Shown here: piece after piece, positions 1 to 64,000 of the stretch | How positions within the stretch are numbered: position 1 is the stretch's first letter | Layout of the letters: every line of letters begins with the position of its first letter | NCBI GenBank assembly: GCA_002269645.1 | Contig: NIVC01000359.1 | Coordinates: forward strand, 186,001 to 250,000 | Origin: Macrostomum lignano | Taxonomy: Eukaryota | Length of the DNA stretch: 64,000 bases | Reading direction: 5' to 3' | Made by a program: the position numbers and the translations under genes | Notes under the pieces: model-generated | The model's database searches: none | The model's input: only the letters and a program-made list of their open reading frames with translations | What the model was told of the DNA's origin: nothing

Positions 1-2076
1 AGATCCTGTAGGCTTAGATTCGGCGGCTGCGAAGAAGAAATCGACAACATCAAGGACAGTTTTGAGCTCGCTTACGGTCAGTCTACTTTTGTCCAGCGCA
101 TATCGACGACGTGACTCGGCAAGTTTCTTGTCCTGTAATCGGGACTTTCCATAACCCTTACAGATGAAAAGGAAAGATTCGAGATCTTTGGTCAACTGAG
201 CCGTTGAAACGAATTTAGAAAACGAGCTCTTCAGGTACACTCCAAAACGTTTTAGACCTTCAACATATGTCTTCGTTCCATCGGAGCAAGATTGAGACTT
301 GCTAGTTAAAAACTCGTTAATCCTAGAACGGTGCTTCTCGCGAATAATATCGACCAGACTAGAAACTCCGGTAATAGACATAATTTTTGAAATAGCTCTG
401 CGTGCTTGTGCCCGCGTCGATTGGGCAAGCCTTCCTCCGGGAAAATTTTTCAGGAAATCTTCGAAATCTTCTAACGATGGAACTAAATTGTCTTTTTCGT
501 CATCTGGCGTATATTGAGAGCAATGAGAGGTGCTAGATTTTGACTTCCAACTTTGAAGGACATAGTTGGATACATTCGCCGTCTTGATGTCTTTAATGGA
601 TTCCTTTGCCTCTTCTACGCTCATTTCGTGCCAGTGGGTTAAATGGCTGAAAAGACTGCTTTTTTGAGGAAGGTCACACTTCGGACAAATTATATCAGAA
701 CTGCAGTTTTCTTCGGCTGCATCAGCGTCATCTTTTGGATTCTCTACACCTTTCGTCAGATGCATTTTGCTTGTCTCTTTCTTTCTTTCAGCATTGAGAC
801 GATCTTTGGTAAATTTTTTGGTCGCCATTATCAAGCTCTTGCGTCCTTCGGACTGAAGTTTGTCTTTATGAAAATGTTTAAAGTGGTCGGCAAACCTCGA
901 CTGTTTAATTAGATGAGTTGGGTCTAGATGGCACCAATAGTCATTGCCTGCTCTTTCTGCCGAGGTGGACTTTTTGGTCGTTGACTCTTTAGACGGTAAA
1001 CCGAAACGTTCATTGTTGAATTTGATTAATTCTTTTTTGATTTCGTCAAAGGAGCCGTATAACTCGTAGTTCTGATGATTTCGATCAAAGTGCTGCTTAA
1101 TCCTTGACTCCGTAATCAAATGACTGCTATCAAGATGGCAAACATATTGAATACCTTTTCGAGGTTTGTTACTGGAAATGCTAACGCCAAGATTCTCCAG
1201 TGCACGAAAAGGAGTCTTTTCACTTTTAGTAGACTTTTCCAAATCATCGTCGTCTTCGTCGTCAATAACAATCTGAATTATTTCGTTGGATTCTTCCGAC
1301 AGCCTTGGTTGCAGGACAACTTTATCACTCTTAACAGGACACTCTACCCGTGGCCAGATGTTGTCAGGTGTATCAGCGTCTAAGTCTACATTGCGCGCAT
1401 GACATTGAGGCCAACTTCTGATGGTCTTAAGGCCTTGATGGCCGAAATCCTGTGGTTGCTGGCCAGACTGAGCTGGATTATCTGGGACTTCTAGCACTAC
1501 TGTTCCTTCAACATGCACTCCTTCTGTTCCTTCAACGTGCAATCCTTCTGCTCCTTCAACATGCACTCCTTCTGTTCCTTCAACGTGCAATCCTTCTGTT
1601 CCTTCAACATGCACTCCTTCTGTTCCTTCAACGTGCAATCCTTCTGTTCCTTCAACATGCACTCCTTCTGTTCCTTCAACGTGCAATCCTTCTGTTCCTT
1701 CAACATGCAATCCTTCTGTTCCTTCAACATGCACTCCTTCTGTTCCTTCAACATGCACTCCTGTTCCTTCAACATGCACTCCTTCTGTTCCTTCAACATG
1801 CACTCCTTCTGTTCCTTCAACATGCAGGTCCTGGCTGTTAGATTTATCCACCAGATGGCTAGACGACTGAGCTGGATTAATTAATTCACCTTGCAGAAAT
1901 AATTCTTCCATTTCATGCATTGTTATAGGAGTATCAGTGAGTAGTTGTAAGAGACTACAACTAGAGGCTCCATTTTCTGGAGGCTCTGAAGGCAGCTCCA
2001 TTTGCTGCAGGAACTTGGATAAGTCAAACCTGCTAGTGGCTCTGCAGAAGTTTTTAGCCTTTAGCCATTGCACCAT
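1..2076 (-). CDS. Long intact ORF (>=692 aa, truncated by the left window edge): N-terminal region, HVEGTEG(V/L) repeats, three C2H2-like zinc fingers, then a region resembling a tyrosine-recombinase core-binding domain; probably from a mobile element
   Basis: Translated by hand: no stop in this minus frame from ATG 2076 to base 1. Motifs [69 protein letters not shown], then [28 protein letters not shown]...[17 protein letters not shown]. The ORF itself is certain; the recombinase identity is inferred and no catalytic residues fall inside the window. The frame stays open up to 2175, so an upstream exon is possible. Confidence 0.7.
1499..1825. repeat. 24-bp minisatellite (~13.5 copies) lying in frame within the minus-strand ORF
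   Basis: Unit ttccttcaacatgcactccttctg with variants; one unit has a frame-preserving 3-nt deletion. Confidence 0.95.
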
Positions 2077-2780
2077 GAAATTGCAAGTGTTTTTCAATGC
2101 AAATCTCAAATTTAATAATGACAAAACCCAAAATATTGCAGTAGTTTTTATATTGTTTGATATAGTTATTTTACATTATTTTACAATGCCATATTTACTA
2201 AGATATTTACTATTTACTTAAATAAAAAGTCTTTTTTTCTATATCTATAAATATAATTATATTGTATCTAGGACTTGGCTTTGCTTGAAGCATAATAATT
2301 GTTTATAATATTGTTTTTGTTTTTATTGTTATATGATTTTATAGATAAGTACTCATATAACTTTTATTCATTAGCCTATATTTAAATATACCTTTTATAT
2401 TCTAGGGGTGAATTAGAGGGTAGGGGATGGCCCATGGGGGATCTCCCTTAAAATGGCTTGATAAAACATATTTCACCCCCTATAAACCTAAGTTTACACC
2501 TTTTAAACTTGATTTTGCCCCTAATACAAATTTTTATGCCTTTAAGCTTGATTTGTTATCTTTAAATCTATCCCTTAGCTTAAAAATTGGTATTTCTCAT
2601 ACTCGTATTTGCATCCCAAACTTGGACTACCTCCCAAAAAGAAATTCTAGATCTACTACTATTAAATTTTATTAAATCTTTAGGCTTTTTATACTTAGAC
2701 TATCTTGGCCTCCTAGGTCCTACTAAAAGTCAACTTTTCTAATCTGATCATTAATCATTATTGAAATAAGTTAATAAATA

Positions 2781-2912
<132 letters not shown>

Positions 2913-2923
2913 ATAAATAATGA

Positions 2924-3519
2924 ACCCTATAGGAAAAAGTTGTAAAACCACAGACGGTGTCCGGCGCACTTTTGGAATTTTTCTAAAGCGCAGCGCGTGC
3001 ACAGGTGCAGCGCCTGTGCGCGCGCTGCCCTTTCTTACTGGCTGCTGCTTTAGCAAATACATATATATGGAAATGGATATAATACCTCTGTGGAAAGGGC
3101 TTATACACTCATAATTTATTAAGCTTAGAGATGTTCCAAAAATTCAATTTCAATTTTCCAAAATTTGAAATTTTTTTATAGCAAATTTCAATTTTGAAAA
3201 AAATTTAAAAGTGAAAATTTTGGTAGTGTCTAAAAAGTTGCTAAAAATAAACTAATTTCTACTACATATAAATGTATTACTTTTTGCTTAAGCAGTAAAT
3301 TGAAAGTGAAAAAGTGAGTGTTGATCATACTAAACTTTATTTTTCTAAATTATGATTTTGGGAAATTTCAATTTTGATTTTGGAAAGATAGCGAATTTTG
3401 ATTTCGATGAAACTGCAGATCTTTCGGAACATCTCTAATAATCCTAAAGCGTGGTAAAATAGTTTGACTCTTTTCTAAAGCGCATGTTTGCGGGTTTTAA
3501 ACATTTATTCCAATAGGGA
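2924..3519. mobile_element. Possible MITE with imperfect TIRs (CCCTAT(A/T)GGAA...), containing an inner TIR element at 3126-3437
   Basis: Outer ends ccctataggaaaaagttgtaaaacc and ggttttaaacatttattccaataggg; inner perfect 12-bp TIR TAGAGATGTTCC/GGAACATCTCTA. No clean TSDs. Confidence 0.45.
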
Positions 3520-6500
3520 TAATGAATAAATTATTTATAATAGGCCTAAAGAAAGTTATTAATCAACTTTTTCTTTGCTAGCTAGACAACTAAGGTAGAT
3601 TTATTTTCTTAAGTTTCTTAATTTACTTTTCTATATTCCATATGTCATTGCTATTAGAGTATTAATAAATAGTTATTACATATTTACTATAGGCACTTTG
3701 AATATCAACTTGCTTTATATATAGGCTTATACATATTAATTTATTATTCACTAAAACAGAAATATCTAATATATAATAAGCCTGCCACAAGAAGTTCATA
3801 GAAATAAGTAATTCAATAATAGGATATGTTATGAGAATATAATGGTACAGATACAAAAACCATTTATTATCCAATTATTCATTTCATTATTTAGTTATCA
3901 TTAGACAATTCTGTCTGTTTAAAGGTTATAGGTAACACACTTATTACCTTTGAACTAAGTTAAGATTTAACAAAATCAAATTTATATATAAGTATTATAC
4001 TGAACTAAACAAAATAAATAAAATATTTGACTATTCAACTTCACTTCAATGCAATATTATATGACTACACATGCATAAATGCACAGATAATTTTTAGAAC
4101 ATAACCACAATGAGTGATAAAGTGATAGAAAGATTTCAAGTTATTATAATTATAGGCCACTATTGAGTGTTGCTTCATGGCATTAATTATATTTATATTT
4201 TATGGACGAGTTAAAATAAATAAGATAACAAAAAGGATAAAAATATTGCGTATTAAGGCTATCTTTTTTAGTATATAATGAGAATAAATGAAGTACAAAT
4301 TAAAAGAATGCAGATGCGCATCTTCAATACAATAGATTTACAGCAGGTGCACTTTTTGTCGTCTATCGTACTGTTCTTTATAGTTCCAACTAATGTCAAA
4401 GCATACTATATTTCAAACACATGCAATTTTTTGGTGCAAGAAAAAACATATTATTTTTCATCTACAAAACACTTTTTATTCAATTATCTGCATAACTACT
4501 ATGCACTTTGCATCTACAATGTTTTAAAAACAAAAAGATTGTAAAAATTTAGTATACTATAGTACACTATTTTCAAGCCGGAAGGTGTGTCATATTTGTC
4601 ATTTTTACGTATGTGCAATCACCCGTATTTTTTGTTTGTTCCCGTCATATTTTTATGCCCTAATAACTCCTTTAATATCATACTACTAGTTTTGAAACTT
4701 CAGTAATACTTAGCGGGTGAAAAGGCGCTTCATTTTTTCAGATTAACTTGTAAAAAGGACGTTTGTCATTTTTCATGACACATAAAAAATGACATCAGTA
4801 ACAAAAAATGACTTCATGACACATCTTGTCGTCATTTTTGGAGAAATCTGTCATAAACGTGCCTATAGGGGTCGTAAAAATATGACAGGTGCGGCTATAA
4901 ATCAATCAAAATCGCAACAAAATGATTTATGGCTTTTCGCGTAGAATTGACAAAAACTAATGAAAAAATATACATTAGAAAGCTCTTATTAAGTAGAAAG
5001 TGAAGATAATGAAGAGAAATCGCTAATCGCTAATCCCAACGTACTTTGAGGGGTAAAACGCATAGTTGTCAAAGCTGTCACACGCTTGAGTAAACACGAA
5101 CAATATAATAGGCCCTGACCTAATAAATCTTGATGGCCTGTCAAAATGATGAGAAAAAAGCTACCGCCCGCATCCTCTCAGACCATCTGGCGCCAGCCCC
5201 AGCACTGAGTGAGGCGCAGGTGGCTGTCAGACCAGCTCAGACGCAATGATTTATGACCCAAAAGCAGCAAAAAACCGCGCCTATGTTATTATAACTACAA
5301 GTATGGTGGATTAATATAGCTACAGAATTGTCCTACTAGTATGAATTCTAGAAAAATTGCAAAAGAGGGAGAAAAACGCCCATAGCCTGCTGTCAGTAGG
5401 GAGCAAGTTTGGAACCCATGTGCGAGCGTGAAATTTGGAAAAAAAGTGCGTCCTCATCACAACAAATGAGTGCTACTGACAATACCGATTCTCAAAATAT
5501 TGTAGGAATTTATTTATGTAGAATTCTTGACTTCCCTCACTATAAACTCCATTGCGACACGCCCGTCACAGCCTGTGACACGGAATTAAGGAAACTCCGT
5601 GTCTCCGGAGTCCGTGTCCTCACTCGGCAGTCATGTTATACATCTCGCCCGTCTCTTTCAGATCAATTTTCCTCACTCGGTTCCCCGTTCCCCTCATTAG
5701 CACCTGTCAGTCTCCCAGGATAATTTAGTTCAGACTAGCATGTATATCAGAGAAATTAGAGCCCAAAACTGGGACGTTCGCAATTTATATACTATTCAAT
5801 TGCAGTTAGCTACATGTAAAATATGTAGCTAAACCCTCCATGAACCCGTTAGGCATGTGATTCTTAAAGCAATTATAGTAGTATGTTCATGTACGAGTAC
5901 ATGTATAGTTTAAATGATCATTCTGCGAGCTGACTCAAACTGTACATGTAGAGAACACAATTCACGGGCTTTCACATTTTTTCAATCGATCTAGGCGGCC
6001 TCTACTGTGAACTAACAAAATTAAATTAATTCTTAATTAAAACACTACAGTATATCCGATCTGATGCATGATTTCTACATGTAGTACCGTTACATGCCTC
6101 ATTTATTTCACATGTCTGGGTAATGCTATCCATGTACATGTATGCTATAAATTGTACATGTAATGCGCCCATTGCGAGTCACATCTTTATTTTAAACGTG
6201 TGATCGAATAAAACTACAGCTAAACTATTGCTGCAGTGTATACAATATAAATATGCAGATGCATACATGTATATGTACAGCAGTATAAAAGAATAGAAAG
6301 TATATATGAATCTAAACCTTACAGTAAACTTAGCTTCGCAATTAGATCAGTTGAAGAAAAAAACGAAAAAATGTGAATTGGCATTACATCGACAGCATGC
6401 CATTGCTGTCGATCCTTGATCCTGATGCAATTTTTATGCCCAAACTCTGCAAAAAATTATCCCTCAAAAAATTGAAATTATTATAGTGCTCCTTGATTAT

Positions 6501-8089
6501 TTCCCTTATGTCATCATAACTTTTTTACGCCTAACGTTATATATCATAGTGTGAGGATCAAACTTTATTTTCTATCTTTATAATTCATTTATTGTTTCTT
6601 TTAATTAATAATTTTAGCATTTTTGGAAACCGTAAGAGAATACGGGAGAATTCAGGAAAAGTAACGATTATCACTTAAAATAGTGATTTCAGTAGCAATT
6701 AACTTATACCAATTTCCGAGGCAAACAACACGAAACATTTAAAAAACGAATTAACAAATTAAATAAAATAGTAATTGTAAAATCTACTACTAGGTGCTTC
6801 AATATACGTTATAGAAGTGATTTTTGTAAACAGCTTTGAAAAAAGCTTGAACTTTGAAAAAGTAAAAACTTGCAACTCAATTTTCGCTTTTTGAAATGCA
6901 TAACACACTAGACCCGCGTTGACCAATCTGGATGCCGTGCAATCACACTTCACTCACACTCACATCACATGTAAGATGTATGTAACGTATGCAGCTTGTG
7001 TAAGCAGTTCAGGGCCAGTGCCCAGACTCGCGCGTACCTACATTTATTATTTTTTTATATTAAAACATGGGAATGAGACTGTCTACCTGACTCGAATAAT
7101 TTTTAATAATAACTATTGCTATTATAAATATTATGCATTGCGTATACTGCTTATGCCCAGTCCTAGATTGAATCCTGGATCCCACATTACCGGCTATTAG
7201 TAGGCCTACTGAAGAAATTAAATTTAAAGCTCAATTAAAACTTGTTTTTTGGCTTAAAGGTCACTTTTTAGTGATGACTGCTGAGTGCATGTAAAATTAG
7301 CTATAGAGCCTAGAGGTAGCTGCCTACTTGGCTACTAATGATACTATACTATAGTATAGAAGTATAGAACCGTAGTATAGACTGGCTCTTCAATTGTATC
7401 ATAAATTTACCAAGTTTACTAGACTTAATCCCTTATGCTTTCCAATGGCTTTCCATATACTAAAAATGGTTTGTTGGTATTTCCATCTATCAGTATGTGA
7501 TCAATTTTTATCAAAAATAGCTCAACCGATTTTCTTCAAACTTGCACCATTTTGTCAGAAATTTTTCCATCATGGTATATGCATTGTGGCTAAGAAATTG
7601 CTTGATGATAAAGGGATTAAATATTTGAAAAACATGCTTTTTTTGCAAAGTCAAGCTGCTTTTTTGACTTGAAATGCATTGTATGAATGCTTTAGAAAAA
7701 ATTTACTAGTTAAATTTTGATTCTAAAATAGATTGTATTATACTAGGCATTTTATTCATTCAGTCTATACTAGCTAAATTTTGACACTAAATTTAATTGT
7801 TACACTGTTGAAAATGCAGTGTTAAAGCATAGCGCAAAACTTAATTTATACTACATAAAAATAGTACTAGTCTCTATTAAAATTAGCAATAACTTGCCTA
7901 TGAAATTGATTATGTCATAACTGACTTGGTACAAGTATTGAATTATAAGTGCTACAAATTCATTGATAAATTCAATGCGAGCTAGGCCTAGTCTAGATGT
8001 GTACAGACTAAACTGCTAATTTAGCAACCTTATCTTAGTAGTTCAAATCTTAGTAGTGTAATTTTTTATTGAAAGCTTTTATTAATAGA

Positions 8090-8365
8090 CTAATAAACCA
8101 AGCACTTGATAAACCAAGGATTATTGCATTTGATAACCAAGCACTATTGTACTTGATAAACCAAGGACTATTGCACTTGATAAACCAAGGATTATCGCAC
8201 TTGATAACCAAGGATTATTGCACTTGATAACCAAGCACTATTGCACTTGATAAACCAAGGAGTATTGCACTTGATAACCAAGGATTATTGCACTTGATAA
8301 ACCAATGATTATTTCACTTAATAAACCAAGGATTATTGCACTTGATAAGTCAAGGATTATTGCAC
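8090..8365. repeat. ~24-25-bp tandem repeat
   Basis: Unit ttgcacttgataaaccaaggatta, about 11 diverged copies; a short gatgcttgctatc array follows at ~8420-8500. Confidence 0.9.
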
Positions 8366-10360
8366 TAGCTTAGAAAGGGCCATTGTACTAGCTAAGACAT
8401 CTGGGAGAATGCTTGCTAACTTTAGGATGCTTGCTATCAGGGGATGCTTGATATCTGTAAGATGCTTGCTATCTGTGGGATGCTTGCTATCTTAGGGAAG
8501 TTTTCTATTTAAGGGGAATGTCTGTTATCTTTGTGGAAGCTTTTATTTTATTGTCTTTTTGGTACTATTAAAGAAAAGAGATTCATAACAAACATCTTTG
8601 TCTGTGACAATTTTACTTGGATAAGGTGATTTATAAAACTGAAGAAGGAATTGATTCTTAAGAAAATGTGCTTTGGATAGATTTGCATGAAAAATTTTTA
8701 CTCCTTGCTTTTTGGGTGCCCTATAGGGGGCACTAGATTGCTAGTCTATATACTAAAAATAAATTGTCAAAACACTTTGGATTCTAGACTAAACATATAT
8801 TGATGCTATATACAATAAAGGAAAAAATTATCTTTTTTATAAAACAATATTTTTAGAGATTAAGGATGCCCTTGGCTCAAAGTGATGTCATTGGCATTGG
8901 TTAAATTTATTAATTATGTATCATAGTATTTTATTATTTATACAATATTGATATATCTTAGTAAGTAAATATGATTATTCTTCTGTATACATACTCAGAT
9001 CAATCTACTAGATGCATGTGTTATTAATCTAACAAGTCCCAGATTTTAATCAACTAAACTCACATATCCTAAGCCATGGTGAAATACTCATAGCTAAACT
9101 GTAAATCCACTCTTATACTGATACAATATATGCGCAACAGCCTTGCTTTACACCGGCCGTGCTACTTACTTTTAGACCACAAATGTGACTTTTCTGACTT
9201 ACCTATGAAAAAACCTAAGCAAAAGTTGTCGTAAGTTAAGGTAAATGGCAAGAGTAATAATGACTGTATTATTTAGGCTAAATGCCTCGTCATCTAACTA
9301 GTACATCTATTTTGGGTGGGCATTTTGCAACTTACTTTGGCTGGGCCCTTTGCCAGCCAGCCAGCCAGATTGGCCAGGTGTTGCACATGTATGATAAACT
9401 TATAATGAAAAATGAAACACTAACAGTCTGTTGTGTCTTATATTGGCAATCTTTTTCAAATTATATATAACATTGAAAATGAACTCAAACAATAAGAAGC
9501 AGAGCTAGTACATAGGCCCTATTGGCAAAAATTTGAAGATTTTAATCCAATATTACAAGCATAAGAGTGGATTTACAGTTAAGCCATTTTATCATGACTT
9601 AGGATTTGTAAGTTTAGTTGACTAATCTAAGATTTGAAAGATTATTAGATTAATTATACATGTATCTAATAGGTTAATATAAGCTAAGACATGAAATGAA
9701 ATTAATAACCAAGCTTATTCTTAATCTATTTTAAAATCTATACAATAATTTTATTTTAGTCTATAAAAAACTTAGTGTTATCTAGTAGAAATTATATAAA
9801 ACTATATAAATTATAACCAATATTATTTGCAATTTTTTATATAATTGTAATATAATATTTATAGTTAACAATCTACTTTTCCAATCAATATAAATAAAAT
9901 CAAGAAAAAATAACAATTTATATATCAAAACAAAAAGAAAACATTTAGGAATAATTTTTTAAAACCAAATAAAAAAGAACTTTGCGCCAAAAAGGATTTT
10001 GCTAATATTTTATTATTAAAAAACCCATAATATATAAAAAAACCTTTAACCATCTTTATATTCCATTAAAACTTTTTTACTTAACTCAAGAGTATTTATT
10101 TAATTAAATTCAATTTACTCATATAGACTTAAGATATTATTAAGATACTTTAATTTTTTTGTAAAAATTACTTTTTTAATTGAAAAAAATTGCATATTTG
10201 AATTTTATTCAATAAATAAAATTTGTAGCCCTAGATAGAACATAGAAGAAAACAAATAAAGAAACAGCCTATTCTTGCACAAACTATTTTTCTCTCAAAT
10301 AATTCATATCTAATTTGATAATTGCTTTTTTCAGTTCTAGTGGCACATTCTAGACTCAAT

Positions 10361-13300
10361 ATGGAACAAAAATCCATGGACGATGAGCTTCGTTGCGACA
10401 TCTGTCGCGAGTTTTACCGCGACCCGCGCGTTATGCCGTGCGGCCACTCGTTTTGCTTGGACTGCATTCGTCAATGGGTGCAGAATAAGCCGATTTGTCC
10501 CATGTGCCGCGGTCCCGGGCCCAGCCCCGTCTGTGTTGACAGCCTGCCGCGCAATTTCGCCGTTGCTAGCCTGGTTAGTAACAGTTTGGCGTGATTATGA
10601 CAACAGCAAAATCGTCATAACTCCATATAATAAAAATAAAAAATTGAACTGTCTAAGGGGTCGGCCTTCAATACCTCGTGGGTGAGAATCGAGCCTCAAA
10701 TTAATGTGATCGCGCATGGAATCGAATCAGGGGTCGTGACGCAAAATTCAGACTGTCTGAAGGTTTTTAACCTGCCTTGTTCCGTCTTGGTCTAGCTGAC
10801 TCTGTCAATGTAGACCTCAATTAGAAGTTTCTTTGTCTTTAAAGTGATTTTTTGACTCTCGTCAAGACTCAAGTAAAAAGGAGCATTCGGGACGGTCTTA
10901 CTTAAGTAGGATGGAGCATTCGGGATGGTTTTACTCAAGTAGGAAGGAGCATTCGGGATGGTTTTACTCAATTAGGAAGGAGCATTCGGGATGGTCTTAC
11001 TCAATTAGGAAGGAGCATTCGGGATGGTCTTACTCAATTAGGAAGGAGCATTCGGGATGGTCTTACTCAATTAGGAAGGAGCATTCGGGATGGTCTTACT
11101 CAAGTAGGATGGAGCATTCGGGGCTTAAGCAGGATGGAGCATTCCGGAAGATCGCGATCAAAGGTACAGCATCATACAGCCTCAAACATTAGCATCCTTG
11201 GTCGAAAACGCAGAAAAATCTCGTGAAAATGTTGAGTTGAGATCAAACTTGATGGTTGTACTTCATTCCAGTCTCGTGGAATCGCAGCAATCCACTACTT
11301 GTTAATAAGTTGACCATTTTCCAGCAGAAGAAACCTGTGCACAGGTATACTTGCATCTTTCTCATGCTGACGAAAGGCCAGTATTGCAGCGAGGTACACA
11401 GGTCCATGAATGTGTTACTCTCTTCCTCGCCCTAAACTTGATAAGGACTCGAAGACGCTTGACAGCTAGAAATAGGCAGATTTGCAACTAGCTTGGTTTC
11501 GGACATAGACATGGAGTGAGTTGAGATTTGAGTGAATTTAGTTAGCATCGGCTTATTTAGAGCAAAAAATTAGAGGTGGGACACAGCTAACACAGAATCT
11601 TGGCATTTGTATGAAAATCATCATCACAAAAACCTCAAGATTTCATCCTGACAATATGCGTCACTCTATTCGAACAAAATTGAACCCCAGAAATACCATC
11701 GTATCGTATTTTAGATTGTTCGAGCTACCGAATCTGCTCAATCCGATGGCGCTGAATCCTCGGCTGGCTCGACTGCTGCCGCTTCAGGTGTCGGTGGCCC
11801 AGTCGCTGGTTCAACCGTTGGATCTAGCTCCGGAGCTGACGCTGCTGCCGCCGCCTGCGTCCAATGCGATAGTCGTAGCCGCCATTCAACGGTGTGCCGT
11901 CACTGCTGGCGCTCTCTGTGCCAGATCTGTATGAGCGATCACGTCTCCTTATTGCGCAGCAGCCTGATGCAGAGGGCCGACGATTTACTATGCGACGCCA
12001 GCCTGCGAAAAAGCGAAGCGCGCCTATTTATCCAGAGCGCATCGGAATGGCAGGTCGTTGTCGATGGTGTGAAAAGTTTGCAGAATGTTGTTAACAACAT
12101 CGCGGCCAAGGTTGATTTGTTTGCCAAATCTTGGCACAATGTTGCGAGTAGCGAATCAATTGCCGAGCTAATCTCCGTTGCTAAGGAGGCCAAGAAAATT
12201 GGCAGCGGGACCTACGGCATCAATCTGAACGATCCGGTCGAACTGTCGACCTATTCGACCGTCATTGACGGCATCAGGCGTCGCCTGGAAGAGGTTGACG
12301 GTGGCACTAACATGCCCGAACTGCCGAGTGGCTACGGGGATAGCTTGGCCCAGGTGATGAGTGCCATACCTACCGCTCACGACGCGGCGGACTGTCTCAA
12401 AGATCTTGTTGACATGCTGCCGAAGGCGCCCGCTATGCCGCCAGAAGCTCTAGCCGTGGCCAACGCGGCTGCCCAGCTGACGCAGCCGGTGCCCCCGCCG
12501 GCGCCTCAATGCAAGGACGCGGCTGTTTTACTGCTAACTGGCCGAAAGCTTCGCACCATTGCCGGCGAATTTATTGCCAAGGGCAGGCACCAGATTGCCA
12601 TTGAGATAAGTCGATCAGCGGCGGATCTGCTGCATCCTAGCATTGACCTCGCCGGCAGGTGCGAGCTTGGCTACACGCTCTGCGTCTTTGCCGACGCCCT
12701 GCATTGCCATGGAGATAGTAGAGAAGCCTCCCGCCTCTTGTGCGACGCTTTTCGCGTATTTGGCGAAGTTGGCCTCTATAATGGCCTGCTAGTTGTGCCT
12801 ATTGTTGCCTCAGTGTTGAGAACTCTAATTGAGTCGGATTCCGTTAGCGATGCTAAACGATTGTGCCATGACGTGCTTAACGCTATTATTTCGCTTGTAA
12901 GCTGTTCTTCTGACTGAGTTCTTGCTAGCTAAGTACTGTCTTTATTGCCACCACTTCCCGTATTGACGCCTTCTCGTCCACCTTGGAGGACTGCTATCCA
13001 CTTTCTCGTCCACCTTGGAGGACTGCTATCCACTTTCTCGTCCACCTTGGAGGACTGCTATCCACTTTCTCGTCCACCTTGGAGGACTGCTATCCACTTT
13101 CTCGTCCACCTTGGAGGACTGCTATCCACTTTCTCGTCCACCTTGGAGGACTGCTATCCACTTTCTCGTCCACCTTGGAGGACTGCTATCCACTTTCTCG
13201 TCCACCTTGGAGGACTGCTATCCACTTTCTCGTCCACCTTGGAGGACTGCTATCCACTTTCTCGTCCACCTTGGAGGACTGCTATCCTTTTTCTCACCAA

Positions 13301-13989
13301 TTCTTGTGGACTGCTATTCATACTCAGTATTATTTTCTATCCAAATAAGAAGACATTCAGATGTATGCAAAGTGGTGCAATATTCTTTCCAAATATTTTC
13401 CTGAATTTTGCAGAGCGTCATGTGGGCTCAACCCCAGCTTGGCATTAGAGCAACTCAAGATCGGGACAATCGATCAGTAGAGGGCCTGCTTAGAATCCTG
13501 CTTGATCTGTGCCGCCAAATGCTGCCTCCGTCTGGCACTCAGCCAAATCGATTCCAGATCATCGCCGATACTATTCGCAATCTGCGCTTCGCTCTTGGTC
13601 GCGTTCTAATCGATAAACAGTCGTTCAATTCGGCCGAGAAAGTCTACATAGCCGTGCTCCGCTCTGGCGGTGCCCCCGGCCGCCTTATCTGTCAGCTTGT
13701 CAATAGCAATAATAGCAACTCCGCCAGCTCGGCTAGTTCAACTTGTAATAGCGACGCCGATGTTTTTGGTAGCATCGATTGGAGTTCGGTGTCCTCGCCT
13801 GACCTGCTCAACGCTCTGGCCGCGGCTGCTCGCATTCTAGCCGATGTTGTTTATAGAGAGCTGGATCGTCCAAGTCGCAGTTGCGAGCTGCTGCGCGACT
13901 GGGCCGCGAAAGCTGAGCTGGCTGCTGGTAGCCTTCGCCAACAGCAGCAGCAGCAACCTCTGCAGGATGAGCAGCAGCAGCATGATTGA
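10361..13989 (+). CDS. TRIM-like protein (RING, B-box, coiled coil, helical/TPR-like C-terminus), ~656 aa, 3 coding exons
   Basis: Exons 10361-10573, 11715-12896, 13414-13989; all GT-AG, phase 0, frame-consistent. RING CDIC...CGHSFC..C...CPMC; B-box CVQC...[16 protein letters not shown]; poly-Q before TGA. Confidence 0.85.
10879..11145. repeat. 33-bp intronic minisatellite (TRIM intron 1)
   Basis: Unit aggagcattcgggatggtcttactcaattagga, about 8 copies. Confidence 0.92.
12968..13300. repeat. 32-bp intronic minisatellite (TRIM intron 2)
   Basis: Unit ccaccttggaggactgctatccactttctcgt, about 10 copies. Confidence 0.95.
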
Positions 13990-14821
13990 ACATTGAAGTG
14001 GAAACGTTTCAATCAATAGTTCGGAGTGCATCAGACACTAAACAAATTCGTTTTGTTCTTTTTCTTTGTTAACCACATTTTGATTTAAACGAGTAATAAA
14101 CAAAACAAACAAAGAAATTTGGCTTCTTTTTTATCGAAGCAGTTTGTTTTGTTCAGTTAGGCGTTAATTGAATCATCTTCCAGTTTGTTGGACCTCTATG
14201 CTGTTGGACTTTATTTACGGATAAGATGTGCTTTTTCTATCAGTGTCGGTTTATATCGTTATTCTGTGCGTTGGCCTTGTTTGCCGAACATTAGAATTTT
14301 TCACAATTCAGTCTTAATAGCAGCTTCTAGTAATATTATATCTATAATTGTTTACAAGAAGTTTAGAATAGTCTGTTTATTGTTTGCATTTGTCTTTAAT
14401 AGTTGCATTATCAGTTCCCCTTTCCTTTTTCACTCCCCAAACCTCTGTTTTTTCGTTTCTACATCGATGTTACTTTGTTTTTTGTCAGCTTTTCTGCGGA
14501 AAAAATACAAGCCGTTTTGAATTTACATCTTTTAGTGAAAATTTTTTGAGCTTTTTGCTATTGTCTTGTCTTTTGCTTTTTTGTTCGCTTCCACTGTTGC
14601 GACCAAAAGTCTAATATTAGAGTGCAGTGCAGTAGTATTTGTCAGGCCAGCCAGCGCCCATAAACCAAAAACAAAATATTTTTTTTATATTTTCTAATTT
14701 TAATCGGGGGATTGAAAATATTTAGCTTGATGGTTATTGAGCTCGTAAAATTGAACCGAAATCCAGTTTGCACTGAGCCGCTATAGAAATTACCACAGGA
14801 CACGATTCCTGTTAAATCTTG

Positions 14822-15885
14822 GTTGTCCAGGACGTCTTGTCGCCTGTTAAATATTGGTGTCCATGACATCTTGTCGCCTGTTAAATATTAGTGTCCATGA
14901 CATCTTGTCGCCTGTTAAATATGGGGTCCAGGACATCTTGTCGCCTGTTAATCTTGGTGTCCAAGAAATCTTGTCGCCTGTTAAATATTAGTGTCCAAAA
15001 CATCTTGTCGCCTGTTTAATATTGGTGTCCAAAACATCTTGTCGCCTGTTAAATATTGGTGTCCAGGACATCTTCTCGCCTGTTAATCTTGGTGTCAAGG
15101 ACATCTTGTCGCATGTTAATCTTGGTGTCCAAGACATCTTGTCGCCTGTTAATCTTTATATCCAAGACATCTTGTCGCCTGTTAGTCTTGGTGTCAAGGA
15201 CATCTTGTCGCCTGTTAAATATTGGTGTCCAGGACATCTTGTCGCCTGTTAATCTTGGTGTCAAGGACATCTTGTCGCATGTTAATCTTGGTGTCCAGGA
15301 CATCTTGTCGCCTGTTAATCTTGGTGTCAAGGAAATCTTGTCGCATGTTTATCTTGGTGTCCAAGACATCTTGTCGCCTGTTAATCTTGGTGTCCAAGAC
15401 ATCTTGTCGCCTGTTAATCTTGGTGTCCAAGACATCTTGTCGCCTGTTAGTCTTGGTGTCCAAGAAATCTTGTCGCCTCTTAAATATTGGTGTCCAAGAC
15501 ATCTTGTCGCCTGTTTAATATTGGTGTCCAAAACATCTTGTCGCCTGTTAAATATTGCTGTCCAGGGCATCTTGTCGCCTGTTAAATATTGGTGTCCAAG
15601 ACATCTTGTCGCCTCTTAATCTTGGTGTCAAGGACATCTTGTCGCATGTTAATCTTGGTGTCCAGGACATCTTGTCGCCTGTTAATATTGGTGTCAAGGA
15701 CATCTTGTCGCATGTTAATCTTGGTGTCCAGGACATCTTGTCGCCTGTTAATCTTGGTGTCAAGGACATCTTGTCGCATGTTAATCTTGGTGTCCAGGAC
15801 ATCTTGTCGCCTGTTAATCTTGGTGTCAAGGACATCTTGTCGCATGTTAATCTCGGTGTCCATGACATCTTGTCGCCTGTTAAAC
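14822..15885. repeat. 29/30-bp satellite array (~35 copies)
   Basis: Unit gtgtccaagacatcttgtcgcctgttaatcttg or ...aaatattg; a second short array of the same family lies at 17053-17218. Confidence 0.95.
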
Positions 15886-16725
15886 CTTGGTGTTCAGTAT
15901 AGGATTTCTAACCTACATAGATGCGGTGTAGTTTTTTATGCCCCCTAATGTAGCTACGCAGTGCGCGCTCGTGTGGCATTTTGCATCAGGCCAGACCAGC
16001 GCTTCTCTCTCCCCTCATGACCGCTCTGCCGCCATGGCCAACGGCCCCTCCTGCACTATAAATATACACGATCTTGTAGCCCAAAGAGGCACTGCTGGTT
16101 TTAGATCTAGAATGTGACGTCAGATAAAAGCATCTCCGGTGTTGTTTGTTCCTCCGCTGTCTGAAGGCAGAAGATAACCGGTGTTATGAACATCACAAAG
16201 CATCGCGTTATACTCGTATTCAGGTCATTTGTAAAGCTACGTTTTGGCATTTCCGAAGCCAGGTTCCACTGCGGGGCGGGCTGTTGTTACTCGGCAATAT
16301 GCTGCGAGCATAAAAGTTTATAGTCCTAATATTTAAAGGCCTAATATTGTAAGTCGCAACACCTGTGCATACGAGCTATCAGTCAGTAACACAATCGAAA
16401 TATAAATCGATGAGCTTGCGGGGTAAAATGGCAAAACTTTGACCTCTTCAATTTAGCTTGTTGCACGTGTTTCTGACTGCTAGCAAGTCTGCTTCTGCTT
16501 TGAGCTACGGTCTACTGTTTGGTAAAAAGACATTTTATAGCTAGCTCGTATTTTGATAAACTTCCATGCACGATAATTATAAAAAAGCGTTTACTTTTTA
16601 ATTATAAACTGGAACCTATGCAACAGAATAAAGTTTGAAATGTCAATGCTAGTGATATAATATCCTTAATTTATAGCATGACTTTTCTACTGACTCAAAT
16701 TTCAGCTTCAGGCTCATCGCTAGGA

Positions 16726-19700
16726 ATGAATTCTACTGAGCCATATCCTCTGCGCCTGGCCTTGACCGCGGCGCAGGCGCATGTACTGGCAATGCGGGCG
16801 TCAAATTTCAACAGTGGTAGCGCAGAGATTCGCGCCAAATTTCTCATTATTCACGATCAGTTGCAAGAATCTGATTCAGCGAATCCTGCCAAATTCGTGT
16901 GTAACGCTGCACCGTTCATGTTTGTGTGAAATAAGTCGACCTAATGTGATATTTTTGTCATACTGATCGTAACATCTGTTAGTTGTGTTTGGAACGCTCT
17001 TTGGGACAGTGAATATTCATCCGAAAATCCTTTCTGTCGTACAATAAATTTTAGTGTCCAGGATATCTTGTCGCCTGTTAAATATTGGTGTCCATGACAT
17101 CTTGTCGCCTGTTAAATATTGGTGTCCATGACATCTTGTCGCCTGTTAAATATTGGTGTCCATGACATCTTGTCGCCTGTCAAATATTGGTGTCCATGAC
17201 ATCTTGTCGCCTGTTAAACCTTGGTGTTCAGTATAGGATTTCTAACCTACATAGATGCGGTGTAGTTTTTTATGCCCCACTGTAGCTACGCAGTGCGCGC
17301 TCGTGTGACATTTTGCATCAGGCCAGGCCAGCGTTTCTCTCCCCTCATGACCGCTCAAAAAATGTTGATTTTTTAATTTAGTTTTTTTCGGGTTCCTGTG
17401 GATATGAAAGCAAGCACAGACAGTCTTCCCATAAATGACTCACTTTGTCTCACTTGTCTCTACGCAGATTCTCCAGCTGTTCGGCGACACTGAGACCTGC
17501 TCGGCTGCTTGCAGGCGCCTGTTGAAAAACATGTGCAGCGGTAACTCCGACAGGTGTGCTAAAATATTATTATTTTTTCTTCATACTTTCTAGAACAAAG
17601 TTTGCATTGCTATGCCATAATTCTCTAACAAGTGCCTCTATTCCCCACTCCAGGCCGTCCACTCTGCGCATGCTGCTCGACCCGGCACACGTCGGCAAAA
17701 TTGTCGGTCGCGGCGGCGTCACGATCAAGAATATCCAATTCGAGAGCCACGCCAAAGTGTTTATTTTTGAGTGAGTAAATGTGGAGTTTCTTAGTTCAAA
17801 ATCGAATCGATTCTGCCCGATCGTCAGACATGTACACCCCCACGGCCAGTTTTTTGTTCGCGATCCTCAAATGAATGCGGCCGCTCAGGGGAATCGAACC
17901 AGGTGTTGTGGCGCGAGTCAGACGCGTTTACCGCTGAGCAGTGCGATCTTTGATGTCCATTTTCATTGTGTTAAAGTTGAAGGCATCGACACAGGTCCTA
18001 CAGTCGAAACAGACTCGAGCACTTGACGTTCCGACATCTCGAAGAGGCCTAAAAAGGCGCTGCTTTGAACCCCAGAATAACCAGATCATTCTTGGCCGTG
18101 TGCTACCCAGCCACAGACGCAGGGAAATGAAACCCCCCCCCAAGCGGTCGTCGTGCTCAATTCGCCATGCGACCCATACCGTCGCGGACATTCGCGCATT
18201 GAGACGTTTCTAACAAAGAATAAAGACCTTTGCTGGTAGTGACCTTCAGGCTATTCACCTCACCCCGCTTGAGGCCACTCCCTGTCCCTCTGAACTTTTT
18301 CGCGAGCGTGTGAGCACTAAGGGTCTTTGACTCGTCAGCGTCTTTGTATCTATCCAATAACCAGTTGTGTCACTCGCAAAGAATGCGCTCATCTACTCTT
18401 TTCAGTACCAAAATTAGCGTTTTTTGTTCGTGTAGAAAAATGAAAAAAACTAGTACAATTTTCTAGACATTTTTAAAGTTTTTGAAGCTTCAACAATCGC
18501 CTGTGGCTGTCTACAAGCTGCATGTTTCACGGACTACAGACTGCCTGAATTTAGGAGCGAAGATTGCGGGAAAACTTTCTCATATGCTCCTTTCTTCCTT
18601 TCTTATTTCTTTGATTCATAGATGGGAGAGGTTTCTGCGGGTCGTGGTTCGCTTTCAAAATCTCGGCTTGGCATGCAAATGATATTTCAGCACTCCTCTG
18701 GCACTGATGACCGAATGCAGCCAGTCTGTGGCTTTCACATTGGCCAAAGTGGCTCTGGTTCGCGGCTCACTTACGGCCGTAGCCTCGGCTATTGAGCAGC
18801 TGCTGGCGCTGTCTCGCAGTTTGTACCTGGCCAATCCGCCAATCTCGCTAGTGCCAAAGCGGCTATGGCTGAGACTCCAGCAGCTCGGACACTGGTTGGA
18901 TAATCCCGAACAGTTTGTAGACGCGTTTCTAGCTGCGCGCTCCATCAATCGCAAGGCTCAGAGGCTGGCTGGCCGGCTATTCTATGGGAAGAGCGGGCGC
19001 TTCAACGACAGCTGGAATAGCGGCTTGGCTGAGACTTTGAATGCCGCTGAGGTTGCTGCTGCTTCCAAAGAATCTTTGGGTAAGGCCAAGTACGGGTGTT
19101 AAATAGTAAAATAGAATCTTAGACAGTAAGCTCACCAGGTAAGTACCTTACCTGGCGTTTTTTTTAGTGCTTTATCTGGTGTTTTTAGTGCTTCATCTGG
19201 CGTTCTAGTGCCTCACTTGGCGTTTAGTGTCACACCTGGCGTTTATTGCCTACTTTTGGTGTCTCACGTGACTTTATTACCTACTTATGGTTCCTGCATG
19301 CATCTTACTCCGTACCTCACATCCTTAAGGGTTCCCCAGTGCCGAAGAATATCTACCGAATTCTCCCGCACTGCCAAAGCCTCCATCGCTGGATTTCAGT
19401 CCGGGAGCTGCACTGCCTGGTCCACCTGACCTGCTTGTATTCGCCAGTGGGTGTCGAGCTAATAAAATCGGCTTTCAAAGCCGGCAAAGCCGCCGCTGCC
19501 GCTGTCGGACACGAGCTGACCGTCCGTGTGGTCGGGTCGCCGGAGTACCGCCTGATTCTGAAGCCGGCAGCCTCCGCCAGTGCCGCCTCTCCAACCGTTC
19601 CAAGCGAAGCCGCAATGTCCGCCGTCTTAACCGAAATTCAATCATGGATCGCTTCGGCTGGCCAAGCTGACGGCTGCGAATTCCGCGTCCTCGACCGTGG

Positions 19701-19983
19701 GCCGACGGACTCGAAGATCCACCGTCAGCAGCTGCTGGCTCTGCTGCCGCGAAGTCGGAGGCGGGACTCCAGCGTCGACAGCGAATCGGACGGCGATAAA
19801 GAAAACGACAGCAAGGAAGAAGAGGGACCCGTCTGCGAGAAGCAGCCTACTTGGAAGCCAAGCGTCAAAGGTGCGCTGGGCCGCGACAGCTGGCATTTCG
19901 CTTTCGGCGTCACCTTTTTCAAGAATGCCGGCTCTTCCATTGCCCGCTGTCTGAGTCGCAGCTTAGACGACTGCTATTGCTAG
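16726..19983 (+). CDS. KH-domain protein with an eIF2-alpha-like (domain II/III) C-terminal half, ~468 aa, 5 exons
   Basis: Exons 16726-16896, 17468-17553, 17654-17770, 18691-19079, 19340-19983; GT-AG with matching phases (0,2,2,1), total 1407 nt. Canonical KH: LRMLLDPAHVGKIVGRGGVTIKNIQFESHAKVFI. The first KH is degenerate (no GxxG) and the exon 1 donor (GTGTGT) is the least certain. C-terminal LTCLYSPVGVELIKSAFKAG...VRVVGSPEYRL resembles eIF2-alpha domain III. Confidence 0.75.
17053..17356. repeat. Dispersed copy of the satellite tail plus ~140-bp unique module, also present at ~15740-16027
   Basis: Near-identical aaaccttggtgttcagtataggatttctaacc...cccctcatgaccgctc follows the 29/30-bp repeats in both places. 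Confidence 0.85.
17880..17948 (-). mobile_element. tRNA-like head (probable tRNA-derived SINE or tRNA pseudogene) in intron 3 of the KH gene
   Basis: Minus strand gcactgctcagcggtaaacgcg...ctggttcgattcccc carries A-box-like and B-box (GGTTCGATTCC) motifs; acceptor and anticodon stems are degenerate. Confidence 0.5.
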
Positions 19984-21977
19984 AGCAGGTGTGCTCTGGG
20001 CTACTTGCATAGCTGCAATGATTCCAGAGACAATACAGTAGTTGTGAATGGTTGTTACAGTTGCAACCAGTTTGAACTCATCAGCAGCATTATAAACTGT
20101 CAGCTTCACCTTGAACCAAGGGCTCAAGGTCTCTCCCAGCTCGTTTCTCTCCTCTCCTCTTAGGCTCCTCTCGTCGATCCTCGCCTTTCCTCTCCTCTCT
20201 ATTCCCTCTCCTTTCCTCTCTCATCTGGCCGCCCCCAAGCCATGAGCTGGATTCTTCGTCTGGCCCTTGAGATAAAAAAGTTTGCCGACTCTTGCTTTAG
20301 AACAAAAATTTGTTTGTTTAGTTGGCTGCAGCAGTCACCCTGTGGTGGTGGTGGTTTTCTCTGCAATCCTTTGTCAGACTCGTGTACCAGATATTTAAAA
20401 GGTTTTTTTATTTTTTCAAGTTTCATTCGAAAATTGACTGGTGATTCTTAAATGTGCGTTAAAAAATCAATCGATTTGGTTTGAGGTGCTACAAATAAAG
20501 CTTTTATGATTGACATCGGACTTGTATTTCCAATCGCAGAAACCAATCGGAATGTGCAGGTCGAATAGGCTCTGGTGCTGATAAACCGCCAGCACAAAGC
20601 CTATTATAATTGATATCGCCTCTGAAAGCTACAGTACCTACATGTACTAGATCAACTGCTAGCCAAAAACAACAAAATTAAGCGCAGTCAGTTATTAAAA
20701 AAACATAAGCATCATGCCACAGTGCGGCTAAAGAAGGCCGTCCTAGCGACTGAATCTGGGCGTTGGATGGTAACCGTCAGCAAGCTTATAGGAACTCGCT
20801 GGGGACTCGCGAACAACTTCCAACAATGCTCGAGCAATAGAACTTTCAACTAATCGGCCCCATTTACATGTATGGTGTGGTTCTATTTTGAGGCGATGTC
20901 ATTTCTATAAAAGTACATTTACATGAACTGAATCTGTCCTACATGTAGTGTCCCTAGTGTAGTATTAATTACACAAGTGTAATTTAATTAGCAAACAGAA
21001 TCGCTGTTACTACCGTTTATATTCTACCTACATGTGCATGTACACGCTCCCCCGCCGTTGGGCATAGCCGCTAAGCCGGGACTTCACCTGTGGATACGCA
21101 CAGGCTTGCAGCTTTTCTTTAATAATTATTGCGCAACCTTGCAAAAACTACAATAGATTGGCCTCAGATTCTTTGCTTACTACCTTTCAGTAGGTGATCT
21201 CTTGCTATAACTGGCCAACAAAACCAGTAAACCAATGGAAAAATAATAAGCAGTCCAGTGCGTGATTTTCGATTACATAAAGGTTCGACATGACCGCAAA
21301 TTAATAGGCGTATTGCATTCCAATTACTCGTATATTAACATTAATTAGCATCAGAGTATGAGTTCATTATTTCTTAATGACTATAAAATTAGTACACACC
21401 AACACCGATAAAGTATGAAAGGAAGCAGGCTCTGTTCGATGGTGTACGTTAGTATTGGTACGATAAGCTACTGAGAGTACTATATTACACGTACTTTAGG
21501 AAACCTATCACTAAGGTATTTAATGACAACAAGCAGAGGCGGGTTGATTAAAAAGGTGACGCAAAATTGCATGCCCCAATTTTTTACTTTTGCTACTCTT
21601 AGTAGTCTGACTCGGACTTTCTATTGACGAATAAATTAGCAGAAATTTAAAACAAATACAGTTAGCTCTGACTTGGATTGTTGTAACTAAATAACAAAGC
21701 TAAAAAAACACAAACAGCAACTAAAAACCAACAAAACTAAAAATCAAAAAACAAACCGAACATTAAAATTCAAGCACAGCTTTAAATTACATATTGTACT
21801 GTAAACTACCATAATAATTCCATAAAGAAAACTAACTCTGCGAAAACGAGTAGCATGCGATACATTAATGATAAGAGTGCCATTCCGATAGTCTTTAGTC
21901 AGTTAAAATATTATCTGCGATGTGTAACATAGGACTTCATCGTTAATCAATAAATCCATTTCATTTATTTTTACGCT

Positions 21978-22110
21978 AATCTAACTAAATCATTTTTGCG
22001 CAAATCTAACTAAATCATTTTGGCGCCAATCTAACTAAATCCTTGTGGCGCCAATCTAACTAAATCATTTTGACGCCAATCTAACTAAATCCTTGTGGCG
22101 CCAATCTAAC
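21978..22110. repeat. ~26-bp tandem repeat
   Basis: Unit aatctaactaaatcattttggcgcc, about 5 copies. Confidence 0.85.
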
Positions 22111-22245
22111 TATTCATTGCTAGGCGCCCAAAAATACAAATCTATTTTAGCACTATATATTACAAATTCATTTTCGTGCGGAACCTGCTGTTATGGCGCC
22201 AGAGAAGCCCTAACACACACACATCGGCTCCAACCCAGCCAGACC

Positions 22246-23551
22246 CTATCTAGCGCTGTTAAAGCTCTCGAGCGAGGACATCATCAGGACGGCGCGCTCC
22301 CGGCGCGCTCTCAGCACGGCTAGGTGGGCGGTCAGGCTGCCAGCGGGGGGGCGGTACGGTCGATTCGGCCATCGCCGAACGCAGACACAGCGCGCGGTGC
22401 CGCCGCCGCTGGTGCTGCCATTTTCAGCCTCCTCAGAGGCCGACTGGAGGCCCAGATAGCCTGCGGCGCTGTGCACCACGAGACGGTCGCACGGCGCCAA
22501 AGGGCCGCTCACCCAGTCCGCCCAGGGCGCGCAGCCGTCCTTTGTTGAAAATTAAAAATTGGAATCAAATAAAGGTAAAATTTATGCGACGGAAAATAAA
22601 GTACAGTAAGTACTGCCACCTGTCAATCAGTACCTCTCACTGCCACCTGTCAATCAGTACCTCTCACTGCCACCTGTCAATCAGTACCTCTCACTGCCAC
22701 CTGTCAATCAGTACCTCTCACTGCCACCTATCAGTGTCTCCCACTGCCACCTGTCAATCAGTACCCATCACTGCCCACCTGTCAATCAGTAGCCATGGAT
22801 ACTCGGAGCCATGGAACTCCCGGCTCACCTGGAACAGGTCCCGCAGCTCGGTCTCCAGCCTGCCAAGTTCGGCATGGAAGCGGCTACCCGGTGTTGCTCG
22901 GTGCAGCGCAAAGTCCCGGCAGGTGGCGCTCAGGCGGCTCCAGGCCTGGCCGGCGGTGGCCACCCCGCCGGCCGGCTGCACCAGCACCGCCTTCAGCTCG
23001 GTGTCCTCCGCCAGCTGCTCCTCCTCCTCGTCCTTGTCGCCGCCGGCTTTGGCCAGAAAGTCGGCCTGCTGTTCGTCCGTTAATTCGTTGAACTGGCGCC
23101 AGGCCAGCATCTGGGCGGGGTCCAGGAACAGGCTGGACAGAGGCGACTCTGGCCACGGACAGCCGGACACGTCTTCGTCCGTGACCTCGGCCACGGCCGC
23201 CAGGCTGTGCAGGTAGGCCTCGTTCACCTGGCGGCGCTTCCAGCGCTTGCCGGGCCTGCCGTAGACGCTGCCACCTCCGCCACCGCCTTGGTGCTGCTGG
23301 TGCTGCTGTTGTTGCCTTGGCAACGGTCGCCTAGGACGCAGCCGACGCATAGCGGCCAATCCGAGTGGCCTTGGCGGGTCGAGTGTCGAATTCGACGAAA
23401 CCGACATGCGATCGTCGGCGTCGGTTATAGACGAGGCCAGACTGGCGGACGACCTGCGGCAGCGGCGGCGGCGGCAGCGGCGAGAGGAGATGGCGGGCAG
23501 GTGGGGAGGCAGAAGGGGATTAGCCGATGCTTCTTTTGCTGGCTGGATCAC
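22246..23551 (-). CDS. R3HDM4: R3H domain-containing protein 4-like (R3H-associated N-terminal domain plus R3H), 2 exons; start codon unresolved
   Basis: Exons ~23551-22829 and 22539-22246 (CAG|GTGAGC donor, AAAG acceptor, phase 0). GKRWKRRQVNEAYLHSL, AWRQFNELTDEQQADFL, RLETELRDLF and CDRLVVHSAAGYLGLQSAS match remembered R3HDM4 motifs. Confidence 0.78.
22612..22790. repeat. 27-bp intronic minisatellite (R3H gene intron)
   Basis: Unit ctgccacctgtcaatcagtacctctca, about 6 copies. Confidence 0.92.
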
Positions 23552-25422
23552 TCAGTCATGCTGTGCCAGGCTGTTCTCTAAGCCAGCTAGTCACGTGACT
23601 AATGCTCAGCCTAATAGCAAATACTGACTGTTCGCTTGATTAATTTCAATTCACACCAAATCGGAGGCTTTAAAACAATAGTTATATAACTTAATTATAA
23701 ATTTTCCTCATAAAGTCTTAAAAGCAAAGCATTCAGTATGGAATGCTATAAATTCTGTTTAACAGTGCCCCAATTTTGGTTGTTTTTAGTTTTGGAACAA
23801 TTCTAGAGAATATCAATTAAGCTTTGCTCTTGTATTAATCTGAGACTAAAATATAGTCAAGCATGACTGAGGGCAGCTATGCAAAATGCAAATGATTAGA
23901 TTTGCAAATTAATGAAGCAGACGCTAATTGTATCAATTTTCATTTATCTGCCTTAGTTGGGAAAAGGCATTGTTGGAGACTGTTTAGCTTGGAGTCTTTC
24001 TTTTCTATATATTAGAAAAAAGGTACACATCAAAAATATTTATTAAAATATTATTAAAACTGATAAGAAAAAAATGATTACATAAAAGGCTATGCTAATA
24101 CTAGTGATAGATAATATTAAAAGGTATATAAAAGTAAAAGTACTCTGAAAGAAAAGTCTTTACCAAGAATAATATTATATTTTAGGCTTTTATTGTCAAT
24201 TTAGTTGAATTTTATATAACTTTCTTAAACTTTTCTACAATAGTAGCATTTATAGTATAATAATTAAATTATTTCATTATAACAAAATAATAATGACTGC
24301 CACCTATTTCATTATAATGAATTAACATACTTTTTTCAATCTAGAGATTTAGATTATAAAATTTCAATATAATAAAAGTACATAAAAGTTCTAAGGTAAC
24401 AAGTTGTCAAAGTATATATAAGCATATATAACACAGGCCTAGGATTTTAAAATCTTAAGAAAAATAGGCAATAAGCACATTTGCCTATTTAACATAAAAC
24501 AAAACTTTTTAGTTTCTTATACCAAAAATTTTGGCATTCTTCTCAAATCATTCCTTAAACAACTTTTAATATTTTATGCATTTTCTCCTCTTGAAAAGCT
24601 GATTTTAGCATGTTTGGACATCCCAAAGCTATTAAACCAATAAAATTAACAACTTTGTTTTTTAGTACTTTTTCCATCTTTAGCAATTCCTAATGATTCT
24701 TAACAATTCAAAAATCAAAGTTTTTTATTTTGGATTGGTGTGAATTGGTACAATAAATGATAGTGCTGCAGGATAGCCTCTTGGCATGCTGCTGATAGAC
24801 TTAATGGTTAATGGTCCTAGCAAGAACTTAGCAGCAAGAACATAAGTCTGAGTGCTCATACTTCCCTTCAATCTAACCAACTCATCCCTTTGGGCCATAG
24901 ACACTCTTAAGCATCAGTGCCATATTAGACAACATGTATCATATTTTCCATTCTCCAAATATTTGTACTTTTTGTTTTGCAATTCAGTCTTGTACTTGTC
25001 TACTATGCTCTTCCCCACAGACAATTCCAACCATTAATTGGGACATTAGATTGTAGTGACCTTCGCGAACTTTCTTTAGTGTATGAATAATAGAAATTTC
25101 CCGATATGGTAATATTAAATATTCTACGCTTTTCCTGAAATTTCCATCATGTTCACAATATTATTTCTACACCGTCTATGCATAATTAGTTATTAATTTA
25201 CATGAATTCTTGTACTGTAACACTTAGTCACTATTTGAGCAATATGTACATACAACTTAGTTTTGTTATAACGATGCACGTTTTTCCAGAACTTTCCGGA
25301 AACCCCAATTTCATCTATAAATACACGAAACCAGAAATGCAATAATTTTAAGTTCTTTTCAATCACTCGATTGACTCAAATAAACAGAGCATTCAACTGC
25401 TAAAGTCTTTACAACTGGTCCG

Positions 25423-26436
25423 GTGAGGCGGATCAACGCAAATACATCGAACCTACTGCCTCCTCCACCGACGGAGCAACCTCCATTACCAGTCATCAGC
25501 CAGCCCAGCGGTGTTGCTTCACCACCGTCGATAAGCCCGCCTAGCACCACCGCCGCGGCACCGTCGATTAGCCAGCCCAGCGTCCTTTTCTCGCCGGCTG
25601 CGATGCCGCCTTACCAGCAGGCTGTGGCTGCCGTCAGCGTCAAAGCCCCGCCGTTCTATTGCAACAACCCAGACGCTTGGTTCCAGATGCTGGAATCTCA
25701 GTTTAAGTTAGCCCTCATCACATCCGAGGAAACAAAGTACCATCACCTCGTGTCCAACCTGCCAGAAGACGTCGCATCTGTTCTCCTGTCGTCTGAGACT
25801 CCTGCCAACTACACTCTACTGAAGACCAGCATCTGCAACATGATGCAGAAGAGTAAGCAGGAGAAGATTAACGAACTTCTGGCGACATCGGACCTCGGCG
25901 GCGACAAGCCCTCGATTTTTCTACAACGCCTCACAGCCAAGATGTCGCAATGCGGGATACAACCAGCCAGCTGCCCGGACATGGTCAAAGCCACGCTGTT
26001 GCGCTGCCTACCGAGCGAATTCCGCCTGGCCTTGTCTGAATTCCAGGAACAGACTCCAGCACAGCTTGCCTCCATCGCCGACTCGATGTTCGCCGTCCAG
26101 AATTCATTCGGTCGGGTCAACGCAGCGCAACCAGAGCTCATTGCGGCTGTACCAGCAAAACCAACTGGTGACTTCAACAAGGCTCGGAAAACTAGAAGCA
26201 ATGGGATGAAGCCGTTCAAAGCAGGTCAACGCCTCGTCATCTGCCGCGCTCATATCTTCTACGGCCAACAAGTGCGTACCTGCCGCCACTGGTGCCAGTT
26301 TCCAAAGGCACCCAGTCACTTCCCGCGCGTCTTTATGAACAACGAGGCGACGCCAGCGCAATCGCGATCATCCTCACCAACGCGAAACAGCCCAACTCTG
26401 GGAAACTGGGCGACGCTGCCCAACACGCCGCAGTGA
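25423..26436 (+). CDS. gag: Gypsy gag with CHCC motif
   Basis: VKAPPFYCNNPDAWFQMLESQF; CRAHIFYGQQVRTCRHWC (C-x2-H-x9-C-x3-C, typical of the CsRn1 clade). The track start is GTG, so the true start may be a downstream ATG. Confidence 0.85.
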   Translation: MRRINANTSNLLPPPPTEQPPLPVISQPSGVASPPSISPPSTTAAAPSISQPSVLFSPAAMPPYQQAVAAVSVKAPPFYCNNPDAWFQMLESQFKLALITSEETKYHHLVSNLPEDVASVLLSSETPANYTLLKTSICNMMQKSKQEKINELLATSDLGGDKPSIFLQRLTAKMSQCGIQPASCPDMVKATLLRCLPSEFRLALSEFQEQTPAQLASIADSMFAVQNSFGRVNAAQPELIAAVPAKPTGDFNKARKTRSNGMKPFKAGQRLVICRAHIFYGQQVRTCRHWCQFPKAPSHFPRVFMNNEATPAQSRSSSPTRNSPTLGNWATLPNTPQ

Positions 26437-29400
26437 GCAGCGTCAGCCGAGGAAATGCGGCGACGAAGCACTTCTTGGTGGTGGACCTCACATTCAACGG
26501 TCAATGTCTGTCCTTCCTCGTCGACACAGGAGCCGCTGTGTCCATCATTCCGCCAAAGTATCTCCACCAGGCTCTTCAGGCTACCGGTTACAGATTGACT
26601 ACCGCCACCGGCACGTCCATTCCGGTTTCTGGAGAGATCACTCTCACCGTCTCCATCCGAGGACTTCGTCAATCCTTTTAGTGGACCTTCCTCGTCGCCG
26701 CCGTCATCCAGCCGATCCTTGGTTATGACTTCCTATCCCGGTACGGTCTTTTAGTTGACTGCAAGGCACGACAACTGGTGGATCCAGAAACTACGCTGCA
26801 CACGCAGACTCTACCTGTCACCAGCCTGCAGCTTGACAGCTTTGCCGTCTCCTTGGCATATCCCGAGCATTGCGATCCGAGAGTGCAACAGCTCATCGAT
26901 CGTTTTGCCGACACCTTCTTGTACGTCGAAGGTGGTCGCCTGCCTAGAGCTGAGGAGGTTAAACACAACACGAAGCACCACATCATCACCAACGAGCATC
27001 CTCCGACACATGCCAAAGCGCGACAGCTACATCCCGAGAAGCTTGCCATAGCCAAGGACGAGTTCCAGCAGCTGATCGACGCAGGATACCTTCGGCCTTC
27101 CGCCAGCAACTGGGCATCAGCTCTTCATATGGTCCCCAAGAAGGACAACGGTGTACCTAACGGAAAATGGCGACCCTGCGGTGATTACCGGCAGCTCAAC
27201 AAGTTGACCAAACCGGACAACTATCCTATTCCGCACATCCAGTGCTTCACAAAGAGTCTTCACGGTGCAAGGATCTTCTCGAAGCTGGACCTCATACGAG
27301 CGTACCACCAGATTCCGATCGCCGATGAAGATATTCCGAAGACCGCCATTATTACGCCATTCGGCCTCTACAAATGGACCCGCATGCCGTTCGGGCTGCG
27401 GAACGCAGCGCAGACATTCCAGCGCTTCATTGACAGCGTCCTGCGGGGTCTTCCATATGCGATAGCCTACGTTGACGACCTCCTGATCGCATCGCCAAAC
27501 GAGGAGGATCACCTGCGACACCTGGAATCAGTCCTGACTTGTCTATTGGAGCACGGACTCAAGGTACAGCTCAGCAAGTGCACCTTCATGCAGCCGGAGG
27601 TAACCTTCCTGGGACATCAGGTGTCAGCCGAGGGCATCAGGCCGCTTGCCTCCAAGGTCGACACCATCCGGCAGTGGCCGATTCCCAAGGATGCCAACGC
27701 ACTGCGTAGGTTTATCGGTGTCATCGGCTTCTACCGCCGTTTCATCCCGAAATTCACTGACATTGCCGCGCCTCAGCAGGATCTCGTTACTACATCTCTG
27801 CAGTCTCCACGATCCTACAGATGGAACTCGGTTCATCAAGAAGCCTTCGACAAGCTCAAGGCTGCCTTGGCAGAGCGGTTGCTGTTGCAGCACCCGGATC
27901 CGAATTGCGACGCCTATAGCCTTGTCACGGATGCTTTGTCTTACAGTGTCAGCGCAGCTCTTTATCAAACGACTGGCAATGTCGCGACGCCCATCGGCCT
28001 GTTCAGCAAGAAGCTGACAGCAACGCAGCAAAAATACTCAGCTTTCGACAGGGAACTCCTCGCAGTGTATCTCGCTGTTCTGCATTTCCGGAGCCTAATC
28101 GAGGGACGTGAAGTAACGGTTTTCACGGACCACAAGCCCCTAGCTCAGGCGTTCCACAGCAACAGCGGCGGAACTTCCGACCGGAATCAACGATACCTGA
28201 GTGTCATCACTGAATACGTCACGGACATCGCCTACATCCGCGGCTCCGATAACATTGTCGCTGATGCGCTCTCCCGGCTCGACGAAGCGGACATCAGCCA
28301 GGTCAACAACGTCCAGCAGCTGTCACCCATAGACATTCCGGCCATCGCAGACGAGCAGAAGTGGGAGCAGCTGCTGTCACTCGATGGTTGCCGACCCTAT
28401 CCGGTGGACGGTCAATGAACCCTGCTCTGCGAGACCTCAACAAACTATCCGCAGCCGGTCGTCCCTGAGTCGCTGCGACGCCCGGTACTACAGCACTTTC
28501 ACGACCTGGGACACTTCGGCTCCCGCAAGACCGCCCACCTCATCACGTCACGCTACTTCTGGCCAAATATGCGTAGCAACATTAAGGCCTATTGCCGAGC
28601 CTGTGAGTCCTGCCAGCGCAACAAGATTAGCCGCCACACGGTATCTGGAAGCTCGGCATTCGACCTGCCTTCGAATAGATTCGAGACGGTGCACATTGAC
28701 ATCGTCGGGCCTTTGCCAGTTCTGGAACGCCAGCACGACGTCTCATGCGGCTTGTCTCCTCGGTATCTTCTCACCATGATAGACCGGGGTACCAGCTGGA
28801 TCGAAGCAGCGCCGATCGAGTCCATCACAGCCCAGAGCGTCGCCTCTGCCTTCCTAGCAACCTGGATCTCACGATTCGGGGTGCCCCTCTACATCGTGAC
28901 TGATCGCGGGGCACAGTTCGAAGCGGACCTCTTCAACATCCTGGCTGCCAGCGTTGGTTTCTACCGCCTCCGTACGACTGCCTACCATCTGCAGACCAAC
29001 GGCAAAATCGAGCGCGCCCATCGAACGCTCAAGAACATCCTGAAGGTTTGTGGACAGTCCTGGCTTGACAATCTACCACTTGCACTGCTCGCCATGCACA
29101 TCTCTCCCGATGAGAACGGCATCAGCCCCTTCACGCGTCTCACGGGGGAGCACCCAATGCTTCCACGAGTCCTGGTTCCCGACGACGTCAATCCTCAGTC
29201 TGTTCGGCTGCGCATGGACGACATCACTGACGGTACGCGATCTTCGACTTCCACGACCAAGCTGTACATCCCTGCCGACCTCTGGACAGCAGAAAAGGTC
29301 TGGCTCTGTGTGGATCACGTTCGCAAGCCTCTAGAAGCACCTTATCAGGGGCCCTATCCTGTCATCCGTCGGACAGACAAGTTTTTCATCATCAAGGCTC

Positions 29401-29642
29401 AGCCTGGTCGGCAGGAGGCCATTTCGATTGACCGTCTGAAACCATTCCGCATGGCCGGTGGCACCATCAGTTCAAGGCTACCCGCCAAGAAACAGACGTC
29501 CACGGAATCTCGCCAATGTTCCCAGCCAACACCTGTGCTCAACCAGCCGGATGCAGCCGCTAAGGGAGACAGCACCCCAGTGATCACCCGGAGTGGCCGG
29601 CATGTGCGATTCAAGAAGTGCAATGACTATATGTACTTTTGA
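26400..29642 (+). pseudogene. pol: Gypsy pol (protease, RT, RNase H, integrase) in the -1 frame, with two in-frame stops
   Basis: FLVDTGAAVS; [16 protein letters not shown]; TDHKPL; HHCC then HIDIVGP, VTDRGAQF, NGKIER. Stops TAG at 26679-26681 and TGA at 28416-28418 lie in one continuous frame. Confidence 0.92.
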
Positions 29643-32600
29643 TCACTGACTGCACTTTATCTAGGCCATCATCTGCTAGCTGTCCCACCTGATAGTTTTT
29701 TCCCCAGGACTCCGTCTTCCGCGGGGGGGGACTATTGTAGTGACCTTCGCAAACTTTCTTTAGCATATGAATAATAGAAATTTCCTGATATGGTAATATT
29801 AAATATTCTACGCTTTTCCTGAAATTTCCATCATGTTCACAATATTATTTCTACACCGTCTATGCATAATTAGTTATTAATTTACATGAATTCTTGTACT
29901 GTAACACTTAGTCACTATTTGAGCAATATGTACATACAACTTAGTTTTGTTATAACGATGCACATTTTTCCAGAACTTTCCGGAAACCCCAATTTCATCT
30001 ATAAATACACGAAACCAGAAATGCAATTATTTTAAGTTCTTTTCAATCACTCGATTGACTCAAATAAACAGAGCATTCAACTGCTAAAGTCTTTACAAGA
30101 TATTTCAGCTAACCTATTTACTATGTTAGTTTAAATACAAGTTCAACTTGCACCTTAGGCCCTTCATTTCTTTTCTACCCTGCTCATCACTTATATTATT
30201 AGTTATTAATTAATTGTCAACTTTGACAACATAATTCCCACATTTTTGCACTAGTCTGAAATCAGAAACTTTAAACTTCAAACCGCTAGGAATTGTTAGG
30301 AATTGCTAAAGATGGAAAAAAGTACTAGAAAACAAAGTTGTTAATTTTATTGTTTTAGTAGCTTTGGGGATGTCCAAACATGCTAAAATCATAATGAAAA
30401 TAGTGAAAATAATTTAACAATTGTATAAAAATAATGTTTTTACAGCATGAAGTGTAGGGCCTATACCAAAGATTAAAGCAATCATGATATATATACCAAA
30501 TTTTGTGCTACTTTTTGTGACCCACTTCCCATTTGAATTTTTATTGAAAAAGTTATACAAGACCACCAAAAAATGCCTAAATTTTTAAACTAGGTGGCCT
30601 AGGCTGAATTTAAAAAAATTGGTAAGACAGTTCTTGCAAAAATCCATTACAGACATAAAACAGCACAAAATTAGTATTTAAATTTGATTTAGTATATGGA
30701 TGGTCTAAGATACAAGGCGTACCTATGGCATACCTACCTAGTATACTATAGACTATAGTATAAAAGTTAACTTTAGTTCAAGACTAGGCCCTAGACAACT
30801 AGAGAATTGAAAATCAACTTACATCGAAACACCACTACTTGATGCAATATCCATGACTTATGGTTAATACTTGATAAGTTACGCTTTCTTTGAAACAATA
30901 AATAACTCCTTACAGATTACACTGCAAACGGAATATATTGCACAATATATGCAAATCAGCAGTGTCCGAAAAAATCCGAAATCAGTTCGTTTTTACGTCT
31001 GTTAAACTTGTAAAGATGCAAAATTAATTTTACAGATTAGTGAAGCTAGGAAAAATGCATTAAAATACTTTTTTAGAATAAATTTAGGATTATTTTACTT
31101 TTTTGTATTTTTTGTAAGATATAAGGTATTATAGATAGATTTATTTAAATGAGTACTTCACGGTTAAGGTTGCGAGCCTGCAATGAATGCAATGCAAACT
31201 AATTAAATTTTTTAGCTACTTCACTGTCTAAATTTTGGAAACGAGTCTATCCCAATAAAATCTCTGAGAATAGTCGATTCTGTCGATGTGCAGAACTTTC
31301 GCGAAGGTTACTACATGCTGACGTAAAATACCTTAACCTGGGGGGAGTACTTCGAGCTAGGGAAGCGCAAAACCCATCTGGACGATATAAAGCTACTGCG
31401 TCGACACAAAGGTCATGCATGGGTCATTGGTCATAGCAAACGTTCAGTCGTGCATCAGATTAAAGGAAATTCAAGTCCAAAATATATATACTTTTTCTTG
31501 ATTGATTTTGTCAAATATATCATGCATGTACAGGTATATATGACCAAGATGAAACTGGCGTTCTCGATGACAGAAGCCATGATGACATGCATTATAGCTG
31601 CATAAATGTATGTACATGTATTAAGAATGAAGATCACCAGCTAAATACATGTAAATTAATGTGGGTTACACATGTGAACTTCGACGAGCAATGGCCTCGG
31701 TGGGAAAAATTCGCGCGGACCATGCAACTTCGGCGGGCAAACTCCGCGCAGACAATTTTATATATCGACCCTAAAATAGCCAGCATCTGTGCATATATGT
31801 ATGGCTCATTGGGAAAAGCAGTACATGTACGTGGATGAATCCTCTGTGCTCCGACCTTTACTGCATGTAGCCGTAGGTATGTTGATGATACCTAGATTTT
31901 TTATTTGGCTAGCAATCATGCAGAGTGGATTTATCCAAGTCATTACCCTTACTCACCCGAACTGTTCACTGTTGACGGGTTTGATCGTGCCTAGACATTG
32001 TTAGCGCTAAGGTGTATCGCAAACACATTTTTCAATGCGGTGTTCCCGCGCTGGTGGTAAACGGGTCTGATTGGCTGCACTTTGCACAGCGTTTAATATC
32101 TGCAAATACCTGGCAATCCCTTTACCAAGAATTGATCGATTCACCTCATTGATAATATTCAACAGAATGCTTATCCTGGAAGTTTCCTTGCTAAAGTGTT
32201 TAATGGCTTTCTGACAAAGAAAATGATCCCCCCCCAATAAGTGTATCAGATTTGACGAATCTAAGGTGTCTAACTCTACACATGTATAACTAATGAGTTG
32301 ATCAAATTCCAATTCATTGGTGCTCAATCTCTGATTCTTGAAAAAAAGGCTTAAAAGAACTTTCTTGAAGTACTTGAACTCTTAAATCTTGGTTGTGTTT
32401 CAGCCAGTCCGCTAAAATCGGTCAGTTTATTTTGTTAGCAGGTTGGAAGCGAAGGTCCCTAAAGCTGGTGTCGTGCATAAATTTTGTTGCTATCTTGATC
32501 CGGGCAATTTCTACATGGAAAAACCAAAAGACACTATGCCTAGGGAGCACACCTGGCTAGTCGCACCCGACTAAGCTGTTCACTATTCCGGATAAGTGTA

Positions 32601-33114
32601 GGTTTGACGGCATAACTCAGAATTCTGAAAGCTTTGCACATGAAGCTCCACAGACCTAACTATAAATGTTGGTGGTGTCCTTCATTCTTTTACAATATAA
32701 TAAAAAGCAAACGCTATGAAAACTAGGTCTGAAAACACAGAAAATGATTTGCTAAACTAAGGAAAATAATAAAAGCTAAAAAAATGAACGAATGAATTAT
32801 TGACTAATACTGCACTAAAAACAAAAAGTAAATAAATTTCAGTACATGTTATTTCTTTTCAAGACATGTAAAACTTAGCAGACATCTGTCCTATTCACCG
32901 AAGCCTATAGGGGGTTAGAGCTTGTTTAACTGCAGTGCAGGATACTTCTATAACAAATATCATACTGGAAAATCTGTGAAAATGCAAAAACAAAGCATTT
33001 TTATTGAAGTAGAAGGTACATGTACTCGTAGATTGTCGTCCAATCAGCAAGCTTTGTCAGTTAAAACACTTCGAATTAGCTGTGGATACGGTTATGAAGC
33101 CAGAGACAGGCAGC

Positions 33115-33123
33115 CAGCCAGAA

Positions 33124-33192
<69 letters not shown>

Positions 33193-33193
33193 C

Positions 33194-33230
<37 letters not shown>

Positions 33231-33231
33231 A

Positions 33232-33262
<31 letters not shown>

Positions 33263-33345
33263 AAGAAAGACAGACAGACAGACAGACAGACAGAAAGACA
33301 GACAGACAGACACTCAGACAGACAGACACATAGACAGACAGAAAT
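33115..33345. repeat. (CAGA)n microsatellite
   Basis: Directly visible. Confidence 0.97.
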
Positions 33346-33437
33346 AGGCAGTTCAGATACGAATACACAGTAAATCTGTTGCAAGATTTCCCGTCAAAGA
33401 TCATACAAAAATGTAATCTGGGTCACTAGCGGCCTTG

Positions 33438-36400
33438 TCACACCTGCTTGTGCTCAGTGCTGGGGTGGTGCATGAACTCGTAATCCACGTGAACAAACGC
33501 CCGTTCTACACCGCCCAAGCGCTCCAGTTTGCGCTGCAGACTCTCGCCTATATCGTGCGCCTCGCGCAGGGCTAAATCACCTGGCACAACAATGTCCACC
33601 TCAACCAGATAGTTGTTGCCAATGTGAAATGCTCGCACGGTTTCCAGCTGCTGGATCAGTGGGTGATGATTGACGCAGATAAAGATAATCTGCTTCAGGT
33701 ATTCAGAATCGGCCGTGTACCCCGTTAGCAGCCGGATCTGCTGCTTCAGCGTCTCCGCCCAGGTGTAAATAATATAGACACTGATGGCCAGAGCTCCAAT
33801 CGCATCGAAGTAGGGCCAGACGTAGGCCGACAGCACCGTCATGATGAGCACGGTGGCGTTGGATACGCAGTCGTTGCGATGGTCCAGAGCCAGCGCCCCA
33901 GTGCTTGATGTAGTGCCAAGCCTGTGGCACAGAACGAATAGAAACAGTTTGAGAATGATCACGGATCCGATCAGCCCGAACACGGAGCCCCAGCTGGTGC
34001 CATAGTCTGCAAAATGCAAAGGACCATTCGCTTAGAAACGGGTCGATGGGACACAGACCATCTACCATGAGACACACGGACCATCTACCATGAGACACAC
34101 AGACCATCTACCATGAGACACACGGATAATCTACCATGAGACACACGGACAATCTATCATGAGACACACGGGCCATCTACCGTGAGACACACGGAGACCA
34201 TCTACCATGAAACACACGGACCATCTAACAAAAACAAGAACTATTCACGAAAAGACACATCTGGACAACGTGAGACACACTAGTCGCTTCCGTAAGACAG
34301 TTCTAGAAAATATGCAGGCGTACAAGTCAGTGACCTACCACCGTGGCCCGCTGCCAGTCCGGAGACGAACACGGAACCATTAGCATCATTGTCGCATAAA
34401 CAGAAACTGGCATTGCTGGCTACAGTCTTAGTGTCCATGGCCATATTGACAATAGACTCGATAGCTTTAATAATAATCTGAATTGTAGACGTGGACATGA
34501 TAACGGCCAGAATGACAATAGCGATGGGTTCCAGGCGAGTCTTGCCCTGCGGATAATAATAAGGATTCCGGGATTTCACCTGCCGATTAGCGATCCAAAC
34601 AACGATACCGCTGACGAGATCAATTAGCGAATCAATTAGCGAAGAGACAACAGATAATGAGCCGGACAGAGCGATGGCGGTGCCTTTGATGATGGCCAAT
34701 GCTAAGTTGATAAAAAATGACAGCTGGGCAAGCCGAATGGAGCACCTCGTGTCCGACTCCTCAATATCGGCTGCGTCCGGGTCGACGCCGTTTTCACCTC
34801 TCACTGGCGGGTCATCGGCCTGGAGAGTGAGAGTAGGGGATTCTCGATTCAGGCTGATTGTCAGGGCGGATTTAGGCTGATTGTCAGGGCAGATTTACGC
34901 TGATTGTCAGGGCGGATTCAGGCTGATTGTCAGGGCGGATTTAGGCTGATTGTCAGGGCGGATTCAGGCTGATTGTCAGGGCGGATTTAGGCTGATTGTC
35001 AGGGCGGATTCAGGCTGATTGTCAGGGCGGATTCAGGCTGATTGTCAGGGCGGATTCAGGCTGATTGTCAGGGCGGATTCAGGCTCAGGATGATTGTCAG
35101 GGCGGATTCAGGCTGATTGTCAGGGCGGATTTAGGCTGATTGTCAGGGCGGATTCAGGCTGATTGTCAGGGCGAATTCAGGCTGATTGTCAGGGCGGATT
35201 CAGGCTGATTGTCAGGGCGGATTCAGGCTGATTGTCAGGGCGGATTCAGGCTGATTGTCAGGGCGGATTCAGGCTGATTGTCAGGGCGGATTCAGGCTGA
35301 TTGTCAGGGCGGATTTAGGCTGATTGTCAGGGCGGATTCAGGCTGATTGTCAGGGCGGATTTAGGCTGATTGTCAGGGCGGATTCAGGCTGATTGTCAGG
35401 GCGGATTTAGGCTGATTGTCAGGGCGGATTCAGGCTGATTGTCAGGGCGGATTCAGGCTGATTGTCAGGGCGGATTTAGGCTGATTGTCAGGGCGAATTC
35501 AGGCTGATTGTCAGGGCGGATTCAGGCTGATTGTCAGGGCGGATTCAGGCTGATTGTCAGGGCGGATTCAGGCTGATTGTCAGGGCGGATTCAGGCTGAT
35601 TGTCAGGGCGGATTCAGGCTGATTGTCAGGGCGGATTCAGGCTGATTGTCAGGGCGGATTCAGGCTGATTGTCAGGGCGGATTCAGGCTGATTGTCAGGG
35701 CGGATTCAGGCTGATTGTCAGGGCGGATTCAGGCTGATTGTCAGGGCGGATTCAGGCTGATTGTCAGGGCGGATTCAGGCTGATTGTCAGGGCGGATTCA
35801 GGCTGATTGTCAGGGCGGATTCAGGCTGATTGTCAGGGCGGATTCAGGCTGATTGTCAGGGCGGATTCAGGCTGATTGTCAGGGCGGATTCAGGCTGATT
35901 GTCAGGGCGGATTCAGGCTGATTGTCAGGGCGGATTCAGGCTGATTGTCAGGGCGGATTCAGGCTGATTGTCAGGGCGGATTCAGGCTGATTGTCAGGAA
36001 GCTTCCATAATAACATCCAGAGTTTGCAGAAAGTTTCAGGAGGTTCGCAACGTTACAGTTTCGTTCCGCAACTTACCTGAACAATATCATTGTAGATCTT
36101 CTGATAGGTGTCAATCATCCGGTCTTGCTGCTTGTAGAACTTGCGCACCCGCCGATCCATCTGGGCTGTGTCTACGTCACCGCCGCCTGTGCTGACTCTG
36201 CGCAGCTTATCCGAAAACAGCTGAGTGCAACCGAGAGAAAATAAAGCAGTTGGTCTGATATCCGGCCTACCAAGCAGTCTGCTACCACACAATCTACCAA
36301 TCAGTCTGCTACCACACAATCTACCAATCAGTCTGCTACCACACAATCTACCAATCAGTCTGCTACCACACAATCTACCAATCAGTCTGCTACCACACAA

Positions 36401-39400
36401 TCTACCAATCAGTCTGCTACCACACAATCTACCAATCAGTCTGCTACCACACAATCTACCAATCAGTCTGCTACCACACAATCTACCAATCAGTCTGCTA
36501 CCACACAATCTACCAATCAGTCTGCTACCACACAATCTACCAATCAGTCTGCTACCACACAATCTACCAATCAGTCTGCTACCACACAATCTACCAATCA
36601 CTCAACTACCACACAATCTACCAATCACTCAACTACCACACAATCTACCAATCACTCAACTACCACACAATCTACCAATCAGTCTGCTACCACACAATCT
36701 ACCAATCAGTCTGCTACCACACAATCTACCAATCAGTCTGCTACCACACAATCTACCAATCACTCAACTACCACACAATCTACCAATCACTCAACTACCA
36801 CAAAATCTACCAATCACTCAACTACCACACAATCTACCAATCACTCAACTACCACACAATCTACCAATCACTCAACTACCACACAATCTACCAATCAGTC
36901 TGCTACCACACAATCTACCAAGCAGTCTGCTACCACACAATCTACCAATCAGTCTGCTACCACACAATCTACCAATCACTCAACTACCACACAATCTACC
37001 AATCACTCAACTACCACAAAATCTACCAATCACTCAACTACCACACAATCTACCAATCAGTCTGCTACCACACAATCTACCAATCAGTCTGCTACCACAC
37101 AATCTACCAATCACTCAACTACCACACAATCTACCAATCACTCAACTACCACAAAATCTACCAATCACTCAACTACCACACAATCTACCAATCAGTCCCC
37201 TCTGGTAAATAAACCAGATAACACCACAAGATAATTTGCAAATCTTGTCAGATTCACTACCGATTTCCTTGTTTGAGTTGCGAAACTGGTGAAACCACCA
37301 GATTCGTCACCAGGTAATTTTTTGTTTTCTTATTTGACTGTTATCTGGTGAGTTATCTGAATTTCACCAGATAACATGGCCCGAATCTTGCTTAGAAATC
37401 AGATTACATGACAAGATTTGCCACCAGATAATTTTTTGTTTTCTTGTTTGACTGTTATCTGGTGAGTTATCTGAATTTCACCAGATAACATGGCCGGAAT
37501 CTTGCTTAGAAATCAGATTACATGACAAGATTTGCCACCAGATAATTTTTTGTTTTCTTGTTTGACTGTTATCTGGTGAGTTATCTGAATTTCACCAGAT
37601 AACATGGCCGGAATCTTGCTTAGAAATCAGATTACATGACAAGATTTGCCACCAGATAATTTTTTGTTTTCTTGTTTGACTGTTATCTGGTGAGTTATCT
37701 GAATTTCACCAGATAACATGGCCGGAATCTTGCTTAGAAATCAGATTACATGACAAGATTTGCCACCAGATAATTTTTTGTTTTCTTGTTTGACTGTTAT
37801 CTGGTGAGTTATCTGAATTTCACCAGATAACATGGCCGGAATCTTGCTTAGAAATCAGATTACATGACAAGATTTGCCACCAGATAATTTTTTGTTTTCT
37901 TGGTTGATTGAATCTTGTTTGAATCGGAATTTCACAGGATAACATGGTGCGAATCTTGTTTGAAAATCAGATAACAGTACAAGATTCGCCACCAGATAAT
38001 TCTCTGTTATCTTGGTTGATCGAATCTTGTTTGAATCGGAATTTCACAGGATAACATGGTGCGAAGCTTGTTTGAAAGACAGATAACAGTACAAGATTTA
38101 AATCAGAATAACTGTGCGTTATCTAGTCTGTAAGAAACCTGTGTGAATCTGAAATTTACCGGATAACAGGATGCGAATCTGGTTTGCAAACCAGATAATG
38201 GAAAATGCCTCAAAGATGCCTTTGTGTTATCCGGTCTGTAAGAACCCGTTGTACTTTTCACCCATAATTTTTTTCAGAATTTCGTGATCCAGGCCTAATT
38301 TAATTGATTTCCAAGTGAAGGCCCGGATCAGCATTTTTAGCCCGGAATAGCCCCTTTTTCCGGAAATGTGATCCTGCAAAAGTTCGGGAAAAAGGAAAGC
38401 TGTTCCGGCTGCATTTTCCGAAATTTTTCACCTTGAACACTGCTAAATTCTAATTGTAGACCCAAATTTCAGGTTTTCCAAATGAAAATGTTCTGGATGA
38501 GATTTCAGGAGTTCAGTCGGAATTCATCAGAGATCTAGATCAAGTGATTCGGCAAATCCACAGGGATCAGCTCCCATTGACTCGAATCTCGATGAAGTTA
38601 TGGATAAGACTGGACTTCGCGTCTGTTGTGGCTCAAGGCAGCTCATAAGCTGACCTGCGATGGATAATCAATCCTCGCTTCTGTTGTGGCTCAAGGCAGC
38701 TTATAAGCTGACCTGCGATGGATAATCAATCCTCGCTTCTGTTGGGACTCAAGGCAGCTCATAAGCTGACCTGCGATGGATAATCAATCCTCGCTTCTGT
38801 TGTGGCTCAAGGCAGCTAATAAGCTGACCTGCGATGGATAATCAATCCTCGCTTCTGTTGGGACTCAAGGCAGCTGCTAAGCTGACCTGCGAGGGGTAAA
38901 GTGCCATATATCAGCAAACGCTAGCGCTCGTAATGTGAGGCCGTGCCCACCCTCCCTGCAGGTGATAGCTTTGTTGGCTCTTCGACAAACTATTGCATTC
39001 TTATTGTGCTGGAGAGGTTTGACTCCCAATGGCATGTAGTCTGTCGTGGTTACTTAGTGTATCAGATTACCCTATTATCTGGTGCAGCTGGGTGTCTAGA
39101 TGGAGCTGTGGCATGGTTCCAAAAGCTCCTACTGGCCCAGTTCTAAGGTAGCCTTTTTTTAAGACAGACGTTATTCTAGCTCTTGCTAGAGCATGCTCCA
39201 TTGGGTTGTCTAAAGCGTCTGCAGTGTTGGTGTATGGCCACCAGTGAGGGATAATTGAACCCCGCTTCAACCGATGAATCAAAGTTGAGCAGTTGACTGA
39301 AAATGCTGACCTACGAGGGGTAATCAAACCTCGCGTCTGTTGTGGCTCAAGGCAGCTGCTAAGAGTAGTCACTTTTATTTGACTACGCGGGTCAATCTTT

Positions 39401-42188
39401 AATCCGAGGGGTAATAAAGTCTCGAAATTGCAAGGTGGATTGATCTGCTTTTCGGAGGCACTGTAGCGTCCGTAATGTGAGGCTGTGCCCATCCTCCGTA
39501 CAGGTGACAATTGAAAAATTGTTGCGCCCTGATTGTGTGCGAGAGGTTTGACTACCACTGGCATGTAATCTATCACAGCTGCTTAGTGTGTCAACGGGCT
39601 GAATGATTCTATCGTCATATTTGACGCTTAGAAGCATGAGTCAGCCAACCATATTGTTTGGCACAGCTGGGTGTCTAGACGGAGACTGTGGCATGGTTCC
39701 AAATAGCTCTAACTGGCCCAGTATGCAAAGCAGCTTTCCTATTAAGATAGACGCTAATCCGATTTTTGTCGGTGCATGCTCCATTGGTTTGTCTAAGGCG
39801 TTTGCAGTTGCACCAGCCGAGAGCAGATCAAGTCAAGAGAGTAGTCGTTACAGACCATGTCGGTAATCTTGTCGAGATTTAATAAATCCTCGAACAAGTC
39901 AAGGGAGTAGTCGTTACAGACCATGAGTGTCGGCAATCTTGTCAGCCACTTTTTCCGGAGGGTGTCACTGCTTCGAACGACGCAGTTGATGACGCCGTTG
40001 GACGATCGTCCATCGCACTAGCGACATCTGCAACGCCAAGTCGGTTGGATATTACCGTTGGCGCACGGGATTGCGAAAACAATCAGGTAAGAGTTTCCAG
40101 CGTAGTCGGCATTTCGTGGACGCAACGAAGCCAGCGCCGAGCGAGCCGGCGCACCAGATGATACACAATTCACTTTGTCTCCGGTCTACGAGCAGCCGAT
40201 CAACGAAAGCCAGTTGATTCCGGACGACGACTATGCTACGAATGACAATTCTATCGATGTATGTTCTATCACCTGTATGTACATTGCTGTTTCTTTATAA
40301 CTGTGTATATTTTGGGGAAACTGCCTTCCATCGCCATTTAATTTAACTTTAATATTGCAGAGTCGTTCCATTGCGCAGGCATATAATGCAAGCCCCCGTC
40401 AGTGGTCTCATTAATCGCCTTCCACGCGCGCGACCCGATCTTTCAAACGTCTGGCTCACGCATCGACTGCCATCAGAGTGGCGTCCGAGTACAGCAGGTC
40501 CGACCTGCGACTCAGCACCAGCTCGCAGCAGATCACCAATTCAGTAGTATCAATTAGTAGCCACAGTATAAGTAGGTCTACTTATAACTCGACTGTCGAA
40601 ACTCATACGTATGCCACGCTGTTCTCCAGAAGTTTTCGTTCCTGTTGAGCTTGTTCCTGTTCCTTGTTTAGTTTGTATAAGGCGCTTACAAAGTACAACC
40701 CGCTGTTAAATATAGAGATGCTACTCATAAAATCTTGAAACACCAACTTCTTATATGCATCTTTACTGCAAAATTTGATGTCAATGCCTTCCGGCTTCTT
40801 TCGCATGGATTACCCGACTGTTACCTGGTCAGCGAATCCTGTTTGCCAGACAGGATAACAAACAAGATAACAAACAGGATAACACGATGTTTCCCTGCAG
40901 GATTCGCATGAATTACCCGACTGTTACCTGGTCAGCGAATCCTGTTTGCCAGACAGGATAACAAACAATATAACAAACAGGATAACACGATATTTCCCTG
41001 CAGGATTCGCACGAATTACCCGACTGTTACCTGGTCAGCGAATCCTGTTTGCCAGACAGGATAACAAACAAGATAACAAACAGGATAACACGATGTTTCC
41101 CTGCAGGATTCGCATGAATTACCCGACTGTTACCTGGTCAGCGAATCCTGTTTGAATCTTGTTTGAAACAAGGAAACGTAAGATTTCGTCACGCAAACAA
41201 GATTCATACAAGATAACATTTTGCATAACCGGAATAGGGCATGTTATCTTGTTTGAGCGAATGTTATCTTGTGGTGTTATCTGGTTTATTTACCAGAGGG
41301 TCTGCTACCACACAATCTACCAATCAGTCTGCTACCACACAATCTACCAATCACTCAACTACCACACAATCTACCAATCACTCAACTACCACAAAATCTA
41401 CCAATCACTCAACTACCACACAATCTACCAATCAGTCTGCTACCACACAATCTACCAATCAGTCTGCTACCACACAATCTACCAATCACTCAGCTACCAC
41501 ACAATCTACCAATCACTCAACTACCACAAAATCTACCAATCACTCAACTACCACACAATCTACCAATCAGTCTGCTACCACACAATCTACCAATCACTCA
41601 ACTACCACAAAATCTACCAATCACTCAACTACCACAAAATCTACCAATCACTCAACTACCACACAATCTACCAATCACTCAACTACCACACAATCTACCA
41701 ATCACTCAACTACCACGCAATCTACCAATCACTCAACTACCACACAATCTACCAATCACTCAACTACCACACAATCTATTAATCACTTAACTACCACACA
41801 ATCTACCAGTGTTCCAAACAGGCCACAAGACCGGGCCCACCTGCGGAGGAAACATCCAAGCAACGCTGGCCTCCACCCCGGCCAGCCTGTCCACACCGGA
41901 CTGGTGTTCATTCGACGGCGGCTGCATCAGCATAGCTCTGAGATCCGGCGACAGAACGCGGCTGATGTCGCTGGCGCTTTGAGCACGACGATGAGTCGTA
42001 GCGCCGAGTCCGGCGCTTCCACTGGCACCGCCGCCGCTATAGTCGATATTGACATCTGGCACGCTGGCGGACAGACTGATCTGCGTCATCTTCATCTGCC
42101 GCCCAGCTGCTGCGGTGTCTTCAGCTGAGCGGTTGTCGACTGGCAACACGGCCGGCTCAAAAGCTGTTGCTGATTTCCGCTTGTCCAT
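33438..42188 (-). CDS. Cation diffusion facilitator of the Mn-CDF / plant MTP8-11-like group, ~513 aa, 4 exons
   Basis: Exons 42188-41841, 36220-36077, 34819-34339, 34006-33438 (GT-AG, phases 0,0,1; 1542 nt). VRKFYKQQ, DSLID (TM2), YPQGKTRLEP, DHRND (TM5), EAHDIGESLQ, VERAFVHVDYE. Confidence 0.92.
34056..34230. repeat. ~22-bp minisatellite (CDF intron 3)
   Basis: Unit gaccatctaccatgagacacac(g). Confidence 0.9.
34847..35997. repeat. 23-bp minisatellite, ~50 copies (CDF intron 2)
   Basis: Unit ggctgattgtcagggcggattca fills almost the whole intron. Confidence 0.97.
36268..37197. repeat. 27-bp minisatellite, left half (CDF intron 1)
   Basis: Unit ctaccacacaatctaccaatca(gtctg/ctcaa); continues at 41301-41808 after the inserted element. 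Confidence 0.96.
37198..41300. mobile_element. 4.1-kb non-autonomous DNA transposon, CACTA/EnSpm(CMC)-like, with subterminal repeat arrays
   Basis: Perfect 37-bp TIRs CCCTCTGGTAAATAAACCAGATAACACCACAAGATAA at 37198-37234 and 41264-41300; 2-bp TSD TC; 114-bp repeats (~37305-37905), 58-bp repeats (~38620-38890), 103-bp repeats (~40805-41160). Superfamily inferred from CCC termini, the 2-bp TSD and the subterminal repeats. Confidence 0.8.
41301..41808. repeat. 27-bp minisatellite, right half (CDF intron 1)
   Basis: Same unit and orientation as 36268-37197. Confidence 0.96.
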
Positions 42189-42744
42189 TTTAAATGGATT
42201 TATGAGCGCAGATAATTATGAATAATTGCGATAATTGTACTGAAAAATGAGGCGAATGTGAAAGTTTCAGCTGTAAAGATTAAAAAGAAAAAAATTATTA
42301 ATTTCTAATTATCAATTCGAAACTAATTACTCGACGAAAATTGCCAAACTTAAGAAATCAACTAAGTTAACAAAAATCTACGCACGCGTATGAAATATAT
42401 TAATAGCAGTAGAACCAATTGAACATAGTTTGCTTTTTGCTTTACTAAATTCCAAAATGCATCCGGCAAGACCAGAAAAAGCATATTTTGTAGCAAAAAG
42501 AAGCGAAAAAAAAGATAAAAAACCTTTGTCGTCGAGATAGCTGGAAAATATCGTCATACTACTGCTAAGTAGCACCAATGCCGACTGATAATGAAAATAA
42601 ATCATGTAAATGATAAGTAAATCATGCATACTAATTAAAACTAGACTTGTTTTTTAATGCGTACGAACAATGAATGCAATTCTAGCATATTAGAAAGTAG
42701 GCATTCAGATTCAAGTTGCAAATCTGGGGTTAAGGTAGTGAGTT

Positions 42745-43520
42745 GACTGCTCAGACTGATGAGGCAGTTGAGAATGCAGCAGCTCAATCAGCTGACTGCT
42801 CAGAATGATGAGGCAGTTGAGAATGCAGCAGCTCAATCATGACTGCTCAGACTGATGAGGCAGTTGAGAATGCAGCAGCTCAATCATGACTGCTCAGACT
42901 GATGAGGCAGTTGAGAATGCAGCAGCTCAATCAGCTGACTGCTCAGACTGATGAGGCAGTTGAGAATGCAGCAGCTCAATCAGCTGACTGCTCAGACTGA
43001 TGAGGCAGTTGAGAATGCAGCAGCTCAATCAGCTGACTGCTCAGACTGATGAGGCAGTTGAGAATGCAGGAGCTCAATCAGCTGACTGCTCAGACTGATG
43101 AGGCAGTTGAGAATGCAGCAGCTCAATCAGCTGACTGCTCAGACTGATGAGGCAGTTGAGAATGCAGCAGCTCAATCAGCTGACTGCTCAGAATGATGAG
43201 GCAGTTGAGAACGCAGGAGCTCAATCAGCTGACTGCTCAGACTGATGAGGCAGTTGAGAACGCAGGAGCTCAATCAGCTGACTGCTCAGACTGATGAGGC
43301 AGTTGAGAACACAGGAGCCCAATCAGCTGACTGCTCAGACTGATGAGGCAGTTGAGAACGCAGGAGCCCAATCAGCTGACTGCTCAGACTGATGAGGCAG
43401 TTGAGAACACAGGAGCTCAATCAGCTGACTGCTCAGACTGATGAGGCAGTTGAGAATGCAGCAGCTCAATCAGCTGACTGCTCAGACTGATGAGGCAGTT
43501 GAGAACGCACGAGCTCAATC
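42745..43520. repeat. 49-bp tandem repeat (~16 copies)
   Basis: Unit gactgctcagactgatgaggcagttgagaatgcagcagctcaatcagct. Confidence 0.96.
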
Positions 43521-43825
43521 GCAGGGGCGGTGGAGTCGTATCTGAGACGTGCTGGAGTCGCTGTAGACTCACTGAGTTGCGTCTGAAGTGCACCTGCGTC
43601 ACTTTATGAATTCGAATCATATTTCGAACTGATAACAACTCCATTTAGTCTACTTGAGTGACTCAAAAGTCGCCTCTCCATCGCATTACTGTCGCTTGAG
43701 TCGTTAAAAAGTCACAAGAGTCACTAGTGAGCTGTTTGCAGTGACTATTTAGCGTTTCTTGTCACGGTAACGTTTTCAACAGGATAGAACAAACTCCTAG
43801 AATCGTACTAGAATCTGCGCCTGTC

Positions 43826-46002
43826 TTAGTCATCATCATCCTCAATGGTGGCCTCCAGCTCCAGGTCGGGCTCCGGGCAGATCACAAACTGAGCACCGCC
43901 GCTGCCGCTCCGAGCAGCAGCAGCCGACCTCGCCGAGGCGGCCAGCCCGGAGCGGAGGCATGCAGGGGTGTAGAAGGCATCCACTCCGGTCCTGGCCGCG
44001 GCGGCGGTGGCCCAAGTGGCGGCTGGCGGCAACTTGTGCGGCTTTCGAATCGGTAGAAACCGGTTGGGTGCGCGGTTCGAACCGACCAGGCGGCAGACGA
44101 GAGACCGGCTGGCCAGAGAGATGGCCTGCGGCTTCGCGTCCGACTCGGTGGTCCAGGCGGCCGAGAGCCGGTCGGCCAGGCTGAAGTCGTCCGACATTCT
44201 GGCTAAGGGTTCAACAGCCTCGCTGGAGAAGTGCACTGCAGCGTTGGCCTGGAAGAGATCAATAACCGGGACAATGAGAGGAAGGCTGGTTAGTTAATTT
44301 GCAGGGGCTTCGGGAACTGCCGCAAATCAAAAGCCGCTGTATCCTGTGGCTAGACCCCGGTCCCTATGCCAGAAGCTGCTGTATACCTGTGGCTAGACCC
44401 CGGTCCCTATGCCAGAAGCTGCTGTATACCTGTGGCTAGACCCCGGTCCCTATGCCAGAAGCTGCTGTATACCTGTGGCTAGACCCCGGTCCCTATGCCA
44501 GAAGCTGCTGTATACCTGTGGCTAGACCCCGGTCCCTAGGCCAAGAGCCGCTATAATAGCAAGACCCCTGACTTCCTAATCGATTAAAACACGGTCCTCA
44601 CCTGAACAAAGGAGAGCAGCAGGTCAACGGGTAGGCTGCAGCGCTCGGACACAACTTCAGGTTCATCAACGAGAGGCGCAAGGCCGCTGCCTAGTGCCGT
44701 CTCGACTCGTTTAGCGTGCAGCAGTTTGCCGACAGCGTGGAACAGCTGATAGGGCGTGTCTCTGAACAGCACCGATTTGGCCACGCTGCCTGCACTACTG
44801 CCAGCAGTGCATAGCGCGAATTGCAGGCTAAACTGCAGTCCGGATACGGCGGCTCGAATGTCACCGTCGGCAGCGGCGGCCACGGATTCGATTAGCGACT
44901 TGTAGGAGGCTGGGCGAAGGTGGCGCTTAGTCAGGATGGCGTTTAGACTGCGGATTAGCTGGGTGCGAGCCACCGGATTGACCTGGGGATTACAGCGGGT
45001 CGAGACTTTAAGACGAGACTTCAGATCTGACACATTCCATACTTAGGACGAGACTTCAGATCCGACACATTCCATACTCAATATGAGACTTCAGATCTGA
45101 CACATCCCATACTCAGAATGAGACTTCAGATCTGACACATCCCATACTGAAGACGAGACTTCAGATCTGACACATCCCATACTCAAGGTGGGACTTCAGA
45201 TCTGACACATCCCATACTCAAGGTGAGACTTCAGATCTGACACATCCCATACTCAAAGTGAGACTTCAGATCTGACACATCCCATACTCAAGGTGAGACT
45301 TCAGATCTGACACATCCCATACTCAAGGTGAGACTTCAGATCTGACACATCCCATACTCAAAGTGAGACTTCAGATCTGACACATCCCATACTCAAGGTG
45401 AGACTTCAGATCTGACACATCCCATACTCAAAGTGAGACTTCAGATCTGACACATCCCATACTCAAGGTGAGACTTCAGATCTGACACATCCCATACTCA
45501 AAGTGAGACTTCAGATCTGACACATCCCATACTCAAGGTGAGACTTCAGATCTGACACATCCCATACTCGAGACTTCAAATCTAACAAATAAAATACTCA
45601 GAAGCCACAACCTGCACTAAGGTCGCATTATTGTCCTCCAGCCAGTCCCTGGGCAACAGGCGGTCATTGCAGCTGATCAGTACCAGGCACACATCGAGGC
45701 ATCTGGCCAGAAACTCGTCTAGCAGAGCCCGCAAAGCTGCAGTGTCGCCAGACGATGAGCCAAACTTCAGCTGTTGCTGCTGCTGGTCGGCAAATGAAAG
45801 TGACAGGGTCGGCTCGTCCCACACGATGACGCGGGCTTGGCGGAATCTGGCCAGGCGAATCAGGGCCTAGGATGGGGTGATAGCATAGATGATGAGATAA
45901 TAGAGAGAGATTAGAGATACAGGTATAATAGATGGAAATTAGAGAAGGGAGAATATTAGAGGGAGATTAGAGATAGGGGGATAATAGAGGGAGATTAGAA
46001 AT

Positions 46003-46036
<34 letters not shown>

Positions 46037-46633
46037 AGATAAGAGGCTATTACAGGGAGAGAAGAGATAACAGGAGAATAATCCACACGGACACTGACAG
46101 CAACACCCACGCCGGCTAGAAACGCCTCAGCACTGATTATACGAGGCCTGTGCTCCTCTCACCTGCATGGCCTCGGCCGGGCCGTTAGCGCAGGCGTCCA
46201 GCTCCTCATCCAGGTAAGCCGAGCCCAGCCGCAGGCGGTCGCACAGCAGCCGCACAGCAACGGACTTGCCCGCTCCGCACGGGCCGTGCACGAAGACCAG
46301 CCGAGGCCTGCAGCTCAGACAGGCCTCCAATTCTAGCAATTTTTTCTTGTGCAAGCAGAGCTCCTCTGTGCTAGCCGGTCCGTACCTGTCAGTCCATAAC
46401 TGGCTTCGCTCTTCGGACGCTCTGTCCGCCGCCTGCCTGCCGAGATCGTCGTCAGGGCAGAGCCACAGCCGGCGGGCCGGCGTAGCAGCCGATGGCGGCG
46501 CCTGCTCGGAGCGCTGGCGGGAGATGGCGAGGTTGCCGCCGCCGCTCCTGAAGGTGTCAAAAGCGGAGCAACTGGCGGACGGTGGCAGCTCCAGCCGCAG
46601 GCGCGGTCGCTTTGGCGCAGACGAAGAGGACAT
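43826..46633 (-). CDS. RAD17: Cell-cycle checkpoint clamp loader RAD17/Rad24, ~509 aa, 4 exons
   Basis: Exons 46633-46163, 45866-45612, 44982-44602, 44248-43826 (all phase 0, 1530 nt). LWTDRYGPASTEELCLHKKK, Walker A GPCGAGKS, VNPVART, GDIRAAVSGLQF, LFHAVGKLLHAKR. Confidence 0.9.
44335..44540. repeat. 43-bp minisatellite (RAD17 intron 3)
   Basis: Unit ctgtggctagaccccggtccctatgccagaagctgctgtatac, about 4.5 copies. Confidence 0.93.
45010..45580. repeat. 35-bp minisatellite (RAD17 intron 2)
   Basis: Unit gagacttcagatctgacacatcccatactcaaggt, about 16 copies. Confidence 0.95.
45890..46075. repeat. GA-rich low-complexity tract with (GA)n (RAD17 intron 1)
   Basis: Directly visible. Confidence 0.85.
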
Positions 46634-47589
46634 GCTGGTCGAATAGTTAATATTATTATTTTTACTATAGATCTAATTGATTAATCGCTTCACGATGGCA
46701 TCTGTAACAGGGTATTGAAATTAATGGACAAGATGTAATTTTTACGTTACCTGCTAATTGGTTCAGCAATAATGTACATTAGCCAGTCCACTGAAATGTA
46801 CATGGCAGCTTTAGGCTGGAATTCCGAGAAAGGCAATAAAAATTGGGGCGGGGCGGGGAAAGTGTTGGAAAGGTGCGGTTGGAGGGTTTAAGACTAAATA
46901 AATGAGCCATGGCTTTAAAAGTACATTAAAATGCTTCTGTTTAACTTGCTACTGAACTGGAAGTAGTTTACACGCTAATGTGCTGAGTGGCCCATCTAGT
47001 TATTCTAGTAGTATCTGTGAATATAATTTCATAATTGCGTATAAAGTAAAATAATAAGGGAGCCGTAGCCTAGTGCTCTAGCTCAATTCCAAGTGCAGTC
47101 GCATAAATTTGGGGCTGAATTGGAATCTCGGCTTGGCTCTGCTCGTGCAATTAACGGCCTTGAGGACCAACCCCCAAGGCACAGTGAAGTGTACATGCCT
47201 AACGATAAATAAAGTTAGGGCTGCTGTACACTCCTGTGTGTGTGCCTGTGCGTATGACTGCGTACGTGACAATGTCGCTAAAAGTTCCCACTGCCTCTAA
47301 TACAAAGTAAAATAAGAGAAAAATTACCGGAAAAAATAGCTGCACATTATATTGTTTGAAAAAATTACATAACCACTACGGGACGGATTATGAAACAGAT
47401 AAAAGATAAAAATCACAGCAAATGTGAAATCGCGTTTACACAGACACAGTGTAATCATATATCGTTAGAATTAATTTTCAATATAAAAAACTTATACATA
47501 CTCGTTATAGAATAGAGATAGACAAATGTGAAGTAAAGAAGGGATATTAAAAAATGTGAAAAAAAGTTTAGGAAACTTTAACATAGGTC

Positions 47590-48750
47590 GATGAAAACGG
47601 TACCTACGCCAAGAAGCGTCATTGAGTCACTTGCGTCGCCCCAGAGTCGTTGGAAGTAACACAGGTAAAATAGGAAAGAAGTGACTCCAGATGACTCTTT
47701 AAAACAACGAGACGTCACGGTACAAGTCGCTAAAGAGTCGCCTAAGAGTCAATATGAGACGTTTTATTGTCTGCGACTCTGGGGCCGTAGAGTTATATCC
47801 GAGGCGTGTTGGAGTCGCTGTGGAATCACTGAGTCGCGTTTTCAACTTACGAATTGAAAAAAACAACTCTATTCGTCTACCGTGAAGTGACACATTTTGG
47901 CTCTAGAAAGTTCCCATTGGAATGTATTTTAACCAACGAATGCGCTCCAACTAGCAAAAGCTGAGGACACGACCCCAACCTCAACCAATGAAAAACAGTT
48001 ATGTACCATCCAATGCGATTAAGACTGAAAAGTACTATAAAAGCTCATGTTAACCAACCAAGAAGCTCGCGCCTCCCTGGCCTCGCCTCTCTTTCGCCTC
48101 TCTTCTCCCTTCTCGCTATTCTAACTACTTTTGATTGACACTGCCAGGGTCTCGACCCAAACACTAAAACTGATAAATTGACTCACTAAAACTAAAACAA
48201 CAACCAACCCACGTTCCACAATAGACTGAACCTTCGGTTCCCCGAACACTTAGAAACCCCTTGGAACTCGAACAAAACGAGCTTCTTATTTGGAATTCCA
48301 TCTTAGACCTTATATTTTTTAAGATAACATCTCGAGATTGTGACCATCAAATACAACGGTCTGTAAGTTACCATCAAGTGTTTGCATCATCAGGAAAAGT
48401 CAGTTGAATCCGCCGCCTCAGTTATTTGGCTCTCACATTGATATTTGAAGTAGAAAAAGAGCCATAGAAGTGAGAGACCAGAAGAAGAACAATAACCCAC
48501 ATATTTTAAAATATTTCGCCTAGAAAGTTAATTGCTAACACAAAAACTTCTGGACGACTATTTTAACGATTTTACAACTCACGTGATACGCTTGTGACTC
48601 AACAGTCGCCTCTCCATCGCATCACAGTCGTTTGAGTTGTTAAAAAATCCGAAGAGTTGCCCTAAAGTCGCTAGAGTTCACTGATGAGTTGTTTAAAATG
48701 ACTCTTTAAACAGATTTTTAGCGATTCTTGTCACGGTAACGTTTTCAGCT
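47590..48750. repeat. GAGTC/GACTC-rich dispersed repeat, related to 43520-43790, with a ~500-bp internal segment
   Basis: gagtcgctgt..cactgagt occurs at ~43555 and ~47815; agtcgcctctccatcgcat...cttgtcacggtaacgttttca occurs at ~43670-43780 and ~48600-48748. Confidence 0.6.
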
Positions 48751-49021
48751 GGTACGTTTTAGCCAACGACAGACGTTATATACAGTGTGTTTTTCACATC
48801 GATCCATGCGAAAGGCGGTTCGAAAAACTATCTGACGCCTGGCGAACTATAGGGACGGGAACTCGGAATAGACGAGAGCCTTCCAAGTAAAGTATAAATA
48901 AGCGACCTTGACGCGTTAGCAAAATACAAATTCATAGACCATGAACCCAGACTGCACAAATATATGCTTGTTAGGCAATAAATAAGATGAAAATGACGCA
49001 GCTAAAATAATAGGTGAAGCA

Positions 49022-52000
49022 CTAGAATCCGCTCTGGTCGTCTTCTGAGTCCCATTCGCAGTGCTCGACTGTGCCCGCATCGGCGCTGAAGTCCACCTCC
49101 TTGTCGTAGATGTAGCCAGGGTCACCCGGTTTCAACTGGTGCTTCTCGAATTGTTCCTGCAAAATTGCCCAGGAAGGCAAGGCACAGATATTGGACCAAT
49201 ACGATAAGAGGAGGGCGTGTGCTCAGCTGTACTTGACTTTAGAATGGCACAGAGGTGCTTAATTGGAAAAGGCCCAGCCTTTAATTATTCCAATAGCTGA
49301 ATCAACACGATAGGAAAACATAACTAATCCAAATTCAAAGGATTGAAATGAAATTATTAAATATGCCTATTTTAAAGTGCAAGTGATGGGAAGAAACCGC
49401 AAAACATCCCAATGATAGGATGGGAAAACTGCAAAATATTCCAATGATGGGATGGGAAGAAGCCGCAAATATCCCAATGACGATGGGAAGAAAGCGCAAA
49501 ATATCCAAATGATGATGGGAAGAAACCGACAAAAAAACCCAATTATGAAGACCCAGTTGCCGCACCTGCATGGCAGCCTTCTTCCTCTGCAGTGTCTCCT
49601 CGTCAACTTTGTTAAGATCCTCTAGCGGATCGATTTGCTCCATCTGGCGCTGTTTATCCAGACTCTGCTCTTTGCTGAGGCCGTTCACTGTCACATCGCG
49701 CAGGATGGACAGCAGGCGTTCGAGCTGCAGCTGGCTGAGCTGACAGATGAGATCGCCGTGTCGCTTGTCCTACAGAGACAATTTAGATTTGTTAATTGTA
49801 ACCAAATATTGTTTGCTGACTTTTTAAAAGATTGCATGAAAAGTTAGTATATTCTTTGATAATTAAGTTCGCCTGCTAATTTTAATATCGAAGTAAGCGC
49901 CAGTGTGCATTCGGTCAAGTACGTCGTTAAATATCTACTAAAGAGCGGCGACATGGCGACTCACGAATTAAGAAGAAACTCACGCGCAGCGTAACTGCAA
50001 AATGCGTTTCCTTTTTTTCAAATATGATTGTACTGGAACAATTTTGTGTGAAACAAAAAACGTTTGTTCCTATTTTTTCGTTCATTTGTGCTAAGCAATT
50101 TTTTATTTTGCTTTTTTCACCTTAAAAAAGCCTATAGTTTTTTTGAAAGACTATTCGTTTGCAACAATAAAAAACAACTAAAGCTTTAAAAAACTTACAA
50201 GTCTGTACTTAATTTTTTTTAATCTAAAGCTGAACAACAAAAAACTAAATTCTATATGCAAATGCTGCTGCTTCACGTGAAAGGTCCTACTGGCTATGAA
50301 GCATTGCTTACTACAGACGGTGTTTTTTACACATTTAAGGCTGCTTGCCAAGCCCAAGGTCTGCTTCGGCATGAAAACCACTGGCAGTTCTGCCTGAAGT
50401 AGGCCGCTCTGTCACGTATGCCGAATGTGTTGCGTCATCTTATTTGTGTCATTTGGGGTGACCTGCACGATGGTCAGAAACTTTGACGCGAGTTTGCAGA
50501 CGACTTGTGCAAGGACCTCCGTTTCCCCCAGATTTCAGCATCGAGGAGATAGAAGACCTCGCGGTTCGTGAGCTCCAAGTGCTGTCAACTTCTATGAGTG
50601 ATCGCACTTTGAGCGACTATGACCTGCCGGAAGCCTTTTCTCTGCCCCAGCTTGCGCCGCTGCAATTTAATGCAACCGAACAGGCAGAAATTGTTAATGA
50701 TCGCGCTTCATTGCTTAAATGACGTCAGAAGTGACTACGGCGGATTGCACTTCGTAGATGCTCCTGCTACTGGAAAAAACTTTATTATTGGAGGTACTAC
50801 TGGCTTTTGTTCGCAGTCGCGGTGAAGTCGCTCACGTCATAGCTTTCTCGGATATTGTTTCCACCCTGTTGCCTAGCGGGCAGACTGCGCACTCAACGCG
50901 AGTTATTTTCATTTCATTATTACGTTTACTATATTATTTTGTTATTACAAAAGAAATAAAACTGCTTCATTTTTAAGCAGCTGCATTTCTAAATTACGTC
51001 GCAATATATTTAGTTTTTGTTTTATGAAACTTGCTTTCTATTTCCATTCTTCTAAGCAAAAAAGTAATACATTCAATAAATAAATAAAAATTGTTTGCTC
51101 AGGTTCAAAGCCCGGTTTAGAGATAGATGCACACGGACACTCTGACGTCTGTTCCGTGCGAGTGCAGTCCAGGCAAGCTGCACATCTCGTCAAACCCGTT
51201 TGATTGTATGGGACGAAGTATCTACATTATCACTATCACGGACCGAAGAGACCTGGAAGCCGTTGATCAGAGTCTACGGGATATCCGAGAGCATCAATCC
51301 CTCTTCGACTTCCGCCAGGTTTTGCTGGTGGTGCAGCATAGGACACGGGCAAACAGCGTGATGGCGTGCGCTAACCCTAACCCGTCGAAAAAAACATTCC
51401 GCAAGCTGGAGGCCCGGACGCAGAACTGCGTCAGCAATACGCAAAGTTTATTCTTCTGATTGGTTTTCTTTTTTTCTCTTAAGATGATTTGCGGGAATGT
51501 GCCGTAATAGCTGGATTTCGTTTTTTTGCAGTCTTTAGGCGCCTGTCGAACAAAATTTACAAAAAGTGGTTAAATCACATTAATACTTTTTGCGACATAA
51601 CTAAACAAACTTAAAACTTAAAAAACTTTAATATCAACTATCTTTGGTAGCACCGAGTTTTCGTAATAAATTTCAGGTTGGTTCAGGTTGCACCCCTGAA
51701 GACAGTACTGGCTACATAGCCCTATCATCAGACATCATTCTACCATCAGATAACTCGACGGAACATCTTATTTGAGCCGTGTGCCAGTCTTTTAACCAGC
51801 CCTAGGAGAGGAATGCCTACTTTGCCACTCGGGCTATACTGGCTCCTTACAACTAAATTGTCAACAAAATCAACGGTGATTGTCTGGCGCTTCCAGGAGT
51901 GGCCCGGGAGTACCGGTCCGCAGACAGTTCGTCAAGCGAAAACGAAGCCACGCGCGCGGTTTCTCCCGGAAGTTTTAAACAGCCTGGAAGTGCCGAACTT

Positions 52001-55000
52001 GCCAAAGCATCGGATGCGCTTCAAGGTGGACATGCCACTGGTGCTGATGCGCAACTTTAACCCGCCCAGGCTCTACAACGGCACACGGCAAAAACTGCTA
52101 GACATAGCGACACCTTGCGGTGCCAAGAAGTAGCCAGACAATACAACGGTGAACAACTATTGTTGCCACGCATTCCTTTGAGCCCCACAAACACCGACGT
52201 GCCCATAACCTTCAAGCGGCTACGCTACAGTTTTCAGTGAGGCCCAGTTTCTGCCTTAATATTCACAAGGCTCAGGGTCAGTCGCTGACGGAGTTCATCT
52301 GACCGTTGGGGTTGATTTACGCATGGCCGACTACGAGTATATACGGCATTGTCTCGAGCCAAAGACGCTGTCAACGTTCGGGAAGGTTATTGGCGGATAA
52401 ACTACGAACACTGTTTATCCAGAGGTGCCGAGTTGATGAATTAGCATGGGCACATTTTTGCTATTCTGCTATTTTCTTCGTATTATTTTAGTGAATACCC
52501 TGGATCCAAAAATATGTCAGTTGTTCACTGGCAACGATCATTTGGCAAAAAGGAAAACACACAAGGGCTTATACGGAGTAGAAAACGTTAACAACATTTT
52601 TCTTGAATGTTTTACTGAAAATCACGTTTCAGTAACGTGATTTTCGCAGAATTCTTGCGCAGAATTGCGGAAAAAATTATTACTTTCATTGACATGATAG
52701 GAAATAACAGCATGCCATAAACGGTTCTGCTGCATTCATTTTTTATCTTCTTTTTAGAAGTATTTTTAGGATGGGTTGTAATTGGCGGGGCCAACAATTT
52801 AAGTTGTGACTATATCATTGGTTTTTTTCAATTGGAGTATTTTATACAACAATTTTGTGGTGTATAAAGACGCGAGTCTCTCTGGGTTTGTGATTTTAGC
52901 AAATTTTGTTGCTTTTTAGAAAACTGCATTTGTACCCGAAGGGCAAATGAAAAACTTTTATTGGTATTCCTGTGCGAAAATCTCCTCACTGCGCGCAATA
53001 AAAATTTTCTTGGTGAAAACGATTCGTATAAAGTCTAAGTAGCATTTAGACTGCTGCATTTTTGCGCTTGTTTTTACCATGGAATCTGAGAACGAATAGG
53101 AAGATACTTCGACTGATGACGACTTGCTAGAGTCGCTAGATGGAATCGAAGAGGACGAGTTGATGGCAGGCGAACAAGAGAGAGAAAGTATGCAGACAGT
53201 GGAAGTTGGTGATGTGCCAGAAATGGCAGTTGCTTCAGTCTGGAATGGTTGCTGTGCCGAATGAAGCCGAGTTTGTAGGAACACCAGGGGTTCGCCAAGG
53301 CTAGATGGCATAATTAGCATCAGCTTATGAAAACGAAGAGTTTCAGAATCTGTACCCCACTGATGAAATTATTTTAAGAGTGTAGATTCAGGACTGCAGG
53401 GATGGATTAGAATCGTGATTGATTATGGTTTTATTTTATAGTTAAAAGCTGCTAAAACGAAAAAAAGCATAGAATTTTTACATTCAACCATATTATTTAT
53501 TTCCACACTGGCATAGGCATCCAACAGTAGAATACTGATAATATAGTTTATATTTTGTTCTTGACTATACATATATCTTTCTTCATAATGGATGTAGATC
53601 TGCCATTCTACCTACTTAACTCTCACATTATCATTCTTTAAATAGTTTTTTAATAATCTTAGTAATTCAAACAGCATAAAAATCAGGAGGTATTGCAGAA
53701 ATAGCATGATTTTTTCCTTCAAGCAAGTGTTCTAGACTTTTAGCTTCCAGACTATTAGAGCCTAGTAAGAATATACTTTTTAAACTATACAATTAATCCA
53801 GTAAACCATATCAAGGAAGTTTACCTAGCTTACCTATTTGCATCCATATTTTTTCTTGAGATGCAAACTTGCATTGGCAACTTTAGTAGAAAACCCAGGA
53901 TAGAAACAGAAACTGGACCTTGGTTTGAATCCATTAGGTTAAACAAAACAAAACAAACTAAACAAAAGCCCTGATTGCAGGTATATGTACTTGATGCATT
54001 ATTTTAATTAATTTTTGATCCTGTGCTTGACTGTGTGTACTGCAATAGTTTTACAAACTGCTATGCTTTATGGCTTCTGCCTTCACAATATTATTAATAC
54101 AAAATGTAAATGTACATTAAGAGATCAGAATGGTTGGTTAATTTATTGAGTTTTTTTTCATGTGATGGATCTCTCCTTCCAGAAGAAGTCGAATGAGCAA
54201 ACGCAATAAAACTAATTTAGACATTTTTAAAAACCTAACATTCTGAATAAATATGTTGAGCAGGCAAATCAAACGCAAAGCAAAAAACAACCGCCACACG
54301 ATGATGAACTGTTGGAGCGAATAAGACAGCAGCAAATCCTAATGATCGGTAGCCAGAGCAAGGACCGGCACCCAAACGATATCAGATTCGCTGTTGAGGC
54401 TTGTCTAGCTGGAGACAGCCGCAAACTGTCAGATGAAGGTAAGTTGCGCTTTCTCCAAGAGTATTACAAGCCAAACAGAGCCGTGTGTGCACTGTGCACC
54501 ACTGGAGAAACTGACACGACGCCAAAATACCTACATGCTAAAAGAAGTGCAAATGCAGCGACCAGAAATGCGCATGATGGCGTTTTCTGAAAAACTTGAC
54601 GGCCCCATTTGTCGATGCTGCTGCATTTTTATTCAGGACGTGTATCCCAAATGAGCAGCAGGATGGCCCAGGTTTGGTTTCTCTCAACGCAGCCTTTGTT
54701 TTTTGCATTCGCACTTGCATTTTTGGCTGCAATATCCCGGTCACAGTGTTTAGTGCGTATGATTATGCGCATTGTTTTATAGCATTGAGCGACTGTTGGA
54801 TTCAGGCAATCGAGCTGCAAGGATCCCTAAAAGTCGACCAGCTCCCCCGTGCATGTTATCAGAGGGACCAGCTAGCACACGATCAACAGATCACAGCTGA
54901 GCACTTCATCATCAATGTAACTATTTTTGTCCCTTCGAGCTTAGCCTCATTGGGACGCTTGATGATCTGTTTAATATCAGCAAACCGGAGCCATAGCTCA

Positions 55001-56765
55001 GCTCAGCAACTTGCTTCCATTTTTTGTGTGCGATGCTGAGTCCGTTAAATTTGCTGAGCTTTCTGCTACCCTCAAAGGGTATCAAAGCCACCAATTGTTG
55101 CTAGCTGTTGCACTTGAAGACTTTCACCATGAGTTTGCGGTGTGGCAGAGATTCTAGATGACCAAGAACATTTCTGATTGCCCGCACAACGTTAGTGATG
55201 TATTGGACAGCTGCAAGCCAGCCTTTTATCTAGCATCTATTTGGCACTTCAGATTTTTTATACTTTGCCCGTCTCAACGGCAACAGCTGAGAGAACGTTT
55301 TCCGCAATGAAGTACCTGAAGAAATATTCAAGGGCGACGACAGGCGAGGAAAGTCTTAGTGGATTGGCATTGATGTCAATCTATAAAATCGTGGATATCG
55401 ACGTTGAAGAGACAATCAAGTTTTTCGCCTCGAAAGATAGGCGCCTTCGACTAGTGCGATTTGGATCAGTGCGCCATGGCGAAGCTGCCAATGCAGTGAT
55501 CCGCAACCGCCTCTTGCCTGGCCTCAACCAGTCTTCCTCCAGCTCCAACACAAAGCAGGTTGCGACTATCCGCGCCGTCATCGAGGCCTTAAAAGACCTG
55601 CCAACGCGCCGTGTCGATCGTCTTCGTGGACTTCCGTAAGGCGTTCGACTTGGTGCTCAGGCTTGCGATCGCGTGGTTGCTGTCCTACTACGGCGTTCCG
55701 TCTGCACTGGTAGCTGGAGTGATGGACCTGTACAATGATTCCAGAGCGTTTGTTCAAACGAGCAAGGGCCCCAGTGCCCCACTGAGGAATTCAGCACAAC
55801 CTTCGGCGTCCTGCATGGCGACACGCTGGCTCCCCTGCTCTTCATCATGGTCGTGGATTACGTACTGCGTCATTCCATTCTAGCAAGAGTCCGGACTTCA
55901 TCGTCTCCGACAGGAGGAATCAGGCCTGGCGCGCGGCGCACCTGCTCAGGAACGTCTTTATCTTACGTACAAGGGGCGGATTCTGGTGAGCCACTGCCTC
56001 CGGAGTCTCGGCCGCGGCGACCAAGTCCCGTTGGCAATGCTCCTAGCCTGTACCAGCCACGCCAAAGGCGTACTGTGACACTGAGTGACTGTTTCGTGTC
56101 TGACTTTCAGGCTCAGCCCTCAGACCGCAGCTGCTTGCCCTTCGCGTCTCTTTCGCGACGCGTGCGCGCAAGAACTCGAGTTTTTTTGCTTTTCTCTATC
56201 TATCTATCTATTCGACAAGTGACGATTGGATTTATTTTTTTATAGCGAGCTCATGATTAATGAAATGGACTGATTCAGCCCAAGATTACATCTAATGTGA
56301 GTAACAGTAACATGTGCGCCAGTGAGTAAACTTTTGCTACAAATAATTTCGGGATTAACGTGTACACTTTCGTCTATTTGTCTATTAGAGTTAAGTCTTA
56401 CTCTCGGACAAGACAAATCTCGAAACAATCGTCTACTTTTTTATAACTTGAAAGTTATTGTAGGGATTTTTCTGTTGATGGGCCTGGACAAAAAGCTATT
56501 CTAAAAACGATAACAGAGTATCAGGTTTAAATATTTCAGGCATAGTTAATGAGACTTAACTCACCTGTTTAAGTCGTTCAGCAATAGCTCCAGTAGAATT
56601 AGCGCCGGCATCGCCATTCTTTGCCTCGGCCTCAGCCGCTGACAGGTGCGCGCCTAAGCGTACCGAGCGTTTTCGCACAACGCCAAGCAGGCCACCGCGT
56701 CTGTACAACAACAGCAGAGTTGGCGGCTTGAACACCAGGCCGCACTTTAACAGCTCGTCGCCAGA
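49022..56765 (-). CDS. CEP19: Centrosomal protein CEP19 (~180 aa), 3 coding exons; no ATG found at the start of the first exon
   Basis: Exons 56765-56565, 49769-49566, 49156-49022 (all phase 0). KCGLVFKPPTLLLLY...VRKRSV; LKQDKRHG; IDPLEDLNKVDEETLQRKKAAMQEQFEKHQLKPGDPGYIYDKEVDF...EWDSE match remembered CEP19. Confidence 0.9.
49385..49545. repeat. ~29-bp degenerate minisatellite (CEP19 intron 2)
   Basis: Unit approximately atgatgggaagaaaccgcaaaatatccca. Confidence 0.8.
50250..52420 (+). pseudogene. Degenerate Helitron RepHel (Pif1-like helicase) in CEP19 intron 1
   Basis: FYMQMLLLHVKGPTGYEAL...FKAACQAQGLL; VDAPATGK; TLLPSGQTAHS; LEAVDQSLRDIR, DFRQVL; PEVLNSL...MRNFNPPRLYNGTR; IHKAQGQSL. Many stops and frameshifts. 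Confidence 0.88.
54310..55450 (+). pseudogene. Degenerate hAT transposase with a recognisable C-terminal dimerisation domain
   Basis: ALQIFYTLPVSTATAERTFSAMKYLKKYSRATTGEESLSGLALMSIYKIVDIDVEETIKFFAS at 55241-55440; the upstream part is fragmentary. Confidence 0.8.
55470..56212 (+). mobile_element. Truncated RTE-like non-LTR retrotransposon RT fragment
   Basis: SIVFVDFRKAFDLV...LLSYYGVP; GVLHGDTLAPLLFIMVVDYVLR across frameshifts; (TCTA)n tail at ~56190-56212. Confidence 0.75.
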
Positions 56766-56904
56766 CTGCAATTAGTAATCAGTTTTCGGTTCTATTGTAG
56801 ACTTTCTTAACACCCTACTTACAGTAGGAGTCATAGGATGATTAAGAATGACAAATCCCACTCTCTTAGAAGGGTAACAGCACTCACTCAAAAAATAAAT
56901 CAGA

Positions 56905-57200
56905 ATGGAAACAGCACTCCCTCGGGATGGAAACAACACTTCCTCGGGATGGAAACAGCACTGACTCAGGATGGAAACAGCACTCACTCGGGATGGAAAC
57001 AACACTTCCTCGGGATGGAAACAGCACTTCCTCGGGATGGAAACAGCACTTCCTCAGGATGGAAACAGCACTTCCTCGGGATGGAAACAGCACTTCCTCG
57101 GGATGGAAACAGCACTTCCTCGGGATGGAAACAGCACTGACTCAGGATGGAAACAGCACTCACTCAGGATGGAAACAGCACTCACTCAGGATGGAAACTG
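56905..57200. repeat. 22-bp minisatellite between the zinc-knuckle gene and CEP19
   Basis: Unit ggatggaaacagcacttcctcg, about 13 copies; degenerate copies at ~57450-57565. Confidence 0.94.
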
Positions 57201-57814
57201 TGACATGGTGACGCGGTGAACTTTGCAATAAGTTGCATGCACTGAATTGTTGACTCACTAGCAGTGGCGATAGTTATTGAATGATAGTTATGGTTTTGTA
57301 TTTAACCTCCACCCAATGTGCGCTTGTATCTGTCTGCATGCACCCACCAGCTCATTGCTAACTAATAAATATTGTCAGCCTAGCTCTCAAGCGAGCACTT
57401 TTCTCACTCCTGCAATTGAACACTACTGCCTCAGGTATTAAAGATATAACAGAAACAGCGCTCCCTCGGGGTGGAAAAAGCACTCTGAATCAAGAATCAG
57501 AATAGAAACAGCACTCCTTCAGAATGGAAGAAGCACTCACTTAGGAATCAAACTGGAAACAGCACAAAATCAGACCGAAGACGCTTAACACTGCCTAACT
57601 GGGTATACTGTATACAGTGTATAGTCAAAAAAGAAAAAGGCAGCAAAGATTTACAAAAATGCAATCGCTAGTTATGCGATCCAGTTCTTCAAAGTGCATT
57701 TTTTATTAACAAAAAACTAAAACGAACTACTCTTTAAAACTGCTCGAAACTTCTAATTGATTTTGAACTTCATCGAATTAATTTTGAAACCTCAAGGATA
57801 CAAACGCGGCAGCA

Positions 57815-58243
57815 TCAGCCCGGACAGTTGGCGGCCAAGTGACCCTCTTGGCCGCAGATGCGACATTTCACAGGCGACGGACAATTCTTAGCCAAGTGGC
57901 CCTCCTGGCCGCAGTTGTGACACCGCGGCAGCGACTTGCAGTCTCTGGACAGGTGGCCCTCCTGTCCGCAGTTGTGGCATATAACGCCAGACGGACAATC
58001 CTTGGCCAGGTGGCCGGGCTTGCGGCAGTTGTAGCAGATCAAAGGCCGCTGCTGATCAAACGGCTGTGTGTGCAAGCAACGCGTCACGCCTGTTGCTCCA
58101 GCTGTTGCTGGCATAGAAAAGACTGGTCGCAATGACTTCATTGCAGATTGGCTGCCAGCGTTAACGACAGACAGCCATCTTTGGCTGCTAAGCAGGAGGC
58201 AGCGGGTTGTAGTAGCAGTCTTAACAGAGCAAGCAAAAGACAT
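57815..58243 (-). CDS. CNBP-like protein with four CCHC zinc knuckles and a presequence-like N-terminus (142 aa)
   Basis: Four C-x2-C-x4-H-x4-C knuckles (CYNCRKPGHLAKDC, CHNCGQEGHLSRDC, CHNCGQEGHLAKNC, CRICGQEGHLAANC); ATG 10 nt downstream of a TTGCAG acceptor-like site. Confidence 0.85.
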   Translation of the reverse strand: MSFACSVKTATTTRCLLLSSQRWLSVVNAGSQSAMKSLRPVFSMPATAGATGVTRCLHTQPFDQQRPLICYNCRKPGHLAKDCPSGVICHNCGQEGHLSRDCKSLPRCHNCGQEGHLAKNCPSPVKCRICGQEGHLAANCPG

Positions 58244-58921
58244 TGCCGCGTTGCTGCAATAGAATAATTAATAAGTTATGGTTTAACAATAGTTTAGCTG
58301 GAATTTTATAAAAACAGATAATATAACATATGCTTCATTATAATTAATTTTTTTTAACAAAAGGTGAGTGGTGACTGATTTGAGGCTGGTTAAATGTGAT
58401 CGCGTAGCATTTCAGGATCGGGATCCCACATTTTTGCTGGGATTCTGGCAGTTCAAGATTGGGATTCCAAATTTTTGCTGGGATCCTGGTATTTTGGGAT
58501 TGGGATCCCAAATTTTTGCTAGGTGAGATCCTAGTATTTTGGGATTGGGTTCCTATCCTACTAAATAGTGAGGTGTGCTAAAGTCACATTTCTTAGTATA
58601 ACATCAATACTTACACAATGATGGTAATTTACTTTTTATAGATTAATGATAATAATACTCATAAAGTAAACTTTATTTATATTATTAAAGTTATATTAAT
58701 TGCTTTTCTTCTATTTATTTACAGATAATAATAATAAGCTTAGGCCTTGTAATTATCTAATTTGATACAAAAATTAGAGGGTAATTCTAACTTGTCCTAT
58801 TACTTATTATTTTATTTTTGTATTGGCCTACCGCTACCTAGGGGCCAAATATTTTTTTGCTCATAATCACATTGATCCTAATCAATGCAACAAAAATGAA
58901 AATAAAACAACTACCAATTAT

Positions 58922-60540
58922 TAATATAGCATTTCCCAGTCAATCCGGTCCTAGAAGCACTCAATTTAATCCTGGGGACACCCATTTCGCGTATTCATTT
59001 TAAAAGCCATTAATAAGCAAGAATGAGTGACTTGGAAAGTAGTGCCAGCTTTGTCACTGCTGACAGAGAAGGAAATCAGGGGCGCGGACCATATGTGAAA
59101 GTTGACAATGAGAGGTACTGTCTCATCGTGCAAGCTCTTGAGCGTGGAGATGGAGAGACTCCATCATTGATTGCTCGGTGGCTAAACATGAAAATTTAAA
59201 TGGTATACTCAATAAGAAGGCGATACAAAACCACTGGCCACCAAGATCGTCTTCCCAGTGGTGGCCTGCGACATGAAAAACTTAAAGAGATGCACACAAA
59301 CACACTGCTGCAAATGTTGGAGGAAAATCCACTTTTAACGCTGAGTCAAATGCAACATGAGCTTCAACAATCTCATGGAATTGAAGTTAGCAAAAGTACG
59401 ATCGCTTGGAAGCTCGACAAGCAATTGTTTACAAGTGCTTGGTAAGGGACGCAGATATGCCAGCAGCCAGGAACAGCCTCAAAAACATTGCAAGGAGGCA
59501 TGAGCATGCCAAATGGCTGCTAGGTCTGCCAGCTGACTGCCATTTGATTTATGTCAACAAAACAGGTTTTAATCTATGGACGCAACGTGGTCAAGGCTGC
59601 AGCAGACGGGGTCAACAAGTGCGCCAAGTTGTTCATACACAATGCAGTGTCCAAGTGAACATTTTTCAAGCTATATCCCCGCATCTTGGCCTACTGTACC
59701 ATGAGATTATTGCCAAGACAATGACTGCTCAAAAGTTTCAGGGCTGCATTGATTGATTGGTCACGAACATTAGTGCTTGCAATGATATACAGCACTAGCA
59801 GCAGTTCTACATCTTAATGGACGGGGCCAGATTTCACAATGGGGTTTAAATTCCAGCAATGTTCCAGCACAATTGGCAGGTTGTAGTGCTTCCACCCTAC
59901 TTGCCATTTTTAAACCCAGTGGAATCTGCTCATAGCTGTTTAAAAGCCACAATCAAGCAGCAGCTGGCACTTCCGGCAGTCAAAGTTGAGCTAGATGGTC
60001 CACCTCCACAGATGACTCTGTGTCAATGGCGAATCACTATGCTGATCTGGATCGCTGAAGAATCGACTGGCGTGGTTACGGCTGCGAAATGCGTTGGATG
60101 GGACTGTCAAATGATGCGCTTTATCCCTAGATGCACTTCATCCCTAGATGCCAAATGATGCGCTTCATCCCTAGATGCATTGCGGGTGACCCCATTCTAT
60201 AACTTTGATGATGTTGTTTCTGATGCCTGTTCAGGTTTTCTTTTTTGTTACTGTTACTGTTTTCCTTGTTTTGTTTTGTCGACTAAATTGTGGTAAATTT
60301 ATTTCAGCTTCATTCTGAACAACTAAATGCTAACAAATCAATGTGTCAATCTCTTTTCTATAAAAGTAAGAGCTTTTAAAATAAATATGCAAAATTAGTG
60401 CCCCCAGGATTAAACTGAGTGGAACAAAACAATACTTGGCCATAGATATATCTCTAGTGACAGTGGAATGAATTGGAATTCTTTATTGCAAATTAAATTG
60501 AGTGCTTCTAGGACCAAATTGACCAGGAAATGCTATATTA
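58922..60540 (+). mobile_element. Tc1/IS630-family DNA transposon with a pseudogenised transposase
   Basis: ~48-bp TIRs (TAATATAGCATTTCC..GTCAAT..GGTCCTAGAAGCACTCAATTTAAT) ending in TA; HTH region, IYVNKTGFN, LMDGARFH and LPPYLPFLNPVE, with stops and frameshifts. Confidence 0.9.
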
Positions 60541-61257
60541 TATTTGCCTATTATCAGAATGGTTATTGTTACAATAGGCCTAACTTTAGAAAATTTTGAT
60601 GAATAGATATATATATTGGCTAAAGGTTGTTTTTCAGTTGAAAAATTAAAAAAATTTAGCCATAGACCTAGCCAAGATTAAGCTCAATATTCATAAAAGG
60701 AACCTTGAATCTTAATACCAATTAAAAAGTAGAGAGATAGATAAAGTAGAAGAAATAACAAATTAAATTGTAGATGGCTATAGATAATACAATGATATTC
60801 TATAATTAGAGGAAATGTAAGTTTTTAAATATAAATAAAAAAACTTAATCATATATTCTTCTTTTCTAGCTTTATATTATAGCCTTTAAAGTTATCTATA
60901 TATAGGGAAGAATGCAAAGTAATTTATAATCCTGCCTATTAGTCATACTTATATCTAGTACTTGTATGTTTTTAATCTGTTTAACAAACGTGAGCTACTA
61001 GTCTTAGTCTAGTAATCTATTGGCTATGAGCTTAAAGCAGAATAGGTCCATAGTCAGGAAAAAGGCATTCATATAGCTCCTTTCAACATGCAAACCATTT
61101 GCTAATATGGCTAAAGCAATATGCATGATAATGTTTGATAAAATTTAAAGGGCTTTATAAAGCACAATAATTTATATCAATAATGATGACAGTTACTTAA
61201 ATAAATTTAGAACTAAAAAATAAGGCAGTTGTTATTTTTACAGTGACTATATAAATT

Positions 61258-62541
61258 TAGGGACTTCAGTGAGTTATAAGAAGTGCGTGCCAATGGCAAA
61301 AAAGTAAGAAAAAAGTTCAATTTTTCAAGGGCGATTTTAAAGAAACTATAGAAGCCAGGATGAAAGTAAAATATGCATTTAAAAGGTAAAAAGGAGCTCT
61401 TTCAAATGACACCAACTGCAAGTCTAGCTTTGTTATACTTTTTGCACTGTCTATTTTTAAAGTTGACCATTTTTTAGGAGGAATATAAAATTGAAGCCAA
61501 AATGAATAAAAAAACAGTGGTTCAGAAAATGCTTTTTCTTAGCTGCAATGTGTTTCTTATAATGGAAACAAAGGTTTTATAGTGTAAAGGGATAATTTAG
61601 AAACATTTTTCTGGTGTTAAAAAAAAAATTTTTTTTTCTTTTAATGCCCATATGGCTCTATGCAAAATTTCAAATCCAAAATTTTCCATGAAATCCTTTT
61701 CCTGCATTGTTTCTCTTTATATTTTTCATTACCTATTGACAATACAAGCACAGTAAAAAAAACCGCTTGCCAATAGCTATAGGCGCAAAAATTTTGTGGA
61801 GGTTTCTTTTTTTGATACGTTTACATGTAAAATACCCATTGAAACGTGTATTTCGTGTTTTTTGTGAGACTCTGCCTTCCGGCAAACTAGTTCTCTGTGT
61901 CATTTAACTAATTCTGCTATGCTGAACACGATAGGCAAAACCGTTTTTTAATAAACCCATGAGCAAAGCCTGTACAGCACATTACATTGCAGTTGGGGTG
62001 TCTGTCATGCATTAAAAATTTAGGGCAAGAAGTAGAATAGTATTATAGTAGGTAAAAACCTGAACAAAATGACACTAGCCTTGTATAAATTAAGCAAGCA
62101 GAACAGATGCTATTGTATTTTTAAAATTGCAATCATTGCGTATCTGGTTAAAATAGTCAAAATTTCATACACCCATCCTGTTTCAATTAGCTTAGCAACT
62201 TGGGCATATAAAATAATATTAAAATATATAATTCATACAATTAACACTAAAAAACTGAACAAAATGACACCAAGCACAGTCATTTTGGTTGGCTAGAAAA
62301 TTAATTACAAGTGTTCAAAGACAAAAAGCCAACTTTTTGGCCAAAAATGATCACAAACCGTAATGTAAAAATTCCATTGGCTAAAGGCACAAATCGGGGT
62401 TACTAAAATAGCTGTAGTTTCCTTATTACTCAACCAAATCACTAAAGTTTGGCCATTTTGGAAATGGGAAAGTAAGATCTATCTAGTGAAATAGCAGCCT
62501 ATAACAATTTCTGAAATTTAATTTTCTCACTGAAGTGCCTA
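61258..62541. mobile_element. Possible ~1.3-kb non-autonomous TIR element
   Basis: TAGGGACTTCAGTGAG (61258-61273) versus CTCACTGAAGTGCCTA (62526-62541): 15/16 inverted match, no coding capacity between. Confidence 0.45.
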
Positions 62542-62812
62542 TAATATAAATAACAAAATGGTTATTTTTATGGTTAATGCATAAAACACTATGCGGGCCT
62601 ATGGTCTTTACTTAATGTAACTGTATAAATAGCAAAACTGTTATTTTTACGGTCACCGTAGGTAGTGTGGTAGGTTGAGCCTCCTACTAACTGTTTGAAA
62701 TTTATTTTTGGATCCCGCTTTCTGGTCATTATTTTTTGCCATTGTCCTGGGTTTGGCCCTCCTCTGTCCACCTTAAGGTGCTGCCCTGACGTCACCCTTG
62801 AAATTTAAAGGC

Positions 62813-63057
62813 ATAGTTCTAGTTTACTTCGTTATATTCCAACCCCCTACCCTTGAATAGAGGGCGAAATAATTTAACGCAGTAAACTAGAACTATACCA
62901 ATTTAAAGTATGATCCTAATCTCCGTAGCTTGTAGTTGTAGGCCCTAATACAGCTCAGAAGAGCGTCTTGGGCATAGTTCTAGTTTACTTCGTTATATTC
63001 CAACCCCCTACCCTTGAATAGAGGGAGAAATAATTTAACGCAGTAAACTAGAACTAT
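62813..63057. repeat. Two near-identical 84-bp palindromic mini-elements (62813-62896 and 62974-63057)
   Basis: Each is bounded by ATAGTTCTAGTTTAC...GTAAACTAGAACTAT. Confidence 0.85.
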
Positions 63058-63891
63058 GCTGCGTCTTGAAATACATGCAGAGCTATGAAATTCTAGTAGT
63101 CTATCCATTGACACGAGATGCACAGAAATATAATTCTGTTTAGCTAAAATCCTTTTTCAGTAACAAAGCAAAACTTGAAAATCAATGTTTTGATTAAAAT
63201 GCATATGATATTGTGACGAGACCCTTCTGAGTTCGGTACTGACGGCTATGCACAATAATAAATTGAGTCTTCGTAGTAAGAGACAGTCTTACGGCCGAAT
63301 CGAGTTGAATTGTGTTGAATATTTGAATTTTAGTTCTATCGCCGTTAAATTCTTGGTGCTAAACTACCGCAAACGGACACAACGCGGCGGACCAACCGAA
63401 AAGCACGAGAGACGGCAGATGAGAGTGAAAAGCGCCTGCAAATCGTGATTTAACAGTATTTTAAATAATACAATATTTCCATGAAAGATACCGTAAAACA
63501 AAATTTTAAACGTACACATTGAATAACTTTGAAATTTGCTAATAAAAAGTAGATAAATTATTAAAATACTAAGGAGCCATTATTAATACTATATTATTTA
63601 CGAACAACTATATTATTTACGATCAACATCGTTATAAATGGCTCTGAAAAATCCCGTAAAAATGAATCGCTGAAAAATGCCTTGAATGGGCGTCAGTAAG
63701 ATGTCTGAACATACGATGTTTCAAGATTCCAATCTTAACTTCTAGAATCGCATGTAGCCTTCCTCTTGGTTGATCTTTGACTGAAGGTTTTGCATTTTGT
63801 TTCAATTGTTTTGCACGAGTTGAAGCTCCTACTGGAGAGTAATATTATTTATATTTATTAGTAATATTTGCTGTTTCGATTGCGCCGTCAG

Positions 63892-64000
63892 GGGGCTGGC
63901 AGCGTGGAGGCTGGAGCCACTGGCAGCCAGGACGTCGAGATGCTGAAGGCGGAGAAGCAGCCCTGTCTAGTGAATCTACGCAAAGAGTCGAGCATGCCCT
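63892..64000 (+). CDS. Possible start of a GC-rich exon running off the right edge
   Basis: AT-rich intron-like sequence ends in CCGTCAG, followed by open frame GAGSVEAGATGSQDVEMLKAEKQPCLVNLRKESSMP; no recognisable homology. Confidence 0.25.

Follow-up and report, generated by a model that had tools for sequence, protein, structure and literature searches.

To our knowledge, the three-domain architecture of eIF2α is nearly invariant across eukaryotes and archaea. In the canonical protein, the S1 and helical domains make up an N-terminal lobe that folds on its own and acts as the hub for the integrated stress response, and a flexible hinge connects this lobe to a C-terminal domain that binds eIF2γ. 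Viruses encode partial eIF2α mimics, such as K3L of poxviruses, with the S1 domain only, and vIF2α of ranaviruses, which keep the S1 domain or the N-terminal lobe and serve as PKR pseudosubstrates. The C-terminal domain of canonical eIF2α has been described as a separate lobe behind the hinge (bioRxiv 10.1101/2023.12.15.571226). Domain III of yeast eIF2α (αD3), when isolated, forms a complex with γ from an archaeon, the two subunits touch mainly through two loops of αD3, and an acidic C-terminal tail is characteristic of eukaryotic eIF2α (PMC3553985).

In a window of 64,000 nucleotides (positions 186,001 to 250,000 of Macrostomum lignano contig NIVC01000359.1), we identified a gene whose product is a real, unusual and lineage-restricted domain fusion, partly as a preliminary description of the locus had proposed. 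Profile searches and structure modeling support the following order for the predicted protein: a putative, degenerate KH1, a KH2 with a GRGG loop, an unassigned region predicted to be helical, a divergent eIF2α domain III, an acidic tail of the eukaryotic type and a 51-residue C-terminus (Table 1). A database entry for the protein exists already, as a hypothetical protein that carries both Pfam labels in precomputed form. Literature searches found no paper describing a KH + eIF2α architecture, in agreement with the preliminary description, and the fusion of KH domains to the C-terminal domain of eIF2α appears to be undescribed so far.

The gene is a real, intact and expressed gene of M. lignano. 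The phases of its five exons agree, all of its introns are GT-AG in the window sequence, and the RNA-seq-derived GenBank models PAA69434.1 and PAA84837.1 as well as the UniRef model A0A1I8J6A1 match it. With the exon-5 acceptor at 19400 (...KESL/VRELHC...), a junction used by all deposited full-length models, translation of the window reproduces PAA69434.1 exactly from its Met on (448 aa). The exons, phases and GT-AG introns of the preliminary gene model stand, but its exon 5 began 60 nt early, at an alternative in-frame acceptor (19340) that would add 20 residues (VPKNIYRILPHCQSLHRWIS), so that the protein proposed at 468 aa is 448 aa long in the annotation. That a single transcript holds both the KH exons and the 3' exon is borne out by the RNA-seq-derived annotation, and the protein, read from the sequence, ends in CYC as first noted (...DDCYC, then the stop). 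Exon 4 encodes the predicted helical region together with the second half of KH2, so that both belong to one protein. Three genomic copies of the gene are nearly identical (0 exon and 0–3 intron differences), so that a selection test is without power and gives no sign of purifying selection. For Mlig008331 and Mlig005067, neither an expression pattern nor a phenotype was found in full-text literature searches and in parts of the supplements of three M. lignano papers. Repeats and a polymorphic retrotransposon occur near the gene. The tRNA and Rfam scans of positions 14000–22000 found nothing, and a stretch with a tRNA-like look (17870–17950) is not a tRNA gene by ARAGORN.

Table 1. Features of the M. 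lignano gene and its product (positions in the window).
Feature	Position	Strand	Remarks
Exon 1	16726..16896	+	Residues 1-57, ATG at 16726; ORF, phase and GT donor; identical to PAA69434.1 and A0A1I8J6A1
Exon 2	17468..17553	+	Residues 58-86; AG/GT sites and phase
Exon 3	17654..17770	+	Residues 86-125, first half of KH2; GRGG at 17706-17717
Exon 4, first part	18691..18814	+	Residues 125-166, second half of KH2
Exon 4, second part	18815..19079	+	Residues 167-254, predicted helical, at the position of eIF2α domain II
Exon 5 (transcript-based annotation)	19400..19983	+	Residues 255-448 and TAG stop
eIF2α/aIF2α domain III-like	19408..19743	+	Residues 258-369; β-α-β-β-α-β-α; profiles and structure model
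Motif GVELIK	19450-19467	+	Within the domain III-like domain
Motif GSPEYR	19534-19551	+	Within the domain III-like domain
Acidic tail	19756..19827	+	Basic-then-acidic, Ser-rich RRRDSSVDSESDGDKENDSKEEEG; 10 D/E and 5 S in 21 residues
C-terminal 51 residues	19828..19980	+	Hydrophobic WHFAFGVTFFKNAG, ends DDCYC; read from the sequence

KH2 (residues 86–166) is canonical, with the GRGG loop at residues 104–107, and the Pfam model KH_1 (PF00013) matched residues 89–125 with E=2.2e-7 and 31 bits, compared to a cut-off of 21.5. Its second half (β'α', ...VALVRGSLTAVASAIEQLLALS) aligns to KH2 of IGF2BP3 (phmmer, residues 53–169 against the KH1-2 di-domain of 7vkl_A), and the N-terminal region as a whole (residues 49–169) resembles the KH1-2 di-domains of IGF2BP1/3 in phmmer searches of the PDB (E=2.9e-6 to 1.8e-5; 6qey_A and 7vkl_A). 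For KH1 (residues 6–80) there was no match in Pfam, nor in the PDB when it was searched alone. Residues 50–79 alone, encoded by the end of exon 1 and by exon 2, are KH-like and match the β'α' half of IGF2BP1 KH1 with a Smith-Waterman score of 47, which was reached by 3 of 5000 shuffles; residues 1–48 showed neither significant KH similarity nor a GXXG loop. Of the canonical and degenerate KH domains that had been proposed, the former was thus confirmed, while the latter looks like a KH domain in its C-terminal half only. No close KH relative was found in 5.8 billion clustered proteins. An S1 domain (PF00575) was not matched in the Pfam scan at E≤10, and the protein therefore has no Ser51 site; with KH at its N-terminus, this is consistent with the earlier reading that KH domains occupy the place of the S1/Ser51 domain.

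Several profiles identified residues in the 3' exon as eIF2α. The Pfam model EIF_2_alpha (PF07541) scored 25.9 bits, compared to a GA threshold of 22.8 (E=1e-5), with a match covering profile positions 58–108 of 114, and the NCBIfam archaeal aIF2α models NF003064 (E=1.4e-4), NF003065 and NF003063 matched the same stretch colinearly. A profile built from metazoan eIF2α only was too narrow (hmmsearch, 4.0 bits; hhalign, E=0.095), although both programs aligned the right region. Adding three archaeal sequences, obtained from a contig profile search (one locus) and from PDB alignments, to the six metazoan ones fixed the detection: the resulting broad e/aIF2α profile scored 24.1 bits with hmmsearch, none of 20,000 shuffles reached the real score, and hhalign gave E=4.1e-7 with a probability of 92.8%. 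In single-sequence searches, the C-terminal 283 aa found no eIF2α in the PDB and only itself among 1.84 billion representative proteins, in which there was thus no orthologue or other relative outside M. lignano.

The structural evidence was obtained from an AF2 model of domain III alone, made without an alignment because an eIF2α alignment would impose the fold and render the test circular. This model had a pLDDT of 74 and the βαββαβα order. When it was compared to the PDB with Foldseek, the 13 best matches were all e/aIF2α (rmsd 2.2–2.3 Å over 103 columns), and generic ferredoxin-like βαββαβ folds followed from match 14 onwards at ~100-fold weaker E values; in BFVD, the five best matches were giant-virus eIF2α (E=8e-6 to 3e-4). 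A full-length AF2 model without an alignment (mean pLDDT 42) left KH2 unfolded and yielded meaningless helical-repeat matches in Foldseek, and was discarded.

The positions that are invariant across metazoan and archaeal domain III are all retained, including G and K where a helix starts (GxxxK), the near-invariant P and the Y of the β-hairpin and the L of helix 2. The changes comprise the conservative L→F and I→L, a T in place of one near-invariant K, and an insertion of 10 Ala/Ser/Pro residues after β3. The identity to e/aIF2α domain III varies from 15 to 27%, with 23–27% for archaeal cores and 15–21% for metazoan ones. The domain is followed by a tail (DSSVDSESDGDKENDSKEEEG) with 10 D/E per 21 residues, which the HMM alignment places colinearly with metazoan eIF2α tails. 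Thus, domain III and the acidic tail of the preliminary description both held up in profile comparisons, and the former in the structure comparison as well; residues 258–369 are very probably homologous to eIF2α domain III within a KH + domain III architecture. The archaeal-looking GVExIK/GxPxYR motifs and the higher archaeal identity led us to consider an archaeal origin of the domain by horizontal transfer, which was rejected as the best reading given that, beyond the last strand, the protein continues with a C-terminal helix and an acidic tail, which are features of eukaryotic eIF2α specifically; these point to a eukaryotic origin.

The residues after KH2 had also been assigned to eIF2α, as its domain II. 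This assignment was not upheld: over residues 166–262 a domain II profile of six metazoan and three archaeal sequences scored -0.2 bits, a value reached by 2023 of 20,000 shuffles (p≈0.1), hhalign produced no alignment (probability 0.1%), and the PF07541 match omits profile positions 1–57. These ~88 residues (167–254) are predicted to be helical at low confidence (pLDDT 55–70 in AF2 without an alignment), and relatives of them outside M. lignano were not found among the 1.84 billion representative proteins. The "II-III" label is therefore overstated, as domain III and the tail alone can be demonstrated. The C-terminal 51 residues had no Pfam, PDB or database match. A C-terminal CXC serves Rab geranylgeranylation; the CYC terminus was considered as such a prenylation signal and rejected, as nothing in the protein is Rab-like.

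In the explanation that we favor, a eukaryotic eIF2α gene would have had its 3' part duplicated and joined to a gene for a KH protein, and rapid divergence would have followed. KH2 would bind single-stranded RNA of particular transcripts, and the domain III module would dock where canonical eIF2α does, on eIF2γ domain II. The protein could then either tether α-less eIF2βγ-tRNAi to the bound mRNAs or withhold γ from canonical eIF2, and either way the regulation of initiation on the target mRNAs would not depend on Ser51 phosphorylation. Taken as a whole, from the fusion gene and its origin to RNA binding, eIF2γ docking and translation control, this explanation is a serious possibility at somewhat less than an even chance. 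Judging by its domains, the protein is predicted to keep the γ-binding lobe and to carry a module for RNA binding in the place of the lobe that senses kinases and eIF2B. Binding of eIF2γ is plausible given that the invariant residues are kept, that yeast αD3 assembles with archaeal γ and that the C-terminal domain is a separate lobe, while the identity of 15–27%, the β3 insertion, the change of Lys to Thr and the lack of an orthologue to show constraint weigh against it; we suggest only tentatively that domain III has retained this binding. For the putative roles put forward in the preliminary description, a Ser51-less alternative α subunit or a decoy for eIF2γ, the kept invariant residues likewise speak in favor, and the low identity and the missing orthologue against. 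A more far-reaching proposal would have the protein serve eIF2 as a genuine alternative α subunit, with domain III at the α site of eIF2γ and the KH domains holding mRNAs, which would bring Ser51-less and possibly eIF2B-independent eIF2βγ-Met-tRNAi to chosen transcripts and make their initiation resistant to the integrated stress response. We consider it unlikely; if true, no earlier case would be known in which a cell has exchanged the regulatory lobe of eIF2α for a module that targets RNA.

Part of the same evidence can be read in other ways. The protein may be a lineage-specific KH RNA-binding protein in which domain III became a generic protein-protein, RNA-binding or scaffolding module with a function unrelated to eIF2, a reading that we hold to be possible though rather doubtful. 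The ferredoxin-like fold is versatile, the divergence is so extreme that the relationship is detected by profiles or structure alone, and the insertion, the Lys→Thr change and the flanking new regions without relatives (residues 167–254 and the C-terminal 51) would all fit such a change of role, whereas the retention of every residue conserved from archaea to animals would not be expected after a long release from constraint, and the acidic tail is kept as well. That the C-terminal domain is an unrelated ferredoxin-like domain with a chance resemblance to eIF2α is most improbable: pairwise searches found no eIF2α and the metazoan-only profile fell short, but profiles and the alignment-free structure search, run independently, both specify e/aIF2α, the shuffles never reached the real score, and the alignment stays colinear across the helix and the acidic tail that are specific to eukaryotes.

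The status of the gene itself could also be questioned. It might be a young chimera without a selected function, a transient by-product of exon shuffling or duplication in a highly redundant, recently polyploid genome that happens to be transcribed and to have an open frame. Its occurrence in M. lignano alone, the near-identity of its copies (with which constraint cannot be shown), the repeats and polymorphic retrotransposon nearby and the extensive duplication in the assembly (PMC5730564) are consistent with this view. The eIF2α part is, however, too diverged for a recent copy, and its high divergence together with an intact 448-codon frame, a domain that folds confidently without an alignment and the kept invariant residues of the family argues for long-term maintenance, which makes a young chimera improbable. 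It is very unlikely that transcript assembly merged two neighboring genes, one for a KH protein and the other a fragment or pseudogene derived from eIF2α. The exon 4-5 junction does rest on short-read transcript assembly, two in-frame acceptors (19340 and 19400) are available, and polycistronic precursor transcripts occur in M. lignano; against this, the annotation, which was built from RNA-seq, comes from a pipeline in which transcription units are split wherever there are trans-splice and poly(A) sites (PMC5730564), and the same junction is found in GenBank models of two assembly loci and in the UniRef model. In addition, exon 4 is open to a consensus donor (TTTGG/gtaagg) whose phase fits exon 5, and exon 5 has no in-frame ATG before the domain III segment, with a frame open from 19228 and a first Met (...EAAMSAV) inside the domain.

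The fusion is seen in a single species, with an extremely diverged domain III, and would represent a cellular protein that keeps the γ-docking lobe alone, with sequence-specific RNA-binding domains replacing the stress-sensing lobe. Through such a fusion, particular mRNAs could be coupled to translation initiation. If eIF2γ binding has persisted, nature would have separated the two functions of eIF2α in an experiment of its own, from which one could learn how eIF2 is steered to, or kept from, particular mRNAs with no Ser51 phosphorylation involved; if the binding has been lost, the protein still documents the recruitment of the eIF2α C-terminal domain by domain shuffling. The gene is a concrete test case in a flatworm where RNAi and transgenesis work.

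Among known systems, the N-terminal part of the protein is most like the KH1-KH2 di-domains of the IGF2BP/ZBP1 type (also the KH pairs of PCBP and Nova), with which it would share two KH units joined by a short linker and which gave the best PDB sequence matches. The putative M. lignano KH1, however, has lost its GXXG and has an unrecognizable N-terminal half, and the RRM domains and KH3-4 of IGF2BP/ZBP1 are absent. The C-terminal part is most like domain III of eIF2α (EIF2S1/SUI2) and aIF2α, in the βαββαβ(α) fold of the alignment-free model, the PF07541 match above threshold, the sequence near the GVExIK and G(A/S)PxYR motifs and every invariant residue; the C-terminal helix and acidic tail are shared with eukaryotic eIF2α in particular (PMC3553985). 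In contrast to these proteins, the M. lignano protein has neither an S1 domain nor a Ser51 loop and no detectable helical domain II, has a diverged domain III (15–27% identity) with a 10-residue insertion after β3, and adds an N-terminal KH di-domain and a 51-residue C-terminal tail. The best viral structural matches, which apply to the domain III model only, are eIF2α homologues of giant viruses (Tupanvirus, Hokovirus, Fadolivirus and others), which at 286–304 aa look like full-length eIF2α judging by their annotated names and lengths alone. Like K3L and vIF2α, the M. lignano protein keeps part of eIF2α and would uncouple one interaction from the rest, but it is their complement: it is cellular and KH-fused, its kinase-facing lobe is absent, and the part retained is the putative γ-binding C-terminal lobe.

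The C-terminal part of the five-exon plus-strand gene at 16726-19983 encodes a true homologue of eIF2α domain III (αD3), the γ-binding C-terminal domain. In the 468-aa model of the preliminary description, residues 277-327 matched positions 58-108 of the 114 positions of PF07541 (EIF_2_alpha) with E=1e-5 and 25.9 bits, above the gathering score of 22.8, and the archaeal aIF2α NCBIfam models NF003064 (E=1.4e-4), NF003065 (E=7e-3) and NF003063 (E=3e-2) were colinear with the same stretch. Single-sequence searches with the C-terminal 283 aa returned only the protein itself from 1.84 billion representative proteins and no eIF2α from the PDB. A profile built from 15 metazoan eIF2α sequences picked the correct region by hhalign (E=0.095) and, colinear through the acidic tail, reached 4.0 bits by hmmsearch, a score equalled by 4/20,000 shuffles; this metazoan-only profile is too narrow. 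With three archaeal sequences added (a Woesearchaeota contig supplied one, PDB alignments the other two), the profile of domain III and tail scored 24.1 bits, which 0/20,000 shuffles reached (best shuffle, 10.1), and hhalign aligned it over 82 columns with 92.8% probability and E=4.1e-7. The positions that are (nearly) invariant from archaea to animals are all kept: PxGVELIK has its G and K, GSPEYR its P and Y, and helix 2 its L. The domain shows the conservative substitutions L→F and I→L, one non-conservative K→T and, past β3, a 10-residue insertion of Ala/Ser/Pro. Against metazoan sequences (domain III plus tail) it is 15-21% identical, against archaeal cores 23-27%. Of 21 residues in the stretch that follows domain III, 10 are D/E and 5 are S. 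The profile matches, the shuffles and this acidic stretch uphold the domain III and acidic tail recognized in the preliminary description.

The single-sequence AlphaFold model of the full-length protein had a pLDDT of 42, and its Foldseek matches were meaningless. Residues 250-387 were modelled alone with no alignment, hence with no eIF2α information fed in, and gave a mean pLDDT of 74, a pTM of 0.63 and the element order β-α-β-β-α-β-α. The 13 best Foldseek matches of this model in the PDB were all eIF2α or aIF2α chains, among them those of human (9hvf_B, E=1.5e-5; 8qzz_B; 9hve_K; 1q8k), Pyrococcus abyssi (1yz7, E=4.7e-5, rmsd 2.3 Å, 103 columns; 1yz6) and Sulfolobus (2qn6_B, TM 0.65 on target; 2aho_B; 3cw2_C), so the fold search agrees with the domain III assignment. 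Generic ferredoxin-like folds ranked only after these chains, with E-values ~100-fold weaker, and the five best matches in the viral library were giant-virus eIF2α homologues. The helix that follows the final strand, together with the acidic stretch, has its counterpart in the eukaryote-specific extension of eIF2α (PMC3553985), which argues for descent from a eukaryotic, not an archaeal, eIF2α, despite the archaeal-looking motifs.

By its sequence, the second KH domain (KH2) is a canonical one, as had been proposed: residues 89-125 matched Pfam KH_1 (E=2.2e-7, 31 bits vs a cut-off of 21.5), and the loop is GRGG. In a phmmer search of the PDB, the KH1-KH2 di-domains of IGF2BP1 (E=2.9e-6) and IGF2BP3 (E=7.4e-6) aligned with residues 49-169, a stretch that takes in the β'α' half of KH2, encoded by exon 4. 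The degenerate KH1 of the preliminary description is half supported by sequence comparison. Its residues 50-79 are similar to the β'α' half of KH1 in IGF2BP1 (score 47, matched by 3/5000 shuffles), whereas residues 1-48 have neither such similarity nor a GXXG loop; the first 85 residues alone found no match in the PDB. One KH of the di-domain is predicted to be competent for RNA binding. The S1 domain and Ser51 are absent from the product, which has KH in its N-terminal part, as first described.

The five exons (see table) were rebuilt as a phase-consistent model with GT-AG at all introns, giving the proposed 468 aa. This spliced product retrieved one database protein, PAA69434.1 (P0001; Macrostomum lignano 'hypothetical protein BOX15_Mlig008331g1, partial'), which already carried the precomputed Pfam labels PF00013 and PF07541. 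The proposed exon 5 start was not borne out: PAA69434.1, PAA84837.1 (Mlig005067g1, a second GenBank locus) and UniRef A0A1I8J6A1 ('KH domain-containing protein', 448 aa) share the same sequence and the same exon-5 junction (...KESL joined to VRELHC...), at which the 20 residues VPKNIYRILPHCQSLHRWIS of the 468-aa model are absent. With this acceptor, the window encodes P0001 exactly from its methionine (448 aa). The two in-frame acceptors, 19340 and 19400, lie 60 nt apart, and the transcript-derived deposited models use the latter; the former possibly yields an alternative isoform with 20 residues inserted just before domain III. The helical region is encoded by the same exon as the preceding second half of KH2. 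Exon 5 has no in-frame ATG before the domain III segment, its frame being open from 19228 and the first Met lying inside the domain. The Mlig_3_7 GenBank annotation rests on a transcriptome assembled from RNA-seq with guidance from the genome (StringTie/TACO/TBONE; PMC5730564) and so indicates, indirectly, that the KH exons share one mRNA with the 3' exon. The last 51 residues (19828-19980; hydrophobic WHFAFGVTFFKNAG, ending in DDCYC) lack detectable relatives. They close with a CXC similar to the prenylation end of Rab proteins, and the rest of the protein is not Rab-like.

Coordinates of the exons of the KH-fusion gene, of its neighbours and of the retrotransposon reading frames
Feature	Position	Strand	Remarks
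Exon 1	16726-16896	+	rebuilt from sequence
Exon 2	17468-17553	+	rebuilt from sequence
Exon 3	17654-17770	+	rebuilt from sequence
Exon 4	18691-19079	+	rebuilt from sequence
Exon 5, version of the preliminary description	19340-19983	+	rebuilt from sequence; deposited models start at 19400
RING-finger protein gene, 664 aa	~11890-14000	+	upstream neighbour, kept in both assembly copies
R3H-assoc (PF13902) protein gene, 316 aa	~22750-23550	-	downstream neighbour, kept in both assembly copies
gag-like ORF	25423-26436		retrotransposon; translation reading
Reverse-transcriptase ORF	26778-28418		retrotransposon; translation reading
Integrase-like ORF	28569-29642		retrotransposon; translation reading

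Repeats are found around and within the gene. A 33-34 bp satellite (32.6 copies, 14808-15897) lies just upstream, and a related 5.4-copy array occupies 17045-17227 in intron 1. A ~310-nt block recurs at 15717-16026 and 17047-17356, once with each array, and the motif ttctctcccctcatgaccgct follows both arrays (~16004 and ~17335); the two satellite-bearing blocks resemble two copies of a single mobile element that carries repeats. Much of intron 4, which separates the helical-region exon from the domain III exon, is filled by degenerate tandem repeats of 19-31 bp (e.g., TTTAGTGCTTCATCTGGCG; 19148-19291). Just downstream of the ORF at 11892-12917 of the RING-finger gene, an almost perfect tandem array (32 bp × 10; 12971-13295) gives repeated peptide units when translated in any of the three forward frames. 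The retrotransposon at ~25051-30098 is missing from the otherwise colinear NIVC01001324.1 and is therefore an insertion polymorphism between genome copies.

The window and NIVC01000359.1 represent one and the same locus and do not differ over the gene. The gene on NIVC01001324.1 is nearly identical to that in the window, with 0 mismatches in exons and 3 in introns. As the deposited full-length copies are all identical in protein sequence and the genomic copies almost so, selection is not measurable. No relatives outside M. lignano were found in the protein databases searched, including the 1.84 billion representatives. Literature searches found neither expression or phenotype data for the gene nor a paper describing a KH + eIF2α architecture, in line with the preliminary description; as far as we found, the protein is deposited as a hypothetical protein and otherwise undescribed. 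Given the essential role of eIF2, we infer that M. lignano also has a canonical eIF2α.

The γ-binding part of e/aIF2α is αD3, which contacts γ mainly through two loops; isolated yeast αD3 assembles with archaeal γ, and the acidic tail modulates tRNA binding (PMC3553985). Domain III of the KH-fusion protein is of this γ-lobe type, with the family invariant residues and the acidic tail. KH2 would bind selected RNAs and domain III would dock on eIF2γ at the α site; the protein might then stand in for α, lacking Ser51, and deliver eIF2βγ-tRNAi to the mRNAs it binds, or else compete for γ and withhold it. We consider retention of the putative eIF2γ binding possible, at somewhat short of an even chance. 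The main rival, against which the kept invariant residues speak, is that domain III has been repurposed within an orphan RNA-binding protein that evolves rapidly. Less likely is a transient chimeric gene; an annotation merge, against which the transcript-derived models speak, is less likely again, and chance resemblance, against which the shuffles and the fold search speak, is the least likely.

What had been observed is largely real, and the claimed architecture is correct in its core; the eIF2α domain II assigned between KH2 and domain III was not recovered. A domain II profile scored -0.2 bits against residues 166-262 (P0001 numbering), reached by 2023/20,000 shuffles (p≈0.1), hhalign gave no alignment on the helical region, and the PF07541 match leaves the first half of the Pfam model uncovered. 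Because the region has about the length of domain II and is predicted, at low confidence, to be helical, it may be structurally akin to it. Since the S1 and domain II tests fail, the product is not an eIF2α family member in the full sense. The N-terminal lobe of eIF2α comprises the S1 and helical domains and folds independently; a hinge (human residues 184-190) joins this lobe to the C-terminal domain, which makes up the other lobe with β and γ (bioRxiv 10.1101/2023.12.15.571226; PMC6412873). Compared with eIF2α, the detectable homology in the KH-fusion protein starts just past the position of this hinge.

What the first reader, a model, noticed from the sequence alone, without database searches (positions are those of the whole stretch)
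56565..56775. CEP19 has no start codon of its own: candidate use of a spliced-leader AUG
Seen: the first coding exon begins right after a TAATTGCAG acceptor in phase 0 (TCT GGC GAC GAG CTG TTA AAG TGC GGC), only 6 residues before the conserved KCG motif. I found no in-frame ATG at this start and no obvious ATG-donor exon between it and the next upstream gene. Established: flatworm spliced leaders end in AUG, which can serve as the initiator Met of recipient mRNAs. Inference: SL trans-splicing yields MSGDELLKCG..., close to the length of the vertebrate N-terminus (MMCTAKKCG).
Basis: partly seen in the sequence, partly recalled or inferred. Interest (0 to 1): 0.72.

Follow-up and report, generated by a model that had tools for sequence, protein, structure and literature searches.

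The report
CEP19 start codon from spliced leader
In the flatworm Macrostomum lignano the cilium gene CEP19 has no start codon in the genome and almost certainly takes it from the AUG that ends the spliced leader; this mechanism is already known in flatworms, so the case is correct but ordinary.

Summary
The window is Macrostomum lignano, assembly Mlig_3_7, scaffold NIVC01000359.1. On the minus strand a three-exon CEP19 gene (Pfam PF14933, E=1.8e-36) begins at 56765, directly after TAATTGCAG. An in-frame TAA lies inside that acceptor, and the first in-frame ATG is at residue 110. The published M. lignano spliced leader (SL) ends in ...TTGCATG, and its trans-splice acceptor motif [T/C]TNCAG fits.

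I could not see reads, but two indirect lines place SL-joined transcripts at this acceptor:
- **Annotation.** The GenBank CDS (PAA84840.1, "partial") starts at the first base after the AG. It was built from transcripts cut at SL-read peaks.
- **Assembly footprint.** In the duplicate scaffold, the AG acceptors of both CEP19 and the upstream CNBP-like gene are overwritten by the SL's last bases (CATG, GCATG). That assembly was polished with RNA-seq reads.

The SL AUG is in frame and gives MSGDELLKCG..., a normal N-terminal length for CEP19.

Such an exon turns up by chance in 39% of shuffles.

Trematode orthologues carry their own genomic ATG. SL-donated start codons have been known in flatworms since 2006, so this is a new example of a known kind.

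The parts
56766..56774 (-). 3' splice (trans-splice) acceptor TAATTGCAG. TTGCAG fits the M. lignano trans-splice motif [T/C]TNCAG. Its first three bases (56774..56772) are an in-frame TAA stop.
   Evidence: Sequence; motif from PMC8629364; overwritten to TAATTCATG in the duplicate scaffold L002
56565..56765 (-). CEP19 coding exon 1, phase 0 at both ends, 67 codons (SGDELLKCG...AERLKQ), with no ATG in frame
   Evidence: Pfam PF14933; identical to the start of PAA84840.1
56559..56564 (-). Donor GTGAGT of CEP19 intron 1. The intron is about 6.8 kb and holds a reverse-transcriptase fragment.
49566..49769 (-). CEP19 coding exon 2, 68 codons (DKRHGD...KKAAMQ)
   Evidence: the joined product equals P0002
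49022..49156 (-). CEP19 coding exon 3, 44 codons plus TAG stop (49024..49022)
   Evidence: gene range L001:10001-17744
56817..56834 (-). Rival start: in-frame micro-exon ATGACTCCTACT (56834..56823) plus donor GTAAGT (56822..56817), 57 nt upstream of the acceptor
   Evidence: only consensus-donor candidate; 39% of shuffles give one; absent from the public gene model
56775..57814 (-). Outron / intercistronic region between the CNBP-like stop codon and the CEP19 acceptor. It holds a 22-nt tandem repeat at 56905-57198 (13.4 copies), degenerate copies at 57451-57565, and a candidate AATAAA at 57707..57702.
57815..58252 (-). Upstream gene on the same strand: a CNBP-like protein with four CCHC zinc knuckles. 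The annotated CDS is 5'-partial (NAAMSF...); the real ATG is at 58243..58241.
   Evidence: Pfam PF00098; (BOX15_Mlig002438g7 in the duplicate, same transcriptional-unit prefix as CEP19 g8)
58254..58262 (-). Acceptor CTATTGCAG of the CNBP-like gene; the transcript starts at 58253. It is overwritten to CTATGCATG in the duplicate scaffold.

Best explanation
CEP19 is the downstream gene of a two-gene transcriptional unit (CNBP-like zinc-knuckle gene, then CEP19) on the minus strand of M. lignano scaffold NIVC01000359.1. The 35-nt spliced leader is trans-spliced onto the TTGCAG acceptor at 56766. The mature mRNA therefore begins ...CAATTTATTGCAUG|UCUGGCGACGAG.... The leader's terminal AUG, the only AUG in the leader, is in frame with exon 1. 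It serves as the initiator and gives a 180-residue protein, MSGDELLKCG...DDQSGF.

Shown: the gene structure, the absence of a genomic in-frame ATG, the in-frame stop just upstream, the fit of the acceptor motif, and the frame.

Shown indirectly: SL-bearing transcripts are joined at exactly this acceptor.

Inferred: ribosomes start at the SL AUG, and the two genes are co-transcribed.
For: 1. The window is 100% identical to Mlig_3_7 scaffold NIVC01000359.1.
2. The CEP19 product is identical to PAA84840.1, 'BOX15_Mlig002438g13, partial'.
3. That annotation comes from transcripts cut at SL-read peaks (TBONE), with ORFs called by TransDecoder (PMC5730564). A 5'-partial CDS that starts at the first base after the AG, with a genomic in-frame TAA 9 nt upstream, means the transcript model begins at the acceptor.
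4. The neighbouring CNBP-like CDS likewise starts at the first full codon after its own TTGCAG acceptor.
5. In the duplicate scaffold NIVC01003025.1, TAATTGCAG|TCTGGC reads TAATTCATG|TCTGGC and CTATTGCAG|CAACGC reads CTATGCATG|CAACGC. These are the last 4 and 5 bases of the SL.
6. These are the only clean clusters of 3 or more substitutions in about 15.8 kb of alignment that differs by only about 1-2.6% overall. The assembly was polished with Pilon using STAR-mapped RNA-seq.
7. The SL sequence and the acceptor motif [T/C]TNCAG are published (PMC8629364).
8. The first in-frame Met is residue 110. A separate set of database entries for this gene (UniProt) is truncated to 70 aa starting there.
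9. The Pfam domain starts at residue 7. In orthologues the Met lies 4-22 residues before the K/R-C-G motif, with a mode of 8. The SL-AUG model gives 7.
10. Precedent: in S. mansoni the SL AUG is in frame in 28% of trans-spliced transcripts and more than 40 cDNAs need it (Cheng et al. 2006, as cited in PMC9851317, and PMC12582326). The Macrostomum SL ATG is described as a likely translation start codon in PMC10468722.
11. CEP19 and the CNBP-like gene carry the same transcriptional-unit prefix with consecutive numbers, Mlig002438 g7 and g8.
Against: - I saw no SL-containing read, cDNA or transcript contig. The protein collection holds no transcript-derived MSGDE... protein.
- The read-level evidence is second-hand: the annotation start and the polishing footprint.
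- The footprint is in the duplicate copy, not in the window's own copy, which keeps the AG.
- Translation from the SL AUG is untested in M. lignano. Its context (UGC AUG U, 32-nt leader) is fixed by the SL and does not match the vertebrate Kozak rule.
- A consensus GTAAGT donor with an in-frame ATG lies 57 nt upstream in the outron and could compete by cis-splicing.
Confidence: 0.85

Rival explanations
1. A cis-spliced micro-exon supplies the start. Transcription begins upstream of 56834, and ATGACTCCTACT (56834..56823) is joined through its GTAAGT donor and a 57-nt intron to the same acceptor, giving MTPTSGDELLKCG...
For: It is in frame and has a consensus donor of the GT[G/A]AG type (motif). 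It is identical in both genomic copies. The resulting N-terminus, 10 residues before KCG, is within the orthologue range.
Against: - 39% of shuffled intergenic sequences contain such an exon.
- Its conservation tells us nothing, because the whole region is nearly identical in the two copies.
- The RNA-seq-based annotation calls a 5'-partial CDS starting at S1. TransDecoder would have called the complete MTPT... ORF if the micro-exon were in the transcript model.
- The SL footprint at this acceptor shows that SL junction reads exist.
- It cannot be excluded as a minor isoform.
Confidence: 0.06
2. Translation starts at the first genomic in-frame AUG (Met110, MEQIDPLED...) and gives a 70-residue C-terminal fragment, as in the UniProt entries. 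The upstream reading frame would be untranslated.
For: UniProt entries A0A1I8GZT5 and A0A1I8GU14 are modelled this way. This model needs no spliced-leader AUG.
Against: - Residues 7-109 match the CEP19 Pfam profile from position 2 onward.
- They align with orthologues, including the KCG...PP..L..Y motif.
- An open, conserved 109-codon frame running from exactly the acceptor is not expected for a 5' UTR.
Confidence: 0.03
3. The ATG directly before TCT in the duplicate scaffold (TAATTCATG|TCTGGC) is real sequence. One copy would then have its own genomic start, and the window copy would be either a variant that relies on the SL or a non-functional copy.
For: The duplicate scaffold reads CATG at this position.
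Against: - The same kind of change, to GCATG, occurs at the CNBP-like acceptor. There the ATG is out of frame and useless.
- Both changes reproduce the SL terminus and destroy a canonical AG.
- RNA-seq polishing is documented for this assembly.
- Even if the bases were real, they would have to derive from SL-joined transcripts.
Confidence: 0.03

Closest known systems
Schistosoma mansoni mRNAs that need the spliced leader's 3'-terminal AUG as initiator (Cheng, Cohen, Ndegwa & Davis 2006, J Biol Chem 281:733; cited in PMC9851317 and PMC12582326)
   Same: The flatworm SL ends in AUG. The acceptor lies exactly at the first sense codon of a conserved ORF. The recipient has no in-frame AUG of its own, and the SL AUG is in frame.
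   Different: The species is a free-living macrostomid with a 35-nt SL, and the gene is CEP19. Initiation at the SL AUG was tested experimentally in that work; here it is inferred. Schistosoma CEP19 itself has genomic ATGs.
slORFs: open reading frames created by SL addition (slORFfinder, PMC9851317)
   Same: The start codon is provided by the leader after trans-splicing, so genome-only gene prediction misses it.
   Different: slORFs were called from ribosome footprints in nematodes, trypanosomes and Oikopleura, often with non-AUG codons and often as new ORFs. Here a canonical AUG completes an ancient conserved ORF.
SL-resolved operons of M. lignano (Ustyantsev & Berezikov 2021, PMC8629364) and of nematodes
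   Same: Two genes lie on the same strand and both are trans-spliced. They share one transcriptional-unit name, and the spacer is about 1 kb, much of it repeats.
   Different: M. lignano has one SL for all positions, with no SL2-type specialisation. Co-transcription is inferred here from the annotation name and gene spacing, not observed.

Membership tests
SL-AUG-initiated trans-spliced mRNA (flatworm class of Cheng et al. 2006) | The organism has an SL RNA whose leader ends in AUG | tested here: met
   The organism is identified as M. lignano. The published SL is CGGTCTCTTACTGCGAAGACTCAATTTATTGCATG, followed by a GTAAG donor (PMC8629364). The SL RNA gene is not in the window.
SL-AUG-initiated trans-spliced mRNA (flatworm class of Cheng et al. 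2006) | A 3' splice acceptor lies directly before the first sense codon of the ORF | tested here: met
   TAATTGCAG|TCT at 56774..56766|56765, and TTGCAG fits [T/C]TNCAG.
SL-AUG-initiated trans-spliced mRNA (flatworm class of Cheng et al. 2006) | SL-bearing transcripts are joined at that acceptor | tested here: met
   The evidence is indirect. The annotated 5'-partial CDS starts at the acceptor and was built from transcripts cut at SL-read peaks. SL 3' bases are written over this acceptor and over the neighbour's in the RNA-seq-polished duplicate scaffold. Reads themselves were not seen.
SL-AUG-initiated trans-spliced mRNA (flatworm class of Cheng et al. 2006) | The SL AUG is in frame, and the recipient has no in-frame AUG before the conserved domain | tested here: met
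   The exon starts in phase 0. An in-frame TAA lies 9 nt upstream. The first in-frame Met is residue 110, and the Pfam domain starts at residue 7.
SL-AUG-initiated trans-spliced mRNA (flatworm class of Cheng et al. 2006) | Translation actually initiates at the SL AUG | not testable with these tools
   This needs N-terminal proteomics, ribosome profiling or a reporter assay.
CEP19 (Pfam PF14933) | Match to the family profile above the curated cut-off, over its full length | tested here: met
   126.2 bits against a cut-off of 27, profile positions 2-151 of 151. There are 531 relatives at E<=0.001, and the protein aligns with named CEP19 proteins.
M. lignano operon (criteria of PMC8629364) | Same strand, downstream gene trans-spliced, repeat-adjusted intergenic distance under 1 kb | tested here: met
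   Both genes are on the minus strand. The distance from stop codon to acceptor is 1,040 nt raw, of which about 400 nt is tandem repeat. Both genes carry the prefix Mlig002438, g7 and g8. Co-transcription itself was not observed.

The most novel reading that the evidence does not exclude
The CATG and GCATG at the two acceptors of the duplicate scaffold are real genomic sequence, not polishing artefacts. In that case SL-joined cDNA would have been copied back into the genome by short-tract gene conversion, fixing an SL-derived ATG as CEP19's genomic start codon in one copy.
Probability: 0.03. Interest if true: 0.7.

Novelty: new member of a known kind. Interest (0 to 1): 0.25.

Why it matters
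The mechanism has been known in flatworms since 2006, and Macrostomum workers already note that their SL ends in a likely start codon. No new biology is claimed. The value is practical.

1. The GenBank 'partial' CEP19 models (PAA84840.1, PAA53774.1) can be completed as MSGDELL.... The 70-residue UniProt models are truncated.
2. Genome-only gene prediction in SL-using flatworms will mis-model genes of this kind.
3. Mlig_3_7 carries SL-derived bases written over real AG acceptors in at least one scaffold. These create false genomic ATGs and destroy splice sites, which users of that assembly should know.
4. Trematode CEP19 keeps its own ATG, so reliance on the SL AUG is not shared across flatworms. 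It may be specific to the Macrostomum lineage.

Tried and rejected
- **Transcript-derived proteins starting MSGDE....** None found. The 90% cluster has only two GenBank partial models and two 70-aa UniProt models, so no transcript contig could be fetched.
- **Supplements of PMC5730564 and PMC8629364, searched for Mlig002438 or CEP19.** Nothing held.
- **SL RNA gene or SL-like sequence in the window.** None. There were no Rfam matches in the whole window.
- **SL-terminal heptamer TTGCATG in the window.** Not enriched: 9 matches against 16.8 expected. The window copy shows no polishing footprints.
- **N-terminal length as a way to choose between the SL AUG (7 residues before KCG) and the micro-exon (10).** Both fall inside the orthologue range of 4-22, so it does not discriminate.
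- **Conservation of the micro-exon between the two genomic copies.** Uninformative, because the whole region is nearly identical.
- **Bacterial promoter and terminator scan.** Not applicable to this eukaryotic locus.
- **Cheng et al. 2006.** The paper is not in the library, so it is cited through PMC9851317 and PMC12582326.
- **Tapeworm Dibothriocephalus latus orthologue.** Its model starts at a TTG. The conserved GCGIKCQPP motif lies upstream in frame, with no in-frame ATG and no AG between the stop codon and the motif. This is a draft assembly and I left it unresolved.
- **Other Macrostomum species or planarian CEP19.** None were returned by the profile search.

Full report
**What is in the sequence**

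The feature lies on the minus strand. It reads ...GATTACTAATTGCAG|TCTGGCGACGAGCTGTTAAAGTGCGGC.... The acceptor TAATTGCAG is at 56774..56766. The exon runs from 56765 to 56565 and ends at a GTGAGT donor. It translates in phase 0 to SGDELLKCGLVFKPPTLLLLYRRGG...AERLKQ.

Two further exons (49769..49566 and 49156..49022, stop TAG) complete a 179-residue product. That product matches Pfam PF14933 (CEP19) at 126 bits, E=1.8e-36, over profile positions 2-151 of 151, starting at residue 7.

Exon 1 has no in-frame ATG. An in-frame TAA lies inside the acceptor nonamer, three codons upstream of the first codon. The first in-frame Met is residue 110.

**Where the window comes from**

The product is identical to GenBank PAA84840.1, 'hypothetical protein BOX15_Mlig002438g13, partial [Macrostomum lignano]'. 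A 99%-identical duplicate is PAA53774.1 (g8). Two UniProt entries for the same gene are only 70 residues long and start at Met110.

The window is 100% identical to Mlig_3_7 scaffold NIVC01000359.1 over the 25 kb fetched as L001. The duplicate, L002 (NIVC01003025.1), is about 97.4-98.6% identical.

So two sets of database entries for this gene failed to find a genomic start codon. One leaves the CDS 5'-partial. The other truncates it.

**Is the acceptor a trans-splice site?**

M. lignano has one spliced leader, CGGTCTCTTACTGCGAAGACTCAATTTATTGCATG. The motif enriched at its acceptors is [T/C]TNCAG (PMC8629364), and the CEP19 acceptor is TTGCAG. I could not reach RNA-seq reads, but two indirect lines point to SL junctions at exactly this base.

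*First line: the annotation.* The Mlig_3_7 annotation was built by cutting RNA-seq-assembled transcriptional units at peaks of trimmed SL-containing reads (TBONE). ORFs were then called with TransDecoder (PMC5730564).
- A 5'-partial ORF is reported only when the frame stays open to the 5' end of the transcript.
- The genome has an in-frame TAA 9 nt upstream, and the CDS starts at the first base after the AG.
- So the transcript model must begin at the acceptor.
- The upstream neighbour behaves the same way. Its annotated CDS (NAAMSF...) begins at the first full codon after its own CTATTGCAG acceptor, three codons before its real ATG.

*Second line: a footprint in the duplicate scaffold.* Both acceptors are overwritten there by the end of the SL.
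- TAATTGCAG|TCTGGC has become TAATTCATG|TCTGGC.
- CTATTGCAG|CAACGC has become CTATGCATG|CAACGC.
- These are the only clean runs of three or more substitutions in about 15.8 kb of alignment.
- Both runs reproduce the SL's last 4-5 bases, and both destroy a canonical AG.
- The paper states that the assembly was polished with Pilon using Illumina DNA reads and STAR-mapped RNA-seq.
- Reads carrying a few SL bases and aligned end to end explain the pattern exactly. The pattern therefore records reads that read ...CATG|TCTGGC....
- At the CNBP-like gene the written-in ATG is out of frame, which argues against a selected, real variant.

**Reading frame and product**

With the SL attached, the mRNA reads ...UUGCAUG|UCUGGC.... 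The AUG is the only one in the leader and is in frame, giving MSGDELLKCG... (180 residues).

In 70 orthologue N-termini the Met lies 4-22 residues before the K/R-C-G motif, with a mode of 8. The SL model gives 7.

Between the upstream gene and the acceptor there are six in-frame ATG-to-GT candidates, and only one has a consensus donor. That one is ATG ACT CCT ACT | GTAAGT at 56834..56817, with a 57-nt intron, giving MTPTSGDELL....
- It is identical in both copies, but so is everything around it.
- 39% of shuffled intergenic sequences contain such an exon.
- The RNA-seq-based annotation does not use it.
- I cannot exclude it as a minor isoform.

**Context**

The upstream gene (58252..57815, minus strand) encodes a CNBP-like protein with four CCHC zinc knuckles. 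In the duplicate scaffold it is BOX15_Mlig002438g7, next to CEP19 g8, with the same transcriptional-unit prefix.

The spacer is 1,040 nt, of which about 400 nt is a 22-nt tandem repeat and its degenerate copies. By the published criteria (both genes trans-spliced, repeat-adjusted distance under 1 kb) the two genes form an operon with CEP19 downstream. Co-transcription is inferred, not seen.

**Orthologues**

Trematode CEP19 proteins (Schistosoma, Clonorchis, Opisthorchis, Dicrocoelium, Calicophoron, Trichobilharzia) all start with a Met 4-10 residues before RCG/KCG. The ATGs are present in the S. mansoni and C. sinensis genomes.

The ATG-less start is therefore not a general flatworm feature. 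The tapeworm D. latus model is unclear. No other Macrostomum or planarian sequence was available.

**Comparison with what is known**

- All reported flatworm SLs end in AUG.
[quoted passage not shown] 2006, as reported in PMC9851317, and PMC12582326).
- The Macrostomum genome paper notes that the SL's final ATG is a likely translation start codon and left it untrimmed for that reason (PMC10468722).

This case meets every sequence-level criterion of that class. Only initiation itself is untested. It is a new member of a known kind.

**Verdict**

Interest is low (0.25). The useful by-products are corrected gene models and the evidence that Mlig_3_7 has SL-derived bases written over true acceptors.

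Noticed in passing
L002 (NIVC01003025.1) 8489-8493 and 9997-9999; window equivalents 58258..58255 and 56769..56767: In the duplicate Mlig_3_7 scaffold the AG acceptors of the CNBP-like gene and of CEP19 are replaced by the last 4-5 bases of the spliced leader (GCATG, CATG). This most likely comes from polishing the assembly with RNA-seq reads. It creates false genomic ATGs and removes splice sites.
   Followed up: yes
window 58262..58211 (minus strand): The CNBP-like gene is also trans-spliced at a TTGCAG acceptor. There the SL AUG is out of frame with the real ATG (58243..58241) and would open an 11-codon upstream ORF (MQRGNVFCLLC*) that overlaps the true start. Translation of this gene would then need leaky scanning or reinitiation.
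   Followed up: partly
window 56905-57198, and degenerate copies at 57451-57565: A 22-nt tandem repeat (13.4 copies, 93% matches) fills the region between the two genes. On the transcribed strand several units contain GTGAGT, a donor-like motif. The duplicate scaffold has one extra unit.
   Followed up: partly
window about 55300-56000 (+ strand), inside CEP19 intron 1: A fragment of a reverse-transcriptase (LINE-like) element, with the motif VFVDFRKAFD, broken by stops and frameshifts, lies in the 6.8-kb first intron.
   Followed up: no
L003 (Dibothriocephalus latus UYRU01047005.1) 3560-3720: The tapeworm CEP19 model starts at a TTG codon. The conserved GCGIKCQPPSLL motif is encoded just upstream in the same frame, with no in-frame ATG and no AG dinucleotide between the preceding stop and the motif. 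This could be an assembly error or another unusual start.
   Followed up: partly
L005 (Clonorchis sinensis CM030369.1) 2975-3003: The genomic ATG of liver-fluke CEP19 lies 8 nt downstream of a TCTGCAG acceptor-like site. The gene may be trans-spliced there too, but with its own start codon.
   Followed up: no
window 58407-58555: A 41-nt tandem repeat (about 3 copies) with internal palindromes (GGGATCCCA) lies upstream of the CNBP-like gene. It differs markedly between the two genomic copies.
   Followed up: no
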